This document shows positions 1 to 64,000 of a stretch of DNA of 64,000 bases, one piece after another. Below the pieces are notes generated by a model. That model did not search any database. It saw nothing but the letters and a program-made list of their open reading frames with translations, and was not told the origin of the DNA. Every line of letters starts with the position of its first letter. Positions within the stretch are counted from its first letter, which is position 1. The translations under genes and the position numbers were made by a program. The stretch covers positions 419,263 to 483,262 of IMG/VR virus record IMGVR_UViG_3300027996_002186; one strand, written 5' to 3'.

Positions 1-852
1 GAATGTGAAATTATCACCATCAATTTTAGTAATTGATTTACTACCAACTTGAACATCATCCCACTTATCCTCATCTGTTTTTTCTTCATCTGAAAGTTTA
101 TTCCATTCCTCTTCTTTGAAATCCTTTCTTTTATAAATAACAACATCATCTTCTTTATACTCAACTGGTTTTCCAGTTTTTTCAAATTTAACCCAGTCTT
201 CTCTTTGTTTCTCTCCAAGTGTTTTAGCTTCTATTTGTTTAGCTGCGGCTAGTTTCTTAGATTCTGGATCCTCTGATTTTTCTAAAGATGATATTTCAGC
301 ATTCAATAAATCCAATGTGAATTGATCCTTTTTAATATTAATTATTATTTGTAATTGTGGGTTCTTAGAACCACCACCCTGTTTTACTAATACAGCATCC
401 ATCTCTTTAATAGCCATACCTTTCATTTGTACAATTATCTTTTTTAAGATATCTTGCTTTTGTTTTAATATCTTAGGATCTACAGCTGGTTTCTTTTCGG
501 CCTCTCCTGGTTTTTTATCAGTAGTTTCCTCTGCTCCTTCTTCTGCTACTGCTCCTTCTTCTCCTTCTTCTGCTACTGCTTCTTCTGCTTCGAATACTTT
601 AGACTCTTTGACAGAAACTTTACCTAATTCTAAGTTTAAACCAGTTTGTTTAACAATAGCATCATTTATCAACTTCAGATATTTTTTATAAATAACCTCA
701 ATCTCATTACCACCCTGCGTCTTTCTTATATTTTCTCCAGCTTTTTTAAACATTTTTCCGAAGAATTTACCAATAGCACCAAGAAATTCTTCATTGACTG
801 GTTTATTATTATTATTATTCTTGAAAGATTCAAAGGTTCTTACATATTTCAT
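1..852 (-). CDS. Hypothetical virion-internal protein, runs off the left edge of the window (not in ORF track)
   Basis: Manual translation from CAT at 850-852: MKYVRTFESFKNNNNKPVNEEFLGAIGKFFG..., open to position 1; TAATATATA motif at 878-886(-). Confidence 0.75.
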   Translation of the reverse strand, partial: MKYVRTFESFKNNNNNKPVNEEFLGAIGKFFGKMFKKAGENIRKTQGGNEIEVIYKKYLKLINDAIVKQTGLNLELGKVSVKESKVFEAEEAVAEEGEEGAVAEEGAEETTDKKPGEAEKKPAVDPKILKQKQDILKKIIVQMKGMAIKEMDAVLVKQGGGSKNPQLQIIINIKKDQFTLDLLNAEISSLEKSEDPESKKLAAAKQIEAKTLGEKQREDWVKFEKTGKPVEYKEDDVVIYKRKDFKEEEWNKLSDEEKTDEDKWDDVQVGSKSITKIDGDNFTF

Positions 853-940
853 AATTTTATAATATTTTTATATAATCTATATATTAGTTTTCTAAACTAT
901 AATTTAATTTAAACATATAAACAAAAAGTATTATATAATT

Positions 941-1411
941 ATGGAAAAGATAGATTCTTTAAATCAAGTGGCTGAATTCCACAAAACTTTCAAAGCTCCC
1001 ATTTTAGATACCCCACAAATACCAGGTGAGGATAGATGTGAACTACGTGTAAACCTTCTACAAGAAGAATTAGATGAGTTATCACAAGCAATAAAAGAAA
1101 ACGACCTTGTTGAGGTAGCTGATGCTCTTTGTGACTTACAATATGTATTGTCTGGTGCAGTTCTTGAATTTGGTTTAGGTGATAAATTTGTTGAGTTATT
1201 CGATGAGGTACAAAGAAGTAATATGTCAAAGGCATGTGATACAATGAAAGAAGCTTTGGCTACATTATCACACTACAAAAAGAAAGATGGTACAGAGGGT
1301 AATTATAAAGAAGTAAATGGTAAATATGTTGTTTACAGAAACTCTGATAATAAAGTATTGAAGTCAATTAACTACTCACCTACTAGTTTAAAAAACATAA
1401 TAGAAGGATGA
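941..1411 (+). CDS. MazG/PRA-PH-like nucleoside triphosphate pyrophosphohydrolase
   Basis: LLQEELDEL...EVADALCDLQYV...EVQRSNMSK motifs. Confidence 0.85.
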   Translation: MEKIDSLNQVAEFHKTFKAPILDTPQIPGEDRCELRVNLLQEELDELSQAIKENDLVEVADALCDLQYVLSGAVLEFGLGDKFVELFDEVQRSNMSKACDTMKEALATLSHYKKKDGTEGNYKEVNGKYVVYRNSDNKVLKSINYSPTSLKNIIEG

Positions 1412-2409
1412 AAACAATTTTAGTCACTGGTGGTGCTGGGTATATTGGATCACACACAATTTTAGAATTATTGAAAGAAGGAAGTGAAGAATGTGAAGTT
1501 TTAATACTTGATGACTTTTCTAATTCAAACCCTTTGATTATTAATAAACTTAATAAGATGGTTAATAATGTAAAAGTGTATGCTAGAGATTGTAGAGATA
1601 CAATAGATGATATATTAACTAATCATAAGATTGATGGTGTTATACATTTTGCAGCATCTAAAGCAGTTGGTGAATCGGTTAATAACCCATTAGAATATTA
1701 TGATAATAACATTAATTCTTTATTAAATATTTTGGATGCTTGTAAAAGATTTGATATTAGAAGTTTAGTATTTTCATCTTCTTGTTCTCTTTATGGTGAT
1801 GTTGATAAATTACCAGTAAATGAAGATACTGAGTTATCTGATCCACAATCACCATACGCTTATACTAAGTTGGTTGGTGAGAGAATAATATCAGATTTTT
1901 GTAATTCAAATTCGAATATTAGTGTTGTATCACTTAGATACTTTAATCCTGTTGGTGCTCACGAAAGTGGAGAGATAGGAGAATATCCAATAACAAAACC
2001 AAATAATATACTTCCGGTTATATGTAACTCTGCTGATACAGGAGAAGAAATGGTGGTGTTTGGTGATACTTATGATACTCGTGATGGTTCTTGTATAAGG
2101 GATTATGTTCATGTCTCAGATATAGCTAGAGCTCATGTTGACTCTCTTAATTATATGTCATCAAATGTTGGTATTTGTGATGTTATTAATTTAGGATCAG
2201 GTGATGGTGTTTCTGTTTTAGAGTTGATTAAAACATTTGAAGAGGTAAATGGTGTTAATATAAACTATAAAATAAGTGATGCGAGAGAAGGTGATATAGT
2301 TCAAATATACTCTGATTCATCAAAAGCTAAAAAACTTTTGGGATGGGAAACTAAATATGATATTAAAGATATGGTATCATCTGCTTGGAAATGGCATAAA
2401 AACTTGTAA
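1408..2409 (+). CDS. galE: UDP-glucose 4-epimerase
   Basis: TGGAGYIGSH, FAASKAVGES, YxxxK (YAYTK), LRYFNPVGAH, RDYVHV. Confidence 0.95.
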   Translation: MKTILVTGGAGYIGSHTILELLKEGSEECEVLILDDFSNSNPLIINKLNKMVNNVKVYARDCRDTIDDILTNHKIDGVIHFAASKAVGESVNNPLEYYDNNINSLLNILDACKRFDIRSLVFSSSCSLYGDVDKLPVNEDTELSDPQSPYAYTKLVGERIISDFCNSNSNISVVSLRYFNPVGAHESGEIGEYPITKPNNILPVICNSADTGEEMVVFGDTYDTRDGSCIRDYVHVSDIARAHVDSLNYMSSNVGICDVINLGSGDGVSVLELIKTFEEVNGVNINYKISDAREGDIVQIYSDSSKAKKLLGWETKYDIKDMVSSAWKWHKNL

Positions 2410-2433
2410 TAACTAATAATTTTAATTACCTTT

Positions 2434-2814
2434 ATGTATATGATTTCAAATAAATCGAAAAAAAGAAAACAACATCAAAAAGAATTAAACTCTCTTAGAA
2501 ATAGGATGGGTTCTAATATCGTTTGGTTTAATTCTCTTTCTGAAAAAAACCAGTGTGATATATTATTTCAATGGAAAAAAGAAAAATATCATAATAAATT
2601 AACACAACCAGAAAAGGTTATAGATAAACTATTCCTACCAAGAAATAGAAAACCACTAAGATATGGATATGGTAATAAAAGGTTCAAATGGGTTGAGCGA
2701 ATAAATTACCCACCAAATATAAAACATTTCATCAATAGTGTGAAGTTACGTTACAAACCAAATGTGGTTCAGTTACGTGAATCTGCTATTGACTTACTTT
2801 TAAAAAATAAATAA
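2434..2814 (+). CDS. Basic hypothetical protein with a variant C-terminal tag
   Basis: In operon; ends LRESAIDLLLKNK. Confidence 0.6.
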   Translation: MYMISNKSKKRKQHQKELNSLRNRMGSNIVWFNSLSEKNQCDILFQWKKEKYHNKLTQPEKVIDKLFLPRNRKPLRYGYGNKRFKWVERINYPPNIKHFINSVKLRYKPNVVQLRESAIDLLLKNK

Positions 2815-2819
2815 ATAAT

Positions 2820-3803
2820 ATGAAAATTTTCAACGGATCAACTAGTGAGAAATTAGCAAATAGTATTTGTAATATACTATGTGTAGAGTTTGACATCGAT
2901 ATCAAACCAGGCAAACTAAAGATAGACAAGTTCTTAGATGGTGAGATATTGCCATTATTCGAAGAGACTGTTAGAGATGAAGATGTTTTCTTTATTCAAT
3001 CAACAATGTCTTCTGATACAATTATGGAAACTCTATTAATAATAGATGCTGCTAAGAGAGCAGGGTGTAAATCATTTACGTTAGTTTCTCCGTTTCAAGG
3101 ATATTCAAGACAAGATAAAACAGACCATTTGAGATCATCTATTGGTTCTAAACTATTAGCCGATATATTAGAGAAAGCTGGTATGACGAGAATTATCACT
3201 ATTGACTTACACGCATCTGCTATTCAGGGATTTTATAATGTTCCGGTTGTTCACCTTAATGGTAACAAGATATTCATTGAACATATCAAAAATAACCAAA
3301 TTGATGATTTAACTATTATTGCACCTGATCAAGGAGCTGTTAAGAGAGCAACAGATTTCTGTAAAGCTTTCCCTGAAGCAACATTTGCAATGATTAATAA
3401 GAAAAGAATTAAACCAAATGAAATTCACTCTATGGAATTGGTTGGTGATGTTGAGGGTAGAAATGTTGTTATCGTTGATGATATGGCTGATACACTTGGT
3501 ACATTAAAAAAAGCTAGTGAATTGGTTATGAAGATGGGAGCTAAGAGTGTTAGAGCAATAGCTACACATGGAGTATTGAGTGGTAAAGCACTTGATAATT
3601 TAGAAACATCTATGTTAACTGAGTTAATGGTTTCTGATAGTATCTCAACAGTTGTTGATAAAAAGTTTAATGAGTCATTGAAAAACAGAGAAGGTGTTAT
3701 GGGTGGTCAAAAATTAAACATCATTTCTTGTGATAGAATTTTAGCTAAGTCTATTAATTTTATCTCAAAGAAAAAGAGTATTCATGAATTGAATATAGTG
3801 TAA
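2820..3803 (+). CDS. prs: Ribose-phosphate pyrophosphokinase (PRPP synthetase family)
   Basis: FLDGE, YSRQDK, IDLHA, APDQGA, GDVEGR, VDDMADTLGT, THGVLSG. Confidence 0.93.
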   Translation: MKIFNGSTSEKLANSICNILCVEFDIDIKPGKLKIDKFLDGEILPLFEETVRDEDVFFIQSTMSSDTIMETLLIIDAAKRAGCKSFTLVSPFQGYSRQDKTDHLRSSIGSKLLADILEKAGMTRIITIDLHASAIQGFYNVPVVHLNGNKIFIEHIKNNQIDDLTIIAPDQGAVKRATDFCKAFPEATFAMINKKRIKPNEIHSMELVGDVEGRNVVIVDDMADTLGTLKKASELVMKMGAKSVRAIATHGVLSGKALDNLETSMLTELMVSDSISTVVDKKFNESLKNREGVMGGQKLNIISCDRILAKSINFISKKKSIHELNIV

Positions 3804-3818
3804 AAAATAATAATTAGT

Positions 3819-4184
3819 ATGAAAGTATTTTTAGTAGATATAGATGGAACCTGTTGTGATGATATTAGTAATGAAGATTCACACTTATATGCAACTGCAA
3901 AAGTTATTGAGGGTTCATTAGAACAAATTAATAAGTGGTATGATGATGGACATCATATTACATTTTTCACGGCTCGTGAATCAAAAGATAGAGATGTTAC
4001 AATAAAATGGTTAGATGATAATGGGTTTAAATATAATGGCCTAATAACAGATAAACCAAGGTGTAAAGGTGAGGATGATGAATATATCTGGATAGATAAT
4101 CGTAAAGTACGCGGGATAACATATAGTGAAGTGTGGGGAGATTTGAAGAAAGTGAATAAAGAAATTTTAACATTCGGAGACTAA
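3819..4184 (+). CDS. Small HAD-superfamily phosphatase
   Basis: VDIDGT motif I, FTAR motif II, KP...IDNR. Confidence 0.8.
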   Translation: MKVFLVDIDGTCCDDISNEDSHLYATAKVIEGSLEQINKWYDDGHHITFFTARESKDRDVTIKWLDDNGFKYNGLITDKPRCKGEDDEYIWIDNRKVRGITYSEVWGDLKKVNKEILTFGD

Positions 4185-4198
4185 AAATAACCTTTGTA

Positions 4199-4492
4199 AT
4201 GAATGAGTGGGTAATAAAAGATATGATAAAACGAGGAATAATCTCCTTTAGTAAGGGAGATGAGGTCGTTCTATTGAAGAGAAAAAAAAATGGTTATCCA
4301 AAATCTGTTAAGGGAGATGAGGTTTATATAATCACTCATATAGAAAATGATAATATAACTATTGCTCAACATTCCACTGATGGTGTTGGTTGGGTAAACC
4401 ATAATAAAGTAAATAAAATATATCTAATAAATAAATCAAAATTAAGAGATATCAAAATAAACTCTATACTGAATGAAACAAATCGGTTATAG
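4199..4492 (+). CDS. Hypothetical SH3-like protein with C-terminal tag
   Basis: FSKGDEV beta-barrel-like start; ends LRDIKINSILNETNRL. Confidence 0.6.
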   Translation: MNEWVIKDMIKRGIISFSKGDEVVLLKRKKNGYPKSVKGDEVYIITHIENDNITIAQHSTDGVGWVNHNKVNKIYLINKSKLRDIKINSILNETNRL

Positions 4493-4522
4493 TAGATATA
4501 AATAAAAAATAATAATATTTAA

Positions 4523-5701
4523 ATGGGGAAATTAGCGCTTAATTTCATATGTAAGGACGAATCACATGTGATAGGAAAGATGTTAGAAAGTGCAAAATCA
4601 TTCACTGATCTAATTGTCGTAACAGATACCGGATCTACTGATGGTACACAGGATATAATAAGAAAGTTCGGAGAAGATAACAACATACCAACGTATGTTT
4701 ATGATAGACCGTTTGATAACTTTGAAAATAGTAGAAACCATTCAATGGAGAAGCTAAGAGAGGTTGTTAAAGAATTGGATTGGAATGCAGATAAAACATA
4801 CGGGTATTGGTTTGATTGTGATGAAACTGTAATCATACAGCCAAAATTCGATAAGAGACAATTCACAAAAGATTTATATATGATGAATACGTATATCGGT
4901 CAAATGAAATATACTAGAAATACTTTCTTTAGAGTGTCTAAGCCATTTAAGTGGTATGGTCCTGTTCATGAATTTATCATATGTGAAGATAAGAATATTA
5001 CCTCGGCACTTGCTGAGAATATTCATGTTGATGTTAAGATGACTGGTAACTCTTGGCAAGGTGATATACCAGCTAAATATAAATCTCATGCTCACGTATT
5101 AGAAAATTATATTGATAATGATAGAAAAGATCCAAGGTGGATTTTCTATACAGCTCAATCATATCATGATTCAGCATCTTTACCAAATAACAAAGACGAG
5201 AATGAAGAAAGGTTAAGAAGATCTCTTAAATATTATAGAGAAAGAACTTCTAGGCCTGATGGTTATGCTGAAGAAATTTACTATTCACAATTTAGAATAG
5301 GAACAGTTATGAGACTTCTTGAAGAACCTTGGTCTTTAACACATCAAGAGTGTTTGAAAGCTTATTCTATGGATCCAATGAGAGGTGAGTCTATAAAAAC
5401 AATAATAGATTATTACTTACAAGTTGGTGAATGGCATATGGCTTATCTTTATACGAAGTTCTGTAAGGTTAATTTCCACGGTAAAAATCCTTATCCTAAG
5501 AGATTATTATTTGTTGATGAGGCTCTTTATACTTGGAAGTTTGCTGAGGCACACGCCGCGGCTAGTTTTTATACTGGTAGAATGGATGAAGCTAAGGCTA
5601 ATTTTCAAGAGATAGTCAATTTAGTTAAAACACAACCACAATCTTTTACTCCGGATGATTTGAAGAAGATTGAAACAAATGGTCAATTCTTTAATAAATA
5701 A
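4523..5701 (+). CDS. GT2 glycosyltransferase with TPR-like helical C-terminus
   Basis: ICKDE, DTGSTDGT, DxD (FDCDE), WYGPVHE, followed by TPR-like repeats (FYTAQSYHD, YYSQFRIG). Confidence 0.85.
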   Translation: MGKLALNFICKDESHVIGKMLESAKSFTDLIVVTDTGSTDGTQDIIRKFGEDNNIPTYVYDRPFDNFENSRNHSMEKLREVVKELDWNADKTYGYWFDCDETVIIQPKFDKRQFTKDLYMMNTYIGQMKYTRNTFFRVSKPFKWYGPVHEFIICEDKNITSALAENIHVDVKMTGNSWQGDIPAKYKSHAHVLENYIDNDRKDPRWIFYTAQSYHDSASLPNNKDENEERLRRSLKYYRERTSRPDGYAEEIYYSQFRIGTVMRLLEEPWSLTHQECLKAYSMDPMRGESIKTIIDYYLQVGEWHMAYLYTKFCKVNFHGKNPYPKRLLFVDEALYTWKFAEAHAAASFYTGRMDEAKANFQEIVNLVKTQPQSFTPDDLKKIETNGQFFNK

Positions 5702-5744
5702 TATATCATATACTGGTAAATTATGTTAGTAACAATAAGTAGAT

Positions 5745-6224
5745 ATGATTAAGATAATTGTAGCAACTTCGAAAAATAGAGTCATTGGTAATGATAACTC
5801 TTTGATATGGAATTTACCATCAGATTTGAAGCACTTCAAGAAACTAACAACTGATAATTCAATTGTTATGGGTAGGAAGACTTATGAATCAATTGGTAGA
5901 CCTTTACCAAATAGAAGAAATATAATAATAACAAGACAAGAAGATTATGAGGTGGATGATTGTGAGGTTGTTGGTTCATTAGAAGAAGCTTTATTATTAT
6001 GTGGTTCTAATTGTTTTATAATTGGTGGAGGTGAGATATATAAACAGTCAATTAATATAGCTGATAAAATATATCTCACCCTTATTGATGAGGAGTTTGA
6101 AGGAGATACTTATTTTCCTGAGATTGATGAGGATTGGGTAGAAGTGATAAGAGAGAATAAAGAACAGGATGATAAAAACGAGTATAATTATTCATTTATA
6201 GAATATGAAAGATATAAATTTTAA
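5745..6224 (+). CDS. folA: Dihydrofolate reductase
   Basis: VIG...W.LPSDLKHFK, VMGRKTYESIGRPLPNR, IGGGEIY, GDTYFP. Confidence 0.97.
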   Translation: MIKIIVATSKNRVIGNDNSLIWNLPSDLKHFKKLTTDNSIVMGRKTYESIGRPLPNRRNIIITRQEDYEVDDCEVVGSLEEALLLCGSNCFIIGGGEIYKQSINIADKIYLTLIDEEFEGDTYFPEIDEDWVEVIRENKEQDDKNEYNYSFIEYERYKF

Positions 6225-6780
6225 GGGTAAATTAATAATGATAATGGGTCCTCCTGCTAGTGGTAAATCAACATTAGCTTCTGAGGTACACACTGAATTG
6301 AAAAAGAGAAATATTAATTCTGTTTTTGTAGGTGAATCTGCAACTGATTATATTGCTGAGTATGGTATTCCAGATTCACCTAATGATCAAATGGTTATCT
6401 TTTATAAACAATTGAATAAGGAATTAATGTTTTTAGATAGTAAGGATTATATAATATGTGATTCTAGTTCGATTCTAAATTATTTCTATTTCAGAAATTT
6501 ATTCGATTCTAAACTATCTAATAAAGATATAGCATCAATAAATCATTTACAGAAGGAAATATTAAAACACATAAATACGATTGATGAAATATTTTATGTA
6601 CCAGCTATGTCAGTTAATGATAGTGATGATGGTATTAGATTTCATGATAAAGGTGAGATTGAGAAGTTAGGAACTTGGATAAAGTCTTATTTAGAAATAG
6701 AAAATATAAAACATATTGATTTATCTAATGAGAATATGGATAATAGAGTTGATTTTATAATAAAAAGTTTAATAAAATAA
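6205..6780 (+). CDS. P-loop kinase, NadR/AAA_28-like
   Basis: GPPASGKST, ESAT, IICDSS, DGIR. Confidence 0.7.
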   Translation: MKDINFKGKLIMIMGPPASGKSTLASEVHTELKKRNINSVFVGESATDYIAEYGIPDSPNDQMVIFYKQLNKELMFLDSKDYIICDSSSILNYFYFRNLFDSKLSNKDIASINHLQKEILKHINTIDEIFYVPAMSVNDSDDGIRFHDKGEIEKLGTWIKSYLEIENIKHIDLSNENMDNRVDFIIKSLIK

Positions 6781-6782
6781 AT

Positions 6783-6977
6783 ATGATAATAATTAAAACA
6801 GAAAAGAAAATTGGTGAATTTTTAGATAACTCATCCGTTGATAATATTCCTTTAAGAAGAATCAATTCTTTGGATGAATTAAAAGAATTTGAAGATGACG
6901 ATTACCAAATAATAAAAATGCCATCGACACCGATTATAGATATAGAAAAGGCTAAAGGAAATTCTTTTAGAAGGTAG
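6783..6977 (+). CDS. Hypothetical protein
   Basis: Fills gap at end of operon. Confidence 0.5.
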   Translation: MIIIKTEKKIGEFLDNSSVDNIPLRRINSLDELKEFEDDDYQIIKMPSTPIIDIEKAKGNSFRR

Positions 6978-6978
6978 A

Positions 6979-7410
6979 TTATTTATAAACCTTAAATGGA
7001 AGACTTTTAGATTTATAACCTTTAAAATCCTCTCTAAACTCTTCAAGTCTAGGTTCTATCTCGTCAGATTTTATTATCCAAAATTGAGCACCAGCTGCTA
7101 TTGCTTTCGCTTTTTCGGATTCCTCGTTGGATGAGGATATTATTCCGACAACCACCTCATTTCCGTATTCAAAATTTATCTTTCTAATCAATTCTATACC
7201 ATCGAAAGAACTACCTAATATATTTAAATCTATAAAGGCACAACTAGGTTTTCCTTTACCACTCTCAAACCATTCTTTAAACATATTACTAGCATCATCT
7301 GAACTAGACACACTTGTAAGGCTTAATGTTATATCTAAAAGACTGCAAGCGTCTTCGAAGACTAGGTGGAATAAGTCTTCATCATCTACTAATAATATTG
7401 AATCAATCAT
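6979..7410 (-). CDS. Single-domain response regulator (receiver only)
   Basis: LLVDDED, phosphoacceptor FIDLN, DGIELI, ISSS, IIKS. Confidence 0.9.
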   Translation of the reverse strand: MIDSILLVDDEDLFHLVFEDACSLLDITLSLTSVSSSDDASNMFKEWFESGKGKPSCAFIDLNILGSSFDGIELIRKINFEYGNEVVVGIISSSNEESEKAKAIAAGAQFWIIKSDEIEPRLEEFREDFKGYKSKSLPFKVYK

Positions 7411-8663
7411 AATGGTATTTCTATTTTTATTTTAGTTCCTATTTTTATTTTTTCACTACTAACACCAAAACCATGTTCTTTCATTATCGCTAAACATATG
7501 TTTAACCCTAATCCCGTTCCAGACTCTTGTTGTTTATTTTTTCTTATATATGGTTTAGATAAGTCTTCAAATTCCTTTTGCGACATCCCTCTTCCATTGT
7601 CTTCTATTATTAGTAAATTTCTATACGAACCTCTATCTTTATTGTATTTCGCTTCATCCATATATATCTTAACTAACTTTGAATCACTGTCATTATATTT
7701 TAACCCATTTCTTATTAGGTTATCTACAGCAGTACAAAATAAAGATTCATTAACGTTACATTCTATTAAATTTTCTATAATAACTTGTTTTGAGTATGCG
7801 GTAGTACTTAGGTGTGATTTTAATATATCCTTTAAATTAAAAATTTCTCTTTCTAATGTAGCATCTTTTTTAACAAGATTTGTAAATTCTTTAACACCAG
7901 TATATACTTTTTGTGAGTGTTTTAACCCTTCCTCTATTAACTTTAAAGAGGATTCTAGTTTTAATTTTTTAATAATTTCGGGAGACATCTTTCTTTTTAA
8001 AGAACGTAAACCTCTTGGCATATAGGTGTTTATCCCACTATGCATATCGTGTCTTAATATTTTTGCAGCATGTTCTAGGTAGGAGTTGGTTTTTTCTATC
8101 TCAGCTTTTTGTTCTACCATTTCTGTTATATTGTTTACTACTTTTAGTATCTTATAACATTTACCATTACCATCTAGAATAGGGTTGTAATTACCATTGA
8201 TGTGAACCTCATCACCTTCACTATCTATTCTCACAAATTCACCACTTTTAAATTCACCATCTCTTAAATCTTTCCAAAACTTTTTATATTTAAGTGTGTT
8301 TTTATATTCATGTTTAACGAACATACTATGATGTTTACCTTTAACCTCTTCTATTGTATAACCAAATATGTCTAGGAAATTTTGGTTTGCTTTAATTACG
8401 TGTCCATCAGGACAAAATTCTATTACAGAATTAGATTTGTTAATAGCGTCTAACATGTTGGAATTGAAATTGGAGTTATTACCTATATTTTCTTTTAGTA
8501 TAATACAAAAAGGTGGTAAAAATAATAACAAACTAATAAACTCATACCAATCTGTATATACCGAAGAATTAATAAATCCAGATAACAACATAACTTTAAC
8601 TACAAAAAAAGTAATTATAATAAGGAAAGATGTGTAAATTGATATGTGGAAACTTTTGTTCAT
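7407..8663 (-). CDS. Membrane PAS-domain sensor histidine kinase
   Basis: Two N-terminal hydrophobic segments; PAS (ANQNFLDIFGY...GKHHSMF...FW..L..GEF); H-box LRHDM; N-box NLIRNGLKY; DNGRG; GTGLGL. Confidence 0.92.
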   Translation of the reverse strand: MNKSFHISIYTSFLIIITFFVVKVMLLSGFINSSVYTDWYEFISLLLFLPPFCIILKENIGNNSNFNSNMLDAINKSNSVIEFCPDGHVIKANQNFLDIFGYTIEEVKGKHHSMFVKHEYKNTLKYKKFWKDLRDGEFKSGEFVRIDSEGDEVHINGNYNPILDGNGKCYKILKVVNNITEMVEQKAEIEKTNSYLEHAAKILRHDMHSGINTYMPRGLRSLKRKMSPEIIKKLKLESSLKLIEEGLKHSQKVYTGVKEFTNLVKKDATLEREIFNLKDILKSHLSTTAYSKQVIIENLIECNVNESLFCTAVDNLIRNGLKYNDSDSKLVKIYMDEAKYNKDRGSYRNLLIIEDNGRGMSQKEFEDLSKPYIRKNKQQESGTGLGLNICLAIMKEHGFGVSSEKIKIGTKIKIEIPL

Positions 8664-8736
8664 AACTTATTAATTTTATTTAATCGATGAACAGGTTTGA
8701 GTTATATCGGAAATCTATCCCAAACCATCTCGAACA

Positions 8737-9015
8737 TCACATTTGGTCAAGATTATCATCGGTATATTCACCCGGATAGTCGTCTTCGTCCTCACCAAGT
8801 ATAGTATTGATTACTTCTCTAGTATATTTATCTGTCAGAAATGAGACAAAATTATCTAAGGTTGTATGACAAGATGAGTGTACATCATTTTCTTTATGAA
8901 AATCATCTAAGTCTGTGAAAAAATCTAAGGTTTTCCATGGTCCTTCTTCCTCTTCTTGCATCTCTAAAATTCGATTGACTTTAGTATTTTCATTAAACCT
9001 ATTTATATGTTTCAT
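8737..9015 (-). CDS. Acidic hypothetical protein with N-terminal capsid-targeting-like motif
   Basis: Starts MKHINRFNE. Confidence 0.65.
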   Translation of the reverse strand: MKHINRFNENTKVNRILEMQEEEEGPWKTLDFFTDLDDFHKENDVHSSCHTTLDNFVSFLTDKYTREVINTILGEDEDDYPGEYTDDNLDQM

Positions 9016-9027
9016 AATCTTTTATTT

Positions 9028-9687
9028 TTATTTTGAAAGTAATCTAATTAAATCCTCAGTTATTATAGTTATAAGCTTTTTACCTTCAACTGTAACAAGT
9101 GGTATATTTTTAACCATTGAATACTTATCATTACCATCAACATAAACAGATTCTAGTAATTTTTTAAGTTTAGGTTCATTTTTATATTTATCAATATAAT
9201 AAGATTTTAATTCAGTTACAAATTTACCTAAATCAACACCTTCTTTATAGTTATATTTAACCATTTGAAGTTCGTTATCTTGTTTCTCAACCATTATATA
9301 CCAGATTGATTTCTTAGGTACTTTAACATTTTCAAGGAAGTTATAAGCTTTAGAAGCTTTAATATTCTTAGGGAATTTAGCAATTTTACCAAAAGTCTCA
9401 ACCTCTTTATTTTCATTCTCCTCTTCAAACTCATATCCGAAATCTTCGTTTTCATCATCATTAGATAAATTAATATCTTGATCTTCTGGCATCAGATTCT
9501 TTCTAGATGCTGGTTTCTCAATCTTTTTAGAGTCAAGTGGTAAATTTGGATTCATAGGAATATCAGAATCTTTAAATCCATTAAAGGGTAATGATGGATC
9601 TATTTCCTTAATCTTTTTAGATTCGGTTTTAATATCAGAGAATTTTCTGAAACCTACTATTTTCTTATTGTTTGACTTATCTGACAT
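9028..9687 (-). CDS. Hypothetical protein, possibly head-associated
   Basis: KKIVGFRKFSD near N-terminus, acidic linker, TAATATATA upstream. Confidence 0.6.
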   Translation of the reverse strand: MSDKSNNKKIVGFRKFSDIKTESKKIKEIDPSLPFNGFKDSDIPMNPNLPLDSKKIEKPASRKNLMPEDQDINLSNDDENEDFGYEFEEENENKEVETFGKIAKFPKNIKASKAYNFLENVKVPKKSIWYIMVEKQDNELQMVKYNYKEGVDLGKFVTELKSYYIDKYKNEPKLKKLLESVYVDGNDKYSMVKNIPLVTVEGKKLITIITEDLIRLLSK

Positions 9688-9736
9688 TCGTTTAAATTAC
9701 TTTTGTTTATTATATATTAAAATTTGAAATGGTTTT

Positions 9737-9991
9737 TTATCCTTGTTGTTTATAGTAATATTTATCCACCATGTAGTTCTTAAAATTCTTCATAACATTC
9801 ATATGGTCGAAATTTATAGAAACTAAGGGTTGTAATTTTTTAAGGAAAGTATTCATGACATCATTCTCATACATATAAGGTGATAATGATTTATCAAGTA
9901 AATTATTTTCATAATCAAAATTTGAATCATCATCATCATGTCTGTGTTTCATGTAATTAAGTTCACTAAGTTGTTGTCTATCGTATAACAT
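9737..9991 (-). CDS. Hypothetical protein coupled to the baseplate gene
   Basis: Start overlaps stop of upstream gene. Confidence 0.6.
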   Translation of the reverse strand: MLYDRQQLSELNYMKHRHDDDDSNFDYENNLLDKSLSPYMYENDVMNTFLKKLQPLVSINFDHMNVMKNFKNYMVDKYYYKQQG

Positions 9992-11718
9992 TATATACCC
10001 GCTCTATTTTTTGAATCAACAATACCCTTTTTAATAATATTTACTGATTTTAAACCACCACCATCTATATTATCAGAATAATATAGACCGTTTCTATCAT
10101 ACCAACCACCTCTAATAACCGGTATTTCATCTGCTTCAAATATTATATCATCAAGAACCGGATCTAAACCAATAACTTTATTTGAAATATAATTTGGATC
10201 AGCTTTTGGTGTTGATATATCAACATTTATCTTAGAATCAAAATTTGATAATTTGTTTTCAACATTTATTTTATTTTCTTTGTGGTAATCCTCATTCTTT
10301 TTACACATGAATTGAAGATCAATAGAGTGTACATCATTTATTGTTGATAGTTCTCTTATTATATCAAGCTTTGGTATTCTATCTATTCTTTTTAAGTCTA
10401 AAAAGTATTCTGATATCTTATCTAATATTTGTGCATTAACCGAATCGTCAGTTGCATCCGAATAATTCATAACGAATATATTCATTATATAATATGATAT
10501 TTTTGGTGAATCTACTCTATATTTTCTTGTTAATTGTAACTGTCCTCCTGTCCTAAGATATTTATCTATCTTAGATTTCTCATATCTATCAAGCTCAAAA
10601 GCTTTTATATCAATTGTGAAATAATCAGCATTTCGATTCTTAAATAATCTTATATTTGGTGTAGCGACAATAAATATTGTTCCGAATCTCTCATAAGCAT
10701 TTACATGTGAGAAAACTCCTAACTTCTTAATCTCATACGCATATTGTTGTGGTAATCCTAAAACAAAGTTATTACTCGATATTGGTAATATATTTTTTGT
10801 AAATAATAGATTTTCAGCATCAGCACCAAAGTTTATATCTGTATAAATATCTATGTTGAATACATCAGCGACATCCATGGTTTCACCATTTCCATCTAAT
10901 ACATTTCCAACAAACTCCCAATCATCTCTTGTTCTTCTAAATATGTTACCAGTCGATCCATCAGATACTAAATAATTTACCTCTATTGAGGAACCAATTG
11001 GTGGTTTCAATCCGAACCCACCATTACCAAAAACAATATCTACACCACCGTTAAATCCAGTTCTAACAACACAAGCTTGTTCATCAGGCAACATTTCATA
11101 AATATGCTTTTTTAATGACCAAAAATCACCATTAACCAATATTTCAACGTTGAAGTTCTCGATATCTTTTTGGCTTATTTCTGATAATGATAATGTTTGT
11201 AATTGTGTTCCATCACCTGTATAAGTTTTTCTCATCCATTTACCTTGTATTATTGGTACGAAGAATTTATAATTAGGAGTTATTTTGTGTGTTACTTTTT
11301 CAGTTCCAATACTAAATGAGTAATCAAGAGCGTTTGTTTTATTCTTAATCAATAATCTATTATTAAATGTCAATCTTGATCCAGGTATTTGATCGGCCAC
11401 ATCAAGATTTGATTTTAAGGTAAACTTCAAAGTACCAGTAGCACTTATTGATCTACCCGGGATATGTCCAGCAAAAATTGCCGCATTTCTTATAACTTTC
11501 CTATTTAAAGCATTTGGGTTACTTAAATCAAATTGGTCAATTGAATTCTTCAAATATAAGATTGACATTTGGTGTAAATTTTCAATAACAGATAATATCT
11601 GACCATATGGAGAAGCAGGACTAAAAAGAAGACCCGCTTTGTTATGTTCTTTTTTTAAATACCTTTCTATCTCAGCCTTAATACCGGTAAAAGTTATTGA
11701 TGAAAAATTAGTAGCCAT
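9991..11718 (-). CDS. Baseplate wedge subunit, T4 gp6-like
   Basis: F..IK....YL start; V.VNG..W; IVFGNGGFG.KP..GS.I.V.YLVSDG..GN. Confidence 0.75.
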   Translation of the reverse strand: MATNFSSITFTGIKAEIERYLKKEHNKAGLLFSPASPYGQILSVIENLHQMSILYLKNSIDQFDLSNPNALNRKVIRNAAIFAGHIPGRSISATGTLKFTLKSNLDVADQIPGSRLTFNNRLLIKNKTNALDYSFSIGTEKVTHKITPNYKFFVPIIQGKWMRKTYTGDGTQLQTLSLSEISQKDIENFNVEILVNGDFWSLKKHIYEMLPDEQACVVRTGFNGGVDIVFGNGGFGLKPPIGSSIEVNYLVSDGSTGNIFRRTRDDWEFVGNVLDGNGETMDVADVFNIDIYTDINFGADAENLLFTKNILPISSNNFVLGLPQQYAYEIKKLGVFSHVNAYERFGTIFIVATPNIRLFKNRNADYFTIDIKAFELDRYEKSKIDKYLRTGGQLQLTRKYRVDSPKISYYIMNIFVMNYSDATDDSVNAQILDKISEYFLDLKRIDRIPKLDIIRELSTINDVHSIDLQFMCKKNEDYHKENKINVENKLSNFDSKINVDISTPKADPNYISNKVIGLDPVLDDIIFEADEIPVIRGGWYDRNGLYYSDNIDGGGLKSVNIIKKGIVDSKNRAGI

Positions 11719-11779
11719 TTTAATTTATTAATTTATTTTAGTTGTAATTTAGTTATCCTTTATCACTCGATTTATTTTA

Positions 11780-12520
11780 TTATAGTAATGATAATAAATC
11801 ATCTATATTACTATTTAACCAAGTAGTTAATTGTTTAGCAATAATTGTTTTAGCTTCATCATCATTAACATTTATCCAGTCCCCAACCTTTTTAGTGAAT
11901 AAACCATGAGTATCACCTAAGTACAACCCATCAGTTCTGTTTCTACCATAGTCATTAACACCAACATTAGACTTAATTTTTTTAACTAAATCTAATTTAT
12001 CAATTTTATTAAAATGTTTTATAAGTTTTTCATTGGATAATATATCATCTAGTACTGTGTTAAGTTGATTAAGAACATTGATAGATACATCAGCCATATC
12101 CCAAGTAATTTGACCATCACTAATTTTATCCATTTCTATCTTCATATTACTAACTAAGTCTCGTGACTTATCAATCATTTCTCCTGTTCTATTGAATATA
12201 GATAGTTCATTTATATATTCTGAGTTAAATCTATTTTTTTCAAAAATATCTTTAACATCTTCTATGAATAAACTAATTGAAGAGTTTCTATTCACTAAAT
12301 CTGAATTCTCATTCAATGGGTTGGTAAAATATTTCCAATTGAAATTATCACCTTCTAAATCGGTTTTAGAAACAATTAATTTTAGATTCTTATCACCTTC
12401 TAAAATAGACAATTCAATATAGTTTCCTAGTTTTATGTCACTTTTCTCGAATATAATAACTTCATCGAAGTTATTCGATAACTCAATGTGTATCCTGTTT
12501 ATATTTTGTTTAAGGTTCAT
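11780..12520 (-). CDS. Hypothetical protein
   Basis: 246-aa ORF preceded by TAATATATA at 12537-12545(-). Confidence 0.65.
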   Translation of the reverse strand: MNLKQNINRIHIELSNNFDEVIIFEKSDIKLGNYIELSILEGDKNLKLIVSKTDLEGDNFNWKYFTNPLNENSDLVNRNSSISLFIEDVKDIFEKNRFNSEYINELSIFNRTGEMIDKSRDLVSNMKIEMDKISDGQITWDMADVSINVLNQLNTVLDDILSNEKLIKHFNKIDKLDLVKKIKSNVGVNDYGRNRTDGLYLGDTHGLFTKKVGDWINVNDDEAKTIIAKQLTTWLNSNIDDLLSLL

Positions 12521-12645
12521 GTGAAACTTTTTCTTTTATATATTAAAAAATTCTTACTCTTAATGTGTTTTTTGAATTATGAGTACATTTCAAAAATTTT
12601 TGAAAAACCATATTAAATATATATATAACAAGAAAATACAAATAT

Positions 12646-13362
12646 ATGGGAATAAACGATATAACATCATTAATAGACAAGTATGGTATTAAAGGAGCAA
12701 TTTTTGTGATATTCCTATTTTTACTTATTGCGATTTTTAAAAGTAAATGGTTTAGTATGGCATTATCTAAGCTATCAGATAAGTTCATAGAAAGGTTTAT
12801 GAAAAATAAAACAAAGGATTTAGATAAAGTTAGAAATATAAATGTTTCAGATATATCAAATCATGATATATTTAACTACATTGATTTCTGGATGTATTCA
12901 AAGATACCAACATTTCAATTCTCTACTGAGTATAGAACAATAGTATTTAGAAAATATTTAACACTATATCTTAAAAGTTATAAATCAAATATATCAAAAT
13001 TTGTTACCAATAAAGATTATCAAGATATGGATGATCCAAAGGTTTGGAAAGCTTTATTAGATTTAATAAACACAATTGTTTATGATTATGAAAGAGAAAT
13101 GGTAGAAGCAGGTATACCTAAGGTTGTTATAGAAAAGATGAAAGCTAGAAATAATGATACTATAACATTAACAATTGATTTAATACAAGGTGTTTGTAAT
13201 TCACAATTTTATTCATCTGATAAGAATTATTTGAAAGTTTATTCGGTGGTAAATATATTACTATCTGTGTTAGAAAACACAATAAGTAATTCCGAAAATA
13301 TTTGTAATAGTATAAATGGCCAATTAAAAGGACTAGAATTTGGTGGTAAAAAAGAGCCTTAA
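12646..13362 (+). CDS. Membrane-anchored hypothetical protein (possibly holin-like)
   Basis: Single N-terminal TM helix GAIFVIFLFLLIAIF followed by soluble domain. Confidence 0.55.
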   Translation: MGINDITSLIDKYGIKGAIFVIFLFLLIAIFKSKWFSMALSKLSDKFIERFMKNKTKDLDKVRNINVSDISNHDIFNYIDFWMYSKIPTFQFSTEYRTIVFRKYLTLYLKSYKSNISKFVTNKDYQDMDDPKVWKALLDLINTIVYDYEREMVEAGIPKVVIEKMKARNNDTITLTIDLIQGVCNSQFYSSDKNYLKVYSVVNILLSVLENTISNSENICNSINGQLKGLEFGGKKEP

Positions 13363-13364
13363 TT

Positions 13365-13793
13365 ATGAAACACATTAAAAAGTTTAATGAAGAATTAGTA
13401 CCAAGATTTCCCACTCATAATAAGGGGGAGGTTATTGTTTATGCTAAGGATTTAGATTATAGAAATGTTCAAGTATTTGCTAAGAAGCTTGGTTATGAAG
13501 TAGTTGGTGAGGTTAGAGATGATGGTTATTTAGTGAAGACACCAGTTGGTCAAGAAGAACAAGCCGGTGCTGATTTTGTTGATAACTATCCAGAATTTTT
13601 CTATAACCACGAAAGAGAAGATATCAAAGATACTATGGCTTATGAAGAGTTAGATGATATCAAAAATGATGTTGAAAATTTAAGAGATTCTCTTGGTAGT
13701 CTAAATAAGTTTGGAAAAAGTATGTTACCTGATGGTTGGAATGAGGACATCGACAAAATTATTAATAGATTACAAAATGCCAAACACGAATAA
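13365..13793 (+). CDS. Hypothetical protein with N-terminal capsid-targeting-like motif
   Basis: Starts MKHIKKFNEE. Confidence 0.7.
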   Translation: MKHIKKFNEELVPRFPTHNKGEVIVYAKDLDYRNVQVFAKKLGYEVVGEVRDDGYLVKTPVGQEEQAGADFVDNYPEFFYNHEREDIKDTMAYEELDDIKNDVENLRDSLGSLNKFGKSMLPDGWNEDIDKIINRLQNAKHE

Positions 13794-14145
13794 ATACATA
13801 AAATCATTTATATTGTTTGAATCTGATAACATAAATTCGGATGAAATACCTTGGGAGGTCTTTTGGGAATTTATACAAGATTCTCAAGACGTTTTTATGG
13901 AAATAATGGATGATGATTTATTATTAAGTGATTATGGTAAATACTCTTTTGATTATCAAGATGATTTTATTTTCTTAAAGTTTAAAAAGCCAACAGATTT
14001 AGAAACAATTTCTTTTTTATGGGAAGATATTAAAATAGCAATTAATAGATTGAGTGATAAATATAATATTACTCATAAAGTATCCGATTTACCTGGTATA
14101 ATTAAGTTAGTTGTTACGTTGGAGAATCAATCCATTAAACCATAA
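13777..14145 (+). CDS. Paralogous-domain family protein (start revised from 13711)
   Basis: MPNTNKYIKSFILFES; DSQDVFMEIMDD...AINRL. Confidence 0.6.
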   Translation: MPNTNKYIKSFILFESDNINSDEIPWEVFWEFIQDSQDVFMEIMDDDLLLSDYGKYSFDYQDDFIFLKFKKPTDLETISFLWEDIKIAINRLSDKYNITHKVSDLPGIIKLVVTLENQSIKP

Positions 14146-14666
14146 ACATCATCAGCATTAAACTCTGGGTCGGTTATTTTCAAATCACAATCGATGAAAT
14201 TGTTAAAATCTATTTCATCCGAATCTAATCTACGTTTGATAGAATCATTCTTATCTTCTCTTGTATGTAATCTAGATTCTCTTATATTTCTATCAATATC
14301 TAAATAAACAACAAAACAACACTTTCTTTGTTCTTCTGTGATGTCTTTGAATTCACCAGGAGTCATTATCATAACTTGTGATGAGTTAAACTCATCTTTA
14401 GTTAATCCATAATACCACTTTTCTTTATCAGAATCTTCTGGTGTAACCTCAAATTCTTGGTGTGTTAGGAATTTATTTTCATTGATTGATTGTAAAAATT
14501 CAGAATCATCTACGAAGTTATAAGTAGAACCTTGTTCTTCAAATTTTCTTTTTGGTCTTGTTGTCCACTTTAGACAGGGTTTTAGACCTTTATCAGATAA
14601 TTTTCTTAATAGAAAGTCTTTCCCCGATCCACTAGGTCCCATTATTATACATTTTTCATTTTTCAT
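14127..14666 (-). CDS. gmk: Guanylate kinase-like protein
   Basis: GPSGSGKD, TTRPKR..E..G..YNF, WYYG, IKRRL. Confidence 0.85.
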   Translation of the reverse strand: MKNEKCIIMGPSGSGKDFLLRKLSDKGLKPCLKWTTRPKRKFEEQGSTYNFVDDSEFLQSINENKFLTHQEFEVTPEDSDKEKWYYGLTKDEFNSSQVMIMTPGEFKDITEEQRKCCFVVYLDIDRNIRESRLHTREDKNDSIKRRLDSDEIDFNNFIDCDLKITDPEFNADDVYGLMD

Positions 14667-14677
14667 TTCTAATTATA

Positions 14678-15487
14678 TTATCTTTTATCAATTTGTTCAT
14701 ATCTCCAATAGAATCCACGAGATTTCCTATTAATATTCTTACAACAAAATGAAATATTAGAAGAGTTACTACCTACATGATTTGCAGCTTCTTTGATAGA
14801 TTTAAATTCCCCAACTAGTTGATTATCATTATCATATTGATATACTTTCTTACCTATTTTTTCTTTCCTAGTCATATCCACTTTCACCAATTCACTACCG
14901 TCATCATATTTCCAAATGAACTTTCTGTGGTGCTTTCTTATACCGGTTAAACAAGCTGATATTTTACCTGTGCTAAAAAAACCATCACTTTCAACAACAG
15001 CGTCTTTAATACACTTATACTTCTTTATTATGTTATAGTTTATATCATATTGTATTATTGATTTATAACTATTGATATTAGGAATCCCAATTAATTTATT
15101 TTTAATTTTCTGCTTGGTTTCTTCACTACAAGGAACTCCTTTGTTATGTGGTGTATTTCCTTTCTTAAAGGATCCTTTATTACCAAAGGTAGATCCATCA
15201 CCACCTGATGTATAATTAACTAATGAAAATCCCCATGTTTTGAATAATGATATATAGAACATTTCCCAATATTGCCATTCAGATACCGGAACCTCATCTA
15301 TAATAATTAACTCAGGTCTAAATCCATCCTTTCTAACGTTGTTAATCCAATTTCTTTTATGTGTATTCTTATCCCTAGCAGAATTAAAGTGATTTGTGTA
15401 TCTATCTTTCGGATTGTTGGCTTTCCCAATATACCTAATTTGGTTATTTCTGGGATCAGATAGAGCATATATAAAAACATTTTTCAT
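14678..15487 (-). CDS. Free-standing GIY-YIG homing endonuclease with NUMOD3/NUMOD1-type repeats
   Basis: FIYAL...YIGKA..R...H, N.T.GGDG, HNKG...SEETKQKI, two QYD...F.SI.EA...W.Y repeats. Confidence 0.9.
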   Translation of the reverse strand: MKNVFIYALSDPRNNQIRYIGKANNPKDRYTNHFNSARDKNTHKRNWINNVRKDGFRPELIIIDEVPVSEWQYWEMFYISLFKTWGFSLVNYTSGGDGSTFGNKGSFKKGNTPHNKGVPCSEETKQKIKNKLIGIPNINSYKSIIQYDINYNIIKKYKCIKDAVVESDGFFSTGKISACLTGIRKHHRKFIWKYDDGSELVKVDMTRKEKIGKKVYQYDNDNQLVGEFKSIKEAANHVGSNSSNISFCCKNINRKSRGFYWRYEQIDKR

Positions 15488-15539
15488 TTCTTATATATAA
15501 AAACACCCAGTACCTCTTTTACCTAAAATTATAACATTT

Positions 15540-15923
15540 TTAATTTGGTATGAATTGAAGGCTTATTGATTGTAGGATCCATTCTGGGAATTCTTCAATC
15601 CTCTTGATATTTATAAATCTAGCACTGCCATTAGATAATACAATGTGTATATTTTTAATCTTACAATCCTCTGATATTATAATATCGTTAATTCGTTTAA
15701 GATATTCATTGACATCATTCAAACTAAATAAATACTTATCTGGATAAACTCCTATTTGGTTGGTTGATTTATCAATATCTATTGTTATTCTTTCTAATGA
15801 ATCGGATCTCTTTGTAACACTAGTTTTGAAATTTATATCATCTAATTCAAGTAATACATCTCTTATATTATTCATCAGAGAATCTTCGTCATTAAATGAC
15901 TCAAACATCTTTAGATAATTCAT
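15540..15923 (-). CDS. Paralogous-domain family protein
   Basis: MNYLKMFESF; NIRDVLLELDDINF...EYLKRI. Confidence 0.7.
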   Translation of the reverse strand: MNYLKMFESFNDEDSLMNNIRDVLLELDDINFKTSVTKRSDSLERITIDIDKSTNQIGVYPDKYLFSLNDVNEYLKRINDIIISEDCKIKNIHIVLSNGSARFINIKRIEEFPEWILQSISLQFIPN

Positions 15924-16186
15924 TATAATGGTTTATAATTTGGGATAGCTCCTTTGTAATTCTTATTACCACTCTTTAGTTGTTCTCTTTCTGCTTCAGA
16001 TGCAGCTCCATATTCTGGATCTTTCTTTTCTTTATCTTTACAATCCATACAGATTATATCTTCATTGAACATACTCATTGTGGTCATATTATTAGTTGAT
16101 TCACCACATCTATCACAATTATCTCTTCTCATGTCGAAGGAACCATGTCGTGCTGAATAATCTTCAAATGTTTTTAAGTTTTTCAT
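15923..16186 (-). CDS. Zn-finger protein with N-terminal capsid-targeting-like motif
   Basis: MKNLKTFE; CDRC...MSMFNEDIICMDC. Confidence 0.7.
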   Translation of the reverse strand: MKNLKTFEDYSARHGSFDMRRDNCDRCGESTNNMTTMSMFNEDIICMDCKDKEKKDPEYGAASEAEREQLKSGNKNYKGAIPNYKPL

Positions 16187-16542
16187 TCACCTAATTTAGT
16201 TTTTAATTCTTCTATGAATGGTTGAAAATTATGTTTACCATAATCATCTTTAAGTACTGTTGCAACAGCATCTGCGAAATCTTTATATGACATACTATCA
16301 TCAATTTGATTGATTGATTTACTTATATCACTTGATAATAAATCTGATTCATTTGATTCATTGAATCTTTTAAATTTTTTAATTTCATTCACATCATCAC
16401 TGACTGTTAATTTTTTAACAACCTTTAAGAGAAAATCTACATCTTCTATAGCAGCACTTGGATTATCATAGTAATAATCATCACCCCTTTCTTGTAAATG
16501 GGTAAATATATATTCTCTTTCCCAATCAGTTAGTTTATCCAT
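16183..16542 (-). CDS. Hypothetical protein with an internal copy of the targeting motif
   Basis: Internal IKKFKRFNESNES. Confidence 0.6.
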   Translation of the reverse strand: MDKLTDWEREYIFTHLQERGDDYYYDNPSAAIEDVDFLLKVVKKLTVSDDVNEIKKFKRFNESNESDLLSSDISKSINQIDDSMSYKDFADAVATVLKDDYGKHNFQPFIEELKTKLGE

Positions 16543-17089
16543 TATCTAAAACCTTTATTTTTAATGAATCTAACCATTGTTTAGCATCTTCTTCTGAATC
16601 AAAATATATCTCACCACCATCTACTGGATGGTTTTGAAATTCATAATGATATCCTTCTGTTCCAAAGGATTCTTTTGGTAAAGATATGTAGTGTGTTGGT
16701 TCACTAACTTCTGGTTCAATTTCTTTAATTATAGCCATCAATAATTGATAAACATCATCACCAGCATCTACATATTCGAAATCACTATCTCTTGAACTTT
16801 TAGAATATGATTCACCGTTTGGTAAGTCATAAGTAATAACTAGTTTATCATTATGTGGGTGGAAGGTATAATCAGTTCTAATAGAACTACCATCATCCAA
16901 CTCTATTTCATAATCCATCTCGGTCTCACCCGACACACCACTTATTTCAGTTACCTTTTTACCAGTGGCTCTTTCGACCTCACCAACAGTACCTTCAGTA
17001 TAATCAAGATAGTTTTCTTTATCATATTCACTATGTGGAACAACACCACTATAATCTATTGTTTCGTTGAATTTTTTTAAATGTTTCAT
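16535..17089 (-). CDS. Acidic hypothetical protein with N-terminal capsid-targeting-like motif
   Basis: Starts MKHLKKFNE. Confidence 0.7.
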   Translation of the reverse strand: MKHLKKFNETIDYSGVVPHSEYDKENYLDYTEGTVGEVERATGKKVTEISGVSGETEMDYEIELDDGSSIRTDYTFHPHNDKLVITYDLPNGESYSKSSRDSDFEYVDAGDDVYQLLMAIIKEIEPEVSEPTHYISLPKESFGTEGYHYEFQNHPVDGGEIYFDSEEDAKQWLDSLKIKVLDNG

Positions 17090-17607
17090 TATTTCTTTAT
17101 TGTATTTACATCACTCTTAGCGAAGTCATTGAAGTCCATAACTTTCTTTTCGCCTGGTTTCTTCTTTTCACCATCTTTTGAAAAGTCAGGACGATTAGCA
17201 AAAATATTCTTTAGAGTTTTCATATCCAATCTCTTCTTTCTACTTTTCTTTCCTGTTCTAGCTCCGTGGTTTTTACCCATGGAATCTATTTTTATTTTCT
17301 GATCCATATTATTCTTAGCTGATCCACTATTGTAAGGTACTGAAACATCTCCTGACCCAGTAGTTCCTCCGTTGTTTGACCAATTTGGTCCTATTGTAGA
17401 ACCAGCTAATCCAGAGGGTTGTGATGAAACAACTGCTCCAGAACCACCACCAACAGCAGGGCCACCAGTAGCAGAAGTTTCTAGTATTAATTGTTCTCTA
17501 TACTCGATTGCTTCTAATATCTCATCCATCAGAATGTCACCAGACATACCTTCTTTAATAATTCTCCTTTTGATGTTATAAAGTTCTATGATATTTAATT
17601 CTTTCAT
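17089..17607 (-). CDS. Hypothetical low-complexity head/core-like protein
   Basis: LILE then Gly/Ser-rich segment and basic tail ending KVMDFNDF; TAATATATA upstream. Confidence 0.55.
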   Translation of the reverse strand: MKELNIIELYNIKRRIIKEGMSGDILMDEILEAIEYREQLILETSATGGPAVGGGSGAVVSSQPSGLAGSTIGPNWSNNGGTTGSGDVSVPYNSGSAKNNMDQKIKIDSMGKNHGARTGKKSRKKRLDMKTLKNIFANRPDFSKDGEKKKPGEKKVMDFNDFAKSDVNTIKK

Positions 17608-17618
17608 AAGATTATATA

Positions 17619-17930
17619 TTAATAATTAAATCTGTCAATTTCACCAATCACATATCCATTCTTTTTAATCCATTCCTTAGATTTATCTAAATTATCACCA
17701 ACACCAAAATCTATCCCCAATTTTGGATCTTTTAGATTTATATCATCTGAATATACTTCAAATATCAATTTCTTTAATCCACTAAAATATATAACCAATT
17801 CAAAATCTTTAGATTTTCTAAAAAAGCCACGATTAATTGTTCCACTTACGAACAACTTGTTTAACATTTTCCATTTTCTTTTTTTACCACAAATTCTACA
17901 AATTTTATTATAGGACTTGTCGTGACTCAT
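17619..17930 (-). CDS. Hypothetical protein
   Basis: ORF track; start uncertain. Confidence 0.5.
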   Translation of the reverse strand: MSHDKSYNKICRICGKKRKWKMLNKLFVSGTINRGFFRKSKDFELVIYFSGLKKLIFEVYSDDINLKDPKLGIDFGVGDNLDKSKEWIKKNGYVIGEIDRFNY

Positions 17931-17965
17931 ATAATATTATATATAAATTAATATAATAAAAAGTT

Positions 17966-18625
17966 ATGGATAAATTAAAAATACTTGAAATTAAAAAGTT
18001 ATTAAAAGAGTTGGATTATATAGAGTCTGACTTTGAGTATAGATCAGAAGTAATAAGTGACGCTGATTCTGAATTCATTAATTCAGTTAATAACTTTTTA
18101 TCATTACACCCAGAATTGAAAGAAATATATGATCAAAAAATAACAGATAAAATTAATGAATCTATTAAAAAATCCACTGAAGAAACTGAAGAAACTGAAG
18201 ATAACATCGAGGAAGACGGAGAAGATGTTTCAGACCTTGTTGATGAAGATGAAAGACAAGAGGTTGAGGAGGTTGAGGAAGATAGAGGAGTTATTTCACC
18301 TAAAATAAAAAAACTTTATAGAGAAATAGTTAAGATAACACACCCAGATAAAGTAAAAAAGAAAAAACTAAATGATATTTATATAAAGGCAACTGATTTT
18401 TATAACCTAAATGATAAGATTGGTATCTATAAAATATGTAATGAATTAAGTATTAATTATGATATAGAAGAGGATGATGAATTATTCATATCAATGAAAA
18501 TATCTTCACTTAAAAAAAGAATTGTTTTTTTAGAGACCACATTTACTTGGAAATGGACAAGAACAGAAAATGAAGAAGAAAGAAATCAAATATTGATTAA
18601 TTATATTAAATTAAGAATTCAGTGA
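17966..18625 (+). CDS. Coiled-coil protein with J-domain-like HPD motif
   Basis: IKKLYREIVKITHPDK. Confidence 0.7.
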   Translation: MDKLKILEIKKLLKELDYIESDFEYRSEVISDADSEFINSVNNFLSLHPELKEIYDQKITDKINESIKKSTEETEETEDNIEEDGEDVSDLVDEDERQEVEEVEEDRGVISPKIKKLYREIVKITHPDKVKKKKLNDIYIKATDFYNLNDKIGIYKICNELSINYDIEEDDELFISMKISSLKKRIVFLETTFTWKWTRTENEEERNQILINYIKLRIQ

Positions 18626-19261
18626 TATCTTTTCTTTATTAGTTATATTAATGGTTATATCAGTTACTTTGCTTCTCATCAATGAAGTGATTCTAATTAT
18701 ATCAGAATCATTATCTGGGTGGTATGAGTTAGCATCAATTGAAAGTTTATCTGATAAGTTATATTCTGAATACCATTTTACATATTTTTCATTCAATCTT
18801 TTCCAATAATTTTCATCAACTGATTGTTCCATTTCTCTACCTCTTATTTGTATTCTTTTCATAGCAGTTTCTAAATCACAATCAATATAAAGTAAAGCTT
18901 CAGGACCTTTAATATGTTGATTCATATTATTCAATAGTGATTTATAAGTATCATATTCATCATCTGTCATATACCCATCTTCATTTAACATTTCTGCGAA
19001 AATCTTATCACCGAAAATAGAACGATCTAATATACCTGATCCATTTTTGTGTATTTCTTTAATCATTCTAAATCTTTCATTTAGAAAATGAATTTGTAAA
19101 GCAAAAGACCATCTCTTTTTATCTTTATAGAATTCTTCAAGAAGATTCATTGTAGTTTGGTTATGTAATTCATAGAAGATAGGTATGTTTAAAACTTCCC
19201 CAATTTTTTCAGACAAAGTGGACTTACCACAACCTACAACACCTTCGATATATAAAATCAT
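18611..19261 (-). CDS. Deoxynucleoside kinase
   Basis: IEGVVGCGKST, FALQIHFL..RF, DRSIFGD..FA, RGREME. Confidence 0.92.
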   Translation of the reverse strand: MILYIEGVVGCGKSTLSEKIGEVLNIPIFYELHNQTTMNLLEEFYKDKKRWSFALQIHFLNERFRMIKEIHKNGSGILDRSIFGDKIFAEMLNEDGYMTDDEYDTYKSLLNNMNQHIKGPEALLYIDCDLETAMKRIQIRGREMEQSVDENYWKRLNEKYVKWYSEYNLSDKLSIDANSYHPDNDSDIIRITSLMRSKVTDITINITNKEKISLNS

Positions 19262-19446
19262 TATTAAAAATTATTTTTTATTTTTATATAAAAAAGTGAT
19301 TTTGTTTAAAATAAAAATGAAGAAGAACATTAATTATCTTAAATTAAGAATTCAATAATTATTAACTCATCTTATCATTAAGTGTGTTTATTAAATTTTT
19401 ACAATCTTTCATAAATTCAATAGCTGGCCAATCACTTGGTATAGAC

Positions 19447-20082
19447 TCATAGTATGTTTACTTTAACATTTCTATCTGATAATAGATCTTGTAACTCTTC
19501 TCTTCTGAATATTTTCTTATAAACATCAGTTTCCGCATCAGCATTTTGTAATATCCATTCATTACCATTTGATGTTTCATAGATATAGTTCTCATCACCA
19601 TCGATTATTTCAATAACCTTTGATGTTAGTTTGTCATAAAATTTCTTAACATCATCATTTATCTTATAAAGTTTAACATCTTCCCATTTCTTTATAGTTT
19701 CATTCCAAACTTGAAATAATAAATAGATTGGGTTTTCCAACTCATTTGTATTTATATCAAAAATAAACATAAACTTACATGGTTTGTTCAAAAATGTTTG
19801 AAAATCCTCTGAGTTCTTTAATTCTGACTTTTTAAGAGCTATACTTGATAATGAATTGATAAACTCAACATTATCACTTAAAGTATCTAAATCTAATTTA
19901 TCAGCGAAATCATCATTAGGCAATTTGAATGTGTCATAGATATCTACCTCTTCCGCGGATATTGAGTTTAGTAGAGCATCGTGCCATAAACTTAAAGATT
20001 CAAGTAGTTCTTCTACATTTTGGAATGTTAAATCAACAACTACCGATTCTTTGTGTTGTTTATATTTCTTTAAGTATTTCAT
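19447..20082 (-). CDS. Hypothetical protein with N-terminal capsid-targeting-like motif (start revised from 20094)
   Basis: Second Met gives MKYLKKYKQHKES. Confidence 0.65.
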   Translation of the reverse strand: MKYLKKYKQHKESVVVDLTFQNVEELLESLSLWHDALLNSISAEEVDIYDTFKLPNDDFADKLDLDTLSDNVEFINSLSSIALKKSELKNSEDFQTFLNKPCKFMFIFDINTNELENPIYLLFQVWNETIKKWEDVKLYKINDDVKKFYDKLTSKVIEIIDGDENYIYETSNGNEWILQNADAETDVYKKIFRREELQDLLSDRNVKVNIL

Positions 20083-20083
20083 A

Positions 20084-20497
20084 TTAACCTTCACTTTCTT
20101 TTTTAGCTATGAACAATAGGTTTCTAACAACTTTAATAGAAGAAATAAAGTCATTATAAGTATCCTGACCGACTTGAGAATTCCAAATCAATTGCTGTCC
20201 ACCACCACTAACATACCTAACATATATATTATATCCTAATGATTCTAAATAATCATTCAATCTATTAAACTCATCAATGACATCATTTTTTATTTCTAAT
20301 GGATAATCCGTATATGTAACAATCCTTATTATTATCTCAGTAGGGTCTTTGGTAAAAGGTTCCCAATCAACCGTATTATCTTTAACACTTGGACTATATC
20401 CCATATCCGATATTGGTAATAAAATATCCTTTATTGTTTGTAACATGATATTTACTTTTTCAGATTCAAATATTTTATATGATTTTATGTAACGCAT
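20084..20497 (-). CDS. Paralogous-domain family protein
   Basis: MRYIKSYKIFES; TIKDILLPISDMGY...EFNRLNDYLESLG. Confidence 0.7.
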   Translation of the reverse strand: MRYIKSYKIFESEKVNIMLQTIKDILLPISDMGYSPSVKDNTVDWEPFTKDPTEIIIRIVTYTDYPLEIKNDVIDEFNRLNDYLESLGYNIYVRYVSGGGQQLIWNSQVGQDTYNDFISSIKVVRNLLFIAKKESEG

Positions 20498-20515
20498 TAA
20501 CCTTTTGGGTTTATA

Positions 20516-20535
20516 TTTTTAATATATATTAAAAA
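20516..20535. promoter_or_regulatory. Palindromic double TAATATATA motif (putative divergent late promoters)
   Basis: TTTTTAATATATATTAAAAA is a perfect palindrome between divergent genes that both carry the N-terminal motif. Confidence 0.6.
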
Positions 20536-20552
20536 TTCATTACGGAAATCAT

Positions 20553-21929
20553 ATGAAGTGGTTAAGAAATTACGAACTATTCAAAGAGTCTAAAACATAT
20601 TCTAATAAGAACTTGTTAAGTGAGATGTGTATCTCAATGGTTCTATTAAACAATGAATTCCTAGATAATATATTAGATAGAGGATTAAAAGCTAGATACT
20701 CTGATAACTCACAAATATTTTTAACAGATTTGAAGAATCTTTTACTTGCTAAGAATAGATTAAAGCTTGGTAAATTCGTTGATAACAAATGTGTTGTTGA
20801 TGATGAGATATCAAAGGTTAATGGTATGTTTAGTGACGTTACTTTTGATATAGAAAAGGATTGGAAAATTCTAGTTAATTCTAGAATCGCTGCTAGAAAT
20901 ATCATAGATAAATTAATACCAGATGAGAAATTAGAATCAGATAGAATAAGAAATATATTCTGGGTTGGTCCTAATAAAGATGGTGATTACCAAGAAGATA
21001 TTGTTATCGAATTAACAGATGGTAGACAATATTCATTTTTCTTAAATAAGAATCTTACTTCAAGTAAGACATCATCATTTAACTTATTTGCTGAAGAATT
21101 AATTGGATCTGATTTAGATAGATTATTCAAAGCAGATTACTTACCTAGATGGGATAAGTTAACACAAGAATGGGTAAGAGTAATTTATGAAAATGCTAAC
21201 AAGAATATACAGCTACACATTGAGAAGTTCATAGACCCTAAAAGGATTGATTCTATGGGTTACTTTGAGTATTTTGATATAAGACATAGTGATGTTAGAT
21301 TCAAGCACTTAGGTGAGTTTATAAGAGATTTTGATAAAAACATATTAAAGTTCCAAGATTTAATGACTGAGATTTGGAAGAAGAGAGACATTTGTTTTTC
21401 TGATCCTGAAAAAGTTTATAAAGAATGGACTGAGAGTAAGATAGTTATTCTTAACTCTAAGATATTGGAAAATTTATTAACAACATCATTGAAAGCAAAC
21501 TTCGCTGAGAACATCGAGAGAATGGAAGATGGGTTTAAGTTAGCAAGTGGTACAGTTAAAATGAAATTATTCAAAACACTTGTTGAGAAAATAGGATGTT
21601 TAGAAAGACCTCTGTATTTCTTAGGTAATAATGGTAACGTATTTCATATGGTACCATCAAGAGAATTCTTTAGAGAGAATTATGATGACTTAAAAATAAA
21701 ATTTGATTACCACGTTAACTTCACAGTTAGTGAAGAAGAAGATAATAATGATTTTAATGTTAAGATTAAATTAGAATTGGATGATACCACTTTAATTGAG
21801 ATGTTTATTCTTGTTAAATTCTCTGGTGGTGAGATGTCTGGTAAGCTATCTGCTAAGCACAAATTCGAATTACCTGAAAATTTCAATTATTTAATTTCTA
21901 AGAAACAATTAGGAGAGAACGAGGAATAG
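20553..21929 (+). CDS. Hypothetical protein with N-terminal capsid-targeting-like motif
   Basis: MKWLRNYELFKES; 458 aa. Confidence 0.7.
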   Translation: MKWLRNYELFKESKTYSNKNLLSEMCISMVLLNNEFLDNILDRGLKARYSDNSQIFLTDLKNLLLAKNRLKLGKFVDNKCVVDDEISKVNGMFSDVTFDIEKDWKILVNSRIAARNIIDKLIPDEKLESDRIRNIFWVGPNKDGDYQEDIVIELTDGRQYSFFLNKNLTSSKTSSFNLFAEELIGSDLDRLFKADYLPRWDKLTQEWVRVIYENANKNIQLHIEKFIDPKRIDSMGYFEYFDIRHSDVRFKHLGEFIRDFDKNILKFQDLMTEIWKKRDICFSDPEKVYKEWTESKIVILNSKILENLLTTSLKANFAENIERMEDGFKLASGTVKMKLFKTLVEKIGCLERPLYFLGNNGNVFHMVPSREFFRENYDDLKIKFDYHVNFTVSEEEDNNDFNVKIKLELDDTTLIEMFILVKFSGGEMSGKLSAKHKFELPENFNYLISKKQLGENEE

Positions 21930-21957
21930 AAATATATACCTTAAAATTTCTAAAATT

Positions 21958-24900
21958 ATGCCTTTACCCTTCGGATCCGGAACCATACCCGGAACTTATT
22001 ATGAAATTGAATTCTCACTACCTGGGCTACCTAGTATAATATCTGAAGGTGAAGACACACTTTTGTTGATACCCAATTCAGATTATATTGCTGAGTTTAT
22101 TGGTGGTAATATTGGTATATCCGATAGTATGCAGAAAGCTACTATGTTTAAGAATTTAAACTCACCAATAGCATCATCAGATGAAATGGTCTTTCGAAGT
22201 TTTGCTAAAACCAACAAAATTGACATTAGCGAAGATATAAATTTATATAAAAAACCAAATGGTAAATTAACTTTCCCTGAGAGTGAAATAAAACTTAGTA
22301 CTGAGAATGATTTAGTCGGTATTAAAGGATTAGAAGTAACTGTATTAAAATCAATATTTGAAACACAGAAACCTTATTTAGAAATAGCTGAGATGGTTAT
22401 TGGTACTCTAGCTAAGTTAGAAGATATAACAGCAAGGATTATGCCACTACTTGGTATTCCTTTAGTTGCAACTTCTAAGAAACCAAAGGGTAATCCAAAT
22501 GCTATTGGATATAAAAGCGGTGCTGCAGTAAAGGAAGAATTAGCCAAAATGAAAGCTATACAAAAAAAAGGAGGTAGTATTAAAGTTGGTAATGATGGTA
22601 CGGTTAGTAAACTAGATGATACAACTGGAGGAGATGCTGGTGCTAGTGGTGCTAGTGCTAGTGGTGCTGGGGATGATGGTAATAATGGGGATGATGGTAA
22701 TAATGGGGGTGATGCAAATTGGGAAATAATATCAACTGTTTATTCAACTGGTCAATTTGATCCAAAAGTTGATTATAAATATGAATATGTTTATTTACCT
22801 AAGGATCCTGGTCTAGGTACGGATGTATCTGATTTAGATTTAGATGAAAAAGATCCTTATCACAAACATAAACCCGAGTCGATAATATTTGGAATATTTA
22901 ATTCCAAAGGAATACCAATCAACCCAGCAAGTCCGTTAAAGGGTATTGATAATGCCGGAAACGAATCAGACTCAGGTTTTCAAATAGCTAGTTGGTTACT
23001 TAATTCACCTAAGTGGGCATTTGGTGAAGGACTTTTTAATTGGCCAGGATTTGGTGATCCTATTTATGTGAGATATCCCAATAACCTAGATGGTAGTCAG
23101 GGAGCAGTTAAGTATTATAATAATGGTAATATAAACATATTGAATGGTGAAAAAGCGATACCTGGTACACCAAAAATAAAGGGGTTTCAGGCAAATGAAG
23201 TCTCTGAGTATAGTGATTTTTTCAATGACCTAATAGGTATAAAACTTTTGGATAATGAGGATTTAACACAAGCGGAAAGAAATAATATTGGGCTTGAGGT
23301 AGCAAGTAAATTGAATATACCAGCACACTTAGAAAATGTTTTCCTTTGGGGTCAGGCAAAATCATCTGTTTATAATAAAATACCCATACCATCAGAAGCT
23401 TTCTTATCTACTGGTAGTTTAGATGGTTTATCAGCTGGGATAGATGATCCTTATCCAAGTGCGATGAAGAAATCATTCAAACCATACAAGATATATTCTG
23501 AGAGTGCAAAGAATGATGAAAAATTAAAAGCTTATGCTAAATCTAAAGGTAAACCTGAGAGTGATGCTGCTTGGGTATGGATTGATCCAGAATCGGATTA
23601 TGTTACTAAGATAATAAGAATCGATCCAACAACTAAGATAACATATAAATATGCTGAGGGTGAACCAGAAATAGAAACTGTGATAAAATCATTTGTTAAG
23701 AATGTTACTACCTTTCAAGTATCAGATAATAGAGAATTTAATATTGAGATTACTAGGTCTCCTGGGTTTGTAGGAACGTCAACCACTGATCAAGCACCGT
23801 TTGTTGAGTATGATAATGTAGAAAACGTAACAAGTTATGAGTTAGAAAACTGGAATTATACAGACAATGATGAACTATTAAGTAGTTTTGGTACTCTTAA
23901 TTTGGCACCAACAAATGTTCCAAATGCTCGATTCGAGGTGACGATGTGGGGTGACACACCACCACCTTATTATAGTGATGGTCAAGACTACTATATGTAT
24001 GGTGAAATTATTGGAGATGATTTATTTATTTATGAAGTCCAGAAAATTGGAGGAGACTGGAAATCACAGGTATTAAGGTTTGATACTATTATCACTTCTG
24101 TGGATTATGATTTATCTCAATTAACCGAGACCGAACTCACTGAATTTTATAGTGATTATAAATCCAATAACACTGCATTCATTTCTAAACCGAGTGATAG
24201 TGATTCCGATATATACATAAACATTTATGGACGTGACATTTTTGATTATCCAGATGATGTAACAGAAGATGGAAAAATAAGATTACTACCTAATGTAGAT
24301 AATTCACTAGTTGAAATTGAAAATAATACCATTATAAAATGGTATTATATGGATCCTTCGGATTATGGTAATGGTGATATATCCAATACCGATCTTCCAA
24401 ATAATGGAATTAAAAAAACAATATCCGTTGATATTAGCACGGTAGGTAATGGTACATCAGTTCCAACTAGTTCGGATAGCAATGTTACTTTAGACGAATT
24501 CCAAATAAGAGTTATTGATGAGGATTCGGATGGTCGTATAATTGATCCATCCAAAGTTCTTAATTCACAATTAACAATAGCCGATCCATTTTCTTTAGGT
24601 AAATATGGACATGGTTCACCGGCCGCAGATGGAGGCACACCACAAAATATTGATTTTATCAAAAGGTTTATGTTAACTGAGTTAGACACCGAATCATATT
24701 ATATCATCGAGGGTGTATTAGCGGATCTGGTTGATGACAATGGTATTTTTGGAGGTGATGCAACTGCTGGTTCTGATGGATCTGCTGCTGGTTCTGGTGC
24801 TGAAGACGGTGGTGGAACTTATAAATTACCTGATGCTATTGGAGCAATAAAGGTTTTTATAAGCATATTAGCTGATATTTTTGGTAAGTTAATACCCCTC

Positions 24901-26634
24901 ATTACAAAAGTTATTGCTTTATTTACAGATCCACCTGGATTTGTGACTAGTATAATATCGGATAAAATGAAAGATGCGTTTATTTTTGTATCTGAGGATT
25001 CTATAAAAGCTTTTATAAAAGGTCAAAATTTTAAAAAAAGTATACCAAGTGGAGATGTAAGCGTACCGGATGCACCAAACGCTCCGGATGCACAAAACAC
25101 TCCAGATGCACCAAACGTAGATGAAAAAGAAAAGAAAAGAAAAGTTCAAGAATTAACAGACCTATTTAAGAATTCATCTCTATCAAATTATGTATTTGTT
25201 AGAGAGGATGGTGAGTTTGGTAGTGTAATAGATGGTATAGCTGGTATCCCCTTTGGTATATTCGGTACTTCATTACCTTTTGGATTAGAAATGGATCTTA
25301 GTAAGATACCTGGTTCACCAATAAACTTAATTTACCCATCAAAGATTAATTTTGATAAAGTTAAAAACTTACAATCATTTGTTAGTCCACAAAAATTTGA
25401 TGATACGAATGCTTCTAATTTAGCTAGTCAAATAAAAGAAGCTAATAAACCGCCTGATAAAATTGATGATTTAAATCTAAATACAAGTGGAGATAAAACT
25501 GATGGTAAAAACGATAACAAAACAAAAATAGAATTTGCTGATGGATCAACAATATTTATCGATGATGGATCAGTTAATGATTATGTTATAGATAACAGTA
25601 GTAAATATAATTTTGTTTATATTTCTGAGAATGCAAAAAAACAATTTGATGAAGTTGACGCTTTGGTAGAAACTGGTACACCAGAAAACTTAAAGAAGGC
25701 TCTTAGTATTTTAGATGATATCGATGAAATACCTGGAAATGATAAAGAAGTTGATTTAAAAAAGAAATCAATAAAGGATAAACTGGATAAGATAGATGGT
25801 GGTGAACAACCTTTATTGAAATTTATATTAGGGTTAGTAACATTACCAATTAAAATAATAGGTGGAATAATAGAATGGATAATGGAATTCTTTAAGAAAC
25901 TGAGTAATCCTCTTAATTTACCAACACTAATTGCTGAATTTTTATCATTCTCTTGGATAATGGATTTCTTCACACCAGTCGGTCTATTAGATATGATTGG
26001 TATAACAATAAACCCTGCTAAAGTAGCAGAGTGGGCCTCTTCAATTAAGTCAAAAAAACAATCGGCAGAAGGATCGGTAGATCCATCGGTAGATCCATCG
26101 GTAGATCCATCAGAAGAGGAAGCGGCGGAAGCTTCTAAAAAGGCAGCAGCACTAGAGGAACCTTTTGCAGATTTGACTGAATTTTTAGATATTGATTTTT
26201 TTGTTAAGTTACCAACTTTAACCACAGAACAATTCTCAGCTATCAAACCAGATTTACCATTAAATTTAATGAAAGGATTGTTTTGTTTTATAGAGAAGAT
26301 GATAAATGGTATAATAGATCTTATTTGGTCATCATTGGGTATCGAGGCTATTATACCACCACCACATATAAAACTATGTTCTAATTCAGATAATATGAGC
26401 CCAGAAGAGATATCAGCGATATTAAATGGACAAGGTGTGGTCACGGATGACAAGGCTGATCTTGATGGTGATGGGGTATTAAGTGAAGATGAAAATAATG
26501 CTGCCAACGCAATTTCTAATTTCTATTACGAAATTGAATTACCTAATGGCGAGAAGAAACAATTCTTAGATAGAGTAGAGTTGGATTCTTTCATATCGGA
26601 GAATAAAGACTTGAATTACGACTTCACTTTTTAA
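21958..26634 (+). CDS. Large acidic putative structural protein
   Basis: 1558 aa with Gly/Asp-rich linkers and amphipathic helical segments; AAATATATA upstream. Confidence 0.65.
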   Translation: MPLPFGSGTIPGTYYEIEFSLPGLPSIISEGEDTLLLIPNSDYIAEFIGGNIGISDSMQKATMFKNLNSPIASSDEMVFRSFAKTNKIDISEDINLYKKPNGKLTFPESEIKLSTENDLVGIKGLEVTVLKSIFETQKPYLEIAEMVIGTLAKLEDITARIMPLLGIPLVATSKKPKGNPNAIGYKSGAAVKEELAKMKAIQKKGGSIKVGNDGTVSKLDDTTGGDAGASGASASGAGDDGNNGDDGNNGGDANWEIISTVYSTGQFDPKVDYKYEYVYLPKDPGLGTDVSDLDLDEKDPYHKHKPESIIFGIFNSKGIPINPASPLKGIDNAGNESDSGFQIASWLLNSPKWAFGEGLFNWPGFGDPIYVRYPNNLDGSQGAVKYYNNGNINILNGEKAIPGTPKIKGFQANEVSEYSDFFNDLIGIKLLDNEDLTQAERNNIGLEVASKLNIPAHLENVFLWGQAKSSVYNKIPIPSEAFLSTGSLDGLSAGIDDPYPSAMKKSFKPYKIYSESAKNDEKLKAYAKSKGKPESDAAWVWIDPESDYVTKIIRIDPTTKITYKYAEGEPEIETVIKSFVKNVTTFQVSDNREFNIEITRSPGFVGTSTTDQAPFVEYDNVENVTSYELENWNYTDNDELLSSFGTLNLAPTNVPNARFEVTMWGDTPPPYYSDGQDYYMYGEIIGDDLFIYEVQKIGGDWKSQVLRFDTIITSVDYDLSQLTETELTEFYSDYKSNNTAFISKPSDSDSDIYINIYGRDIFDYPDDVTEDGKIRLLPNVDNSLVEIENNTIIKWYYMDPSDYGNGDISNTDLPNNGIKKTISVDISTVGNGTSVPTSSDSNVTLDEFQIRVIDEDSDGRIIDPSKVLNSQLTIADPFSLGKYGHGSPAADGGTPQNIDFIKRFMLTELDTESYYIIEGVLADLVDDNGIFGGDATAGSDGSAAGSGAEDGGGTYKLPDAIGAIKVFISILADIFGKLIPLITKVIALFTDPPGFVTSIISDKMKDAFIFVSEDSIKAFIKGQNFKKSIPSGDVSVPDAPNAPDAQNTPDAPNVDEKEKKRKVQELTDLFKNSSLSNYVFVREDGEFGSVIDGIAGIPFGIFGTSLPFGLEMDLSKIPGSPINLIYPSKINFDKVKNLQSFVSPQKFDDTNASNLASQIKEANKPPDKIDDLNLNTSGDKTDGKNDNKTKIEFADGSTIFIDDGSVNDYVIDNSSKYNFVYISENAKKQFDEVDALVETGTPENLKKALSILDDIDEIPGNDKEVDLKKKSIKDKLDKIDGGEQPLLKFILGLVTLPIKIIGGIIEWIMEFFKKLSNPLNLPTLIAEFLSFSWIMDFFTPVGLLDMIGITINPAKVAEWASSIKSKKQSAEGSVDPSVDPSVDPSEEEAAEASKKAAALEEPFADLTEFLDIDFFVKLPTLTTEQFSAIKPDLPLNLMKGLFCFIEKMINGIIDLIWSSLGIEAIIPPPHIKLCSNSDNMSPEEISAILNGQGVVTDDKADLDGDGVLSEDENNAANAISNFYYEIELPNGEKKQFLDRVELDSFISENKDLNYDFTF
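26073..26111 (+). repeat. 12-bp tandem repeat x3 (SVDP)
   Basis: ATCGGTAGATCC three times in tandem. Confidence 0.9.
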
Positions 26635-26682
26635 ACTTATTCAAAGTTAGTGTGTATAAAATAAAAATTAAACAATTTAATT

Positions 26683-26904
26683 ATGCCAAAGTCAAGAAAT
26701 AGAAAAGACCACAAGAAAAAATTAGCAGCTCGTAATCTTAAAATAAAGAATGATAAGAGACGTGCTGAAAAAGCTCAAAGAGAATTCATAATGGATTTAA
26801 TTAAGAAGGAACAAGAAAATGGTGCTTTTGAGAATACACCAGATATATCTATTGTTGATGGGCCAAGTATTGATGGACCAAGTATTGATGGACCTTCGAT
26901 ATAA
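26683..26904 (+). CDS. Small basic protein ending in DGPSI x3
   Basis: MPKSRNRKDHKKK...; 15-bp imperfect tandem repeat at 26857-26901. Confidence 0.7.
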   Translation: MPKSRNRKDHKKKLAARNLKIKNDKRRAEKAQREFIMDLIKKEQENGAFENTPDISIVDGPSIDGPSIDGPSI

Positions 26905-27151
26905 GATAGTTTAAAATGGTAATGGTGAAGTTTTCTTTGGTTGAGTTTTAGTACGACCAACCAAAACTTCATTTATTTTCATTGTCAGGTATTTTCTAGC
27001 AGCATTAGTTTTTGGACACCCTACTCCATTGTTTTTTACACAATTGACGATGTACCAATTAGCTAATAAAATTGAATCAATATCTGAATTCATACATAAC
27101 AAACATTTTTATATGTCATTATATATAAAATATAAAATATAATTTTTTATC

Positions 27152-28222
27152 GTGGGTAAAAATCCGAAAATTAACATAAATATAAATAAAGATGATTCCG
27201 AGTTAAATGACTTTTTGCATTGCTGGGGTCAATTTGGTACAAGACCAAATAAAATAATCATTTATAATTCATATTCCAAAGATGAGTTTATTGAAGTATT
27301 AAGCGAATTCTCAAAAGAGAAAAACGTTTTCACTGAAATAATACCCACGGAAGAATCAAGTATAATAAATGATAAGGTATTAGCTATGGTTAGTGAGGAC
27401 TTATACGTATCATACTTATTACTTGATAGTAATAATGAAAATTCAGTTATACATGAAATAACTTTCTTCTTTAGAGATTATGAGAAAGAGTTAGAAACTA
27501 TCAATGTGATATTAGAAAAGTTAAACTCCTGTATAATAGATTTTAAAGAAGAAATTAAAGATACAAAATTAAATACTCTTTTTGTTGGTCAATCAGGATT
27601 AGAAATGGAGTCATTGGAATTGAAAGAAATGGATTCAGAGTTAGATATGTATTATAACTCATTATCACTAAAAAAGGTTAACAAACTAATAAAAACTATT
27701 AAGAAATCAGAAAAGGGTTTAAGTATATTTTATGGACCAAGAGGATCAGGTAAGACGAGTATAATAAATCATCTTTCTTCTAAACTTGATAGAGTTGTTA
27801 TATTTATACCAAATAATTTAATAGAAAACACAATAAATAACCCAGAATTCAAAAGATTTTTATTAAATCACCCCAAGCCGATAATCATATTGGATGATTG
27901 TGAGATTATGTTCAGTGATTTTTATCATAAATCAAATATAGTTGTTAATAATTTATTACAAATTATAGATGGGTTTTTATCTGATAGTATTGAATTAAAT
28001 GTTATATCTATATTTAACACAGATAATGTTGAAGAAATCGACAAGTCTTTGTTAGATTGTAATAATCTACTAGATGTTATTAAATTTGACCTTTTAGACA
28101 TAGAGGAGTCAAATGAGTTAGCTAAACATCTCGGTAGTAGAAAAAAATATAAAAACAAAGCAAGACTTATTGATATAATAAAGAAGAAAGGTTGTATTGG
28201 AAATAAAAAGGTTGGCTTCTAA
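27152..28222 (+). CDS. AAA ATPase
   Basis: Walker A GPRGSGKT, Walker B IIILDDCE, NLLQIIDG, SIFN, C-terminal KVGF. Confidence 0.85.
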   Translation: MGKNPKINININKDDSELNDFLHCWGQFGTRPNKIIIYNSYSKDEFIEVLSEFSKEKNVFTEIIPTEESSIINDKVLAMVSEDLYVSYLLLDSNNENSVIHEITFFFRDYEKELETINVILEKLNSCIIDFKEEIKDTKLNTLFVGQSGLEMESLELKEMDSELDMYYNSLSLKKVNKLIKTIKKSEKGLSIFYGPRGSGKTSIINHLSSKLDRVVIFIPNNLIENTINNPEFKRFLLNHPKPIIILDDCEIMFSDFYHKSNIVVNNLLQIIDGFLSDSIELNVISIFNTDNVEEIDKSLLDCNNLLDVIKFDLLDIEESNELAKHLGSRKKYKNKARLIDIIKKKGCIGNKKVGF

Positions 28223-28236
28223 AATATATATAGACT

Positions 28237-28572
28237 ATGATATCAGAACTTAAAGATGATGAAATAATGGATTTTCTTATGACATCCGAATTTGAAAACG
28301 ATTACAAACCAGAGGAATTCAAGTACCTTCTATATAAATGGAGATATTTTTATAGGCTTTTGGATGGTAAGAATGATAGATTAAGAGATGATAGTGAGTT
28401 TGTAATTAAAAAATTAAAAGAGGAATCATCTTCTAATGAAAGTAAATACCAAAGATCATTAATCGATGTGGCTAATAAACAAAATATCATAGATAGTTTG
28501 AAAAACAGAAAACTAACTTTCAAAGAAAGATTTTCTGGAAAAATTATTATGGGTGAAGATGAAAATAAGTGA
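28237..28572 (+). CDS. Hypothetical coiled-coil protein
   Basis: ORF; ends RKLTFKERFSGKII. Confidence 0.65.
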   Translation: MISELKDDEIMDFLMTSEFENDYKPEEFKYLLYKWRYFYRLLDGKNDRLRDDSEFVIKKLKEESSSNESKYQRSLIDVANKQNIIDSLKNRKLTFKERFSGKIIMGEDENK

Positions 28573-29695
28573 ATTTAAAAAATTAGAAAAGAAAATAACA
28601 GGACAGAACTTTGGTGAAAGCTATAAGGGAATAAATGTCATGATGACGATATTGAGTTATCTTGGTAACCTAGGTTCTATATTTTTGGCATATTTCTTTA
28701 TGTCAAAGGTAATAGGTTCTGCTATGACAGATAACCCAGTTGCAGTATTTATATCATCTGTTGTTATATTAGCAGGTATAGAATTATTAAAGAGAGATAT
28801 ATTTGATAAATTTTCTATTTCCTTTTTGAAGGAAGGAAGTATAGCAAGGGGTGTTCTACCACTTTTGATATTCAGTATGTTATTAATATCTGCCTCATTT
28901 TACTCATCACTTAATGGTGCTAAAGAATTTTCATCAAAGTCTGCTCAGATGGATGAGAGTAAAGATAATATAGTCCAAGTTTATAGTGATAGTATTTCGA
29001 ATATTTATGAAACTAAGATAGTTTTGATAGAAGATGAGATAAAAGCATATAAGATTAAAATAGATGAGAAGGATGTTGAGCAAGCATTAATCAACAAAGA
29101 CTTACAGGATAGAGGTTATTTATATAATTCTCAGAAAAGTAGAAATAAACAACTAACAGAAGAAAAAAAATACTTAGATGAAAAAGTAGATGAGTCTGAA
29201 ATTAAAATCGATGGATTGAAAGAAGAAAGAGATATTGATATATCTGAGTATGAAAAAGATTTAACTAATGAAACAGATTCAAAGAAAGAAGATAATAGTA
29301 AAAATTCATTTATATTCATTATTATATCGACAATTATTGAGTTTGTAATACTTGGTGGTGTATTCTTTAATGAGTATTATAAATTTAGATCATATAGAGA
29401 GTTTAGAGATAGAATCGATAAAGATCCTAATTACCAAAAGTGGATGTTGTACGAAGAAATACTTAAAGTCGTTTATCCTGAAAGTGCTCTTAATAGTCAG
29501 AAGTTACCATCCAATAAAGCAATGATTGAGATGTGTAAAGTTAATGGTATGATTGTTTTACCTAGAGATATGATTAACTTCTTAAAGATTATAAACAGTT
29601 TAGATATAATAAAAACAAGTGGGTCATCAAGATATATTAATAAGACAAGAGATTTATCGTTTGATGTGTTGAAATCTCACTTTAATATAGATTAA
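28553..29695 (+). CDS. Multi-TM membrane protein with long coiled coil
   Basis: Three N-terminal TM segments, coiled coil, fourth TM, soluble C-terminus. Confidence 0.7.
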   Translation: MKMKISEFKKLEKKITGQNFGESYKGINVMMTILSYLGNLGSIFLAYFFMSKVIGSAMTDNPVAVFISSVVILAGIELLKRDIFDKFSISFLKEGSIARGVLPLLIFSMLLISASFYSSLNGAKEFSSKSAQMDESKDNIVQVYSDSISNIYETKIVLIEDEIKAYKIKIDEKDVEQALINKDLQDRGYLYNSQKSRNKQLTEEKKYLDEKVDESEIKIDGLKEERDIDISEYEKDLTNETDSKKEDNSKNSFIFIIISTIIEFVILGGVFFNEYYKFRSYREFRDRIDKDPNYQKWMLYEEILKVVYPESALNSQKLPSNKAMIEMCKVNGMIVLPRDMINFLKIINSLDIIKTSGSSRYINKTRDLSFDVLKSHFNID

Positions 29696-29728
29696 TTTGT
29701 TTTTGAGAGAACCATCAAGAGAATTTAT

Positions 29729-30571
29729 ATGATACAAACACCATTCAATTACACCGGATCTAAATTTAAATTATTAGAACAAATACTACCTGAGTTTGAT
29801 TATACAAAACCTTATTTTGTTGATGTCTTTGCAGGTGGCGGGTCAGTTTATACTAATGTATTAGATAAATATGAAAAAATAATAGCAAATGATATAATTG
29901 GTGACCTTATAGGGGTACACGACTCTCTATTACAGTCCAATGACATCATTTCATCGACTAAATCACTTTGCCCAGGTAAATCCAACCCAGAGGGGTTTGG
30001 AGCTCTTAGGAGTGATTATAACGAGAATCCAACTCCTGATAAACTATGGGCTTTGATGTTATCATCAACTAATAATATGATGAGGTTTAATCAAAAATTC
30101 AAATATAACCAAAGTTATGGTAATAGAGGATGGAATCCAAACACCGATAAAAAAGTGGAGGCGTTCACCGAACACATCAGAAAATATAAAGAAAATATAA
30201 AGTTCTCATCAAAGACATTCGATGATATAAAAGTATCATCAGATAAGATTATGTTTTATTGTGACCCACCATACGGACGTATAAAGAATGTTGATGGAAC
30301 AATGGGTAAAAAGCAGATATCCGAAGCTGGATACAATGCTTTTTGGAAGAAAGATGATGATTTAAGACTTTATGATTACTTAAAGTTAATAGATGAGTCT
30401 GGATCTTCGTTTATGGTATCTGGTGTTCTAAACCATGATAATAAGACTTGTTGGATGTTAGATAAATTAATATCTGATGGATATAATTATAAAGTCCTAT
30501 CGTTTGATTATAATAAAGTCTCTCGAAAAGGTAATAAGGAAACAACAGAGATTATCATCAAAAACTACTAA
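29729..30571 (+). CDS. DNA adenine methyltransferase (D12/Dam class); target sequence unknown
   Basis: PFNYTGSK, DVFAGGGSV, ND, YCDPPY. Confidence 0.92.
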   Translation: MIQTPFNYTGSKFKLLEQILPEFDYTKPYFVDVFAGGGSVYTNVLDKYEKIIANDIIGDLIGVHDSLLQSNDIISSTKSLCPGKSNPEGFGALRSDYNENPTPDKLWALMLSSTNNMMRFNQKFKYNQSYGNRGWNPNTDKKVEAFTEHIRKYKENIKFSSKTFDDIKVSSDKIMFYCDPPYGRIKNVDGTMGKKQISEAGYNAFWKKDDDLRLYDYLKLIDESGSSFMVSGVLNHDNKTCWMLDKLISDGYNYKVLSFDYNKVSRKGNKETTEIIIKNY

Positions 30572-30626
30572 AAACGACTAAGAAACCACATTTTTTTAAT
30601 ATATACAAAAAAATAAAGAAAAAATT

Positions 30627-30842
30627 ATGGAATATCAAGACAAATATGACTCTTTGGTTAAGTTATTAACAGAAGAAGTTGAGATTGATGGTAAGAAATA
30701 CAATCTAAAAGATGACTTTGATAAGTTCTTCGTACGCGGGAATAAGACAGCCGGCACGCGTATTCGTAAAATGATGCAGGAAGTTAAGAAAATGTCACAG
30801 GAAGTTAGAACAGATGTTCAAGACTATAAAAGTAAAATTTAA
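30627..30842 (+). CDS. Histone H1-like (Hc1-type) protein
   Basis: KF...GNKTAGTRIRK.MQEVK...QEVR. Confidence 0.8.
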   Translation: MEYQDKYDSLVKLLTEEVEIDGKKYNLKDDFDKFFVRGNKTAGTRIRKMMQEVKKMSQEVRTDVQDYKSKI

Positions 30843-30860
30843 TCACTATTAAATTTATAC

Positions 30861-30893
30861 AAAAACCGAATCATAATTTGATTCGGTTTTTTT
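30861..30893. terminator. Bidirectional intrinsic terminator
   Basis: AAAAACCGAATCA-taatt-TGATTCGGTTTTT between convergent genes. Confidence 0.85.
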
Positions 30894-31467
30894 ATTCGTA
30901 ATAAACCCACTTATCTTTATAGTTATTATGACTTGCGCAGTAACGAGCATATTCATTAATCATTACTTTACCAGTATTATATTTACCGCAAACAATAGCC
31001 CAATTCCCATGTTTATCATAAGCTCTTCTTAATATCTTCATACTCAACATAACATTAAGTTCGATATTATTTCTTAAATCTTCATTGGTTATTTGATCCT
31101 CGAATCCCATTATCTTATAGATAGCTCTACCGGTCGCTGGCATTATTTGCATAGGTCCTAATGCACCAGCATAAGAACCTTGCTCAGGAACATAGTTCCA
31201 GTGGAAAGGTCCTTTATATCGAGTCTCTCGATAAGCTACGTTATAAGCTATATACTTTGGTATTTCATATATGTCGGAATACTTCTCAATCATCTCATAC
31301 ATAATAATTGATTTTGGGATATTAACTTCGCCTCTTGAAGGTTCTAGATTTAATTTCTCCACTATTACAACACTCTCCTTTGTATTATATGAGAATAAGA
31401 ATATTAATGATAGTAAGAATAATGAATACTTTATTAAAAAATTCATTATTTTGTCTCCGGTCTCCAA
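30892..31467 (-). CDS. Membrane-anchored lytic transglycosylase (SLT-type)
   Basis: N-terminal TM; catalytic RET; SYAGALGPMQIMPATG; KYNTG. Confidence 0.85.
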   Translation of the reverse strand: METGDKIMNFLIKYSLFLLSLIFLFSYNTKESVVIVEKLNLEPSRGEVNIPKSIIMYEMIEKYSDIYEIPKYIAYNVAYRETRYKGPFHWNYVPEQGSYAGALGPMQIMPATGRAIYKIMGFEDQITNEDLRNNIELNVMLSMKILRRAYDKHGNWAIVCGKYNTGKVMINEYARYCASHNNYKDKWVYYE

Positions 31468-31772
31468 ATATTCTTGGCATATAACTTGAATATAGTTTGA
31501 CCAATTGAATCCTGATAGATTGTGTATTTACCACTCTCATTATCAATTATGATAAGGTTATTACTTTCATCAATAGCTATGTTAACTTCATCCTTATTTA
31601 CTTTAGTGACATTTGATTCTATAATTATCACATCGTCATTCTTGTGTCTTTCTGTGAATTTACCTTGGTAGAATGAAGCGAATGCAACAAGTCCTACTAT
31701 AACCATTCTAGCAACATATACGATAAAGGGTTTAACTTTTTTACTCAAATTATTTAATTTTTCTTTATTCAT
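31446..31772 (-). CDS. Single-TM membrane protein overlapping the SLT gene
   Basis: Hydrophobic IVYVARMVIVGLVAFASF. Confidence 0.6.
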   Translation of the reverse strand: MNKEKLNNLSKKVKPFIVYVARMVIVGLVAFASFYQGKFTERHKNDDVIIIESNVTKVNKDEVNIAIDESNNLIIIDNESGKYTIYQDSIGQTIFKLYAKNIWRPETK

Positions 31773-31821
31773 GTTTAGATATTATGTTTTTAATATATAT
31801 GTTAAATTGTAGTAGATTATA

Positions 31822-32379
31822 ATGAAAAAGTTTAGCAAGATAACAAATCAGAAAGTTGGTGAAGAACCAAAAGTAGAGGTTGGTGTAGATGAATCAACTT
31901 CTATTAAATATAAAATGATAGATTTGATGGATAGATTACTATCTGTTACTACTTATGGTCCAGTTATTAACTATGATCTAGCTGGAACAATTAAAATTTC
32001 TGGTAAAGAAATGTTAGCTGAAGCAATTGCTGATATGTTAGCTGATGTTTCAGTGAGTGATAAAACTATATTATTAGAATCACTTAAATCAGAAATTAGA
32101 GACTGGGAATTTATTGATGATAAGATCAGATCTTTAACTAAAGAAAGAGCATCACTTAATAATAAAAGTAAAATGTATAAGTTATTAGAAATGTATGGTG
32201 ATGATGAGGATATGTTGGTAACTTTAGTTGAGGCTAAATCATTGAAAATAACAAATACAAATACATTACTAGATTATAATCTATTAATATCGGAAAACAA
32301 AACCCTGAGTGATGAAACTAAATCTAAATTAGTGGGAATATATTCCGAAAGAATTAAACAAATAGATTCTGTGGAGTAA
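31822..32379 (+). CDS. Hypothetical head-core-like protein
   Basis: MKKFSKI start, LLES/LVEA/ISEN-type motifs, TAATATATA at 31791-31799. Confidence 0.55.
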   Translation: MKKFSKITNQKVGEEPKVEVGVDESTSIKYKMIDLMDRLLSVTTYGPVINYDLAGTIKISGKEMLAEAIADMLADVSVSDKTILLESLKSEIRDWEFIDDKIRSLTKERASLNNKSKMYKLLEMYGDDEDMLVTLVEAKSLKITNTNTLLDYNLLISENKTLSDETKSKLVGIYSERIKQIDSVE

Positions 32380-32386
32380 AACTCTT

Positions 32387-32881
32387 ATGATTACAGAACT
32401 AAATTGGGAAAGTGTTTGTGTTGAGGATATATTCAATAATATCACATACACAACCGAAAATCCACTAATACTCAAAACAGAATCGGTCTTCAAAGAAGGT
32501 GGTGAAATCAAAAGAATTAAAAAAGAAGAAATATTTGATTTAACTAAAAATGATTTATTGTCAGAATTATTAGAAAATGGTGATGAAAAAGATATTCACT
32601 TTCACCAAAAAGGAATTCTTAGACTATTCAGAAAATATAATAATAAGCCTATTACTGAGATATTATATGGTTTATCAGAAGATGATTGGGTAATAATGGG
32701 TCCTGATGTTAGGAAAATATTAGAAATATCACCAAATAGATTCTGTGGTAATTTAATAATCGATTCTAGACTGGAAAATAAATGTATTCTTGGTGACAGA
32801 AGCACACGATGTTTTATGAATAAAGAAACTTTTGAATATTATTTTGATAAAGACCCGATTAGTGTGTTAGTTTTAATATGA
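32387..32881 (+). CDS. Hypothetical protein
   Basis: ORF track. Confidence 0.6.
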   Translation: MITELNWESVCVEDIFNNITYTTENPLILKTESVFKEGGEIKRIKKEEIFDLTKNDLLSELLENGDEKDIHFHQKGILRLFRKYNNKPITEILYGLSEDDWVIMGPDVRKILEISPNRFCGNLIIDSRLENKCILGDRSTRCFMNKETFEYYFDKDPISVLVLI

Positions 32882-33001
32882 GAATATAGCATATGAAGTT
32901 TCGTACTGTCTCTAATTTATTCAATTCATCTATTCTAACTAAATAATTCTGATCAATCCAGTATCAACTAATCTACTTTGTATTTACTTCAATTAACTTG
33001 C

Positions 33002-33919
33002 TCATTTTGATAGTAATTGTTCTAGTAATTGTTCTCTCTTTATGGCCATATCTTCAAACAAAATATAGTCATACCACTCTAATCTATCAACATCATTACG
33101 AATCATAACTGTTAAGTGTCCTTGTTGAATATATGAATTTTCAACAGTATAAAATTTACCCTCTGTTAAACTCGAAAGCTTATGGAAACCAGTGTAGTTT
33201 TTTATGGATTGACACTTTATATTAGTGCCCACTTTTATCTTCATAAGATTTTTAAATCTCGTAACTAATGTATCTGTTATATAATCAATATTTAATTTTC
33301 TGAAATCTATTTTTGAAACTTCTATAATATCAATAAAATTATTTATTAAGTCCTTTGTCAATTCTATTTCCTTTATCTTAATATTATCATATTCCAACTC
33401 TGTTTTTATATACCATCTAATGTCATTATTTATGAGATGTGAAGTGTTAGTAAATATTGAAGATGATACTTCAATATCATTTGATATTAAATAATTTAAT
33501 ATGGGTATTATTGAGTAGGTTAAACCTTCTATTCTTTCATGTGATCTATTATCACCTCTTCTATTTCTTGATATAATTCTACCTTCCAAAAGTCTGTTAA
33601 ACTTTTTATAATTATTAAAAATTCCGATAAATTGTTTTTGTGGTCGATTTTTTATATAAGTTTTGAATCTTTCAGTTATTGTATTTTCTATTATAAGTGG
33701 TTTTAACTTACGATAAGTTATTTTAATAATTGGTTCAAATCCTTTATCAATTAATCTCATTTTAAAATCATGAAAATCCGCAAAGTTTATTAACCCAACT
33801 TTCGTCATTGTTGCTCTACTGATAGTTTTATTTTCATAATCAAGTATAATTGGGAACTTTTCCCTAGCTTCATTATAAATTTTTAAATTTTTGTCAATTA
33901 AATTATAAGTTAATTTCAT
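33002..33919 (-). CDS. Hypothetical protein with SH3-like end and variant C-terminal tag
   Basis: LTEGKFYTV...ND...Y...F; ends KREQLLEQLLSK. Confidence 0.65.
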   Translation of the reverse strand: MKLTYNLIDKNLKIYNEAREKFPIILDYENKTISRATMTKVGLINFADFHDFKMRLIDKGFEPIIKITYRKLKPLIIENTITERFKTYIKNRPQKQFIGIFNNYKKFNRLLEGRIISRNRRGDNRSHERIEGLTYSIIPILNYLISNDIEVSSSIFTNTSHLINNDIRWYIKTELEYDNIKIKEIELTKDLINNFIDIIEVSKIDFRKLNIDYITDTLVTRFKNLMKIKVGTNIKCQSIKNYTGFHKLSSLTEGKFYTVENSYIQQGHLTVMIRNDVDRLEWYDYILFEDMAIKREQLLEQLLSK

Positions 33920-34212
33920 TAGTATTTTTTATACCACTTGTCTTGTGATTGGTTAATTAATATGAATAATTCATTTTCTGGAATGTTTGGCTTATGTTTG
34001 GCTTCTTTATAATATTCTTTATAATCTCCTTGTAATACCAATTGATATTTATCTGTATTATCTAAAGTAAAATTTATCATCAGAGTAAATGGGTTAATTA
34101 ATTTACAAGATGGGTTGGTTATTTTTGGTCTAAATCGATTATCAAATACATTGATACCAAATTTCTCGATAATCCTAACGATTAATCTACCAAAAAATTT
34201 ACCATTTTTCAT
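33919..34212 (-). CDS. Hypothetical protein
   Basis: Translationally coupled ORF. Confidence 0.6.
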   Translation of the reverse strand: MKNGKFFGRLIVRIIEKFGINVFDNRFRPKITNPSCKLINPFTLMINFTLDNTDKYQLVLQGDYKEYYKEAKHKPNIPENELFILINQSQDKWYKKY

Positions 34213-34479
34213 TTATATAGTATAATACATTTCTGAAAATATTGGAGATCTTTTTATAATTTCTTTTATTAGTTCGATATCAATATTTTGTAATAATATT
34301 TTGAACAATTCACCACCAACATCTTTTGTTAGTATTTCTCCTTTTGTTAAAACTTCCATATCAATTTTAGTGATATGTACATCAATAGATCCATACATTG
34401 GACTCTTTTGTGTGATAAATCCTGATTTACAAAGATTTGTAAATGTTATTTCTGTTAGTAAAATTCTATTTTCTTTCAT
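34213..34479 (-). CDS. Hypothetical protein
   Basis: ORF in operon. Confidence 0.6.
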   Translation of the reverse strand: MKENRILLTEITFTNLCKSGFITQKSPMYGSIDVHITKIDMEVLTKGEILTKDVGGELFKILLQNIDIELIKEIIKRSPIFSEMYYTI

Positions 34480-34489
34480 ATTATATTTA

Positions 34490-34705
34490 TTAATTTTTGA
34501 AACTAAGTTTAGCTCCTACACAAATATTTTTATTATTAATTTTTGATTCATATCCCCATATGTCCTTTGTTATCATGTGACAACCGTGTTTTTTGTCTTG
34601 TATTTTACCAATATTTTCAATGGATTTAACATAACTTGGGAATTTTTTGCTATGTGGGTTACTATTCGTCCAAGGGCACTGTTTACAAGGCTTTCTACAA
34701 CTCAT
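34490..34705 (-). CDS. Small Cys/His metal-binding protein (start revised from 34786)
   Basis: MSCRKPCKQCPW...CHM...CVG. Confidence 0.6.
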   Translation of the reverse strand: MSCRKPCKQCPWTNSNPHSKKFPSYVKSIENIGKIQDKKHGCHMITKDIWGYESKINNKNICVGAKLSFKN

Positions 34706-34842
34706 TTGTATATTTTTTATAAAGGTAAGGATAAATATTTGATAAAAAAAGTAAAAAAAGATTAAACTTTTTAAAACATAAGCCACATCGGTGATATAAG
34801 AATTATACGAAATTAATCGTTAACAAAAAAACAAAAACGGCA

Positions 34843-35115
34843 ATGAATAAAGCAGATTTAGTAAATTCAATTTCTGGGAAGACAGGCCTCACAAAAACAA
34901 AGTCAAACGAATTTATTGATGCTTTTTTATCATCAATAACAGAGTCTCTTAGTGAAGGTGAGAAAGTTACTTTAGTTGGGTTTGGTACTTTTACAACATC
35001 TAATAGAGATGCTCGTAAAGGAAGAAATCCAAAGACTGGTGAATCTATTGACATTCCGGCTAAAACGGTGGCACGTTTCAAAGCAGGATCAGATTTATCG
35101 AAAAGTGTTAATTAA
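34843..35115 (+). CDS. hup: HU-family DNA-binding protein
   Basis: MNKADLV...VTLVGFGTF...R.ARKGRNPKTGE.I.IPA...FKAG. Confidence 0.97.
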   Translation: MNKADLVNSISGKTGLTKTKSNEFIDAFLSSITESLSEGEKVTLVGFGTFTTSNRDARKGRNPKTGESIDIPAKTVARFKAGSDLSKSVN

Positions 35116-35137
35116 TTAACTACTCAGAATCAAAATT

Positions 35138-35169
35138 AAAAACCCTTGGATTATTCCAGGGGTTTTTTT
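35138..35169. terminator. Bidirectional intrinsic terminator
   Basis: AAAAACCCTTGGA-ttat-TCCAGGGGTTTTT. Confidence 0.8.
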
Positions 35170-35336
35170 GTATAGTCCCAAGGACAGTTTATACAACCAG
35201 ATTTGCAACATGATGGTCTCACCATCAATAAATATTCTTTTGTGAAAACTCTTATTCTAAGTCCATCAACTTCCTTCCAATTGAAGTCAACACCTTCTAT
35301 TAATTCATCAATTCTAAATCTTTTAGTATCACACAT
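35151..35336 (-). CDS. Small Cys-rich protein (DUF5522-like)
   Basis: VFTKEYLL..R..CCKSGCINCPW. Confidence 0.7.
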   Translation of the reverse strand: MCDTKRFRIDELIEGVDFNWKEVDGLRIRVFTKEYLLMVRPSCCKSGCINCPWDYTKKPLE

Positions 35337-35339
35337 AGT

Positions 35340-36473
35340 TTATATATTATCTTTATATTCTGGTATATAATCTAATATATCTTCATCTAATATTTTGTCT
35401 ATTTTCAAATCACGATTAGTAGCAACACCTGGGTTTACTTCTTCCCAGCCTCTACCTATTAGCTTAGTTGTTCTATGTATTATCCTTTTATTAGAATACA
35501 TCTTAGCCTCTTTGTTAATAATGAATATTCCATTTTTACAATGTGATACAGCACTCTCGTAGTTCTCATATACCTTTTCTCCATCATAAGAAACACCACA
35601 ACAACTTATATCAACATTTCGTATCAAATCAATGAATGATTTTTTGTAAATACTTTCTCTAATCTCTGGTTTTTGTATCTCTTTAAGAGCATCACTAGCA
35701 TGTATCAAAATATTGGCCAAGCCAATTACCCGTCTCTTTTGCTCGCACCCAGGTGTGGTTTCTCGCGTCTTCAGAAGACCGCCCGCTGGTCTTATCAATT
35801 GTATTATTTTATCTTCTTTAACCCAACTATGTGGTTCGTTTATAATTTTTATATCTGTATATATGGATGATAAATCCTTTGGTGTTAAAGATTCCATATA
35901 TTTATACCCATTTTGTGTTAGTATATTCTCTACATAATCTAGTGAACCTGATCCTAATATTATATCAACATCGTGTATCTCTCTATCAGAAATACTATCC
36001 CTAACAGATCCTCCAAATATTCTGACTAATGAATTTATTGGGAATAATTCATCTGAATCAAATCCAATATATTCATTTATATTCTTTCTAACCTTATCAC
36101 CAAGTGTCACACCAAGAGACTTAATCTTTTGATTTCTATTCTCAGTTATATAATCATTGTATGATATTTTTACTGACTTAACTATTTCTTCAAATTTATC
36201 TGGGAAAGAAGATGATTTAATCTTCATAGTATATCCTATCCAAATACTTGGATTGAGTATGCTCTTGAAATTAGCACTAGCAAGTCTATTATCAACTCCA
36301 TCAGCACCAATCGATGTACTATCTCTATATTTAACAATATTGATATTAAATGGTATTAACTTAATAGATCTACTTTGTCTATTAAATGTTGGAGCAATTT
36401 CAGACTCGATGTGTCTGTGTACTATTCTTTTTATGGCACTATCGTTAATCGATAAGTCTTCTAATTTCGGCAT
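35340..36473 (-). CDS. Class II (CCA/poly(A) polymerase-like) nucleotidyltransferase
   Basis: IFGGSVRD...HDVDI and NVDISCC; tag motifs RNQKIKSLG (internal) and RDLKIDKIL (C-terminal). Confidence 0.7.
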   Translation of the reverse strand: MPKLEDLSINDSAIKRIVHRHIESEIAPTFNRQSRSIKLIPFNINIVKYRDSTSIGADGVDNRLASANFKSILNPSIWIGYTMKIKSSSFPDKFEEIVKSVKISYNDYITENRNQKIKSLGVTLGDKVRKNINEYIGFDSDELFPINSLVRIFGGSVRDSISDREIHDVDIILGSGSLDYVENILTQNGYKYMESLTPKDLSSIYTDIKIINEPHSWVKEDKIIQLIRPAGGLLKTRETTPGCEQKRRVIGLANILIHASDALKEIQKPEIRESIYKKSFIDLIRNVDISCCGVSYDGEKVYENYESAVSHCKNGIFIINKEAKMYSNKRIIHRTTKLIGRGWEEVNPGVATNRDLKIDKILDEDILDYIPEYKDNI

Positions 36474-36714
36474 TTCTAATTTCTAATTTAAAGTGATATT
36501 CTATATTTCCAGGTATTTTTCGATAAAGAATTTTTAATAATTCTTCATCTGATACAAGACTTCTATTCACTTTATACTTTATAGTTCTCTTTTTCCGTTT
36601 GGTTAAAATAGATATAAGTAAATCCTTATCAGTTAGATTATAACCAATGATTTCCTTCGATCCTTTTTTCCTATTTAGAATCTCCTTTATCCTTGTCTTT
36701 GTGAATATATTCAT
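36445..36714 (-). CDS. Basic hypothetical protein
   Basis: ORF track. Confidence 0.5.
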   Translation of the reverse strand: MNIFTKTRIKEILNRKKGSKEIIGYNLTDKDLLISILTKRKKRTIKYKVNRSLVSDEELLKILYRKIPGNIEYHFKLEIRNAEIRRLID

Positions 36715-36803
36715 TTAAACAAATATAGTGAAAAAAATCGAATGATAAAAGATTTTGATAAAATCATTTTAATATATAAAGATATCAAATAAATAATAAA
36801 ATT

Positions 36804-38483
36804 ATGAAGTGGATAAAGGACCGAAATAAATTCTTAAAAGAAGCTAAACTTCGAGACGTTTTGTACCCTAGTCAATCAAAGGAAGTCGCTAGTTCTTGGA
36901 GTGAGAGATATCTTGATTATGAAGAAGTAGCTGCAACTGATAAAATAAAACAAGGTAAGTGGAAATTAGAAGAAGAAGATAAGTTAAAAGTACTTGGAGA
37001 GTTCTTCGATTGTAATATGAGTAATATATTTGAGTTATTTGAAAATTTACCAGATAAATTTAATGAGATTATTTCACAATCAATTGATTTTGATTTAATC
37101 AATAATCGAGATAAAGAAAAGTATAGTGTTATATTTAAGGAATTTGATATTAAAAAGCCTACGATAGACCAAATTGTTTTACTATTTGACAATGTTTTCA
37201 GAAAACTTTCTGTAAATGAAACAAACTCTTCTGAGATGATTCAGAAGGATGAGAATGGTAGACCAATGAGAGATGATAGTGGTAATATGATTAAAATACA
37301 GAAAGAACCGGGATCTCCTATATTCTCAACTAACTTAGTTAATATTAATTCATTTATATCTGATTATAATAGATGTTTTAGAAGTGATGAAGTACAAACA
37401 GATACATTTAATCAAAATGATATTCAAAATTTGAAAAGTTATGCTTCAGATCATTGTAATGATTACCAGGCTGATTTTGAGATATTTAATAGAGATATGT
37501 ACCTTTCTATATCACATAACCCAAAAGACATATTAAATATGTCAATATCTAAGTTTTATTCATCTTGTCAACATTTATACAATGGTGGATATAGAAGCCA
37601 GTTATTAGCTAATGTATTTGATCCTAATAGTATGCCAGCTTATTTAATATTTGATACTCCTTTATTTTGGAATGATAAAAAGATATCTGAATTTTTACCA
37701 TTGACAAGAATGATAATTAGAAATATCGAAACTTATGATGAGAGTGATGGTAAAGAGCCTCAAATATATTTTGATAGAGCTTATCCAGATAGGATGAAAG
37801 ATATCTTTGATGAAATTATAACAAAATATAGTGAGAATAAAAAAAGTGAGAATAATCCTAGGGACTATTACTATACACCAGATATTGATATCGAGACTGA
37901 TAAAGATATAAAAGAACCTTATATGGATAGAATTCGATTAAAACAGAGGCCTTATATAGGTATTAACACCAAAACACTTCACTTAAACAGAAATTATGAT
38001 TGGAGTAAAGTTAAAATAGCTCCAAATGCTAAGATTAAAGAATTGATAATTGAGACTGATGATATTCCAGAAAATATGTTAGATATTGATATTAAATTGG
38101 AGTGGGTAAAGTTCAAATATTTGAAAATTAATACATTGAAAAATTTCTCACATATTAAAACAAATGCTATTGCCTTTGATAAATGTAAATTTGATAACAA
38201 GGTATTAGAAGATATAAGTAAGATAAACAAAAATATAGATAAATTACAAATTGTTAGTTGTGATGCTAATAATTTGAATATTTCTGTTTTCGAAAATCTC
38301 GAAGAGTTACATATGATTTATACATTAGACTCATTAGAAGAATTAAAATCAACATTATCAAATTTAAAAAACATTAAAAAACTTGTTATATCAGGTGATT
38401 TATTAAGTGATAAAGAATCTAAAGCATTTGTTAATTCATTGAAATCTAGAATGAGAGTTGAAATAGTAGGACCAGTAATATGA
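36804..38483 (+). CDS. Protein with targeting-like N-terminus, SC(M/Q)-type domain and LRR-like C-terminus
   Basis: MKWIKDRNKFLKEA; SSCQ...RMII...FDRAYP...PYMD; IKELII/LEELHM/IKKLVI repeats. Confidence 0.65.
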   Translation: MKWIKDRNKFLKEAKLRDVLYPSQSKEVASSWSERYLDYEEVAATDKIKQGKWKLEEEDKLKVLGEFFDCNMSNIFELFENLPDKFNEIISQSIDFDLINNRDKEKYSVIFKEFDIKKPTIDQIVLLFDNVFRKLSVNETNSSEMIQKDENGRPMRDDSGNMIKIQKEPGSPIFSTNLVNINSFISDYNRCFRSDEVQTDTFNQNDIQNLKSYASDHCNDYQADFEIFNRDMYLSISHNPKDILNMSISKFYSSCQHLYNGGYRSQLLANVFDPNSMPAYLIFDTPLFWNDKKISEFLPLTRMIIRNIETYDESDGKEPQIYFDRAYPDRMKDIFDEIITKYSENKKSENNPRDYYYTPDIDIETDKDIKEPYMDRIRLKQRPYIGINTKTLHLNRNYDWSKVKIAPNAKIKELIIETDDIPENMLDIDIKLEWVKFKYLKINTLKNFSHIKTNAIAFDKCKFDNKVLEDISKINKNIDKLQIVSCDANNLNISVFENLEELHMIYTLDSLEELKSTLSNLKNIKKLVISGDLLSDKESKAFVNSLKSRMRVEIVGPVI

Positions 38484-40147
38484 GATATTTAAAACACATA
38501 AAAATATTTGAAGCTTTTAAATCTGATAAGTTATCTAAAACACTTGGATATATCGATTCGAAAAGAGACAAAGATGTCTTTTTAGATAAAATAAAAAGAA
38601 TATGTAATATAATTGATTTCCCTTATTCTGAATTATCAGATGAGTATTTTGAATATTTACCATTCAACTCAGCGCTCAAAAAGGCTGATACGATAAAAGA
38701 TGAACCTTGTGTAGCTACAAGTTCTGAAGAGTTCCCAGAATATGCTATTGCTGGAGAAGTTTGTAAGGAAGGTAAAATTAGAAGAAGATGGGGTAGTCGA
38801 ATTAGAGCTGTCTCTTGTCCTGTGTGTAATGGTACTGGTGTTAAGCCTAAACGAGGCGAGCCTAAGTTAGTTAAATTTTGGTTTAATAAAGATGGTAAAT
38901 ATATAGAAACTACTTGTGTGGATGGTATCATTAGAAATTATGGTGGTAGTTCTTCGGGGTCTGATATTCCATTACCACAAACATCATCTTCATATACGGT
39001 ATCTGGTGAAAAAATTTATCGATCAGGAGGAGCCCGAACTTTACAAACCGGACAATATATACATATAAAGATAAATGGTGAAGAGATGTATGCTTATATT
39101 CTTTCAGAAAGAAGAGATGTATATGCTATACAACCAAAGATGAATGGTGGTATTCCTAATAATACAAGTTCTAGGGTATGGAAAAAAATATCAAGTTATT
39201 CTTGGGATATTGGTGATGGTGATTTTGAATGGTTAATACCAGTTAGTCTTAATAATATGGATAATGATGATGCAGAACCAGAAGCTGATCCATATACTTG
39301 GAACACAGGACTCACTTTTAATTATAGGGGTATAAATTCGAATGGTAGGAATATTGAGCGTTTTATTAAAGATTCTCACTTTGCTATTGTTATGGATTTT
39401 GGGAAATTGAAAAAGTCTGAATTTCAAACTAGAACACACACCAAACATGGAAGAGAGGATAATAAAGTTGGAGCTTTATCTTTTATGAGTGATGATGAAA
39501 TTAAAAAAGAAAATATAGAAAGATATATTAAAAAATTAGCTTCTAGATTAGAAGTTGATGGTAAAGATGTAACTAACCTACCAAAGGTTATAAAAAGATT
39601 ATTAGGATATAGAAATTTAGTATATTTTTTAAGACAAGGACATACAGATCGTTATATATCTACAATTCTAAAAGGTTATATACTTTTATTAAAGAGTCCT
39701 GATGATCGTAAAGAAAGATATTTGAAAGAATTGAATGATAATATTAAATATTCTTTTAAGCAAAGCGTCGATAATAATAAGGATTTAACTAACATTCTAA
39801 AAGAGGTTAAGGATAGGTTAAAAAGAGAGGATAAGGAAGAATATATTGAAGTATTAGATCTTTTAAGTGAATTAAGTTTAGTCATTTATGATAAAATAAA
39901 TAGTTTTGAGCTTGAAACAATTGAAGATTTAGAAATTTTATATCAAAAGATAATGAGTATGAAGAATATTGTTAGATCTGATAGATATTCACTATCTAAA
40001 TTATCATATCATATGGATTACTCATTCAGACGTAGTTCTGATTATTCATATAGATACTTAACTGATAGATATTATATAGAACCTTCGAAGATGCCTAACT
40101 TAATAGAAGATATAAAAACAGCAATGCGAATAATTAAAAAAATGTAA
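38480..40147 (+). CDS. Protein with targeting-like N-terminus and DnaJ-type Zn-finger motif
   Basis: MRYLKHIKIFEA; CKEG...CPVCNGTG. Confidence 0.65.
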   Translation: MRYLKHIKIFEAFKSDKLSKTLGYIDSKRDKDVFLDKIKRICNIIDFPYSELSDEYFEYLPFNSALKKADTIKDEPCVATSSEEFPEYAIAGEVCKEGKIRRRWGSRIRAVSCPVCNGTGVKPKRGEPKLVKFWFNKDGKYIETTCVDGIIRNYGGSSSGSDIPLPQTSSSYTVSGEKIYRSGGARTLQTGQYIHIKINGEEMYAYILSERRDVYAIQPKMNGGIPNNTSSRVWKKISSYSWDIGDGDFEWLIPVSLNNMDNDDAEPEADPYTWNTGLTFNYRGINSNGRNIERFIKDSHFAIVMDFGKLKKSEFQTRTHTKHGREDNKVGALSFMSDDEIKKENIERYIKKLASRLEVDGKDVTNLPKVIKRLLGYRNLVYFLRQGHTDRYISTILKGYILLLKSPDDRKERYLKELNDNIKYSFKQSVDNNKDLTNILKEVKDRLKREDKEEYIEVLDLLSELSLVIYDKINSFELETIEDLEILYQKIMSMKNIVRSDRYSLSKLSYHMDYSFRRSSDYSYRYLTDRYYIEPSKMPNLIEDIKTAMRIIKKM

Positions 40148-40151
40148 AATT

Positions 40152-41120
40152 ATGGAAAGATACAACACAAACACAAAAGTAGCTAATTTTGGTGACTACT
40201 GTAATAACTTTGAAAAAGAAAAAGAAGAGTTGAAGAAAGTTAGAAGGTCTATTAAACCTAATACACCAGATACACAGAAGTATCCTAAGAACTCTAAATT
40301 AAAATTCAACAACATCACTAGAAAGATGGATGATTTGACACCAGACATCATTGATGATACATTAAAATCGATGGAAGAGGAAACAAACGAGGAATTTAAT
40401 TTAGGTATTAAAAGTGCTTGGAATAAATTAATGGGCAGAGATACTGATGAATATAAAATAACAAAATCTTTGATTGATATGATAAAATCCAACACCGAAA
40501 AATTCATACGCCGAAACGATTTGGATTCTATAAAGTATCAAAAAGCAACACAAGAAAACCCAGAGGGTATATTATCTGTTGAATTAAATACTGACAAAAC
40601 CTCACACCCACACACAGGAATTGAAAATAGTCCAGAATATAAACTTAAAAACTTTATTCAATTGGTAGTTAAGAATTTGGTTTCTATGGATGATGGTAAT
40701 GATGGTTTTGTGATTGAGATAATTAGCGAAGGGGAAAGATTGGATGTTGAAATAAGTAGTTCAAATATTGAAAAAATATGGAATGAATTAATGAAATCCA
40801 AAAATGAATTATTATCGACTCAAAAAATGAATATTGATAGTTCTCACCCATATTCTAAATTTAAAAGTAAATTGGGTATCAGAGAATCTAAAATAAAATC
40901 ATTTAATGAGTCATCTACTGACTTAGAGGTTTTGAATAAACTAAAACAACTACCAGCTTATGGTAAGTTAAAAGAAGATTTTAGAAAATCTATTCATGAG
41001 TTTACTAACGAAGTAGATTCATCTGCGGCTGATACTGGTTATGATGAAGGTGATAGTGACCACGATATGGCTTTTCACGAGGCTATACAAGAAGCAATCA
41101 ATGAATTAGTAGGTTGGTAA
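40152..41120 (+). CDS. Multi-segment hypothetical protein with an internal targeting motif
   Basis: TNEE and IRESKIKSFNES at apparent segment boundaries. Confidence 0.6.
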   Translation: MERYNTNTKVANFGDYCNNFEKEKEELKKVRRSIKPNTPDTQKYPKNSKLKFNNITRKMDDLTPDIIDDTLKSMEEETNEEFNLGIKSAWNKLMGRDTDEYKITKSLIDMIKSNTEKFIRRNDLDSIKYQKATQENPEGILSVELNTDKTSHPHTGIENSPEYKLKNFIQLVVKNLVSMDDGNDGFVIEIISEGERLDVEISSSNIEKIWNELMKSKNELLSTQKMNIDSSHPYSKFKSKLGIRESKIKSFNESSTDLEVLNKLKQLPAYGKLKEDFRKSIHEFTNEVDSSAADTGYDEGDSDHDMAFHEAIQEAINELVGW

Positions 41121-41129
41121 AATAATATT

Positions 41130-41330
41130 ATGAAAAATAAGATAGTTTATACATTAGTTCTAGGAATATTAGTTCTATTGGGATTCATCGTAGTAGGTGA
41201 TTTTTTTGTTGCATTAAACGAAAATAGACCGGTTGATGATTCTGTAATTAATTTATTACAAGTAACAATAACAGGACTTATTGGTATAATTGGTACTTAT
41301 TTTGGTATGAAACACAAGAATGAAGAATAA
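41130..41330 (+). CDS. Small two-TM membrane protein (holin-like)
   Basis: Two hydrophobic helices, GTYFG, charged tail. Confidence 0.6.
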   Translation: MKNKIVYTLVLGILVLLGFIVVGDFFVALNENRPVDDSVINLLQVTITGLIGIIGTYFGMKHKNEE

Positions 41331-41338
41331 AATTGTGG

Positions 41339-42802
41339 TTATTGACTTACCATCTTTATCACTTCTCCATTTGAATAATGATAAAGTAATAATCCCTCAG
41401 AATATTCATTAACTTCTTGTCCCATAAAATTTAATACTTTAATCAATTTCCTTTCTTTAATTTCATTATTTATTGTTATTATATCAAATGTTTTTGATAA
41501 ACCATTAAAATCAAACTGTGTTAATTTATAATAATTAACTCCTCTCTTTATACTCACATCAATATATTTATAACTTTTCGTCATTATTGAATTACCAGCA
41601 CCACTAAGAGTGTGTATAGTTTCCCAGTTATATCCATCAATTGATCTTTCTATATTATAATAATCATTATTTATTTCTGTGGCAGTTACCCATTTTAATA
41701 ACCCCTGTCGGCCGCTAGTACCGATTATCAATTCACCATTAAAAAAAACTAAGTCAATTGGTAATGGGGCTAAGTTACAACCACCTGATATATTATTAAG
41801 TATGTATTGATAATCACACTGGTCTCCAGCAAATCCATCAACAACTAAGAAGATACATTCACCAGCTGCTACATTGAAATTGCTAGAGGACCAACTAGAT
41901 CCTGGATTTGATGGACTCGGAGCAGATTCAATAAATGTTAGATTATTTGCAGTTCCGCTAAATATTGTCATCTGTAATCCATAGTTAGGAGACGGGTTAA
42001 CACAGTTTGTTATTCCACTAAAGTCTATGTTATAAACCCCTGCCAATGTTGTGCAGAAACTAAACCAAGAACTATTGTTAACCACATAAGGAACATCATC
42101 TCCCGGTGTGCATGTTGGACAAGTTGTTCCAATATTACCATCTAAATTTTCACCACCTGATATTAAATCTTCTGGTGTGTATCCGGTATTAGTACCGTTG
42201 TATGTTTGGCCACAAGAATCTATACCAGCTGATCCACTAGAAATATTATTAACCAAGGGACTAAAAACACCAATACAAAATTCTGTGTGTCTATCATTTG
42301 GTCCTCCACAATACAAATCAACGACTTGTACTAAGTATGTTGCTCCGATAGTAAGACTGGTGAGCATCGTGTTTTGTCCGGGATCCCCGTTATGTAAATA
42401 ATTATAAATTTCAGTACCACACACAGGTAAACACCCTAAGTTAGCATCATATATTCTAATATGTGGACTAACACAATTAGTGTAATTAATCTTATTAAAA
42501 GCGAATACTAGAGAATCGTTATTTGCTGTGAAACTATACCAAACAGAATGTTCAGTTGATCCTCCACCATAATTAGTATAACATTCACCAACTTGTAAAG
42601 TTGCGTCAAATGTTGTTCCTGTACAATTTAAACCAGCATCAATAACTAGTATTGATGCTGATGAACAATCATCATTCATAGGAGCAGCTTTAAGTTGTAT
42701 ATTAACAACTTTTTTATCAGGCATAAACCATTCTGTTGAATCATATTGAGAATATCCAATTGTTGATATCAACAGTATTAGTACTAATACTATTTTATTC
42801 AT
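41339..42802 (-). CDS. Secreted Cys-rich protein with T9SS type-A-like C-terminal region
   Basis: Signal peptide ending GYS|Q; NDDC..A and VWYSF.A domains; PLPIDL..F...W.TATEINND...IERS.DG; C-terminal LNFMGQEV...YSNG...K. Confidence 0.8.
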   Translation of the reverse strand: MNKIVLVLILLISTIGYSQYDSTEWFMPDKKVVNIQLKAAPMNDDCSSASILVIDAGLNCTGTTFDATLQVGECYTNYGGGSTEHSVWYSFTANNDSLVFAFNKINYTNCVSPHIRIYDANLGCLPVCGTEIYNYLHNGDPGQNTMLTSLTIGATYLVQVVDLYCGGPNDRHTEFCIGVFSPLVNNISSGSAGIDSCGQTYNGTNTGYTPEDLISGGENLDGNIGTTCPTCTPGDDVPYVVNNSSWFSFCTTLAGVYNIDFSGITNCVNPSPNYGLQMTIFSGTANNLTFIESAPSPSNPGSSWSSSNFNVAAGECIFLVVDGFAGDQCDYQYILNNISGGCNLAPLPIDLVFFNGELIIGTSGRQGLLKWVTATEINNDYYNIERSIDGYNWETIHTLSGAGNSIMTKSYKYIDVSIKRGVNYYKLTQFDFNGLSKTFDIITINNEIKERKLIKVLNFMGQEVNEYSEGLLLYHYSNGEVIKMVSQ

Positions 42803-42884
42803 TTTTTATTATGTTTAATTTGTAGTTATGTACCTTATATATTAAAAATATACAATTGTTATATGAGGTTTTAATATATAAGTT

Positions 42885-43436
42885 ATGAAATTTTTAAAAA
42901 AATATAAATTTTTTGAATTAAAAACAAGTACATATTTATCAGCTGCTGATAAGCTAGAAGGATTACATCCAACAAGAGCTAAGAATATTAGGAAATATGT
43001 AGATGATCAACAAAGAGTTGATGTTGATTATCTTGACCCAAGACCATTTCATATAAATAATGATATCTATTATATCACCGGTATTACCAAAGATGAATAT
43101 GGGGTTGGATCATTACCAGAAGGTGAGTTAGTATTTAGAATCGATGTTGAGTTTAAATCATCAACCACAAGTGACGAAAGAATTGAGATGATTATATTTA
43201 ACAATGAGAAATTTATCAAGGATGATATAGAATTAGATGGATCACCAATCAATAGGGTAAACCTTAAATTTAAAAGACTAATAGGTACTGAACATGAACA
43301 AGAACAAGAAAGAACATTATCCAGAAGATTCTTTTTTGAAACTAGAAAAGAAGCAAGAGCCTTTCTTTCTATTATAGAAAGTGAATTGGGTATTAAAATG
43401 CTTATTAAAATAAATCAAATATATAAAACTAACTAA
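42885..43436 (+). CDS. Hypothetical protein with N-terminal capsid-targeting-like motif
   Basis: MKFLKKYKFFE; TAATATATA at 42872-42880. Confidence 0.7.
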   Translation: MKFLKKYKFFELKTSTYLSAADKLEGLHPTRAKNIRKYVDDQQRVDVDYLDPRPFHINNDIYYITGITKDEYGVGSLPEGELVFRIDVEFKSSTTSDERIEMIIFNNEKFIKDDIELDGSPINRVNLKFKRLIGTEHEQEQERTLSRRFFFETRKEARAFLSIIESELGIKMLIKINQIYKTN

Positions 43437-43443
43437 GTTTACG

Positions 43444-43668
43444 TTATTGATTCTTCAATTTAACAATTTCTCTTTTAATAGAAAAAATTTCAGAATATTT
43501 TTCTTTTTTGAAATCCACCATTAATGAATCGGTGTCAAGTTTACCTTTGTGATAATCTCTATTACGATCATACAAAGCAAAATGATATTCAGGAATACTT
43601 TTTCTAATCTTATTAATCTTCTTTGTTAGAAGACATATCTTGTATGCTTTTACAATCTCATTTTTCAT
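43444..43668 (-). CDS. Basic hypothetical protein
   Basis: ORF track. Confidence 0.5.
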   Translation of the reverse strand: MKNEIVKAYKICLLTKKINKIRKSIPEYHFALYDRNRDYHKGKLDTDSLMVDFKKEKYSEIFSIKREIVKLKNQ

Positions 43669-43730
43669 ATTGAGTATATATAATATTTTAATCTAAGGTT
43701 TTAAGTATGTTTATCAAAATTCAAAACAAT

Positions 43731-43776
43731 TATACAAATATAAGTATAAATATACAAATATACAAATATACAAATA
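43731..43776 (+). repeat. TATACAAA octamer x4 (three in tandem) upstream of a tagged-ORF operon
   Basis: Copies at 43731, 43751, 43759, 43767. Confidence 0.7.
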
Positions 43777-44055
43777 ATGGAATCGGATTATATAATAGAT
43801 TTTAAAAGACTTAATGAATTAACTTCACATGAAAATGACAACCCATCATCAAATCAGGGAGGGTTTGGTGCGATGTACATCCACACAACTACTAGAAAAC
43901 TTATCAAAGAATATATGGAAATATACCAAGGTAGGTATAGCAGAAGTAGTGATGGGAAGAAAGTAGATGAGGTTATAGAAACTCTACACTTTAATCGAAT
44001 ACTTATATCAAAATCTGATATAAGAGATGGTAAAATAAAAGAAATATTAGAATGA
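43777..44055 (+). CDS. Hypothetical protein with C-terminal tag
   Basis: Ends IRDGKIKEILE. Confidence 0.7.
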   Translation: MESDYIIDFKRLNELTSHENDNPSSNQGGFGAMYIHTTTRKLIKEYMEIYQGRYSRSSDGKKVDEVIETLHFNRILISKSDIRDGKIKEILE

Positions 44056-44262
44056 ACAAAGACAAAGAAATTTAATTTATGGTAATGAGGAATTATAAAA
44101 AAATGTTATCAAACTTAGTAGCAAATATTGTTGCTTATGATAATTGGTCAGATGAATTTTCACGAAAGGAAATAAACAAACTTTATAAATTATTAATTGC
44201 AATCCGAACAGGAACTCCTGTTAAGAGAATCTAAATTAGAAGGTGTTTTAGATGAGAATTAA
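44052..44262 (+). pseudogene. Disrupted tagged ORF (in-frame TAA plus frameshift)
   Basis: MNKDKEI*FMVMRNY...KLL in one frame; LQSEQELLLRESKLEGVLDEN* in the +1 frame; overlaps both neighbours like an operon gene. Confidence 0.6.
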
Positions 44263-44473
44263 ACTAAAAGATATGCATGATAATATAACTTATAACGAAC
44301 AACACCAAGTAATTTATAAAGGTATTAATTTAGGAATAACAAGAGAAAATATAACAGACTATCAATTTCAAACCGGATTCGACCCAGTTGAAATGGTAGA
44401 AAATTTATACAAACAATCTTTACCAGTGGTTAGAGATAAAAAACTAAATCAAATATTAGATGAAGAAAATTAA
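44252..44473 (+). CDS. Hypothetical protein with C-terminal tag
   Basis: Ends VRDKKLNQILDEEN. Confidence 0.7.
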   Translation: MRIKLKDMHDNITYNEQHQVIYKGINLGITRENITDYQFQTGFDPVEMVENLYKQSLPVVRDKKLNQILDEEN

Positions 44474-44804
44474 AATGTACGATTTCTTATCGTCAAAAGA
44501 AGGTATTTATATCTCATACTTAATCAAAGAGGTTGATAAAAATGAATCAATTTGGAAATCAACCTATGAAAGCAGAGATAAAAAGCTAACCTTATTATTA
44601 AACGAAGACTTACTCATAGTTAGTGAGAACGTGGCGGAACATTACAAATCAATAAAAAATAAGATTAATGATTTAGATTTTGTTAGTTCGGATATTATAA
44701 AAAATATGGATGCGCTGGTTGAAGAACTTGATAAGACAGTACAATATACAGAATACGTAACAGACAAAATAAAGGAATGTGAATGTCAGGATATAAAGGA
44801 ATAA
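44460..44804 (+). CDS. Hypothetical protein with internal tag
   Basis: Internal SRDKKLTLLL. Confidence 0.65.
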   Translation: MKKIKMYDFLSSKEGIYISYLIKEVDKNESIWKSTYESRDKKLTLLLNEDLLIVSENVAEHYKSIKNKINDLDFVSSDIIKNMDALVEELDKTVQYTEYVTDKIKECECQDIKE

Positions 44805-45061
44805 TTAAATATGTAGAAGAACATTTCGATAATAGATTTACTTTTATTTCGACCACATTCTTACACTCACACTCACCAAGTTATAGGAATAATGAATTTT
44901 TCACAAAAATGGAAATGATTATACTCGATAACTTTGATGGGGAAACACATAATATAAAAATTATGTATAAAACAAACAAGATTTTAATAAATAAACTTAA
45001 TAAAATAATCCGTGATAAAAGGGGCGATGTTATAGATAATATTATTAAAGTGTATGAGTGA
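44783..45061 (+). CDS. Hypothetical protein with variant tag
   Basis: Ends KRGDVIDNIIKVYE. Confidence 0.6.
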   Translation: MSGYKGIIKYVEEHFDNRFTFISTTFLHSHSPSYRNNEFFTKMEMIILDNFDGETHNIKIMYKTNKILINKLNKIIRDKRGDVIDNIIKVYE

Positions 45062-45272
45062 TGGTATTAGATTACACAAAATAGGAGCCGAGAAGACTAG
45101 AGTATTTGAGGTTAACTTTGATGAAGTTTATGACCATTATAAACAAAAAGCAGAAGATGCTGGTTATTTTGGAGATCTTAAATTCATTAAAGAGAGGGGC
45201 AAAATAATAGTTTATTCTGTGATAGAGTTACCACCTGATGATGATGAATTAATCATCCGAGTTTCCTCTTAA
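45054..45272 (+). CDS. Hypothetical protein
   Basis: Coupled ORF. Confidence 0.55.
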   Translation: MSDGIRLHKIGAEKTRVFEVNFDEVYDHYKQKAEDAGYFGDLKFIKERGKIIVYSVIELPPDDDELIIRVSS

Positions 45273-45731
45273 ACGCTTAGTCATTTCCTCATAAGAGATT
45301 GGTATTCTCCAATAAAGTGATACATGAGAACATTCTTTATTTGAGTACCTTTCTAAATCATCTATTTTTATGAATTGACTATCATCATCTTTACGTTTAC
45401 CACCACCCACATGAACTTTAATAGCAAATATTGGTTGTATTATATATGAATATGTCTTTAAGAATTCATTTGATCTGTATATAACATCGAAAACATCACC
45501 AAATCTAAATGTTGGTACGGAAAAATCTTGTACGTGATCCTCATTAAAAATACCGTGTATTTCAACTCTTAAGCTATCACCAATAACTTCACCCCTTCTT
45601 TCAGAAGTTACAGTAGCCTCTAGATTTTGATCACGAGCATCGCATAATATATCATTAAGGTCATCAATTATAATTGACTCTTCCTCTTTGGTTATATCCT
45701 CAAATATTTTATATTTAATCAGGTACTTCAT
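45249..45731 (-). CDS. Paralogous-domain family protein
   Basis: MKYLIKYKIFED; DLNDILCDARDQNL...VIYRSNEFLK. Confidence 0.7.
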   Translation of the reverse strand: MKYLIKYKIFEDITKEEESIIIDDLNDILCDARDQNLEATVTSERRGEVIGDSLRVEIHGIFNEDHVQDFSVPTFRFGDVFDVIYRSNEFLKTYSYIIQPIFAIKVHVGGGKRKDDDSQFIKIDDLERYSNKECSHVSLYWRIPISYEEMTKRLRGNSDD

Positions 45732-46797
45732 TTATAAATTTCATACTTATTTCTTTTACGACTGGTCTAACATCAGTCTCTAAATCTGATTCCGATATAG
45801 ATATTTCAAAATCATCAAACTGCATTTCAGATTTAAATTTATATTCACCATCTTTCTTACCAACATATGAAAATTCTTCTTTCCACTCATTCATACCATT
45901 ATCAAGTACTTGAAATTCTATTGGGATTGATCCATTTGGATCAAAAGATGGGTTTCTTGCTTCTTCTCTCGATTTGTGTGAAGTGTTATTGTTTATTCCG
46001 TTAGGAAAATGTTTATCTAAAAAATCTAATAAACCCTTTATATTGAAATCATCTAAGCTTTTTAATTTCTCTGGATGAGGTGGGTAACTAAATGTCCCTC
46101 TTTTGTTATGTTGGCTAAACCTAATTGTAATGTTTTCAACATCATATTTAATTATATCCTTTATTTGGTTGATTCTATAATCGACATCATCTAATAGAAT
46201 AGTATTTTGTCCTCTTTTATAAAGAAGTACACCTATACCATATTTTGTAAATCCATTGGATGGCATACTTCTTTCCCTACTTGGGGTGACCATATAACCA
46301 TATCCCAAATCTTCCATATCATACAACATACTCTCAACATCACCACCGACATCATTATTATCTATATTTGTAATAGACTCATTTAGACTACAATCAGTTA
46401 CGTTTATATCAATATACCAAACTTCTGTCCCAATATAATCCAAAATATCTGAACTACTTAATTGGTACCATTCATTACCACTTAGATGTATCTCATATGT
46501 GCAAAAATTACAACCCTTTGACTTAACATATTGTGAAACTCTATATAAAGAATCAGATAGTTCTTTTGTTATTTCAAATTTCCCAGACATACTACCATCC
46601 TTGGTTGGTGTTATCTGAAAAAATATTCTATCAACCCCACGATTCGATCGTGTAATTTTCTTATTTATGAAAAGACCTAAATCCTCCACTTCTAATAAAA
46701 TATCTTTGATATCATCAAATAAATCCAAGAGGATTGCTTGAGGAAATTGAGGATATTTTGATTTCTCAAATAATTTATATGTTTCTAAATATTTCAT
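45715..46797 (-). CDS. Paralogous-domain family protein, two domain copies
   Basis: MKYLETYKLFE; DIKDILLEVEDLGL; SLNES linker; DVESMLYDMEDLGY. Confidence 0.7.
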   Translation of the reverse strand: MKYLETYKLFEKSKYPQFPQAILLDLFDDIKDILLEVEDLGLFINKKITRSNRGVDRIFFQITPTKDGSMSGKFEITKELSDSLYRVSQYVKSKGCNFCTYEIHLSGNEWYQLSSSDILDYIGTEVWYIDINVTDCSLNESITNIDNNDVGGDVESMLYDMEDLGYGYMVTPSRERSMPSNGFTKYGIGVLLYKRGQNTILLDDVDYRINQIKDIIKYDVENITIRFSQHNKRGTFSYPPHPEKLKSLDDFNIKGLLDFLDKHFPNGINNNTSHKSREEARNPSFDPNGSIPIEFQVLDNGMNEWKEEFSYVGKKDGEYKFKSEMQFDDFEISISESDLETDVRPVVKEISMKFINEVPD

Positions 46798-47774
46798 ATC
46801 TTAAATCTTAATCTAATATTGAAGCTGTGATAATGGCAATTCATTAACTCATCTATTGATTTCATATCTGCCCATTTATTTTGAAAGGATGCCGTTGCGA
46901 CCGAGATGAATAACTCATAACCAAGAGTTGTCATATAAGCATCTAGTCTTCTAACTACTTCACCGAACCATTCTGGTAAATCAAGTGATCCACTTCTATC
47001 AACCTCATCCCTCATATTAATTGTATCTATATTAATATAGAATGGTATGAAATAACCCTCTTTAATCTCATAATCAACATCATTATCAATAAACTCAATA
47101 CAAATATCATCAAGATCTCTTCTTAACTCAGATTTCTCGGTGTTCCGGAAGTTTTGATTTAAGTGGGTGTCCGAAAACAAATGTTGCTTCCGTTCGGTAA
47201 ATCTTACCAGACCAAACTGAGGTGATTCTACTTTACTCTCTGTGTAATATCCCGATGAAATTCTAATCGGAGGCCTTGTTTTTTTTGTTTTTATATCTAT
47301 TTGTGATATCTTAAAATAACCACTATCGAATTCAGAAATATTCTCTAGTTTTTCTAGATTTATATCTAAATCACACACACCCATTTCTGTATAATCAACG
47401 TTAAAAGCGGAGTTTTGATAAAATGCTCCAAACCTTAAATCACTATCTAAATATTCATCAAGTCTCATAATAATATCTATCAATTCTTCTGTTATTTTTA
47501 TATCACCAGAGTCACTCCCAGCACCAGAAGAAATATCATACTTATCATATATCTCAATCATCATATCATTATAAATACCTGATTTAGAATGCATTGAAGT
47601 TTGTTGATTGTAATCAACAAACAAATGACCTGTTAAAGATTCACCATCCATTGTTGATGATATTATACGATATTGTAGCCCTAAATCAATAAGATCCAAA
47701 CAGATATCATTGATATTATCCATTTCATCTGCACTTATCCCAACACTTTCATTAAAACTTTTTAAGTATTTCAT
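46794..47774 (-). CDS. Paralogous-domain family protein, two domain copies
   Basis: MKYLKSFNES; NINDICLDLIDLGL; YTES linker; DLDDICIEFIDND...RRLDAYMTTLG. Confidence 0.7.
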   Translation of the reverse strand: MKYLKSFNESVGISADEMDNINDICLDLIDLGLQYRIISSTMDGESLTGHLFVDYNQQTSMHSKSGIYNDMMIEIYDKYDISSGAGSDSGDIKITEELIDIIMRLDEYLDSDLRFGAFYQNSAFNVDYTEMGVCDLDINLEKLENISEFDSGYFKISQIDIKTKKTRPPIRISSGYYTESKVESPQFGLVRFTERKQHLFSDTHLNQNFRNTEKSELRRDLDDICIEFIDNDVDYEIKEGYFIPFYINIDTINMRDEVDRSGSLDLPEWFGEVVRRLDAYMTTLGYELFISVATASFQNKWADMKSIDELMNCHYHSFNIRLRFKI

Positions 47775-47811
47775 ATATAAATCTATATATTAATATGGTA
47801 AACCCATTACA

Positions 47812-48456
47812 ATGGTAAAAAGATATCTTGATGAAATTAATCTAAATAAAACACAAGGCCACATAACTTGTTATGTTAATAACCCCAGATACAACCTATT
47901 AAAGATACATAGTGATGTAGTCCGTATAGACTTCACACACTTATATAATCGTGTTTTGATACAGATGGATGATGAAGGACTTATACCTGATGAGAAGGTA
48001 AATATAGAATCAATAAAATATTTATTAAGTATTAAGGAAGATGTAGAAGAATCTGATATGTCTAATTGGAGATACGTTTTCAACTCGATATGGAGTAGGG
48101 TTTTTCGAAGAAATCAAAATGGTGCTAATATTGTGTGTGATTACTTACACCATTTTTACAAAGAACTTTTATACAAAAATAATAATGAAATTATTTATAT
48201 AGACACTGATAGTATTATTTTAAATGGGTTAAGCCAAGATGTTAAAAAACTAATAGATGAGTTAGAACTACCATATAAAATTGTTGATGTAGATTATTTT
48301 TATTTAATTGCTAAAAAGCGTTACGCTTATACAGATGAGAATCATAATATTAAAATAAAAGGATTACTTAAAAAGGAATTAAACCGTTTTGAAAAACTAG
48401 AATCTATGATGAGAACACATATAAGAGAAGATAAACTTATAAGTATTGGGTTATAA
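47812..48456 (+). CDS. Minimal family-B DNA polymerase palm-like protein with C-terminal tag
   Basis: IDFTHLYN (motif A), RYVFNSIWS (motif B-like), YIDTDSI (motif C), KKRYAY...IKGL; ends IREDKLISIGL. Confidence 0.75.
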   Translation: MVKRYLDEINLNKTQGHITCYVNNPRYNLLKIHSDVVRIDFTHLYNRVLIQMDDEGLIPDEKVNIESIKYLLSIKEDVEESDMSNWRYVFNSIWSRVFRRNQNGANIVCDYLHHFYKELLYKNNNEIIYIDTDSIILNGLSQDVKKLIDELELPYKIVDVDYFYLIAKKRYAYTDENHNIKIKGLLKKELNRFEKLESMMRTHIREDKLISIGL

Positions 48457-48570
48457 TGTGGTGGGGAAAAAGAAGAGAGAAAGGAAGACGAAAATCATAG
48501 GATATACCAGAGGTTCTAGACAGACCCGAACATAGAGATAGAAGAGTTAGAAAATTAAAAAAATATTCAA

Positions 48571-50601
48571 ATGAAAATGTATAAATACCCAGAATTTAAA
48601 TACCCAAACTTAGAAACATATATATCAGAACTTGAGAGTATATTAAATAAGTCAGAATTAGTAATAAATGAATTGTTAAAAATTGATAATAAAACATATG
48701 ATACTTTCCTAAAGCCATATTTCATGGCTTATGAAGATATAAACAATCATTACTTTTATCTATCACACATAAATTCAGTTAAGAATACTGATGATACACA
48801 ACGTGTTGAAACTGAGAGCTTACCAATTATGAGTGATTGGTACACAAAGATAGGTCAACGAGATGACATTCATCAAGCATTATTGGAGGTTTCGAAAACA
48901 AATCTTAACCCAAGTCAGCGCATAGTAATCGAACAATCATTGCTTAGTAACAAACTAAAGGGTATTGGTCAAGAAGATTCAATTAAGAAAAGGCTTGGTG
49001 AAATTAGCAAAGAGTTATCTGAGTTATCTGATTCATTTTCTACAAACCTACTAAAAGCTACAAAGGATTTCAAACTAGAAGTAAAAAATCCAGAAGATGT
49101 TAGTGAGTTCCCTGATGATGAATTACAAAGACATGTAAAAGAGGATACTGATCATTGGGAATTTACCTTACAAGCACCATCATACTCAGCTTACTTAAAG
49201 TATGGATCTAACACAGATATAAGAGAGAAATTATCCAAAGCATTATCAACAAGAGCTACTGAAAATGAAGAACTTATTGAAAAAATATTAACTCTTAAAA
49301 ACGAAAAGGCTAAAATATTAGGATATAAAAATTACGCTGAGATATCGATATTAACAAAAATGGCTGATAGTCCAAATGAAATAGTTGGGTTTTTGGATAG
49401 GTTAGCAACAATCGCCTTACCTATTAAGTCAAAAGAAGATGATGAATTATTATCATTCACTGAAAGAAAGTATGGCGTAACACATTTAAACTCTTGGGAT
49501 AAAGGTTATTACACAAATAAATATAAGGAAAGTGTTTATGATTTTAAGTCAGAAGATTTGAAACCATATTTTGAACAATCAATGGTGTTAAATGGTTTAT
49601 TTGACTTTCTGTATGAAAAATTCAAGCTTAAATTTACTAAAGTAGATACTTATGTTTGGGATGAAAAGGTTACTGTGTATGATATAACACGTAATGGTGA
49701 AGAACATTCAAGAGTTTATATCGATCTAGAATCTAGAGATGATAAAAGATCCGGTGCTTGGATGAATAATTCAGAAGTTGGTTATGTAAAGGAAAATGGT
49801 GAAAAGGTTTTACCAATTGCTTATATAACTTGCAATTTCACACCATCAACTGATAAGTTACCATCATTACTTTCACACTATGAAGTAGAAACACTATTTC
49901 ATGAGATGGGACATGTATTACAACACGTCTGTTCAGAAGTGGAAGATTTCACATACGCTGGTATAGGTGGTATCGAGTGGGATGCTGTTGAGTGGAGTTC
50001 TCAATTTTTAGAACTATTTGTTTATGAAGGAGATGTATTAAGGAAATTTGGTAAACACCATGAAACTGGTGAAATAATACCGGATGAGTTCATTAAAAAG
50101 ATTAACGATTTAAGAACATACAGAGCAGCTAATGGAATCATAGGACAAGTGAAGAATGGTAAATTCGATATGACAATTTTCCAATCAGATGATACGTCAA
50201 AGGAATATGTACAATCAACACTTGATAAGATAATAGAAGATTTTGGATTGGAATCTTTTGATGGTAATAAATGGCAATGTGGGTTTAGTCATATTTTTGC
50301 TGGTGGATACTCAGCAGGGTATTACTCTTATAAATGGTCAGAAGTTCTTTCAGTTGATACTTTCTTAAAATTTAGAGAAAATGATGATAGTGATAAGTAT
50401 TATGAAGAATTTTTGAGTAAGGGCTCATCTCTGCCAAGTATGGATATGTTTGTTAATTATATGGGTAGAAAGCCTAGTGAAGAATCATTAGTAAACTACC
50501 TAATCGGATTACAACCTGTTTCGTCAGGTCGAGAGTTTGAATCCCTTCAAGCGAAGTTTGATTCAAAAAGAATTAATAATGAACTTAGAGGGTTGGGGTA
50601 A
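48571..50601 (+). CDS. prlC: M3A metallopeptidase, oligopeptidase A (OpdA/PrlC)-like
   Basis: KRSGAWM, TLFHEMGH, WDAVE.SSQFLE, FSHIFAGGYSAGYYSYKWSEV. Confidence 0.93.
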   Translation: MKMYKYPEFKYPNLETYISELESILNKSELVINELLKIDNKTYDTFLKPYFMAYEDINNHYFYLSHINSVKNTDDTQRVETESLPIMSDWYTKIGQRDDIHQALLEVSKTNLNPSQRIVIEQSLLSNKLKGIGQEDSIKKRLGEISKELSELSDSFSTNLLKATKDFKLEVKNPEDVSEFPDDELQRHVKEDTDHWEFTLQAPSYSAYLKYGSNTDIREKLSKALSTRATENEELIEKILTLKNEKAKILGYKNYAEISILTKMADSPNEIVGFLDRLATIALPIKSKEDDELLSFTERKYGVTHLNSWDKGYYTNKYKESVYDFKSEDLKPYFEQSMVLNGLFDFLYEKFKLKFTKVDTYVWDEKVTVYDITRNGEEHSRVYIDLESRDDKRSGAWMNNSEVGYVKENGEKVLPIAYITCNFTPSTDKLPSLLSHYEVETLFHEMGHVLQHVCSEVEDFTYAGIGGIEWDAVEWSSQFLELFVYEGDVLRKFGKHHETGEIIPDEFIKKINDLRTYRAANGIIGQVKNGKFDMTIFQSDDTSKEYVQSTLDKIIEDFGLESFDGNKWQCGFSHIFAGGYSAGYYSYKWSEVLSVDTFLKFRENDDSDKYYEEFLSKGSSLPSMDMFVNYMGRKPSEESLVNYLIGLQPVSSGREFESLQAKFDSKRINNELRGLG

Positions 50602-50643
50602 TAATCTTTTAAGCGTTTTGTAAAAAATAAATAAATAATAGAT

Positions 50644-51396
50644 ATGATAACAGATAAATACGTATTTTTTTGGGGTGGAATCTGCAGCCAATGGGCCGCA
50701 TCTGAATTTGAAATTGATGGACAAAAATATACTTGTGCAGAACAGTATATGATGTATAAGAAAGCTTCTTTATTTGAAGATGAAGATGTAGAAAATGCTA
50801 TAATGAGAACCAATAACCCCAGAGAGCAAAAAGCTTTAGGAAGAAAAGTTAGAGGTTTTGACAAAGATAAGTGGGAAGAAGTTTGTAAAGAATATGTTTA
50901 TGAAGCTAACTATGCTAAGTTCACACAAAACTCATTCATGCTTGAAGAGTTAAAAACTTATGGTGATAGAGAAATTGTAGAAGCATCACCAGAAGACTCT
51001 ATTTGGGGGATTGGAATGCATGAGACTGACCCTGATATCCTTGACAAGACCAAGTGGAGGGGAACAAACTGGCTTGGAGAAGCAATAATGCGAGTTAGAG
51101 ATGAATTATTAACTGAAAATGTAAAGACTTTAAATTTAATATACAGACATACAGGCGATGGTAAGTTCGTTGCTGAAATGGAAGACGGTTCTTTTAAGGA
51201 CTTGGGCCCTAATGCTGTCGGGATGATTAGGTATACTTATTTTGAAGAAGATACACTACCATCAAATGGATGGGAAGTTACAAGAGGTAAGCTATTAGAA
51301 GATTACCAACCAAAGATGTTAAAAGATTATCAGGATGGTAAGTTTGAAGTTTCTCACATAGATGAACATGGGATGAAACACTTTAAAGAAAAATGA
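50644..51396 (+). CDS. NADAR (YbiA-like) protein with C-terminal extension
   Basis: SQW, AEQYMM..KA..F.D, KALGRKV, KFTQN, VEASP.D.IWGIG, W.G.N.LG...M.VR. Confidence 0.9.
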   Translation: MITDKYVFFWGGICSQWAASEFEIDGQKYTCAEQYMMYKKASLFEDEDVENAIMRTNNPREQKALGRKVRGFDKDKWEEVCKEYVYEANYAKFTQNSFMLEELKTYGDREIVEASPEDSIWGIGMHETDPDILDKTKWRGTNWLGEAIMRVRDELLTENVKTLNLIYRHTGDGKFVAEMEDGSFKDLGPNAVGMIRYTYFEEDTLPSNGWEVTRGKLLEDYQPKMLKDYQDGKFEVSHIDEHGMKHFKEK

Positions 51397-51450
51397 CAAG
51401 TAAAGAGGAAAATAATTATTAGATATATAATTAAAATATAAATAATTATT

Positions 51451-52107
51451 ATGATTAAGAATAAATTAGGATATGAAATGGATGGGTTATTAAATAACCT
51501 AGATAATTATGATATAACAGAAGAAGAAATCCTTGAGATGAAGGAAAAGATGAAAGAGATGGATAGAAAGTTGAAGGAAAAGAATAAACCTAAGACTATA
51601 ACCATAAGTGCCCAAACACACTCATCTATAAAAAAGTATTGTAATTCAATGGACTTAAACATTGGTGATTGGGTAACTAAAGTTCTTATTAATGAGATTA
51701 ATGAAGAAAGATGTACTGAGGAATTTGAACAAGAAGACTATGTTAAGACTGAAACAAAGGAAATACTTGAAAGATACGAAGCTTCTAAGAAATATAAAAG
51801 CTTATACAAAACTGATAAGTTAATATTTCATAAGAAGTTTGCGTTCAAAGGATATTCATCACTTGATGGTAAACCAGTATATGAATGTGATTTCAAAAAT
51901 GTATTAACTTTATTATATGAGTATGATGTTGACTGTGTTGTTGCAAACAAACGTGAGATAGGTAATGGGATATATCATAACCTTGATTTAGAAGTAGAAT
52001 TATTAATACCAGAAAAACAAACTGAGGGACTTACTTTTGAAGAAATGAAGGCTCGAATTAAAGAAACCGATGAAATTTATGGGAAGAAGGGCTGGGTAAC
52101 GCCATAG
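51451..52107 (+). CDS. Hypothetical protein with ribbon-helix-helix-like segment
   Basis: KTITISAQTHSSIKKYC....I..WV..LI. Confidence 0.55.
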   Translation: MIKNKLGYEMDGLLNNLDNYDITEEEILEMKEKMKEMDRKLKEKNKPKTITISAQTHSSIKKYCNSMDLNIGDWVTKVLINEINEERCTEEFEQEDYVKTETKEILERYEASKKYKSLYKTDKLIFHKKFAFKGYSSLDGKPVYECDFKNVLTLLYEYDVDCVVANKREIGNGIYHNLDLEVELLIPEKQTEGLTFEEMKARIKETDEIYGKKGWVTP

Positions 52108-52224
52108 AAGTACTTTCCACTTGTCACATCTTCAAAAATATATTCCCAAAATTTACTGCAATGGATAGAAAGAAAAAGATACGCAAAATATTTAACTTAC
52201 CAGAAGAAAAATTACCATTTTAAG

Positions 52225-52824
52225 ATGAAAAATAATATAGATTCTAAACAAAATAATAGTGATGAAAAAGAGTTGGTTAAAAAATATTTAAATGGAGACA
52301 CAAGAGCTTTTACAACATTGTTCAAAACATATAAACCTATTTTCTTCACTAACGCGATAAAATGGTACGGTAACAACAACTACAATAACGAAGAGATTGA
52401 GGATATGGCTATGGAATTCTTAGGTAGGATATCATCAAAATTACATTTATATGATCCAGAAAAAAGTATTTTTGGTACTTGGATTACCAATTCGATGAAG
52501 AATTTTATGATAGAGTGTCACCGGAAAAGAACTCGACAAAAAAGAATACCAAGTAATAAAAAGATTTCTTTTGACGAAATCATAACAGAACCTTCAATTA
52601 ATGAGACATATAAAAATATAGAGATTAAAACCTATCGAAAATTAATTAAAATGATGGTAGAGTCTTTAGGTAGTGATGATACACGAATATTTAACGAAAT
52701 ATTTCTAAAAGGTAGAACAAAATCAGAAGTAGCTAAAGAAATGGGTATAATATATAGCACTTTAGAGTATAGAATTAAGAGAGTAAAAAGAAGATTAGAG
52801 AAATTTAGACCAGAAGATATGTAG
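52225..52824 (+). CDS. ECF-type sigma-70 family factor
   Basis: GD..AF..LF..Y, EIEDMA.E, F.TWI....N...E..R, C-terminal HTH (SEVAKEMGI..ST...RI.R). Confidence 0.85.
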   Translation: MKNNIDSKQNNSDEKELVKKYLNGDTRAFTTLFKTYKPIFFTNAIKWYGNNNYNNEEIEDMAMEFLGRISSKLHLYDPEKSIFGTWITNSMKNFMIECHRKRTRQKRIPSNKKISFDEIITEPSINETYKNIEIKTYRKLIKMMVESLGSDDTRIFNEIFLKGRTKSEVAKEMGIIYSTLEYRIKRVKRRLEKFRPEDM

Positions 52825-52925
52825 GTTTGTGTGCAAAACCACGGAAAATTTTATAAAAGAGGTAATAATTATTAAATATATAATTAAAATATAAAGATGA
52901 GTAAAAAGGAAGAAGGTGGTTTATT

Positions 52926-54251
52926 ATGAGATATTTTTTAACATTGGTAATATTATTATTTTCATTAACAAATGTCAATTCACAAGTAGCTAATGATGAT
53001 TGTCTTAACGCAATACCATTAGGTAATCTACCAAACCCATCTAATTGTGGTCCAGGACCTATGAATAATGGACAAGGTTCTCCAATCACATTTAATAATC
53101 TTACAAATGTAAACTCATTAACAGAGGCTCCATATACTACACTAATAAATTGCCAAGGAACTCCAGGAAATAATATGTCTTCTCCAGCTACCGATGTTTG
53201 GTATTCATTCGTTGCAACAGGAAATTCATTAGATGTTACAATTAATGGAAATATAAACCAACCGAATGTAGGTATATGGACAGGAAATTGTGGAGCATTA
53301 ATAGGGGTCGGTTGTGATATTGGTGGAGGAGGAAACTTAAATACTACATCTCAATTAACACCCGGACAAACATATTACATTCAAATCAGTGGAGGAAACC
53401 CTGCAGATCAAGGAACATTCGATTTAACACTACAAAATAATAATAGTTGTGATGATTGTTTATTATCATCTAATATGACCGTCACTCCATTACCAATAAA
53501 TGGAACCTATCAACCAGGAACTACTGTAACATTTTGTTTTACAGTAACAGAATGGTCACAAGAAAATCAAAATTGGTTTCATGGTGTTGTTCCTATAATG
53601 GCATCTGGTTGGGGTCCTATCACACCAATAAGTGGAGCAAATACTTGTGACACTGGTCCAGGGGTTTGGACTTGGTTTAATGGTATCAACACACCAAACG
53701 GAAATTCAAATGGGTTTTTCTTTGATGGTGATTTGTTTAACAATCCAAATGGAAATCCTACAAACAATTTCGGAGATAATTGTAATGGTAATGTCAATTG
53801 GGAATTTTGTTGGGAAGCAACAACAACTAGTTGTCCACCTGGTCAAGATGGAGATAACCTAAGTGTTTTTATAGAAACTTACGCTGATGGTGAAACTGGT
53901 AGCTGGACGAATATAGCTTGTCAAAATGATCCTATATTTGCATTCAGTGGTAGTCTTACGTGCTGTCCGATACCAACTGAAATACACACAGATGAAATAT
54001 GTTTAGGTGAAAATGATGGAACAATAACAGTAACAGGACAAGGTAGTGCACCATTCGATTATGTTTGGGAAGACTCTAATGGAAATATAATACAAACATC
54101 AAATAATATAAATGGTTCGGATAATATGTTAAATCTTGCACCAGATATATATACTATCACCGTCACAGATAATGATGGATGTGTACAAACAATAACAATA
54201 ACTATATTAGCAGGAGGCCAAGCCAGTATAGTGGGTATATGGCATAATTAA
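52926..54251 (+). CDS. Secreted Cys/Asn/Gly-rich adhesin-like protein with a SprB-like repeat
   Basis: Signal peptide ending NS|Q; NDDC..A, DVWYSF.A; C...NDG.I....G..PF.Y.W...Y..TVTD..GC; ends IVGIWHN. Confidence 0.8.
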   Translation: MRYFLTLVILLFSLTNVNSQVANDDCLNAIPLGNLPNPSNCGPGPMNNGQGSPITFNNLTNVNSLTEAPYTTLINCQGTPGNNMSSPATDVWYSFVATGNSLDVTINGNINQPNVGIWTGNCGALIGVGCDIGGGGNLNTTSQLTPGQTYYIQISGGNPADQGTFDLTLQNNNSCDDCLLSSNMTVTPLPINGTYQPGTTVTFCFTVTEWSQENQNWFHGVVPIMASGWGPITPISGANTCDTGPGVWTWFNGINTPNGNSNGFFFDGDLFNNPNGNPTNNFGDNCNGNVNWEFCWEATTTSCPPGQDGDNLSVFIETYADGETGSWTNIACQNDPIFAFSGSLTCCPIPTEIHTDEICLGENDGTITVTGQGSAPFDYVWEDSNGNIIQTSNNINGSDNMLNLAPDIYTITVTDNDGCVQTITITILAGGQASIVGIWHN

Positions 54252-54274
54252 AAATAAAAAAAAACAATGAAAAA

Positions 54275-54832
54275 ATGAAAAAACTATTATTAATTTTAGG
54301 AATTATAGCACTATTTGTGAGTAATTCTTATTCGCAAATAACAACCAACCCTGACACTGTATGTGTTGGTGCAGTTGGTGAAAACTATTGGGTGACCAAT
54401 ACACCAGGATCAACCTATGATTGGACATTGAATGGTGGGGGTGGTTCAATTACATCTGGACAAGGAACTGACGCAATCACAGTTGATTGGGGTAATGTTC
54501 CAGGGTTATACCCAACAGCGGTAACTGTGGTAGAAACAAACGCTGCAGGATGTACTGATACGGTTGATTTGGATATCTTTATTTTACTACCAGCATTTAT
54601 ACAAATAGGACCTTTCTGTGAGGGTGACCCTTGTGTAACATTGACAGGAACTCCAGCTGGAGGTGCTTGGAGTGGAACAGGTGTTACATTAACGGCAGGT
54701 GTTTACGAATTTTGTCCTGTAACGTCAGGTAATGGTGTATTTAACTTAACTTACACAGTTGGTGGGTGTTCAATCGTGATGGTCGTAACTGTAAATGCTG
54801 CACCCGTATTGGGACCAATTATACATAATTAA
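54275..54832 (+). CDS. Secreted PKD/Ig-like protein
   Basis: Signal peptide ending SYS|Q; YDW...GG.I.SGQGT..ITV.W; ends LGPIIHN. Confidence 0.8.
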   Translation: MKKLLLILGIIALFVSNSYSQITTNPDTVCVGAVGENYWVTNTPGSTYDWTLNGGGGSITSGQGTDAITVDWGNVPGLYPTAVTVVETNAAGCTDTVDLDIFILLPAFIQIGPFCEGDPCVTLTGTPAGGAWSGTGVTLTAGVYEFCPVTSGNGVFNLTYTVGGCSIVMVVTVNAAPVLGPIIHN

Positions 54833-55425
54833 TGAAATATTTACTATCCATATTACTTTTAATACCTCTTTGGTTGTCTGCGCAAAATGTGCAGACAATT
54901 AAAGTGTGTACCGAAGACCAGTCATATATACAAGATTATTGGGTGGATAACCCCACGACAAGTAGTGTATATGAGTGGGTTGTGGAGGGTGGATCTATTG
55001 TTAATGGGCAAGGTACTGATTTTATTACAGTAAATTGGTTAAATATACCTTATGATATATACCAAATATCAGTTTCGGTTATTAGTAACATGTGTATTGG
55101 TGATACTTCATATTTATTAGTAGATATTGATGAATGTTCTTTTGATGGTGTTTACGTACCTAATTGCTTTACTATTAATGGTGATGGTATGAATGATACA
55201 TGGGGACCAGTATTTAATGGTGAGTGGGATGATTCACAATATATTATGTACATTTTTAATCGATGGGGTGAAATGATATGGGAATCACATAATCCACTAG
55301 AAACTTGGAATGGGTATTATCAAAATAAGTTATGTCAAAACGGAGTTTATGTTTGGAAGATGTACTACAAACCACTTAATAGTTATCAATTACAAACTCA
55401 CGGACACGTCACGCTATTAAAGTAA
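54832..55425 (+). CDS. Secreted PKD-like protein with T9SS type-B (gliding-motility-associated) C-terminal domain
   Basis: Signal peptide ending LSA|Q; YVPNCFTINGDGMND.W...IFNRWGE...WNG.Y...GVY.W...GHVTLLK. Confidence 0.9.
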   Translation: MKYLLSILLLIPLWLSAQNVQTIKVCTEDQSYIQDYWVDNPTTSSVYEWVVEGGSIVNGQGTDFITVNWLNIPYDIYQISVSVISNMCIGDTSYLLVDIDECSFDGVYVPNCFTINGDGMNDTWGPVFNGEWDDSQYIMYIFNRWGEMIWESHNPLETWNGYYQNKLCQNGVYVWKMYYKPLNSYQLQTHGHVTLLK

Positions 55426-55432
55426 TTCAACA

Positions 55433-55918
55433 TCAGATATCCAAGGGAATAAAATAGATGTATAATTTTTTTACTCTATCTGGTAAATCATCAAAGTTTT
55501 CGAAATAACAATTATTACCAAATCTATCTGTATTATTCAAAGCGGGTGTTGTTATGAAATAGCAATCCAATCTATGAGTATCAGATACCATATCTATTGA
55601 TGTTATTATTGTTTCTTTTATATCTGATAAATTAAATCCCCTCTCACTTCTTCTAAGGTCAAACGGTTCATGTCTTGGACTTCCGGGCTTAATTTCGATT
55701 ACTATTTGTATCAAATTAACAGCATGTTCACTAATAAAGTATTCCTGAATATCATCAGAGTGTATCATTTTCTTACCTTTGAATGATATTGGTATATCAG
55801 TAACATTATTAATATCTACATGATAACCATCATCTTCTAAATCAAGAAACCTATCTGAAATATCTTCTATTAAACTTTCTTGTACTTTATATAATTTATA
55901 TGATTTTAAATAATCCAC
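55433..55918 (-). CDS. Paralogous-domain family protein (GTG start proposed)
   Basis: (M)DYLKSYKLYKVQES; DISDRFLDLEDDGY; TAATATATA at 55923-55931(-). Confidence 0.6.
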   Translation of the reverse strand: MDYLKSYKLYKVQESLIEDISDRFLDLEDDGYHVDINNVTDIPISFKGKKMIHSDDIQEYFISEHAVNLIQIVIEIKPGSPRHEPFDLRRSERGFNLSDIKETIITSIDMVSDTHRLDCYFITTPALNNTDRFGNNCYFENFDDLPDRVKKLYIYFIPLDI

Positions 55919-55928
55919 TACATATATA

Positions 55929-56279
55929 TTAATAATCAGATTTGTTAATATTATTTTTAATATACATAGCATCTAAGATAACATCACTTAAAACTAATAC
56001 AAATCCTGGATTTTCACCTTTTATATTTGCATATTCAACTGCTAATAAATTAGGTCTGTGATCTAAACTGATGATATAATCACCATCATCATGTTCAGTA
56101 ACTATATCATAGTATTTAGTTAACATACTAATACTATCTCCCCTTTCTAGAATAATACATTCTTTATTAAAAATATACTTAGCTATTATCATATTCCCAA
56201 CTTTTTTAATTTTTGGTCTCTTAATACCTTCTAGTGAAAACTGGCCTCCATATCTTTGGGTAATTAATAAAATCCCCAT
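55929..56279 (-). CDS. Hypothetical protein
   Basis: ORF track. Confidence 0.5.
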   Translation of the reverse strand: MGILLITQRYGGQFSLEGIKRPKIKKVGNMIIAKYIFNKECIILERGDSISMLTKYYDIVTEHDDGDYIISLDHRPNLLAVEYANIKGENPGFVLVLSDVILDAMYIKNNINKSDY

Positions 56280-56439
56280 TTATATTTGATTCAAAATAAC
56301 CAACCTTTTCACGACAACCTGGATACTCTATTAATAATTTGAAACCCCTTATATCTTCAATACTATACATCTATATATTTACTATTCTTATGCCTCGTTA
56401 GTTTAACACTTTTTACTATGTTAAAGTGATTTAATGAAA

Positions 56440-56889
56440 TTAATCCTTTATACCCAATTCTTTTAATTTTGATTCTCTAATCAATCTCTTTGTTTCTGGA
56501 TAATTATCATATATATAATCCACCATTGTGTGTATTTCGTTAATAACATAATCTTTATCTCTATAAGTACCAGTCATTTCAAATGGAGACCGCGTGGATA
56601 AATATTCATCTAGTATATAATAAGGAGAAAAGTCATTAGAATGAGCAGTATCAAATCCTATTTTCAATTCATTATCAACCACCTCACAATAAGTAACACT
56701 ACCATGACAAGGTATAGACTCTGCTTCATCATTATCGAAAAGTGGATGCCAGTTTGGTATGAAAATATATCCACACCAATTTTTCATCTGATTCCTTATC
56801 ATCTCACATTTGATATGTAAATATTCAAATTTGAGATTATCTCCTTCTTTATCTAAAATATCTAATATTTCCTCTTTATTCATATTCAC
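56440..56889 (-). CDS. Conserved phage-type protein (WCGY/HG/GFD.AH) with C-terminal tag
   Basis: WCGYIFIP..HP, CHGSVTY, IGFDTAH..D; ends IRESKLKELGIKD. Confidence 0.7.
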   Translation of the reverse strand: MNMNKEEILDILDKEGDNLKFEYLHIKCEMIRNQMKNWCGYIFIPNWHPLFDNDEAESIPCHGSVTYCEVVDNELKIGFDTAHSNDFSPYYILDEYLSTRSPFEMTGTYRDKDYVINEIHTMVDYIYDNYPETKRLIRESKLKELGIKD

Positions 56890-57434
56890 TAGTTTATTAT
56901 TTTAAAAAATTCTAATCGAGTAATATATACACGACCCTTGCGTTTATTTATAATCCTTTTCAAGGATAAAAACCATTTTTTACTAGACCAAATGGATTCA
57001 CGAACATTTCTTATATTGTTATGATGTGAACTACATTTATCATAAGTCTTTATTACTTTAGTGGTATAACCATTACCACACATAAATAAAGTTATTCTTT
57101 CAACAACCTCATCTAAAAAGTCCTCATTCATAAATTTATAATCATTATCAAATACCCTTTGTGTAGATATATTCGATTTGTATTGAAATTCTATATAAAG
57201 TCTTGATCCTGTCCATCGCTCAGCTTTAGAATCTTCTGGAATTAGTGGCGTATGAAAAATATGAGCATTTATACCATCATCAGTAACTTCTAAACAAATA
57301 TCTTTTAAGTCGTTTTTTAAATTATGAAATTTTGCATAATCATCCACGACAATCTTTACTGCATTGTTCCTCCAAATTGTTGGGTAATGTCTACCATTTC
57401 TATTAAACATCGGCTTAGATTCTAATGATTTCAT
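56889..57434 (-). CDS. Paralogous-domain family protein lacking the N-terminal motif
   Basis: DLKDICLEVTDDGI...EVVERITLFMCGNGY. Confidence 0.6.
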   Translation of the reverse strand: MKSLESKPMFNRNGRHYPTIWRNNAVKIVVDDYAKFHNLKNDLKDICLEVTDDGINAHIFHTPLIPEDSKAERWTGSRLYIEFQYKSNISTQRVFDNDYKFMNEDFLDEVVERITLFMCGNGYTTKVIKTYDKCSSHHNNIRNVRESIWSSKKWFLSLKRIINKRKGRVYITRLEFFKIIN

Positions 57435-57512
57435 CTTAGTTATTGTATTATATGTTTTATTTATATGTTATACTTTATTTTAACTTATGGTTTCTTAATT
57501 GTTTCAATTCAT

Positions 57513-58166
57513 TTAATCACCTATAATCTTGTCTCTGTTTGCACACCACCAATTAATATCTGTATCTATGAATATATTCGCATTGATAGGAGCCCCTTGA
57601 ATTAGTTTATGTTCTAGTTCTATTATCTTTTTTGGATAAGGCACTGTATTTGCAGGGTAGTAAAGTCTTACCAAATGATCTGTGACCATCTCAGCCGTTG
57701 GACCTACTGGATATGCTTTGAACTTTTCTGTATATTTATTTTCCCAATCAATCAGCCTTTCTGGATTTCTAAAATCCTTTTTCACTCTAGTATTATGCTT
57801 TATCATACCGATTTCATAATCTCTTGTAAACTCAACTTTTTGTTGTTTAGTATAGGCTCGTACTCTTGGATGGTTTTCATATAACGAAAGGTCTAATAAA
57901 AGACGCTTATCAAATGCCATTTTATACATTGTATCCATATCATGTTCTAGTGAATACATATCATTACAAGGTCCGTATAAGTACAAATCTACATCCCACG
58001 TATGCCAATCAAATAAACACTTACCATGTATATAAATCTCAAATTTATCCATGATATCAGTATTATCTCGGATATCTATCAAGTATGTTTTTAACGTATC
58101 ATACGTAGGCCTTATCCAGGGCGTGCTAGTTTCTACTGACCCTACCTTATAATGAAATTTACTCAT
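57513..58166 (-). CDS. Putative Pol-beta-superfamily nucleotidyltransferase
   Basis: IYIHG...TWDVDLYL and later LLDL. Confidence 0.5.
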   Translation of the reverse strand: MSKFHYKVGSVETSTPWIRPTYDTLKTYLIDIRDNTDIMDKFEIYIHGKCLFDWHTWDVDLYLYGPCNDMYSLEHDMDTMYKMAFDKRLLLDLSLYENHPRVRAYTKQQKVEFTRDYEIGMIKHNTRVKKDFRNPERLIDWENKYTEKFKAYPVGPTAEMVTDHLVRLYYPANTVPYPKKIIELEHKLIQGAPINANIFIDTDINWWCANRDKIIGD

Positions 58167-58330
58167 TTGATTTTATTATTATCTTTTTGATTAGCTCTAT
58201 TATTAGTTTTAGTTATATTTATATAGTTCTACTTTGTTATAAGTTATTCTGAGTATCGAAGAAAATTTTTTGACCTTAGTCGAAGACGTTTAAAATTTTT
58301 TTTGAGATTACCCGCATGCCGACCACAGTC

Positions 58331-60034
58331 CTAAAAAGGAAGATCATCTCCATCACCATATCCAAAGTTAACATCTGATTGATCATCATCTAAATTAAAA
58401 ACCGGCTCAGAAGGCGGCGGTGTAGGATCAACCTCACGAGGTATATTATCAAAGTATCTCCTTGGTACTCTACTAGACTCTATTATAAGTTCACGAACCC
58501 TATCCAAGTCCCCTGCCGTTAACCTATCGATATGAAGGATAGACTGAACCTCTGATACATTACTTTCCCTTCTTATACGTCCGATTGATTGCTCAACACA
58601 CTCACCTTCATCCATCTGATCTATTGGCATCTCAACTTCATCCTCAACTTCATCAGGGTCGAAGTCTTCATTATACTCCGGATCAGGGTCGAAGTCTTCA
58701 TTATACTCCGGATATAAAAAATCCGCATCAATCCCACCATATCCAACTTCCCTATTATCCCTTATCTTTAAGTATGTACCATTCGTACACCTAAACTCCC
58801 TTGTATGACCCAACTCTTTATCATTCGTAATAATTAAACAACCATCCTCATTTATACAAAAACACATCGTATCCATATAAGGAAAGTAATCCATATCAAC
58901 CGTGTCTAATTCAACCTCAAACCTATCATCAATCTCATTTCCATCTAAAGTAACACAAGCCTCTGGATACATCGTTTGCTCTACCTTACGATACCAACCC
59001 TTATTCTTAGCATAAGTCTTGAATAACTCTATATCACTATCAACATTACAGTAGATTCTATCTAAAAACTTTACCATACGCCCATTATACTTTACATCCC
59101 ATAATAACGCCCTACCCTTGATTCTATCAGATTCATATGAACCTTGTTTCAAAATTCCATCATCACTATATAAAATTACCATCGAACAACAACTGTTCTT
59201 AGAATAGATGTTAAAAAATTCCTTTGGCTTATTAGCCATACAAGAATTACTTAACTGACCTCCACCACCTACATAATTATCTCCATTATACCAAAAAGCA
59301 ATTTTATCACCAGTAACTATATTAAACTGTATATCCTTATTAGTAGAAAAATCATATGAAGACTTATATAAATTTACAAAGTCCTCGATATCCTTAGTAA
59401 TAAACTTTATACCCGCCGTAGTAAGTATAAGCCTAACTAACCTACCCACCTTTATCGAATTCCTATTCACCGTGAAAATAACATCACTATTGTCAGAAAT
59501 AATAATAGCCTTTTTATTTACTACCGATAACCTACCAGTATCTAAACACTTGAATAAAACATAAACCTTATCAGTAGAAGGACTTACAACCTCATTTATA
59601 ATTTTACCCTTATCTCCAATACCACAACCACACGATAACCCACCATCCATAAGAACACTATCTATACAATCACACGATGGCTCCGGATACCAATAATCGT
59701 TAACACTCTTATCATATCCTATTAAACCGAAAATAGTATTATTAGAATTACTATGAGTTAAATTCCTAATCGAACTAACACCATATACCTTAGGTAAATC
59801 ACTAAGTATCTTTTCTACCTTATCAGATGGAGTAAAAGTAACTAACCTATTCGTATCACCTATACTTATAAAGTTATAATCAAAACTATCAAACGCCATT
59901 CCAACTGCTGCAAGCCCAGGATGTCTGTGGTCAGGTTCTCCAGATAACCTTTCTATAAGCAAAAGATTTTTAGATACCTTATTATACGATACCCTTTGTA
60001 GTAACTCCCGAAACTTCTTTGAAAATTTTAACAT
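58331..60034 (-). CDS. SCM-motif phage protein with acidic tail (start revised from 60088)
   Basis: GQLSNSCMA, IKGRALLW, FLDRIY, FPYMDT; ends DDLPF. Confidence 0.65.
   Translation of the reverse strand: MLKFSKKFRELLQRVSYNKVSKNLLLIERLSGEPDHRHPGLAAVGMAFDSFDYNFISIGDTNRLVTFTPSDKVEKILSDLPKVYGVSSIRNLTHSNSNNTIFGLIGYDKSVNDYWYPEPSCDCIDSVLMDGGLSCGCGIGDKGKIINEVVSPSTDKVYVLFKCLDTGRLSVVNKKAIIISDNSDVIFTVNRNSIKVGRLVRLILTTAGIKFITKDIEDFVNLYKSSYDFSTNKDIQFNIVTGDKIAFWYNGDNYVGGGGQLSNSCMANKPKEFFNIYSKNSCCSMVILYSDDGILKQGSYESDRIKGRALLWDVKYNGRMVKFLDRIYCNVDSDIELFKTYAKNKGWYRKVEQTMYPEACVTLDGNEIDDRFEVELDTVDMDYFPYMDTMCFCINEDGCLIITNDKELGHTREFRCTNGTYLKIRDNREVGYGGIDADFLYPEYNEDFDPDPEYNEDFDPDEVEDEVEMPIDQMDEGECVEQSIGRIRRESNVSEVQSILHIDRLTAGDLDRVRELIIESSRVPRRYFDNIPREVDPTPPPSEPVFNLDDDQSDVNFGYGDGDDLPF
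58652..58713 (-). repeat. Perfect 30-bp tandem duplication within the CDS
   Basis: ATCAGGGTCGAAGTCTTCATTATACTCCGG x2 (PEYNEDFDPD). Confidence 0.95.
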
Positions 60035-60149
60035 ATGTAATACGATTAATTGATTTTTAATATCACAAATATAGTGTTTATTTTTCAATAAACAACTCTA
60101 AGTAAGAACAATTTTACAAACTTACAAGAACTTACAACATATAAATTAT

Positions 60150-60317
60150 ATGAAAATAACAGCTAAACATTTATACCCTATGAGAACAGTAACAGGACTA
60201 AATTATAAATCTCCTTGGAGCGGAAATAAGATTAGAATGGCTAAACTTAATAACATCTTTAAATTAACAATAACCAAAGAACCTAAAACATTACTAACAA
60301 CATATGAAAACTTATGA
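60150..60317 (+). CDS. 55-aa ORF with tag-like motif (not in ORF track)
   Basis: MKITAKHLYP...IRMAKLNNIFK...; ATGA overlap with next ORF. Confidence 0.5.
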   Translation: MKITAKHLYPMRTVTGLNYKSPWSGNKIRMAKLNNIFKLTITKEPKTLLTTYENL

Positions 60318-60436
60318 ATAAACAAAGCACTTGGAATGATAATAATCCTTATGATTATGAATTACCTTGGAAAGATAATAAACCTAATAAAACGATAATA
60401 AGAATGCGTAAGATTCTAAAGATATATGATGAGTGA
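60314..60436 (+). CDS. 40-aa ORF with C-terminal tag-like motif (not in ORF track)
   Basis: MNKQSTW...IRMRKILKIYDE. Confidence 0.5.
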   Translation: MNKQSTWNDNNPYDYELPWKDNKPNKTIIRMRKILKIYDE

Positions 60437-60462
60437 TAGAATAGAAAGTGATAAGAAGTTAA

Positions 60463-60624
60463 ATGAATATAATGAAGTTTAAAAGTCCAGGAGTAAGCAC
60501 TAAAGAGAAAGACTTGGCGATAATGCAGATAAAGAGCACAAATTCGAATTACCTGACACAAACATTTATAAGGTACAAACCTAATAAAAGGAAAACATCT
60601 ATAATTAAAATATATGGTGAATAG
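60463..60624 (+). CDS. 53-aa ORF with SPGV motif and tag-like end (not in ORF track)
   Basis: MNIMKFKSPGVSTKEKDL...KRKTSIIKIYGE. Confidence 0.5.
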   Translation: MNIMKFKSPGVSTKEKDLAIMQIKSTNSNYLTQTFIRYKPNKRKTSIIKIYGE

Positions 60625-60852
60625 TTAAGTAAAAAGAAAGAATCAATTAAGAAAAGTAAATTGAAGTAAATTGATACATAGTGAACTTAGTACAGAATAA
60701 TGGTTGTATTTCTGTAAGATTTTGAGTTGATCCTATCAGATCCTATCAGTCTCTCTTGATTTACCTTTTTAGGTACTTACGTGTATATGCAGCCATCGTC
60801 TGAACACCGTACACCCATTAGATCACAGACGGGTACTTTTTTGAGATAAAAT

Positions 60853-61287
60853 TTGAAAGATATGAAGAATGAATTAACAGTGCGTACTGAGGTTATAAGT
60901 GTTGAATTTACTTGTAGTAATTACAATAGAATGGCTACTATCTTGGCGCCAAAATTTTCTAATCATGTACTGAGTGTAAAGGCTACTTGGTCAAACATTT
61001 CTTTTGACGCCAACAGTAAGTTTACCAGACGGAGAAAGTCCTATGCAAATTCTGTTAGTACTGATATTTTACTAGCACCTCCTGGAGGTTCTCGTTTCAA
61101 ATATAACGCCAAGTGTTTTTTAACGGGTGAATACAAATTAGATTTGAGGTGGTATGAATATTTTGGTTTAAATTCAGATGTTGATATTGAAATACAGAAG
61201 GAGGGTACTATGGAGTTACCGGTTGAGATATATTATACTTCTGTTATCTTGGATAGGCAGGATAAATTGGAGACGTTAGGAGTGTAG
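60853..61287 (+). CDS. Hypothetical protein with C-terminal tag
   Basis: Ends DRQDKLETLGV. Confidence 0.65.
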   Translation: MKDMKNELTVRTEVISVEFTCSNYNRMATILAPKFSNHVLSVKATWSNISFDANSKFTRRRKSYANSVSTDILLAPPGGSRFKYNAKCFLTGEYKLDLRWYEYFGLNSDVDIEIQKEGTMELPVEIYYTSVILDRQDKLETLGV

Positions 61288-61290
61288 TTA

Positions 61291-61557
61291 TTATTTTGTA
61301 CCTCTTTTTTGATTGTTGAATTTATCTGCGGCTTCCCAGCCGAATATTTGTTTAGTAGCTATATATGAATCATCTTCCATTCCTTCTATGTTAAGTGAGA
61401 TACTTTTCCCAAAGCAAGATACTTTATCACTATGTACATAACAGAACCCTGCTGATATAGGATTCAGATATCTAAAAGTGGAGTGTTCGGTGCATGTGTG
61501 AAAGATTATAATCTGGTTATATTCTTTTAGTCTTACGTATTTTTGTTTTGTATCCAT
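61291..61557 (-). CDS. Conserved phage-type hypothetical protein
   Basis: KYV...IIF....H...PISAGF...C.G.S.SL. Confidence 0.65.
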   Translation of the reverse strand: MDTKQKYVRLKEYNQIIIFHTCTEHSTFRYLNPISAGFCYVHSDKVSCFGKSISLNIEGMEDDSYIATKQIFGWEAADKFNNQKRGTK

Positions 61558-61596
61558 TTAGTATTTGGTTTACTTTGATGTAAGTTATGTGTTTTG

Positions 61597-61669
61597 TTGT
61601 CCCACTAGGGCTCGAACCTAGACTCTTCTGTACCAAAAACAGACGTGTTGCCAGTTACACCATGGGACA
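61597..61669 (-). tRNA. tRNA-Gln (anticodon UUG), 3' CCA not encoded
   Basis: TGTCCCA/TGGGACA acceptor stem, TCTGT-TTTTGGT-ACAGA anticodon arm, CTAGG-TTCGAGC-CCTAG T arm; followed by CAA rather than CCA. Confidence 0.93.
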
Positions 61670-61705
61670 GGATTTAATAATCCCTTTTACTATTCTTTCT
61701 ATTCC

Positions 61706-61735
61706 ATAAAGATACGGAATCTATATTAATATATC
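61706..61735 (-). promoter_or_regulatory. Putative host-RNAP promoter for tRNA-Gln
   Basis: CCGTATCTTTAT on minus strand, similar to Bacteroidota -7 element TAnnTTTG; related copies at 62267, 62349, 63288. Confidence 0.55.
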
Positions 61736-61943
61736 AAGTTAATATATACATTAATAAAAAAACTATATAAAATGGCAAGAGGAATAATATTTAAGGATAA
61801 TGGTATAAGCTCATTGAGAGGTATTTTATTAAACTTAATTTATATTGGACTTATACAAAATTCCGTGTGGATTTCTGTATATTTCTAAATTATATAAGCA
61901 GGTTGGAGTCCACTCTGTGGTTTTCTGTAATTTATGGCACATA

Positions 61944-62000
61944 AACTTCACTTGGTAGTTTTAATATCTTCTGCTATAAATAAAACTACCAAGTGAAGTT
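61944..62000. terminator. 20-bp perfect inverted repeat (terminator or cruciform)
   Basis: AACTTCACTTGGTAGTTTTA (61944-61963) / TAAAACTACCAAGTGAAGTT (61981-62000), 17-nt loop. Confidence 0.7.
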
Positions 62001-62005
62001 AATTA

Positions 62006-62227
62006 TTATTGTGCGTTAGTCACAGCCGTAGCTTCAGCTAAACTTTTAATACCTGCTTTGATTACTTTTCTTCCACGACAAACAACATACTCAGAAGATC
62101 CAACTTGTCTACCTTTGTTCCCTCTGCCTACTTCAGCCTTTTTATAAGACACTTTTTGTCTGATGTCGTAGTTATTTACTTTAGTGATGTAATTTCCGAT
62201 TGTGGTTGCTTTTGTTTTTGAGGCCAT
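62006..62227 (-). CDS. Small basic protein
   Basis: ORF flanked by promoter-like motif and hairpin. Confidence 0.7.
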   Translation of the reverse strand: MASKTKATTIGNYITKVNNYDIRQKVSYKKAEVGRGNKGRQVGSSEYVVCRGRKVIKAGIKSLAEATAVTNAQ

Positions 62228-62266
62228 TGTGTTATATTTTAAATTGTTTATATTTCTTTAATCCTC

Positions 62267-62370
62267 GTAAAGATACAATAAATTATTATAATTAACAAAA
62301 ATATGTGTGTTTTTCTGTACTTTTATTATATTATAATAAAGGCATCATGTAAATATACGGATAATATTTG
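62267..62370 (-). promoter_or_regulatory. Two putative host-RNAP promoters
   Basis: TTGTATCTTTAC (62267-62278) and CCGTATATTTAC (62349-62360) on minus strand. Confidence 0.5.
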
Positions 62371-62624
62371 ACATATACAAGTAATGAAGCTGTTTTATTC
62401 CACTTAGTTAAGTATCTAAGATAATATAATACGAATTCTCCTGATGTTAATTTCATTTATCCCATTTATCTAAGGGTTTAATCCCTACTATTTTTTCTAA
62501 TCCTTTTATAATTGGCTTCGCGAATATTATAAATATCGACATACCCAATAACCAACCCATAAACATTATACATAAATCACACATCATTTCCATTTATATT
62601 GTTTGAATAAACTTTTCTTTAATA

Positions 62625-62900
62625 TCATCTTCTGACCACCTTTGTTTTGTAAGCTAAATCACATTCAGACTTTTCTACATCACTGTTACATTCACAAGAT
62701 TTACCATAAGAACATTTCCATTCGCTTTGGTTTAATAATTCAATTCTTGCTAATATTACTTTAAGATTACATTCATCACAGCATCTTCCTTTGTTAAGAG
62801 GTTCTGCATTGTTACCATATCCTTCATATGTTGATAAACATATAGAACATTTTTTTTCTTTGTTATCCATAAAATCCCATTCTTTAGTACTGTTAATCAT
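62625..62900 (-). CDS. Small Zn-finger protein
   Basis: CSIC...GYGNNAEP...GRCCDECN. Confidence 0.7.
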   Translation of the reverse strand: MINSTKEWDFMDNKEKKCSICLSTYEGYGNNAEPLNKGRCCDECNLKVILARIELLNQSEWKCSYGKSCECNSDVEKSECDLAYKTKVVRR

Positions 62901-62928
62901 ATCTCTATATTATTTATAAGTTTTTTTA

Positions 62929-63261
62929 TTATCTAATTGAAATTACTATTCCACCTGTGAACACCAATGCTCCTGTTAAAATTGGCCATATCTTTGCTTG
63001 TTGAAAAAATGGTTTCATTTCGGTTGTTGATCCACCTACATAACTTGGTGGTGTAAGTAATCCAGCAACAATGAATGTAGCACCACCTAACATCATTCCA
63101 ACACCAATTGGTATATTAGATTCCTCAGGATATCCATATGATGTGTTTAGATTTAATTCGATGGGTTCTAATGGTTCGATGAACATTAAAGGTTGGTAGG
63201 AGTCTTGTGCGCCTAGATTAAAGCTTAGTATCAGTACAATTGTTAATATAATATTTTTCAT
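62929..63261 (-). CDS. Secreted/membrane protein
   Basis: Signal peptide ending LGA|Q plus two C-terminal hydrophobic helices. Confidence 0.7.
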   Translation of the reverse strand: MKNIILTIVLILSFNLGAQDSYQPLMFIEPLEPIELNLNTSYGYPEESNIPIGVGMMLGGATFIVAGLLTPPSYVGGSTTEMKPFFQQAKIWPILTGALVFTGGIVISIR

Positions 63262-63287
63262 ATGTTTGTTTTTGGGTTATACAATAT

Positions 63288-63317
63288 CACAAGATACGGA
63301 TAATATATTGATTATAT
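63288..63317 (-). promoter_or_regulatory. Putative host-RNAP promoter
   Basis: CCGTATCTTGTG about 27 nt upstream of the 63261 start. Confidence 0.5.
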
Positions 63318-63617
63318 GGTGTTTTTTATATCCAATTTTTTAGATAAGCACCATATAATCATTTCCTTTAACAGTTGATGTATTGGATGTAATACCAAAA
63401 GTATTGCTTTTATTTACAATTTTCGCAAATCCTACCCTTGTTATAATCTTGCATTGCACCGTCCCTGACGTGTTTGGATTTCTTTATTCCAATCTATATC
63501 CTTAATAATAAGGTAATAAAATACTATTGCTAGTACTAATGTAGGTAATCCACACACTAATATAGTAATAATAAGAAAAATATCCGTTAATATGTTAGTT
63601 ATAGCTTTCATATCATT

Positions 63618-63809
63618 TTATCTTTCATCATCTTTCATTTTTTGTACTTTCAGAGTCATATCACCATTAACTAATCCAGATTGACTTAGGGTTTTGAATT
63701 GTTCTTTGGTAAAGACTTTTAAATCTCCCTCGTCCATCTGCCATCGGTACATCTGTCCATAGCTTTGTAAAGACAGAAACACCAATAGCAGTATAAGACA
63801 TCTATTCAT
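63618..63809 (-). CDS. Small secreted protein
   Basis: Signal peptide ending SYG|Q. Confidence 0.55.
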   Translation of the reverse strand: MNRCLILLLVFLSLQSYGQMYRWQMDEGDLKVFTKEQFKTLSQSGLVNGDMTLKVQKMKDDER

Positions 63810-64000
63810 CTTCTTTGTTTTTGTTTAATTCTTTTTTACTAACTCTTTTCAGAATAGTAACACAAAATAAATTATCTCTATCTTTAATTCTTTCTGCAAA
63901 CTCAATAGCACGTTCCTTTGTTAATGGATTGCTCTGTTGTATTAATGCCTCTTGCATCATAGCAGTTGAATCTTCCGCAAATACTATGTAGTTATTATCT

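What the first reader, a model, noticed from the sequence alone, without database searches (positions are those of the whole stretch)
40152..47774. Internal (N/T/F)E-S sites at domain boundaries suggest polyproteins cut inside the head
Seen: tandem domains of 45715- and 46794- are separated by SLNES and YTES. ORF 40152 has TNEE and IRESKIKSFNES between segments; ORF 16183- has a full internal IKKFKRFNESNES; ORF 852- has VNEE and KESKVFEA. These match the end of the N-terminal motif. Known: T4 gp21 and phiKZ gp175 cleave head proteins after Glu. Inference: gene fusions that are packaged once and split into separate effectors by the prohead protease.
Basis: partly seen in the sequence, partly recalled or inferred. 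Interest (0 to 1): 0.6.

Follow-up and report, generated by a model that had tools for sequence, protein, structure and literature searches.

The report
Leftover tag ends at phage gene-fusion joints

Summary
The loose motif [NTF]E[SE] is not enriched: 177 internal copies against 163±12 in shuffles. Full-length internal tags are not enriched either.

Three sites do stand out.
- SLNES in ORF 45715-46797 lies in the predicted disordered linker between two homologous domains. Its E-S is the only invariant in that linker across four lineages at 34-45% identity. A natural variant carries domain 2 directly behind an N-terminal tag.
- KSFNES in ORF 40152-41120 keeps a hydrophobic-x-E-S pattern in distant homologs.
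- IKKFKRFNESNES in ORF 16183-16542 is the best internal tag match in the proteome.

YTES in ORF 46794-47774 sits in a 44-residue disordered linker but has no counterpart in homologs.

The window belongs to a phage of at least 483 kb. Outside the window it encodes a T4 gp21-family prohead protease. About 11% of its ORFs start MK[YH][LI]K.F(N)E-S, and a second tag class has the core of the T4 capsid targeting sequence. Similar sites flank the protease domain (VLNES) and the capsid protein propeptide (HSINEN).

Gene fusion is well supported. Packaging and cleavage are plausible but untested. This is a new variant of a known kind.

The parts
46794..47774 (-). P0003, 326 aa: tag MKYLKSFNES, domain 1 (residues 1-165), disordered joint (166-209), domain 2 (210-326).
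   Evidence: The family HMM hits residues 1-156 and 209-296. Stand-alone homologs of domain 1 are P0025 (171 aa), P0027, P0028 and P0034; of domain 2, P0031 (168 aa). AF2 gives pLDDT below 50 for residues 166-209.
47148..47279 (-). P0003 joint, holding YTES (47235-47246), KVES (47223-47234) and NTEKS (47130-47144).
   Evidence: It is a disordered linker. YTES has no counterpart in the fused homologs P0029, P0033 and P0035. Only S215 and E216 are invariant there.
45715..46797 (-). P0002, 360 aa: tag MKYLETYKLFEKS, domain 1 (to residue 136), linker (137-148), domain 2 with a C-terminal beta module (149-360).
   Evidence: The family HMM hits residues 1-126 and 143-233. AF2 and the PDB fold search split the model at residues 137-148.
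46354..46389 (-). P0002 linker SLNESITNIDNN, with the candidate cut after Glu140 (SLNE|S at 46375-46389).
   Evidence: pLDDT is below 50. The site reads NES in nine fused homologs and IKES in P0016. E-S are the only identical columns in the linker across four lineages, against 20.7% identical columns overall. P0013 carries domain 2 directly behind a tag, in the same gene order.
45249..45731 (-). P0006, 160 aa: a single-unit member of the same family (tag MKYLIKYKIFED) and third gene of the overlapping array.
   Evidence: A homolog sits next to the P0002 homolog in LR745206.1 and in L039.
40152..41120 (+). P0001, 322 aa: a conserved N-terminal 75 aa, then TNEE (40383-40394), a variable middle, IRES-KIKSFNES (40878-40913) and a conserved C-terminal 68 aa.
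   Evidence: FNES aligns with VNES, VKES and VSES in P0020-22 and with KSEL in P0023. The C-terminal piece resembles a 97-aa tagged protein, tag included, at E 0.006.
16183..16542 (-). P0004, 119 aa, with a full internal tag IKKFKRFNESNES at 16345-16383 and no N-terminal tag.
   Evidence: It scores 15.9 bits, the best internal hit of the FNE-type tag scan. In the DNA, ATT stands where ATG would be, and an in-frame GTG lies 3 codons upstream. No homologs were found.
1..852 (-). N-terminal 284 aa of a 354-aa tagged protein (MKYVRTFES) with VNEE (787-798) and KESKVFEA (586-609).
   Evidence: PVNEE is kept in the adjacent paralog. KESKVFEA is not.
38480..40147 (+). A 555-aa tagged protein (MRYLKHIKIFEA) directly upstream of P0001.

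Best explanation
The window comes from a phage of at least 483 kb with a T4-type head module: gp23-like capsid protein, portal, and a gp21-family prohead protease fused to a repeat scaffold.

About 68 of its 622 ORFs carry a 9-13-residue N-terminal tag, MK[YH][LI]K.F(N)E-S. They are mostly small (median 150 aa) and acidic. Another 13 ORFs carry a tag with the core of the T4 capsid targeting sequence (Y..F[ILV].E). I read these tags as capsid-targeting propeptides that the prohead protease removes after the Glu.

P0003 and P0002 are in-frame head-to-tail fusions of two tagged units. They arose in a tandem array of overlapping genes (P0003, P0002, P0006). At the joint the targeting half of the second tag has decayed. 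The processing half (hydrophobic-N/x-E, then S) survives in a disordered linker. This is clear in P0002 (SLNE|S), in a third family member (SINES), and in the unrelated P0001 (SFNE|S) and P0004 (RFNE|SNE|S).

The most likely working: the N-terminal tag takes the two-unit precursor into the prohead core, and the protease cuts both after the tag and at the joint, releasing two separate proteins.

Shown: the tag, the fusions, the linker position, E-S conservation, and the presence and family of the protease.
Inferred: packaging, cleavage, and any role after ejection.

YTES, TNEE, KES and VFEA carry no weight of their own.
For: Genome and protease:
- The record holding the window matches the 483,262-bp contig G001 at 99.999%.
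- G001 holds TerL, portal, a head maturation protease (phrog_207, E 1.6e-30; weak PF03420), the capsid protein and the sheath.
- The protease domain is 30-37% identical to the annotated gp21-type 'prohead core scaffolding protein and protease' of XacN1, PTm5 and cyanophages.

Tag:
- 55 strict tags plus look-alikes were counted.
- Synonymous codons vary freely inside the tag, so the constraint is on the peptide.
- A DNA pattern for part of the tag set (hydrophobic-x-Glu at positions 7-9) occurs 20 times in G001 and 35 times in LR745206.1, and 0 times in reversed controls.
- The second tag class has Y, F, [ILV] and E with the same Y-x-x-F-[ILV]-x-E spacing as T4 MKTYQEFIAE (one residue later in most of them). 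In T4 those residues (4 and 7) target and (8 and 10) direct processing.

Matching sites in head proteins:
- VLNES follows the protease domain directly.
- KLFES follows the scaffold repeats.
- HSINEN ends the conserved N-terminal piece of the capsid protein.
- T4 gp21 cuts after L/I-x-E. SPN3US gp245 prefers Ser at P1'.

Fusions.
Linkers.
E-S conservation.

A promoter-like TAATATATA box is shared with the structural genes and is 2.2-fold enriched upstream of tagged genes.
Against: - There is no protein-level evidence of any kind, because the phage is uncultured.
- Short and full-length internal motifs are not enriched across the proteome.
- The tag has subtypes (FNE, FE-S, YK.FE-S) that do not share one P3-P1 register.
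- P0001 and P0004 lack an N-terminal tag, so how they would be targeted is unclear.
- E-S conservation rests on only 4-5 lineages (p about 0.04 per site) and could reflect a structural role such as a helix cap.
- Tagged proteins are acidic, whereas the T4 internal proteins are basic.
- Docking the joint into the protease gave no answer.
Confidence: 0.42

Rival explanations
1. Fossil joints. The ORFs are real fusions of tagged units, but the leftover NES or ES is only a remnant, or a structural element such as a helix cap. The proteins work, packaged or not, as uncut two-domain proteins.
For: - Fusion is shown.
- The targeting half of the internal tag has decayed.
- In P0003 the homologous spot is KSEL, not a clean site.
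- In SPN3US, 13 of 14 mapped cuts remove N-terminal propeptides and none splits a protein into two kept parts.
Against: - E-S is the only invariant in an otherwise free-varying linker at 34-45% identity.
- Substitutions keep a hydrophobic residue at P3 (L, V, V, I).
- The same pattern recurs at a third family joint and in the unrelated P0001 family.
- Domain 2 exists naturally as a stand-alone tagged protein.
Confidence: 0.33
2. The N-terminal tag is not a capsid-targeting or cleavage signal. It serves something else, such as another sorting route, a chaperone or degradation tag, or expression. Internal copies then say nothing about head processing.
For: - No proteomics exists.
- The tagged proteins are acidic and have no detectable family.
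- The class-1 tag does not share the T4 register exactly.
- Tenacibaculum phage PTm5, which has a related protease, had no match to a DNA pattern for part of the tag set.
Against: - The constraint is on the peptide, not the DNA.
- The second tag class has the T4 CTS core residues with the same spacing.
- The same hydrophobic-N-E motif bounds the protease domain and the capsid propeptide.
- The tag sits on unrelated proteins.
Confidence: 0.15
3. Chance. All the internal sites are random tripeptides in an N/E/S/K-rich proteome and were picked after the fact.
For: - The loose motif gives 177 copies against 163±12, and full-tag PSSM hits are at or below shuffle level.
- Each named ORF expects 0.2-0.7 copies.
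Against: - The P0004 tag at 15.9 bits is the top internal hit.
- K.[FY]NES occurs 3 times against 0.3 expected.
- The sites coincide with disordered domain joints.
- The sites are conserved in homologs, and modules swap exactly at this point (P0013, P0015).
Confidence: 0.1

Closest known systems
T4 internal proteins IPI, IPII, IPIII with the capsid targeting sequence (MKTYQEFIAE), processed by gp21
   Same: - A short N-terminal tag sits on otherwise unrelated small proteins.
- The tag ends in hydrophobic-x-Glu.
- The phage has a gp21-family protease and a gp23-like capsid protein.
- The second tag class here (Y..F[ILV].E) has the four T4 residues shown to matter, with the same spacing.
   Different: - There are about 70-80 tagged ORFs, against three or four in T4.
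- The main tag is a different variant (MK[YH][LI]K.FNE-S).
- The cargo is acidic, not basic.
- Some cargo is a two-unit fusion with a second candidate site at the joint.
- Nothing has been shown at the protein level.
phiKZ gp175 and SPN3US gp245 processing of giant-phage head and ejection proteins
   Same: - A huge phage with many candidate head proteins.
- Cleavage after Glu, with Ser favoured at P1'.
- The protease carries a C-terminal extension that is removed.
   Different: - Their motif is small-residue-x-E (A/S/G at P3), whereas here P3 is hydrophobic and P2 is often Asn.
- Their propeptides are mostly long (111-254 aa).
- 13 of 14 mapped SPN3US cuts remove N-terminal propeptides rather than split a protein into two kept products.
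- By sequence the protease here is nearest to annotated gp21-type proteases.
T4 core proteins gp22, gp67 and Alt, which are cut at several sites or at both ends
   Same: One precursor is cut by the prohead protease at more than one L/I-x-E site, and some fragments stay in the head.
   Different: Those cuts dismantle the scaffold or trim termini. They do not separate two autonomous folded domains that also exist as independent genes.
Viral polyproteins cut by a virus-encoded protease
   Same: Several autonomous units lie in one ORF, with candidate protease sites in the flexible joints.
   Different: - Here there are only two units.
- They arose recently by fusion inside a paralog array.
- The fusion is optional, since split and single-unit variants exist in nature.
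- Cleavage would take place inside the prohead.

Membership tests
T4-type CTS-tagged internal head proteins | The phage encodes a gp21-family (Peptidase S77-like) prohead protease. | tested here: met
   It is absent from the window and from the 312-kb record. It is present in the 99.999%-identical 483-kb contig: phrog_207 at E 1.6e-30, weak PF03420 at E 1e-4, GEFDHP and VSSRAAG motifs, and 30-37% identity to annotated gp21-type proteases.
T4-type CTS-tagged internal head proteins | An N-terminal tag of about 10 residues, with targeting residues at positions 4 and 7 and processing residues at 8 and 10 (hydrophobic-x-Glu). | tested here: inconclusive
   The second tag class (13 ORFs, none in the window) has Y, F, [ILV] and E with the T4 spacing, one residue later in most of them. 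The class-1 tag on the window proteins has L/I4, F7 and E8 or E9, in a shifted register with three subtypes.
T4-type CTS-tagged internal head proteins | The same tag sits on otherwise unrelated proteins. | tested here: met
   There are 68 tagged ORFs, and the one recognisable paralog family covers only 28 proteins. Tagged proteins range from 52 to 948 aa.
T4-type CTS-tagged internal head proteins | The proteins are present in virions with the tag removed after Glu. | not testable with these tools
   The phage is uncultured and no proteome is available.
Protease-processed polyprotein | One ORF holds two or more units that are autonomous elsewhere. | tested here: met
   For P0002: P0013 is a tag plus domain 2 alone, in conserved gene order. 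For P0003: P0025/27/28/34 match domain 1 and P0031 matches domain 2. A double HMM hit supports both.
Protease-processed polyprotein | Accessible sites at the unit boundaries that match the protease's specificity. | tested here: inconclusive
   The sites lie in linkers with pLDDT below 50. They resemble VLNES after the protease domain and HSINEN in the capsid propeptide. The specificity of this protease is not known, and docking gave no answer.
Protease-processed polyprotein | Separate mature products are observed. | not testable with these tools
   This needs mass spectrometry or an in vitro cleavage assay.
phiKZ/SPN3US-type head processing | A cleavage motif with a small residue (A/S/G) at P3: A/S/G-x-E. 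| tested here: not met
   P3 is L, V, I or F at the candidate sites (SLNES, VNES, IKES, FNES).

The most novel reading that the evidence does not exclude
A huge Bacteroidetes-type phage marks roughly one gene in eight with a capsid-targeting propeptide and so loads its head with dozens of different small acidic proteins. Some are made as two-unit precursors, which the prohead protease splits at a retained tag end inside the capsid. That would be a natural polyprotein cargo system, evolving by fusion, deletion and module swapping exactly at the tag.
Probability: 0.3. Interest if true: 0.7.

Novelty: new variant of a known kind. Interest (0 to 1): 0.5.

Why it matters
If the tags work like the T4 capsid targeting sequence, the sequence alone predicts the packaged, and probably ejected, protein set of an uncultured phage of at least 483 kb. 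That would be about 70-80 proteins, far more than in T4.

It would also give a simple rule, the tag plus hydrophobic-x-Glu-Ser, for finding such cargo in related huge phages. LR745206.1 has 35 matches to a DNA pattern for part of the tag set.

Fused units with a kept cut site would show how such cargo sets evolve, and would be a natural precedent for the engineered CTS-fusion packaging used in T4.

The claim can be tested directly by mass spectrometry, because the predicted new N-termini are exact.

Tried and rejected
- Pfam and PHROGs on ten window proteins gave no meaningful family.
- PF03420 and the T4 portal Pfam in the 312-kb record gave nothing, because that record lacks the structural module. 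The bS21 neighbourhood there holds SbcC and helicase-type genes, not head genes.
- A sequence search of the PDB with the protease domain gave no hit.
- Fold searches with the P0002 model: BFVD gave nothing usable (TM about 0.1). The wide PDB search gave only generic alpha/beta (PilO- or ferredoxin-like) matches at Z 7 or less, so no function was assigned.
- Complex prediction with protease residues 1-164 and the P0002 joint (118-165) returned 'no answer', which is evidence neither way.
- The word-based homolog search for P0003 found only itself; the full representative search was needed.
- P0004 homologs were sought in IMG/VR and in LR745206.1, and none was found.
- A DNA pattern for part of the tag set had no match in Tenacibaculum phage PTm5, so no cultured proxy with a virion proteome was found.
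- The idea that the tag is a DNA-level recombination or expression element was rejected, because synonymous codons vary freely.
- An apparent internal tag at window 13732-14145 turned out to be a mis-called start; the true ATG is at 13777.
- No other genetic code was needed. No reads tools were used.
Full report
WHAT THE WINDOW IS

The window is G000:C1:8837-72836 (minus strand) of a 312,709-bp IMG/VR virus record with 29% G+C. That record matches IMGVR_UViG_3300027996_002186 (G001, 483,262 bp, CheckV 98%) at 99.999% over 303,850 bp. The phage genome is therefore at least 483 kb, and window position w equals G001 position w + 419,262.

The nearest record in the phage collection is the 634,780-bp uncultured phage LR745206.1. 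The genome encodes ribosomal protein bS21, as do the Bacteroidetes-infecting lake phages described in PMC9723584.

The structural module lies outside the window, in the part of G001 that the 312-kb record lacks:
- TerL
- portal (phrog_213)
- a 713-aa head maturation protease (phrog_207, E 1.6e-30)
- a gp23-like major capsid protein
- the tail sheath

The protease has GEFDHP and VSSRAAG motifs and a weak PF03420 match. It is 30-37% identical to the annotated 'prohead core scaffolding protein and protease' or gp21 of Xanthomonas phage XacN1, Tenacibaculum phage PTm5, cyanophages and Flavobacterium phage immuto.

THE N-TERMINAL TAG

Of 622 ORFs in G001, 55 begin MK[YH][ILV]. With look-alikes (MRYL, MNHI, MEYL and others) about 68 carry the tag.

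Among the 55 strict tags the subtypes are:
- ..K.FNE: 16
- ..K.FE-S: 15
- ..Y K.FE-S: 11
- F.E: 2
- other spacings: 11

For the 44 that fit a defined register, the residue after the Glu is Ser in 15, Asn in 5, Glu in 5 and Lys in 4.

Codons inside the tag vary freely. Leu uses six codons, Ser uses TCT, TCA and AGT, and Asn, Glu and Tyr each use both of their codons. The constraint is therefore on the peptide, not on the DNA.

A DNA pattern for part of the tag set (hydrophobic-x-Glu at positions 7-9) occurs 20 times in G001 and 35 times in LR745206.1. It occurs 0 times in reversed-pattern controls and 0 times in phage PTm5.

Tagged proteins are small (median 150 aa, interquartile range 128-191) and acidic (median pI 4.8). 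Only six are 280 aa or longer.

A second tag class sits on 13 ORFs: M[IL]KKY..F[ILV].E-S, MKSYTEFLLE and MKNNMKKYTEFVNEE. It has the Y-x-x-F-[ILV]-x-E core of the T4 capsid targeting sequence MKTYQEFIAE (PMC8442874). In T4, residues 4 and 7 direct targeting, residues 8 and 10 direct processing, and gp21 cuts after L/I-x-E (PMC9026906).

The same kind of site bounds known protease substrates in this phage:
- VLNES directly follows the protease domain.
- KLFES follows about twelve YIAENLDKNIAYSE repeats in the scaffold part.
- HSINEN ends the conserved N-terminal segment of the capsid protein. It is invariant even in a small paralog of the capsid protein's N-terminus.

SPN3US gp245 prefers Ser at P1' (PMC10052503).

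A TAATATATA-like box lies within 50 nt upstream of 31 of 68 tagged genes, against 116 of 554 others. It also lies upstream of the portal, protease, capsid, sheath and TerL genes. Its timing class is unknown.

THE OBSERVATION

As a short motif it is not special:
- [NTF]E[SE] occurs 177 times internally against 163±12 in shuffles.
- NES occurs 30 times against 33.
- Each named ORF expects 0.2-0.7 copies.
- PSSM scans for a whole internal tag are not enriched across the proteome.

What does exceed chance:
- K.[FY]NES occurs 3 times against 0.3 expected.
- The P0004 internal tag scores 15.9 bits and is the top true internal hit in the FNE-type tag scan.

P0002 (45715-46797)

An HMM of the ~130-aa tagged paralog family hits residues 1-126 and again 143-233, starting at model position 14. 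SLNES (137-141) therefore sits where the end of the second unit's tag would be.

AF2 (11 sequences, mean pLDDT 68) gives two domains. Residues 137-148, SLNESITNIDNN, fall below pLDDT 50. Structure matches also split the model at that point.

Ten homologs were found:
- Nine fused homologs read ..NES.. at the joint, and P0016 reads IKES.
- The linker varies in length and sequence: CSL, YRGPNYYKSRYGV, YRGPDWYKMRYGT.
- Across four lineages at 34-45% identity, E and S are the only identical columns in the linker. Overall, 20.7% of columns are identical.
- P3 stays hydrophobic (L, V, V, I) except for Thr in P0014.

P0013 (200 aa) is MKYLNTYKLFE followed directly by domain 2. It sits in the same gene order, between the upstream gene and the P0006 homolog.

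P0015 replaces domain 2, at exactly this point, with a different tagged unit that still has its complete MKHLNKISEE tag in frame.

A third family member, G001 341606-342721, has ..KVSESINES.. 14 residues before its second DI..DI.DEL helix.

P0003 (46794-47774)

The HMM hits residues 1-156 and 209-296. The full representative search found stand-alone N-units (P0025 of 171 aa, which ends at the equivalent of residue 169; P0027; P0028; P0034). It also found a stand-alone C-unit (P0031, 168 aa) and other fusions (P0029, P0033, P0035).

AF2 gives a 44-residue linker (166-209) below pLDDT 50, and YTES (177-180) lies inside it. So YTES is accessible and lies between the units. It has no counterpart in the homologs, however. 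The spot homologous to the tag end is NTEKSEL (211-217), where only S-E is invariant. It reads LSES in P0033 and P0035, and LSEL in P0029 and P0031.

P0001, P0004 and P0005

P0001 (40152-41120):
- FNES aligns with VNES, VKES and VSES in homologs at 40% identity, and with KSEL in P0023.
- TNEE aligns with TNES, SNEE, EES and SES.
- The C-terminal 82 residues, motif included, weakly resemble a 97-aa tagged protein (E 0.006).
- P0001 has no canonical N-terminal tag.

P0004 (16183-16542):
- In the DNA, the tag's first codon is ATT where ATG is expected. An in-frame GTG lies three codons upstream.
- The 52 codons upstream are open, and the ORF overlaps the end of the previous gene. A fusion, possibly with an internal start, is therefore likely.
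- No homologs were found.

P0005 (ends at window 852):
- PVNEE is kept in the adjacent, otherwise very divergent paralog.
- KESKVFEA is not kept.

INTERPRETATION

Firm conclusions:
- The tag is real and is constrained at the peptide level.
- P0002 and P0003 are fusions of tagged units in an array of overlapping genes. P0003 and P0002 overlap by 4 nt, and P0002 and P0006 by 17 nt.
- Module gain, loss and swapping happen exactly at the tag position.
- The surviving E-S lies in a disordered joint.
- The phage has a gp21-family protease.

Inference:
- The tag directs proteins into the prohead.
- The protease cuts after the Glu, both at the N-terminal tag and at the joint.

I put the whole chain at about 0.4. 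The main rival, at about 0.33, is that the joints are uncut fossils.

No family or diagnostic fold was found. Docking of the joint into the protease gave no answer and counts neither way.

COMPARISON AND NOVELTY

The system works like T4 CTS/gp21 cargo loading. The second tag class meets the T4 residue pattern. The class-1 tag on the window proteins is a variant.

The sites do not fit the phiKZ/SPN3US A/S/G-x-E rule. In SPN3US, mapped cuts remove propeptides and do not split a protein into two kept parts.

No paper in the library links a capsid targeting sequence with huge phages.

The finding is a new variant of a known kind: plausible, testable by exact predicted termini, but unproven.

No step needed referral.

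Noticed in passing
G001 27949-29415, 38632-40113, 48648-50660, 232818-233810 and nine more (outside the window): A second class of N-terminal tag (M[IL]KKY..F[ILV].E-S, MKSYTEFLLE, MKNNMKKYTEFVNEE) sits on 13 ORFs of 124-670 aa. It has the Y..F[ILV].E core of the T4 capsid targeting sequence MKTYQEFIAE.
   Followed up: partly
G001 135766-137907 (L017:15766-17907): The prohead protease is fused to about twelve tandem 14-residue repeats (NIAYSEYIAENLDK), each holding T4-type [IL]-A-E sites, then an acidic tail. VLNES, KLFES, TKNES and KTNES sit at segment borders. ES occurs 14 times against 3.7 at the proteome rate.
   Followed up: partly
upstream of gene starts across G001; in the window, for example before the tagged genes: A TAATATATA-like box lies within 50 nt of the start of 46% of tagged genes against 21% of other genes. 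It also lies upstream of the portal, protease, capsid, sheath and TerL genes. It is a candidate phage promoter of unknown timing.
   Followed up: partly
G000 293136-293294, 156403-156510, 122290-122481 and 257468-257959: Three short ORFs match separate parts of the Pfam Gp23 capsid profile (E 6e-9 to 3e-5). A 163-aa ORF copies the capsid protein's N-terminal piece, including the invariant HSINEN. These are capsid-gene fragments or paralogs scattered far from the real capsid gene.
   Followed up: no
G000 254011-254163 (-), L003: The phage encodes ribosomal protein bS21 (PF01165, E 1.9e-12). Here it lies next to SbcC-like, DnaJ-like and helicase/PhoH-like genes, not next to the head genes as described for the bS21 phage clades in PMC9723584.
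   Followed up: partly
G000 1-8836, against the end of G001: The first 8.8 kb of the 312-kb record holds four tandem members of the tagged family and has no counterpart in the otherwise identical 483-kb contig. This is either a strain-level cassette difference or the other genome end.
   Followed up: no
window 13777-14145 (+) and 55433-55972 (-): These are tag variants that longest-ORF calling mis-starts. MPNTNKYIKSFILFES has a 4-residue extension, with the ATG at 13777. ..VVDYLKSYKLYKVQES probably starts at a GTG.
   Followed up: partly
window 36804-41120 (+): This is an operon-like run of a 559-aa ORF, a 555-aa tagged ORF (MRYLKHIKIFEA) and P0001. None of them has a Pfam or PHROG family.
   Followed up: no
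G001 341606-342721 (G000 149378-150493): This 371-aa member of the same domain family starts directly at the first helix, with no N-terminal tag. It has ..KVSESINES.. at the joint before an apparent second unit.
   Followed up: partly

What the first reader, a model, noticed from the sequence alone, without database searches (positions are those of the whole stretch)
42836..48456. The two tags are mutually exclusive and sit in separate transcription units
Seen: no ORF in the window carries both motifs. N-motif genes lie behind TAATATATA (42885; operon 47774-45249), while the neighbouring C-tag operon 43777-45272 lacks it and has TATACAAA repeats instead. Inference: a two-address protein sorting system, with late proteins sent to the capsid and earlier proteins sent to another site, where new genes are recruited by gaining a short terminal peptide.
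Basis: inference. Interest (0 to 1): 0.65.

Follow-up and report, generated by a model that had tools for sequence, protein, structure and literature searches.

The report
Two terminal peptide tags in megaphage
About a fifth of the genes of this marine giant phage carry one of two short end-peptides, one at the start of late proteins and one at the end of early proteins and never both, which looks like a built-in addressing system whose destinations are still unknown.

Summary
The window lies in a 312,709-bp fragment of a marine megaphage related to LR745206.1 (635 kb).

- **N-motif:** M-K-[YH]-[LI]-K-x-[FY]..E heads 63 of 406 ORFs.
- **C-tag:** R-[DNE]-x-K-[LI]-x-x-[LI]-[LG]-(I) ends 25 to 31 ORFs.
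- **Exclusivity:** no ORF has both. Expected 3.9 (P=0.013) here. In 325 kb of LR745206.1 it is 0 against 9.1 expected (P=3e-5). The window alone (expected 1.0) proves nothing.
- **Promoters:** N genes sit in units headed by TTAATATATA, which also heads virion genes. C genes sit mostly in units headed by the Bacteroidetes sigma-A box TAnnTTTG (Fisher 3e-8 and 2e-16).
- **Misreading:** They point away from the C-tag operon.

Both tags are protein-level add-ons. The N-motif is a ~20-residue extension on RNA ligase and CCA-adding enzyme homologues and is disordered in a model. The C-tag ends a 215-residue mini family-B polymerase family, where its Arg is invariant.

Destinations are inferred, not shown. 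The N-motif most resembles the T4 capsid targeting sequence. The C-tag looks like a PIP-box-like docking helix or a Clp degron. The three N genes of operon 47774-45249 are tandem paralogues, not independent recruits.

The parts
42836..42844 (-). TAATATATA late-type promoter box, 33 nt upstream of the signal-peptide protein gene 41339-42802
42872..42880 (+). TAATATATA late-type promoter box, 4 nt before ATG 42885 (near-leaderless layout)
42885..43436 (+). N-motif gene (183 aa, MKFLKKYKFFE...). It belongs to a six-member paralogue group that continues with TYxxAAxKL. Orthologues at 47-50% identity keep the motif.
43444..43668 (-). 74-aa gene without a tag, the likely target of the TATATTTG boxes in the divergent spacer
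43731..43775 (-). On the minus strand they read TATATTTG (the Bacteroidetes -7 box TAnnTTTG): exact boxes 66 and 86 nt upstream of the minus-strand ATG 43668, plus a third CAAATATA copy.
43777..44055 (+). C-tag gene (92 aa, ends RDGKIKEILE)
44079..44234 (+). 51-aa ORF, a truncated remnant. Its first 48 residues are 81% identical to the start of a 144-aa C-tagged protein of LR745206.1. It has no tag.
44252..44473 (+). C-tag gene (73 aa, ends RDKKLNQILDEEN)
44460..45272 (+). Three more small ORFs of the same unit (114, 92 and 72 aa). The 92-aa one has only a degenerate tag (IRDKRGDVIDNIIKVYE). The other two have none at the C-terminus.
45249..45731 (-). N-motif gene (160 aa, MKYLIKYKIFE). In the AlphaFold2 model, residues 1-7 have pLDDT below 50 and the alpha/beta domain starts at residue 15.
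45715..46797 (-). N-motif gene (360 aa, MKYLETYKLFE), paralogue of its two neighbours
46794..47774 (-). N-motif gene (326 aa, MKYLKSFNE), first gene of the late unit
47784..47792 (-). TAATATATA late-type promoter box, 9 nt before the minus-strand ATG 47774
47812..48456 (+). Mini family-B DNA polymerase core (214 aa) with motifs A, B, C (YIDTDS) and KKRY. It ends with the C-tag IREDKLISIGL inside helix 187-211.
48571..50601 (+). M3 oligopeptidase with a ~35-residue C-terminal extension ending in a weak C-tag-like RINNELRGLG

Best explanation
The window belongs to a fragment of a marine megaphage that probably infects Bacteroidota. Its proteome carries two modular terminal peptides that mark two temporal classes of proteins.

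**Shown**
- The N-motif (M-K-[YH]-[LI]-K-x-[FY]-(x-x-F)-E, with a variant M-I-K-K-[YW]-x-x-F-x-x-E-S) is a roughly 10-residue peptide plus linker. It sits in front of unrelated proteins.
- N-motif genes lie in units headed by the phage-specific box TTAATATATA, which also heads virion genes.
- The C-tag (R-[DNE]-x-K-[LI]-x-x-[LI]-[LG]-(I), 0 to 5 residues from the end) closes small proteins and some enzymes. Most of these lie in units headed by the host-type sigma-A box TAnnTTTG.
- The two tags never share a protein.

**Inferred**
- Each tag is read by one common receptor.
- The N-motif most likely works like the T4 capsid targeting sequence. It would dock late proteins, among them RNA-repair and possible counter-defence enzymes, onto the prohead core, and a gp21-type protease would cut it off after the conserved Glu.
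- The C-tag most likely is a short amphipathic helix that docks early proteins, the mini polymerase included, onto one hub. Its register matches a PIP box ([QDNE]-x-x-[LI]-x-x-hydrophobic-hydrophobic), so a clamp-like replisome hub is my first guess. A phage ClpCP degron is my second.

**My odds**
- Tags are real, protein-level, modular and split by temporal class: 0.85.
- N-motif means virion or prohead targeting: about 0.35 to 0.4.
- C-tag means hub docking of any kind: about 0.5. A clamp specifically: about 0.15 to 0.2.
For: **Frequency and position**
- N-motif: 48 to 51 N-termini against 7 of 1865 internal Met. With variants, 63 of 406 ORFs.
- C-tag: 25 C-termini against 12 internal matches in 84,000 residues. 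Arg (25/25) and Lys (24/25) are fixed although the pattern allowed alternatives.

**Protein-level constraint**
- Synonymous codon use inside the N-motif is close to background.
- Position 3 takes Y, H, W or F.

**Modularity**
- Most N genes are not BLAST paralogues of each other and have no Pfam family.
- The motif is an add-on of about 20 residues before the conserved domains of a T4 Rnl1 homologue (query residue 27 aligns to T4 residue 8) and a CCA-adding enzyme homologue (query 35 to residue 16).
- It also heads a 2H-phosphoesterase (Acb1-like) plus exonuclease protein.
- In the AlphaFold2 model, residues 1-7 have pLDDT below 50 and lie outside the domain.

**Temporal split**
- This record: N genes 55 late-type, 4 early-type, 4 unassigned. 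C genes 3, 12 and 10. Fisher 3e-8.
- LR745206.1: N genes 51 late-type and 4 early-type, C genes 9 and 43. Fisher 2e-16. No double-tagged ORF against 9.1 expected.
- TTAATATATA heads tail-fibre, neck-homologue and virion-protein operons.
- TAnnTTTG is the flavobacterial sigma-A -7 box at -12 to -5 (PMC9723704).
- The phage encodes two ECF-type sigma factors.

**Likeness to the T4 capsid targeting sequence**
- The T4 sequence is MKTYQEFIAE, about 10 residues, cut once by the prohead protease. It is the only part shared by otherwise diverse internal proteins (PMC3012670).
- T4-type and giant-phage proteases cut after Glu (PMC5694885).
- 55 of 63 N genes have hydrophobic-x-E ending at residues 5-14, against 88 of 343 other genes.
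- Relatives encode Peptidase_S77 (gp21-type) domains. Lak-A1 and PTm5 score above the cut-off, LR745206.1 scores E=1e-4.

**C-tag as a function-critical peptide**
- The mini polymerase has 78 relatives, all about 200-240 residues long. All 34 fetched (down to 21% identity) end with the tag or a close variant.
- Its Arg is invariant, as are motif-A Tyr45 and Asp131 of the YIDTDS motif.
- It lies at the end of a confident helix.

**Breadth**
- An unrelated contig (L029, 34% GC) has 13 of about 20 consecutive genes ending in the tag.
- Contig L031 (23% GC) has both tags.
Against: - No receptor was found for either tag.
- No clamp of any Pfam type was found in this record or in four related genomes.
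- This fragment holds no prohead protease, major capsid protein or scaffold, so the capsid link rests on relatives and on analogy.
- 63 tagged genes in what seems to be about half a genome would mean well over 100 different packaged proteins. That is more than the roughly 50 head proteins reported for SPN3US (PMC5694885).
- Part of the N class (at least 17 genes) is one paralogue family with further shared sequence. Common descent therefore explains part of the motif's spread.
- Genes within one operon are not independent, so the Fisher tests overstate significance.
- Late and early are inferred from promoter type and gene content, not measured. The 8-mer AATATATA also precedes UvsX, ribonucleotide reductase and ClpC genes.
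- The C-tag has aliphatic residues where a canonical PIP box has aromatic ones.
- About half of the short-spacing (probably leaderless) late promoters precede N genes. A role in translation start is therefore not fully excluded.
Confidence: 0.45

Rival explanations
1. One or both tags are degrons for a phage-encoded ClpC-ClpP protease. Early C-tagged proteins would be cleared once the phage ClpC is made, giving timed turnover rather than spatial sorting. Alternatively the N-motif could be an N-terminal recognition signal.
For: - The record encodes a ClpC homologue (E=1e-235 to B. subtilis ClpC) that lacks the adaptor-binding N-domain. It keeps a VGF ClpP-docking loop.
- LR745206.1 and Lak-A1 each encode two ClpP genes.
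- The ClpC gene lies behind an AATATATA box.
- The C-tag ends in non-polar residues at or near the C-terminus, as known Clp tags do (from my own knowledge of ssrA-type tags, not tested here).
Against: - In the mini-polymerase family the tag's Arg is as conserved as catalytic residues, and the tag lies in a confidently predicted helix. That fits a partner needed for function better than a disposal signal.
- Many tags are followed by 1-5 polar residues.
- No ClpP is present in this record.
- No binding test was possible.
Confidence: 0.2
2. The N-motif is only the best-conserved stretch of one huge, fast-evolving paralogue superfamily. It spread by gene duplication and is not a transferable address. 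The C-tag is likewise a family relic.
For: - At least 17 N genes share a second helix (IxDILLELxDxGY) and a repeated helix-strand unit.
- Six others share TYxxAAxKL.
- The three N genes in the finding's operon are adjacent paralogues.
- Small BLAST families exist among N genes.
Against: - The motif precedes enzymes of unrelated folds: an RNA ligase 1 homologue, a class II nucleotidyltransferase, and a 2H phosphoesterase plus DEDD exonuclease. In the first two, which were aligned to solved homologues, it is an extension those homologues lack.
- The C-tag closes a polymerase core, an M3 peptidase (as a weak variant) and dozens of unrelated small proteins.
- Even under this reading, strong constraint on a disordered N-terminal peptide needs a functional reason.
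Confidence: 0.15
3. The N-motif serves translation start on leaderless late mRNAs. It would act as an A/U-rich 5' coding signal or a binding site for a translational regulator, and the peptide itself would be a by-product.
For: - 41 of 84 AATATATA sites lie 3-9 nt from the ATG, and about half of these precede N genes.
- Bacteroidetes mRNAs lack Shine-Dalgarno sequences (abstract of PMC6847099).
- The motif is built largely of residues with A/U-only codons (K, Y, L, F, N, I).
Against: - Synonymous sites in the motif vary about as much as elsewhere. For example AAC makes up 43% of Asn codons.
- Position 3 accepts His and Trp, and the Glu is fixed. Both point to selection on the peptide.
- Many N genes are internal to operons with overlapping stop and start codons, not next to a promoter.
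- Orthologues at under 50% identity keep the residues.
Confidence: 0.07
4. The N-motif is a docking peptide for the phage's own Hsp70/DnaJ chaperones, or for another late assembly factor, rather than a capsid address.
For: - The record encodes Hsp70 (E=3e-245), a full DnaJ and a second J-domain protein.
- The motif is hydrophobic and aromatic with basic flanks, the general make-up of DnaK-binding peptides (from my own knowledge, not tested).
Against: - DnaK sites are degenerate and need no fixed N-terminal register or conserved Glu.
- Nothing links the motif to the chaperone genes by position or co-occurrence.
Confidence: 0.1

Closest known systems
T4 capsid targeting sequence (CTS) of internal proteins IPI-IPIII, removed by the prohead protease gp21
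   Same: - A peptide of about 10 residues at the very N-terminus, beginning MK, with aromatic residues at positions 3-4 and 7 and ending in Glu (T4: MKTYQEFIAE).
- It is the only part shared by otherwise diverse proteins, several of them counter-defence factors (PMC3012670).
- The genes are late.
- A gp21-type (S77) protease is present in the lineage.
   Different: - T4 tags a handful of proteins. Here 63 ORFs in 313 kb carry the motif, about 15% of the genes.
- The consensus differs.
- Packaging and cleavage are untested.
- No protease or scaffold was found in this fragment.
PIP-box and other clamp-binding C-terminal peptides of DNA polymerases and their partners
   Same: - A short peptide at the extreme C-terminus of a family-B polymerase core.
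- The register [QDNE]-x-x-[LI]-x-x-hydrophobic-hydrophobic is the same.
- The same peptide appears on many unrelated proteins, as with PCNA partners (the PIP consensus is from my own knowledge).
   Different: - Aliphatic residues replace the aromatic pair, and an invariant Arg and Lys are added.
- No clamp gene was detected in this or related genomes.
- Most carriers are tiny early proteins of unknown function.
ssrA-type and other terminal Clp degrons
   Same: - Short terminal peptides read by an AAA+ unfoldase.
- The phage lineage encodes ClpC and ClpP.
   Different: The tag is helical, highly conserved within a protein family and often followed by polar residues. No turnover data exist.
Phage P1 Dar proteins and giant-phage (phiKZ, SPN3US) ejection proteins with N-terminal propeptides
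   Same: Sets of diverse proteins are loaded into large heads through N-terminal regions and processed after Glu (PMC5694885).
   Different: Those propeptides are mostly long (over 100 residues in SPN3US) and lack one shared short consensus.

Membership tests
T4-type capsid targeting sequence | Short N-terminal peptide shared by otherwise unrelated proteins | tested here: met
T4-type capsid targeting sequence | Ends at a prohead-protease site (hydrophobic-x-Glu) | tested here: inconclusive
   55 of 63 N genes have such a triplet ending at residues 5-14, against 88 of 343 others. Actual cleavage is unknown.
T4-type capsid targeting sequence | Genome encodes a gp21-type (Peptidase_S77) prohead protease | tested here: inconclusive
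   Absent from this 313-kb fragment. Present in Lak-A1 and PTm5, and weakly in LR745206.1 (E=1e-4).
T4-type capsid targeting sequence | Tagged proteins are found inside virions with the tag removed | not testable with these tools
   No cultured member and no RNA or proteome data.
PIP-box / clamp-binding motif | Consensus Q-x-x-[LIM]-x-x-[FY]-[FY], or bacterial QL[SD]LF | tested here: not met
   The register matches, but positions 7-8 are I/L and L/G and position 1 is D, N, E or Q. It is PIP-like, not a PIP box.
PIP-box / clamp-binding motif | A sliding clamp is available as receptor | tested here: inconclusive
   No phage clamp by six Pfam models. The host clamp remains possible. The complex test gave no verdict.
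Family-B DNA polymerase (for ORF 47812-48456) | Motifs A (DxxxLYP), B (NSxYG), C (YxDTDS) and KKRY, with a palm/fingers fold | tested here: met
   Family profile against archaeal PolB, E=1e-10. Model pLDDT 91.9. Foldseek probability 1.0.
Family-B DNA polymerase (for ORF 47812-48456) | Exonuclease, N-terminal and thumb domains | tested here: not met
   The whole family is 200-240 residues long. It is only the catalytic core.
Bacteroidetes sigma-A promoter | -7 box TAnnTTTG close upstream of genes, in sense orientation | tested here: met
   About 30 TATATTTG sites lie 4-34 nt before ATGs, with extended consensus tTCCtTATATTTGT. The consensus is from PMC9723704. Transcription starts were not measured.

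The most novel reading that the evidence does not exclude
A whole clade of aquatic megaphages and other uncultured phages runs a proteome-wide two-tag addressing code.

- An N-terminal peptide would load more than 100 different late proteins into the giant capsid for co-injection. These include RNA-repair and anti-defence enzymes.
- A C-terminal PIP-like helix would gather dozens of early takeover proteins and a minimal polymerase on one hub.
- New functions would be recruited to either class simply by acquiring the peptide.
Probability: 0.2. Interest if true: 0.9.

Novelty: new variant of a known kind. Interest (0 to 1): 0.7.

Why it matters
**If the tags are addresses**
- They give a sequence-only way to split the dark proteome of megaphages, where over 70% of genes have no function, into virion or ejected cargo versus early takeover factors.
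- They predict which enzymes are injected with the DNA.
- They offer portable peptides for loading cargo into very large capsids, as the T4 capsid targeting sequence does.

**The C-tag**
- It is shared by a previously undescribed family of 215-residue minimal family-B polymerases and by runs of early genes in several phage lineages.
- This points to an unknown hub of early infection.

**Already useful, whatever the destinations**
- The two promoter consensus sequences.
- The frequent spacing of 4-5 nt to the ATG, which is probably leaderless. Only 5.5% of host mRNAs are leaderless (PMC9723704).
- Both help annotate these uncultured phages.

I found no mention of either motif in the megaphage paper I read or in full-text searches for motif strings.

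Tried and rejected
- **Family scans of the ten ORFs of the finding:** nothing except a weak polymerase hit for ORF 47812-48456 (Pfam and PHROGs).
- **Scans of 20 tagged proteins:** only the M3 peptidase came up (Pfam).
- **Scans of 21 large proteins:** few structural calls (PHROGs).
- **Major capsid protein, portal, sheath and terminase:** not identified in this record. BLAST with PTm5 proteins found only neck, SSB and two other homologues.
- **Clamp searches:** six Pfam models, all blank.
- **Complex prediction:** mini-polymerase tail (residues 150-214) with the E. coli beta clamp gave no verdict. This is no evidence either way.
- **Fold search of the N-motif protein model:** no match at E of 0.001 or better.
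- **RNA runs:** none hold the stretch, so I could not map transcription starts, and I did not use read laying.
- **Cultured relatives:** none carry the tags. PTm5 has none, and the Lak-A1 and LR756501 samples have almost none.
- **Atlas look-alikes:** only viral hypothetical clusters for the N-motif protein. For the C-tagged g143007 there is an ankyrin-repeat lead, which I did not follow.
- **RNA-level reading of the N-motif:** I consider it unlikely, from codon usage.
- **C-tag as a side effect of stop/start overlap:** rejected. Tagged and untagged genes overlap their downstream genes at similar rates. The final Ile (ATA) before TGA does, however, create the next ATG in several pairs.

Full report
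**Where the window lies**

The window is the minus strand of positions 8837-72836 of a 312,709-bp IMG/VR virus record with 29.4% G+C. CheckV calls the record 91% complete, but it is probably about half of a megaphage genome.

- A 1055-aa protein is 82% identical to one of LR745206.1 (634,780 bp) and 70% to one of LR756502.1 (642,428 bp). More distant relatives are LR756501 (735 kb), the Lak phages, Sphingomonas phage PAU and Tenacibaculum phages PTm1/PTm5.
- These two uncultured phages are the sister group of the marine megaphage Mar_Mega_1 (PMC9723777).
- The stretch occurs in marine and seawater metagenomes of 15 studies. None is an RNA library.
- I did not find terminase, sheath, major capsid protein or prohead protease in the record.
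- The early-type promoter matches the Bacteroidetes sigma-A box, which points to a Bacteroidota host.

**The N-motif**

I called 406 ORFs (ATG start, at least 50 aa, greedy non-overlapping).

- A strict pattern, M-[KREN]-[YHWFN]-[LIV]-x-x-[YFI], fits 48 N-termini once signal peptides are removed. It fits only 7 of 1865 internal Met positions.
- Position frequencies: K2 40/48, Y or H at position 3 41/48, L or I at position 4 47/48, F or Y at position 7 45/48. Then comes N-E, E-S or K-x-F-E.
- A small profile search adds three genes with miscalled starts. It also reveals a second form, M-I-(I)-K-K-[YW]-x-x-F-x-x-E-S. The total is 63 genes, or 15%.
- Synonymous codon use inside the motif is near background, and position 3 accepts Y, H, W and F. 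The constraint is therefore on the peptide, not on the RNA.
- The first Glu falls at residues 8-12 in 52 of 63 genes. 55 of 63 have hydrophobic-x-Glu ending at residues 5-14, against 88 of 343 other genes.

**The C-tag**

- The pattern [RK]-[DENQ]-x-[KRQ]-[LIV]-x-x-[LIV]-[LGI] occurs in the last 30 residues of 25 ORFs. It occurs only 12 times in 84,000 internal residues.
- Arg is found in 25/25 and Lys in 24/25, although the pattern allowed alternatives.
- The tag ends 0-5 residues from the C-terminus, once 15. About six weaker copies exist.
- There are two flavours: K-L-x-x-L-G-[ILV] at the very end, and K-[IL]-x-x-I-L followed by a few polar residues.

**Exclusivity**

| Data set | ORFs | N | C | Both observed | Both expected | P |
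|---|---|---|---|---|---|---|
| Window | 91 | 13 | 7 | 0 | 1.0 | 0.33 |
| Whole record | 406 | 63 | 25 | 0 | 3.9 | 0.013 |
| LR745206.1, seven stretches (325 kb) | 539 | 64 | 77 | 0 | 9.1 | 2.6e-5 |

The window alone says nothing.

**Promoters**

- The most enriched 8-mers upstream of genes are parts of TTAATATATA. 84 of 156 copies of AATATATA lie within 50 nt upstream of an ATG in sense orientation.
- Spacing to the ATG is bimodal. 41 sites lie 3-9 nt away (mostly 4-5). 43 sites lie 16-43 nt away, followed by an A-rich leader.
- The second enriched element is (tTCCt)TATATTTG(T), with about 30 sites and again a bimodal spacing.
- This second element equals the flavobacterial sigma-A -7 box TAnnTTTG, which spans -12 to -5 (PMC9723704). 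A 4-nt spacing would therefore give leaderless mRNA. Only 5.5% of mRNAs in that host are leaderless.
- TTAATATATA precedes a tail-fibre operon (287337-292075), virion-protein operons (203789, 222483), the neck homologue (139718) and the large proteins 46203 and 247521. I take it as the late or phage-specific class.
- The record encodes two ECF-type sigma factors. One lies in an early-type unit next to C-tag genes.
- I gave each gene the nearest upstream box within its same-strand run:

| Genome | Class | Late-type | Early-type | Unassigned | Fisher, N vs C |
|---|---|---|---|---|---|
| This record | N | 55 | 4 | 4 | 3e-8 |
| This record | C | 3 | 12 | 10 | |
| LR745206.1 | N | 51 | 4 | 9 | 2e-16 |
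| LR745206.1 | C | 9 | 43 | 25 | |

- Genes in one operon are not independent, so these P values are too optimistic. The direction is the same in both genomes.

**The finding's coordinates**

- TAATATATA at 42872-42880 lies 4 nt before the N gene 42885-43436.
- Its complement at 47784-47792 lies 9 nt before the first gene of the minus-strand N operon 47774-45249.
- A third copy at 42836-42844 (minus strand) serves the signal-peptide protein gene 41339-42802.
- The TATACAAA repeats at 43731-43775 read TATATTTG on the minus strand, 66 and 86 nt upstream of the small gene 43444-43668. They are not a promoter of the C-tag operon.
- That operon (43777-45272) has no box of either class. Of its six ORFs, two have clean tags and one a degenerate tag.
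- ORF 44079-44234 is a remnant. It matches only the first 48 residues (81% identity) of a 144-aa C-tagged protein of LR745206.1. This also explains the lone 141-nt nucleotide match.

**Are the tags modular?**

For modularity:
- Most N genes are not detectable paralogues of each other and have no Pfam family.
- Three carriers are recognisable enzymes. g132705 is a T4 RNA ligase 1 homologue, g92357 a CCA-adding-type nucleotidyltransferase, and g146746 a 2H phosphoesterase (Acb1-like) fused to a DEDD exonuclease.
- Alignment to solved homologues shows the motif and its linker as an extension of about 20 residues. Query residue 27 aligns to T4 Rnl1 residue 8. Query residue 35 aligns to residue 16 of a bacterial CCA enzyme.
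- In an AlphaFold2 model of ORF 45249-45731 (pLDDT 70.6), residues 1-7 are below pLDDT 50 and the alpha/beta domain starts at residue 15. The fold matched nothing solved.

Against pure modularity:
- At least 17 N genes, including all three of the finding's operon, share a further helix (IxDILLELxDxGY) and a repeated helix-strand unit.
- Six others, including 42885-43436, share TYxxAAxKL.

So both duplication and attachment to unrelated proteins have spread the motif.

**The C-tag and the mini polymerase**

- ORF 47812-48456 has family-B polymerase motifs A, B, C (YIDTDS) and KKRY.
- A profile of its family hits archaeal PolB at E=1e-10.
- The model has pLDDT 91.9 and matches PolB palm and fingers with Foldseek probability 1.0.
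- An exhaustive search of 1.84 billion representatives found 78 relatives. All are about 200-240 residues long, so this is a free-standing minimal core, not a gene fragment.
- All 34 sequences I fetched, down to 21% identity, end with R-x-x-K-L-x-x-[LI]-G-I or a close variant.
- The tag's Arg205 is one of only three invariant columns, with motif-A Tyr45 and Asp131 of the YIDTDS motif.
- The tag lies at the end of helix 187-211.
- Contigs that carry distant family members show the tag on neighbouring genes too. L029 (34% GC) has 13 of about 20 consecutive genes with it. L031 (23% GC) has both tags.
- A relative at about 50% protein identity keeps the same layout: N genes behind TTAATATATA and C-tag genes in the opposite units.

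**Mechanism**

What is shown:
- There are two protein-level terminal peptides, conserved over deep divergence.
- They attach to unrelated proteins, exclude each other, and are tied to two promoter classes.

What is inferred for the N-motif:
- The closest known thing is the T4 capsid targeting sequence MKTYQEFIAE. It is about 10 residues long, is the only element shared by diverse internal proteins, and is removed by the prohead protease after Glu.
- The likeness covers length, the MK start, the aromatic positions, the terminal Glu and late expression.
- It also covers cargo of plausible counter-defence or repair type.
- Gp21-type protease domains occur in relatives.
- The weak points are the very large number of carriers and the complete lack of particle data.

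What is inferred for the C-tag:
- Its place at the end of a polymerase core and its PIP-like register suggest a docking helix for a hub.
- No clamp gene was detectable (six models). A complex prediction with the E. coli clamp gave no verdict.
- The lineage also has its own ClpC, which lacks the N-domain and keeps a VGF loop, and two ClpP genes in LR745206.1. A degron reading is therefore a serious rival.
- The record further encodes Hsp70 and two J-proteins.

**Verdict**

- The TATACAAA detail is wrong.
- The idea of two classes of tagged proteins in separate temporal units is supported. Sorting to the capsid and to another site remains a reasonable but untested inference.
- I found no description of these motifs in the megaphage paper I read or in full-text searches.

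Noticed in passing
window 47812-48456; relatives P0012-P0087: A free-standing family of minimal family-B DNA polymerase cores, about 215 aa, with palm and short fingers only and no exonuclease or thumb. It has 78 clusters in 1.84 billion proteins, all phage-like in context. I found no Pfam model for it.
   Followed up: yes
whole record (G000), e.g. window 42872-42888 and genome 108883-108921: Both promoter classes often lie only 4-5 nt from the ATG: 41 of 84 AATATATA sites and about 8 of the roughly 30 TATATTTG sites. This implies many leaderless mRNAs, far more than the 5.5% reported for a Flavobacterium host.
   Followed up: partly
window 20497-20553 (genome 52284-52340): A palindromic TTTTTAATATATATTAAAAA lies between two divergent N-motif genes. 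It looks like a bidirectional late promoter.
   Followed up: no
genome 174646-176760 (L007:12647-14758), 129758-131638, 138110-139201, 251776-253551: The phage has its own chaperone and protease set: a ClpC without the N-domain but with a VGF loop, Hsp70, DnaJ, and a second J-protein interrupted by an intein with a homing endonuclease. ClpP is missing here, but LR745206.1 and Lak-A1 each have two copies.
   Followed up: partly
window 52225-52824 and genome 218578-219186: Two ECF-type sigma factor genes. The second lies in an early-type unit together with C-tag genes. They are candidates for reading TTAATATATA.
   Followed up: partly
genome 92357-93559, 132705-133970, 146746-148056: An RNA-repair and possible anti-defence set: a CCA-adding-type enzyme, a T4 Rnl1-like ligase, and a 2H phosphoesterase (Acb1-like) plus exonuclease. 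Each carries the N-motif variant as an N-terminal extension.
   Followed up: yes
window 44079-44234: A 51-aa ORF that is a truncated remnant of a 144-aa C-tagged gene of LR745206.1. It sits in a 141-nt island of 84% nucleotide identity between otherwise diverged genomes.
   Followed up: yes
whole record: CheckV's 91% completeness is probably an overestimate. The closest relatives are 635-656 kb, and terminase, sheath, capsid and protease genes are missing from this record.
   Followed up: partly
window 41339-42802, 52926-55425; genome 89851-90822, 114900-115925: Several phage genes encode proteins with clear N-terminal signal peptides, and some lie behind late boxes. Their C-terminal parts look like Bacteroidetes secretion-sorting domains by eye, but Pfam gave no hit for the one I scanned.
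   Followed up: partly
genome 143007-143582 (L005:17011-17583): A C-tagged 191-aa early protein whose language-model look-alikes are mostly ankyrin-repeat proteins (score 0.96). This is only a lead.
   Followed up: no
window 61596-61669: A tRNA-Gln (anticodon TTG) gene on the minus strand.
   Followed up: no

What the first reader, a model, noticed from the sequence alone, without database searches (positions are those of the whole stretch)
47812..48456. A 214-aa family-B polymerase core with all catalytic motifs but no exonuclease or thumb
Seen in correct order: IDFTHLYN (cf. DFxSLYPS), RYVFNSIWS (cf. KxxxNSxYG, with K>R and YG>WS), YIDTDS (cf. YGDTDS), KKRY and IKG, then the C-terminal tag. 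Both catalytic Asp positions are kept and the fingers are very short. Known PolB enzymes are several times longer. Inference: either a stand-alone minimal nucleotidyl transferase with changed substrate selection, a subunit recruited through its tag, or a decoy for defence sensors that detect phage polymerases.
Basis: partly seen in the sequence, partly recalled or inferred. Interest (0 to 1): 0.75.

Follow-up and report, generated by a model that had tools for sequence, protein, structure and literature searches.

The report
Stand-alone mini PolB core in huge phage
A giant marine phage carries, besides its normal (split) replicative DNA polymerase, a conserved 214-residue protein that is just the catalytic palm and short fingers of a family-B DNA polymerase. 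It belongs to an apparently undescribed phage family whose job is unknown, though it is probably an accessory nucleotide-adding enzyme.

Summary
Window 47812-48456 (+) is an intact 214-aa ORF with PolB motifs A, B, C, KKRY and KG in canonical order. A profile of 64 homologues matches archaeal PolB sequences (E=1e-9). A high-confidence AlphaFold model (pLDDT 92) matches only PolB palm and fingers (Pol alpha, RB69, phi29; Z 9-11). It has no N-terminal, exonuclease or thumb domain beyond the first thumb helix.

It is not a decaying fragment. At least 78 sequence clusters of about 190-290 aa exist, all metagenomic or viral where known, and dN/dS is 0.35. Motif C Asp residues are about 98% conserved and the steric-gate Tyr is invariant. 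The motif-A carboxylate shifts two residues upstream when lost.

It is not the replicase. The window's contig is a fragment; a 483-kb assembly with an identical copy, and two 635-642-kb relatives, also encode a split T4-like PolB with all motifs.

The "C-terminal tag" is real but generic: 26 of 390 ORFs on the contig end with it.

Best reading, about 50% confidence: an accessory, exonuclease-free, low-processivity nucleotidyl transferase that probably needs a partner. An inert adaptor or decoy is the main rival. I judge it a new variant of a known kind, moderately interesting.

The parts
47812..48456 (+). Mini-PolB gene of 214 aa: PolB palm, short fingers and first thumb helix. It has no N-terminal, exonuclease or thumb domain.
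   Evidence: ORF and translation. Family profile against PDB PolBs, E=1.1e-9. AF2 model pLDDT 91.9. Fold matches are PolB only.
47926..47949 (+). Motif A (IDFTHLYN). It holds D40, the metal ligand, and Y45, the steric-gate Tyr.
   Evidence: Aligned to PolB motif A. Y45 is present in 66/66 family members. Position 40 is D or E in 38/66, and a Glu sits at position 38 in 10 of the other 28.
48070..48096 (+). Motif B (RYVFNSIWS) on the second finger helix, with R87 and N91.
   Evidence: K or R at position 87 in 52/66 and N91 in 59/66. The helix spans residues 80-100 in the model.
48196..48213 (+). Motif C (YIDTDS) beta-hairpin, with D131 and D133.
   Evidence: D131 in 65/66, D133 in 64/66 and Y129 in 61/66. 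Aligned to YGDTDS of Pol alpha and archaeal PolB.
48313..48363 (+). KKRY hairpin (residues 168-171) followed by IKG (182-184) at the palm/thumb junction.
   Evidence: K169 in 61/66, Y171 in 55/66 and G184 in 60/66. Aligned to the KKRY...G of archaeal PolB.
48424..48453 (+). C-terminal tag REDKLISIGL, consensus R-x-x-K-[LI]-x-x-[LI]-[LG]-x, at the end of the C-terminal helix.
   Evidence: R205 in 65/66, K208 in 50/66, L or I at 209 in 65/66. The same motif ends 26 of 390 ORFs on the contig against 0.3 expected. Codon usage shows peptide-level constraint.
47775..47811 (.). 37-nt divergent intergenic region. It carries the genome's abundant upstream motif: an exact TTAATATATAG facing the minus-strand gene and a one-mismatch copy facing the mini-PolB.
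   Evidence: AATATATA lies upstream of 84 of 390 ORFs against 6.1 expected. The upstream sequence was printed and read.
48457..48570 (+). Remnant of a small basic ORF that, in related strains, starts by overlapping the mini-PolB stop codon. Here it is broken by a 1-nt deletion and a deletion of about 47 nt.
   Evidence: Intact 52-57-aa versions exist in L018, L017, L019 and LR745206. The window and the identical 483-kb contig have only frame-shifted pieces. Another strain has extra bases at 48462 and 48556.
51451..52107 (+). 218-aa ORF of unknown function. Its homologue lies directly downstream of the mini-PolB in LR745206. Here it is separated by an M3 peptidase gene (48571-50601) and a NADAR gene (50644-51396).
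   Evidence: blastp 45% identity, E=4e-54. Pfam hits for the inserted genes.

Best explanation
Shown:
- The ORF encodes a stand-alone family-B polymerase catalytic core. It has the palm, a minimal two-helix fingers hairpin and the first thumb helix.
- It belongs to a conserved family of roughly 190-240-aa proteins (a few reach about 290 aa), found so far in a clade of AT-rich huge phages and in metagenomes.
- It is kept by selection.
- It coexists with a complete, T4-like, split replicative PolB, so it is an accessory gene and not the replicase.

Inferred:
- The protein is a working nucleotidyl transferase that adds dNTPs to a 3'-OH.
- The metal site would be D40 with D131 and D133. The triphosphate would be held by K69, R87 and N91. 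The invariant steric-gate Tyr45 would exclude ribonucleotides. The KKRY hairpin would hold the primer end.
- With no exonuclease it cannot proofread. With no thumb it should be distributive and bind DNA weakly on its own.
- It therefore most likely does short-patch or end-directed synthesis such as gap filling, mismatch or lesion extension, or tailing. It probably does so while held on DNA by a partner.
- The conserved C-terminal helix and tag, shared with many other small proteins of this phage, is the obvious docking element. Its receptor is unknown.
For: - PolB homology by sequence profile and by fold.
- Breadth of the family: 78 representative clusters, 25 of them at E<=1e-10, nearly all 190-245 aa. 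Same-size copies occur in LR745206 (216 aa, 48% identity) and LR756502 (210 aa). The ESM Atlas holds a 219-aa all-viral cluster at TM 0.83.
- Selection: dN/dS=0.35, Fisher p=0.0014. Of 29 substitutions, only one falls at a key position, and it is conservative (S92T).
- Active-site conservation: Y45 66/66, D131 65/66, D133 64/66, K169 61/66, N91 59/66, K/R87 52/66, K/R69 49/66.
- The motif-A carboxylate is relocated rather than simply lost. Glu at position 38 occurs in 10 of 28 sequences lacking D/E40 and in 0 of 38 that have it (Fisher p=6e-5).
- Accessory status: an identical copy lies in a 483-kb contig that also has a PolB N-half (512 aa, with ExoI and motif A) and a C-half (motifs B, C, KKKY, thumb and a T4-like clamp tail). 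The same holds in LR745206 and LR756502. Each genome has one mini-PolB.
- The family is only motif-level similar to the phage's own PolB.
- The tag is a peptide-level, clade-wide C-terminal signal.
Against: - No biochemical data exist.
- 18 of 66 family members have no acidic residue at position 38 or 40. At least part of the family may be inactive or use a different chemistry.
- No thumb and no identified DNA-binding partner.
- No conserved operon partner. Neighbours differ between lineages. The PF10108 exonuclease is absent from LR756502. The coupled small basic ORF is broken in this very strain.
- Transcription is not demonstrated. Only 160-200-nt metatranscriptome contigs cover the 3' end, and DNA carry-over is possible.
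- dN/dS of 0.35 is fairly relaxed for a core enzyme.
- The covariation count is not corrected for shared ancestry.
Confidence: 0.5

Rival explanations
1. Catalytically inert PolB derivative used as an adaptor, regulator or decoy. In this reading the fold and its nucleotide/DNA-end-binding surface are kept for binding, not catalysis. It might sequester dNTPs or 3' ends, dock onto replisome parts, or distract a host sensor. Recruitment would be through the C-terminal tag.
For: - The motif-A acidic position is not conserved: D or E in 38/66, and no nearby acid in 18/66.
- No thumb, exonuclease or N-terminal domain.
- The gene sits among small accessory genes rather than replication genes.
- Precedent for inactivated PolB folds in viruses: HSV UL8 is the second-best structural match (Z 10.5), other herpesvirus helicase-primase subunits match too, and poxvirus F12 is described as an inactivated polymerase (PMC4304020, listed).
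Against: - By my recollection, inert PolB derivatives such as UL8 have lost the catalytic motifs. Here DTD, the steric-gate Tyr, the motif-B Asn and KKRY are 89-100% conserved across very divergent members.
- The motif-A carboxylate is compensated at position 38.
- Archaeal PolB2 was likewise predicted inactive but proved to be an active extender polymerase (PMC8764526).
Confidence: 0.28
2. A template-independent enzyme. It could be a terminal transferase that tails DNA or RNA ends, or a palm-domain NTP-condensing enzyme that makes a small nucleotide product, rather than a templated polymerase.
For: - The absence of a thumb and the very short fingers leave little to hold a template-primer duplex.
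- The motif-B Tyr-Gly is Trp-Ser in this protein and variable across the family.
- The neighbourhood contains counter-defence-type genes, including NADAR. The genome also encodes an Acb1/LigT-like phosphoesterase fused to an exonuclease.
Against: - The KKRY primer-binding hairpin and the steric-gate Tyr are conserved, as in templated PolBs.
- I know of no PolB-fold enzyme that makes cyclic or oligonucleotide signals (own knowledge, not tested here).
- No sequence or fold match to cyclases ranked above polymerases.
Confidence: 0.12
3. An essential third piece of the phage's split replicative PolB, needed to complete the replicase.
For: - The replicative PolB in this clade is split into separately encoded halves.
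- Split phage PolBs with extra subunits are known, for example PhiKZ DNAP-N/C plus Rhc (PMC13648687).
- In the 483-kb contig the C-half has a frame break just upstream of motif B.
Against: - The two halves already carry ExoI, motif A (N-half) and motifs B, C, KKKY, thumb and clamp tail (C-half). The mini-PolB would duplicate parts rather than complement them.
- It is only motif-level similar to them.
- It evolves much faster than conserved neighbours elsewhere in the genome: 48% against 82-91% identity to LR745206.
Confidence: 0.05
4. A decaying fragment or pseudogene of a full-length polymerase.
For: Small size. Pfam PF00136 does not detect it.
Against: - Intact same-length homologues in at least 78 clusters and in five other phage contigs.
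- dN/dS 0.35.
- A confident compact fold.
- Clean domain boundaries at the canonical start of the palm and at the palm/thumb junction.
Confidence: 0.01

Closest known systems
Canonical family-B DNA polymerases (RB69/T4 gp43, archaeal PolB, Pol alpha, phi29, E. coli Pol II)
   Same: Same palm fold with motifs A, C and KKRY. Helical fingers carrying motif B are inserted between A and C. Same order and spacing logic. Best sequence-profile and fold matches.
   Different: It is 214 aa, against about 570-1500 aa. It has no N-terminal domain, no 3'-5' exonuclease and no thumb beyond its first helix. The fingers are about half the usual length. Motif B is NSxWS rather than NSxYG. Pfam PF00136 does not detect it. 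It has a clade-specific C-terminal tag.
Split PolBs: this phage clade's own T4-like N-half plus C-half, and PhiKZ DNAP-N/DNAP-C (PMC13648687)
   Same: PolB functions are distributed over separately encoded polypeptides in huge phages.
   Different: Those pieces are complementary fragments that together rebuild a full PolB. The mini-PolB contains all polymerase motifs contiguously and lacks the other domains altogether. It is an extra paralogue, not a fragment.
Inactivated PolB-fold proteins (herpesvirus UL8, poxvirus F12, Pol epsilon C-terminal half)
   Same: A PolB fold is reused as an accessory protein beside a real polymerase. UL8 is a top structural match. F12 is described in PMC4304020.
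   Different: By my recollection, those are full-size proteins that lost the catalytic motifs. This one lost the domains but kept the motifs.
Archaeal PolB2/Dpo2 extender polymerase (PMC8764526)
   Same: An exonuclease-deficient accessory PolB that coexists with replicative PolBs. It has degenerate motifs yet is active and specialised for extension.
   Different: By my recollection Dpo2 is a much longer protein that retains thumb and N-terminal regions. No specific sequence relationship to it was found here.
Minimal split Pol III alpha of group 2.2 jumbo phages (Iyer et al. 2021, PMC7824862)
   Same: A stripped-down polymerase catalytic core that accompanies a family-B replicase in jumbo phages.
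   Different: It belongs to an unrelated polymerase superfamily (family C, Pol-beta-like nucleotidyltransferase) and is itself split in two.
Other small viral PolB-like proteins in structure databases
   Same: Short viral proteins with a PolB palm: ESM Atlas clusters of about 254 and 281 aa, and BFVD entries of 253-291 aa, one named 'divergent family B DNA polymerase'.
   Different: They fall in different clusters (TM 0.66-0.68 against 0.83 for the own family). None is characterised. Their relationship to this family was not resolved.

Membership tests
Family B DNA polymerase (polymerase domain) | Motif A (DxxSLYPS) with catalytic Asp and steric-gate Tyr | tested here: met
   IDFTHLYN at residues 39-46, aligned to PolB motif A. 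Y45 is invariant. Across the family the Asp position is D or E in only 38/66.
Family B DNA polymerase (polymerase domain) | Motif B (KxxxNSxYG) on a fingers helix | tested here: inconclusive
   The protein has RyvfNSiWS. The basic residue and the Asn are kept (K/R 52/66, N 59/66). Tyr-Gly is replaced by Trp-Ser here, while the family consensus is NSxYG.
Family B DNA polymerase (polymerase domain) | Motif C (YGDTDS) with two Asp in a beta-hairpin | tested here: met
   YIDTDS. D131 in 65/66 and D133 in 64/66. A hairpin is predicted at residues 127-137.
Family B DNA polymerase (polymerase domain) | KKRY (KxY) primer-binding motif | tested here: met
   KKRY at residues 168-171. K169 in 61/66 and Y171 in 55/66. 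Aligned to archaeal PolB KKRY.
Family B DNA polymerase (polymerase domain) | Palm plus fingers fold | tested here: met
   AF2 pLDDT 91.9. PolBs are the only strong matches, with Z up to 11.3 and 190-200 residues aligned.
Family B DNA polymerase (full enzyme) | 3'-5' exonuclease domain (Exo I-III) | tested here: not met
   The protein starts at the palm. There is no exonuclease region in the sequence, model or matches.
Family B DNA polymerase (full enzyme) | Thumb domain | tested here: not met
   The chain ends after one helix (187-211). This helix aligns to the start of the thumb, up to RB69 residue 762 in a chain of about 900 residues.
Family B DNA polymerase (full enzyme) | Detected by Pfam PF00136 above the gathering score | tested here: not met
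   No Pfam hit at E<=1. No PF00136 match in a six-frame search of the contig.
Family B DNA polymerase (full enzyme) | Template-directed DNA synthesis | not testable with these tools
   Needs primer-extension assays.
Split replicative PolB of T4-like phages (gp43 A/B type) | The fragment is complementary to another fragment, and together they give one set of motifs | tested here: not met
   The N-half and C-half in the same genome already hold all motifs. The mini-PolB holds A, B and C itself and is only motif-level similar to them.
Inactivated PolB-like proteins (UL8/F12 type) | Loss of catalytic motif residues | tested here: not met
   Catalytic residues are present in this protein and are mostly conserved in the family.

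The most novel reading that the evidence does not exclude
The family could be the smallest naturally occurring PolB-lineage polymerase, a roughly 25-kDa palm-and-fingers enzyme. In one version it synthesises DNA without any thumb or exonuclease domain of its own. In the other it gains DNA grip in trans by docking, through a clade-wide C-terminal peptide tag, onto a hub that also recruits dozens of other small phage proteins. That would define both a minimal polymerase architecture and a new protein-recruitment code in huge phages.
Probability: 0.15. Interest if true: 0.85.

Novelty: new variant of a known kind. Interest (0 to 1): 0.6.

Why it matters
- Minimal architecture. If active, this would set a new lower size limit for a PolB-type polymerase. 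It would show which parts of the fold suffice for nucleotide addition. That matters for polymerase evolution and for engineering compact enzymes.
- Biology of huge phages. These phages, already equipped with a full T4-like replisome, keep a second, stripped-down, proofreading-free polymerase core under selection. This points to a specialised DNA transaction such as repair, end processing, mutagenesis or counter-defence that is not yet described for them.
- Abundance. Near-identical sequence occurs in at least 20 marine or seawater metagenome runs from many studies, so the phage is environmentally common.
- The tag. The shared C-terminal tag hints at an unrecognised recruitment or sorting system in this clade.

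Tried and rejected
1. The 567-aa ORF at window 58331-60034 (-) gave a weak tblastn hit (E=0.005) to a relative's PolB C-half. It has no polymerase motifs and no Pfam or PHROG polymerase match. I treat it as a chance hit.
2. "The genome has no other polymerase". I rejected this as an artefact of a truncated contig. The contig end is syntenic with LR745206 just short of its PolB N-half. G000 is collinear with a 483-kb contig that does have the split PolB. CheckV's 91% completeness is not credible here.
3. The stand-alone PF10108 PolB-type exonuclease (220 aa) as an obligatory partner. It is absent from LR756502, which has the mini-PolB.
4. The tag as a DNA-level signal such as a promoter or RBS. 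Codon usage in the tag mirrors the genome's, and Leu uses four codons. The motif is frame-specific and sits 0-6 residues from the stop.
5. The tag as a mark of DNA-metabolism proteins. Nine of ten other tagged proteins have no family match; one is MazG-like.
6. Wider genomic context.
   - The full 64-sequence alignment had no block usable for a viral scan.
   - Look-ups of five further family members gave only 1-4-kb contigs.
   - A 10-sequence alignment found two more contigs.
7. Complex prediction of the mini-PolB with the coupled small basic protein of the 86%-identical strain. The result was no verdict (score 0.02). It is not evidence either way.
8. Metatranscriptomes. Only short contigs lie on the 3' end of the gene. 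This is inconclusive for expression.
9. The protein-atlas feature search returned only unnamed viral clusters.
10. Literature searches found no description of this family. The library is incomplete, so absence is not proof.

Full report
**1. The observation**

Window 47812-48456 (+) is a single 214-codon ORF.
- IDFTHLYN, residues 39-46.
- RYVFNSIWS, residues 87-95.
- YIDTDS, residues 129-134.
- KKRY, residues 168-171.
- IKG, residues 182-184.
- A C-terminal REDKLISIGL.

Standard libraries barely see the protein. Pfam gives nothing. PHROGs gives one weak DNA-polymerase hit (E=1.6e-4). A single-sequence search of PDB chains gives only E of about 0.3 to the motif-C region of Pol alpha.

**2. It is a real PolB core**

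An exhaustive search of 1.8 billion representative proteins found 78 clusters at E<=1e-3, 25 of them at E<=1e-10. Nearly all are 190-245 aa and none exceeds 292 aa.

A profile built from 64 of them matches archaeal family-B polymerases in the PDB at E=1.1e-9. Motif A aligns to motif A, and residues 85-186 align to motifs B, C, KKRY and the KG at the palm/thumb junction.

With that alignment, AlphaFold2 gives a confident model (pLDDT 91.9, pTM 0.86). Its elements are:
- a motif-A strand (32-41) and helix (44-54);
- a two-helix fingers hairpin (59-75 and 80-100);
- a palm helix (102-123);
- the motif-C hairpin (127-137);
- the KKRY hairpin (155-174);
- one long C-terminal helix (187-211).

Foldseek's top 50 PDB hits are all PolBs. 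An independent all-against-all aligner gives:
- Pol alpha, Z 11.3;
- HSV polymerase, Z 10.4;
- RB69 gp43, Z 9.7 (model 12-213 against residues 388-762);
- phi29, Z 9.5;
- E. coli Pol II, Z 8.9;
- HSV UL8, Z 10.5. From my own knowledge, UL8 is an inactivated PolB homologue.

So the protein is the PolB palm, short fingers and the first thumb helix. No N-terminal domain, exonuclease or thumb is present.

**3. It is not a fragment in decay**

Same-length intact copies occur in two curated huge-phage genomes: LR745206 (216 aa, 48% identity) and LR756502 (210 aa, 25% identity). Copies also occur in three IMG/VR contigs.

Against an 86%-identical marine homologue, dN/dS is 0.35 (17.5 synonymous and 30.5 non-synonymous changes; Fisher p=0.0014). 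Only one of the 29 substitutions touches a key residue, and it is conservative.

Across 66 aligned members the conservation is as follows.
- Y45, equivalent to the steric-gate Tyr of PolBs: invariant.
- D131: 65/66. D133: 64/66.
- K169: 61/66. N91: 59/66.
- K/R87: 52/66. K/R69: 49/66.

The exception is the motif-A Asp position, which is D or E in only 38/66. That loss is partly compensated. A Glu two residues upstream, on the same face of the strand, occurs in 10 of the 28 sequences lacking D/E40 and in none of the 38 that have it (p=6e-5, not corrected for phylogeny). Eighteen members have no acid at either place. The window's own protein has the complete canonical set.

**4. It is not the replicase**

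The window's contig (G000, 312.7 kb) shows no PolA, PolC or canonical PolB. That absence is an artefact of truncation.
- The contig's end is syntenic, at 82-91% protein identity, with LR745206 just short of that genome's PolB N-half gene.
- A 483-kb IMG/VR contig carries a 100% identical mini-PolB and is collinear with G000.

That larger contig encodes a split T4-like PolB.
- A 512-aa N-half carries ExoI (FIDIETE) and motif A (YDFASLYP).
- A C-half of about 436 aa carries NGSYG, YGDTDS, KKKY, a thumb and a T4-like hydrophobic clamp-binding tail.

LR745206 and LR756502 have the same two halves. Each genome has exactly one mini-PolB. The mini-PolB family is only motif-level similar to these halves. 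It is therefore an old, separate paralogue and not a recent duplicate.

**5. Context and the tag**

- The gene lies in accessory territory. On one side are divergently transcribed members of a large family that shares an MKYLK-type N-terminus.
- On the other side are an M3 peptidase gene and a NADAR gene. Relative to LR745206, these two appear inserted between the mini-PolB and its conserved 187/218-aa neighbour.
- The C-terminal tag (R-x-x-K-[LI]-x-x-[LI]-[LG]-x) is nearly invariant in the family. It is not polymerase-specific. It ends 26 of 390 ORFs on the contig, against 0.3 expected.
- The tag is constrained as a peptide rather than as DNA.
- In LR756502 and in two other contigs the mini-PolB sits inside arrays of small genes, most of which carry the tag.
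- Other tagged proteins have no recognisable function, apart from one MazG-like pyrophosphatase.
- No gene is a constant neighbour. The PF10108 exonuclease is missing from LR756502.
- A small basic ORF that overlaps the mini-PolB stop codon in close relatives is broken in this strain and absent from distant members.

**6. Mechanism**

The pattern here is domains lost but nucleotide-binding and metal-binding residues kept, with relocation of the motif-A carboxylate. This is the opposite of what I recall for inert PolB derivatives such as UL8. It resembles the history of archaeal PolB2, which was predicted dead but proved to be an active, exonuclease-free extender (PMC8764526).

I therefore favour, at about 0.5, an accessory proofreading-free nucleotidyl transferase.
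- The invariant steric-gate Tyr suggests dNTPs as substrate.
- The KKRY hairpin suggests it acts on a 3'-OH.
- The missing thumb suggests it is distributive and probably depends on a partner reached through the C-terminal helix and tag.

All of this is inference. Expression evidence is weak, and the one complex prediction gave no verdict. The main rival, at about 0.28, is an inert adaptor or decoy. A template-independent transferase is at about 0.12. An essential replicase subunit (about 0.05) and a pseudogene (about 0.01) are largely excluded.

**7. Novelty**

I found no description of this family.
- The jumbo-phage survey of Iyer et al. reports a minimal split Pol III alpha, not a mini-PolB (PMC7824862).
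- Structure databases hold this family and two other small viral PolB-like clusters, either unnamed or only automatically named.

It fails membership as a full family-B polymerase because it lacks an exonuclease and a thumb and is below the Pfam threshold. It clearly belongs to the PolB palm lineage. I rate it a new variant of a known kind, with interest 0.6.

Noticed in passing
26 ORFs across G000. In the window: 43777-44055, 44252-44473, 47812-48456, 56440-56883 (-), 60862-61287. Also L006, L161 and L162.: A clade-wide C-terminal peptide tag, R-x-x-K-[LI]-x-x-[LI]-[LG]-x, usually followed by one residue and then the stop. It ends about 7% of the ORFs, against 0.3 expected by chance. It marks whole arrays of small genes in related phages. 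The constraint is at the peptide level, and its receptor and purpose are unknown.
   Followed up: partly
Window 45249-45731 (-), 45715-46797 (-), 46794-47774 (-), 19447-20082 (-), 38480-40147 (+) and others. About 40 ORFs in G000.: A second shared terminus. About 10% of ORFs, ranging from 71 to 575 aa, begin with MKYLK-x-[YF]-x-x-F-[NE]-E-like sequences. The same is seen in LR745206 and in other contigs. This may be an N-terminal sorting or assembly signal, or a very large paralogous family.
   Followed up: no
Window 48457-48570: The purine-rich spacer after the mini-PolB is the wreck of a small, very basic ORF of 52-57 aa. The ORF is intact and overlaps the mini-PolB stop codon in an 86%-identical strain and in LR745206. 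Here it is broken by a 1-nt deletion and a deletion of about 47 nt. Another strain has extra bases at 48462 and 48556.
   Followed up: yes
Whole contig G000 (the window is G000 8837-72836, reversed): The 312.7-kb record is rated 91% complete but is a fragment. It is collinear with a 483-kb contig rated 98% complete. It extends about 9 kb beyond that contig's end, so the genome is at least 492 kb. Relatives are 635-642 kb.
   Followed up: yes
L024 394-1932 and L025 1435-2745 (483-kb contig); L008-L012 (relatives): The replicative PolB of this clade is split between motif A and motif B into two genes roughly 100 kb apart. In the 483-kb contig the C-half also has a frame break or in-frame stop just upstream of motif B. 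This could be an indel, an intron or an assembly error.
   Followed up: partly
G000 146746-148056 (L001 892-2202): A 436-aa fusion of a 2H phosphoesterase (weak matches to LigT, 2'-5' RNA ligase and anti-CBASS Acb1) with a DEDD-type exonuclease. It is a candidate nuclease of cyclic-nucleotide signals or an RNA-repair enzyme.
   Followed up: no
Window 48571-50601 and 50644-51396: An M3-family oligopeptidase gene (E=1e-105) and a NADAR-domain gene (E=2e-49) lie where LR745206 has nothing between the mini-PolB and its neighbour. This looks like a recent insertion of accessory or counter-defence-type genes.
   Followed up: partly
Genome-wide; example at window 47775-47811: A strongly enriched upstream motif, TTAATATATA. 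AATATATA lies upstream of 84 of 390 ORFs against 6 expected. It is presumably a phage promoter, and its timing class is unknown.
   Followed up: partly
Window 56440-56883 (-): A 147-aa MazG-like nucleotide pyrophosphatase (phrog_2164, E=3e-23) that also carries the C-terminal tag.
   Followed up: no
Window 58331-60034 (-): A 567-aa ORF in the most GC-rich part of the window. It has Cys-rich stretches and an acidic C-terminal region with a duplicated PEYNEDFDPD. No family match was found.
   Followed up: partly
Window 61596-61669 (-): A single tRNA-Gln (anticodon TTG).
   Followed up: no
Window 46500-51500: Near-identical sequence occurs in at least 20 marine, seawater or brine metagenome runs from many studies (2012-2021). 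This is a common and widespread marine phage.
   Followed up: partly
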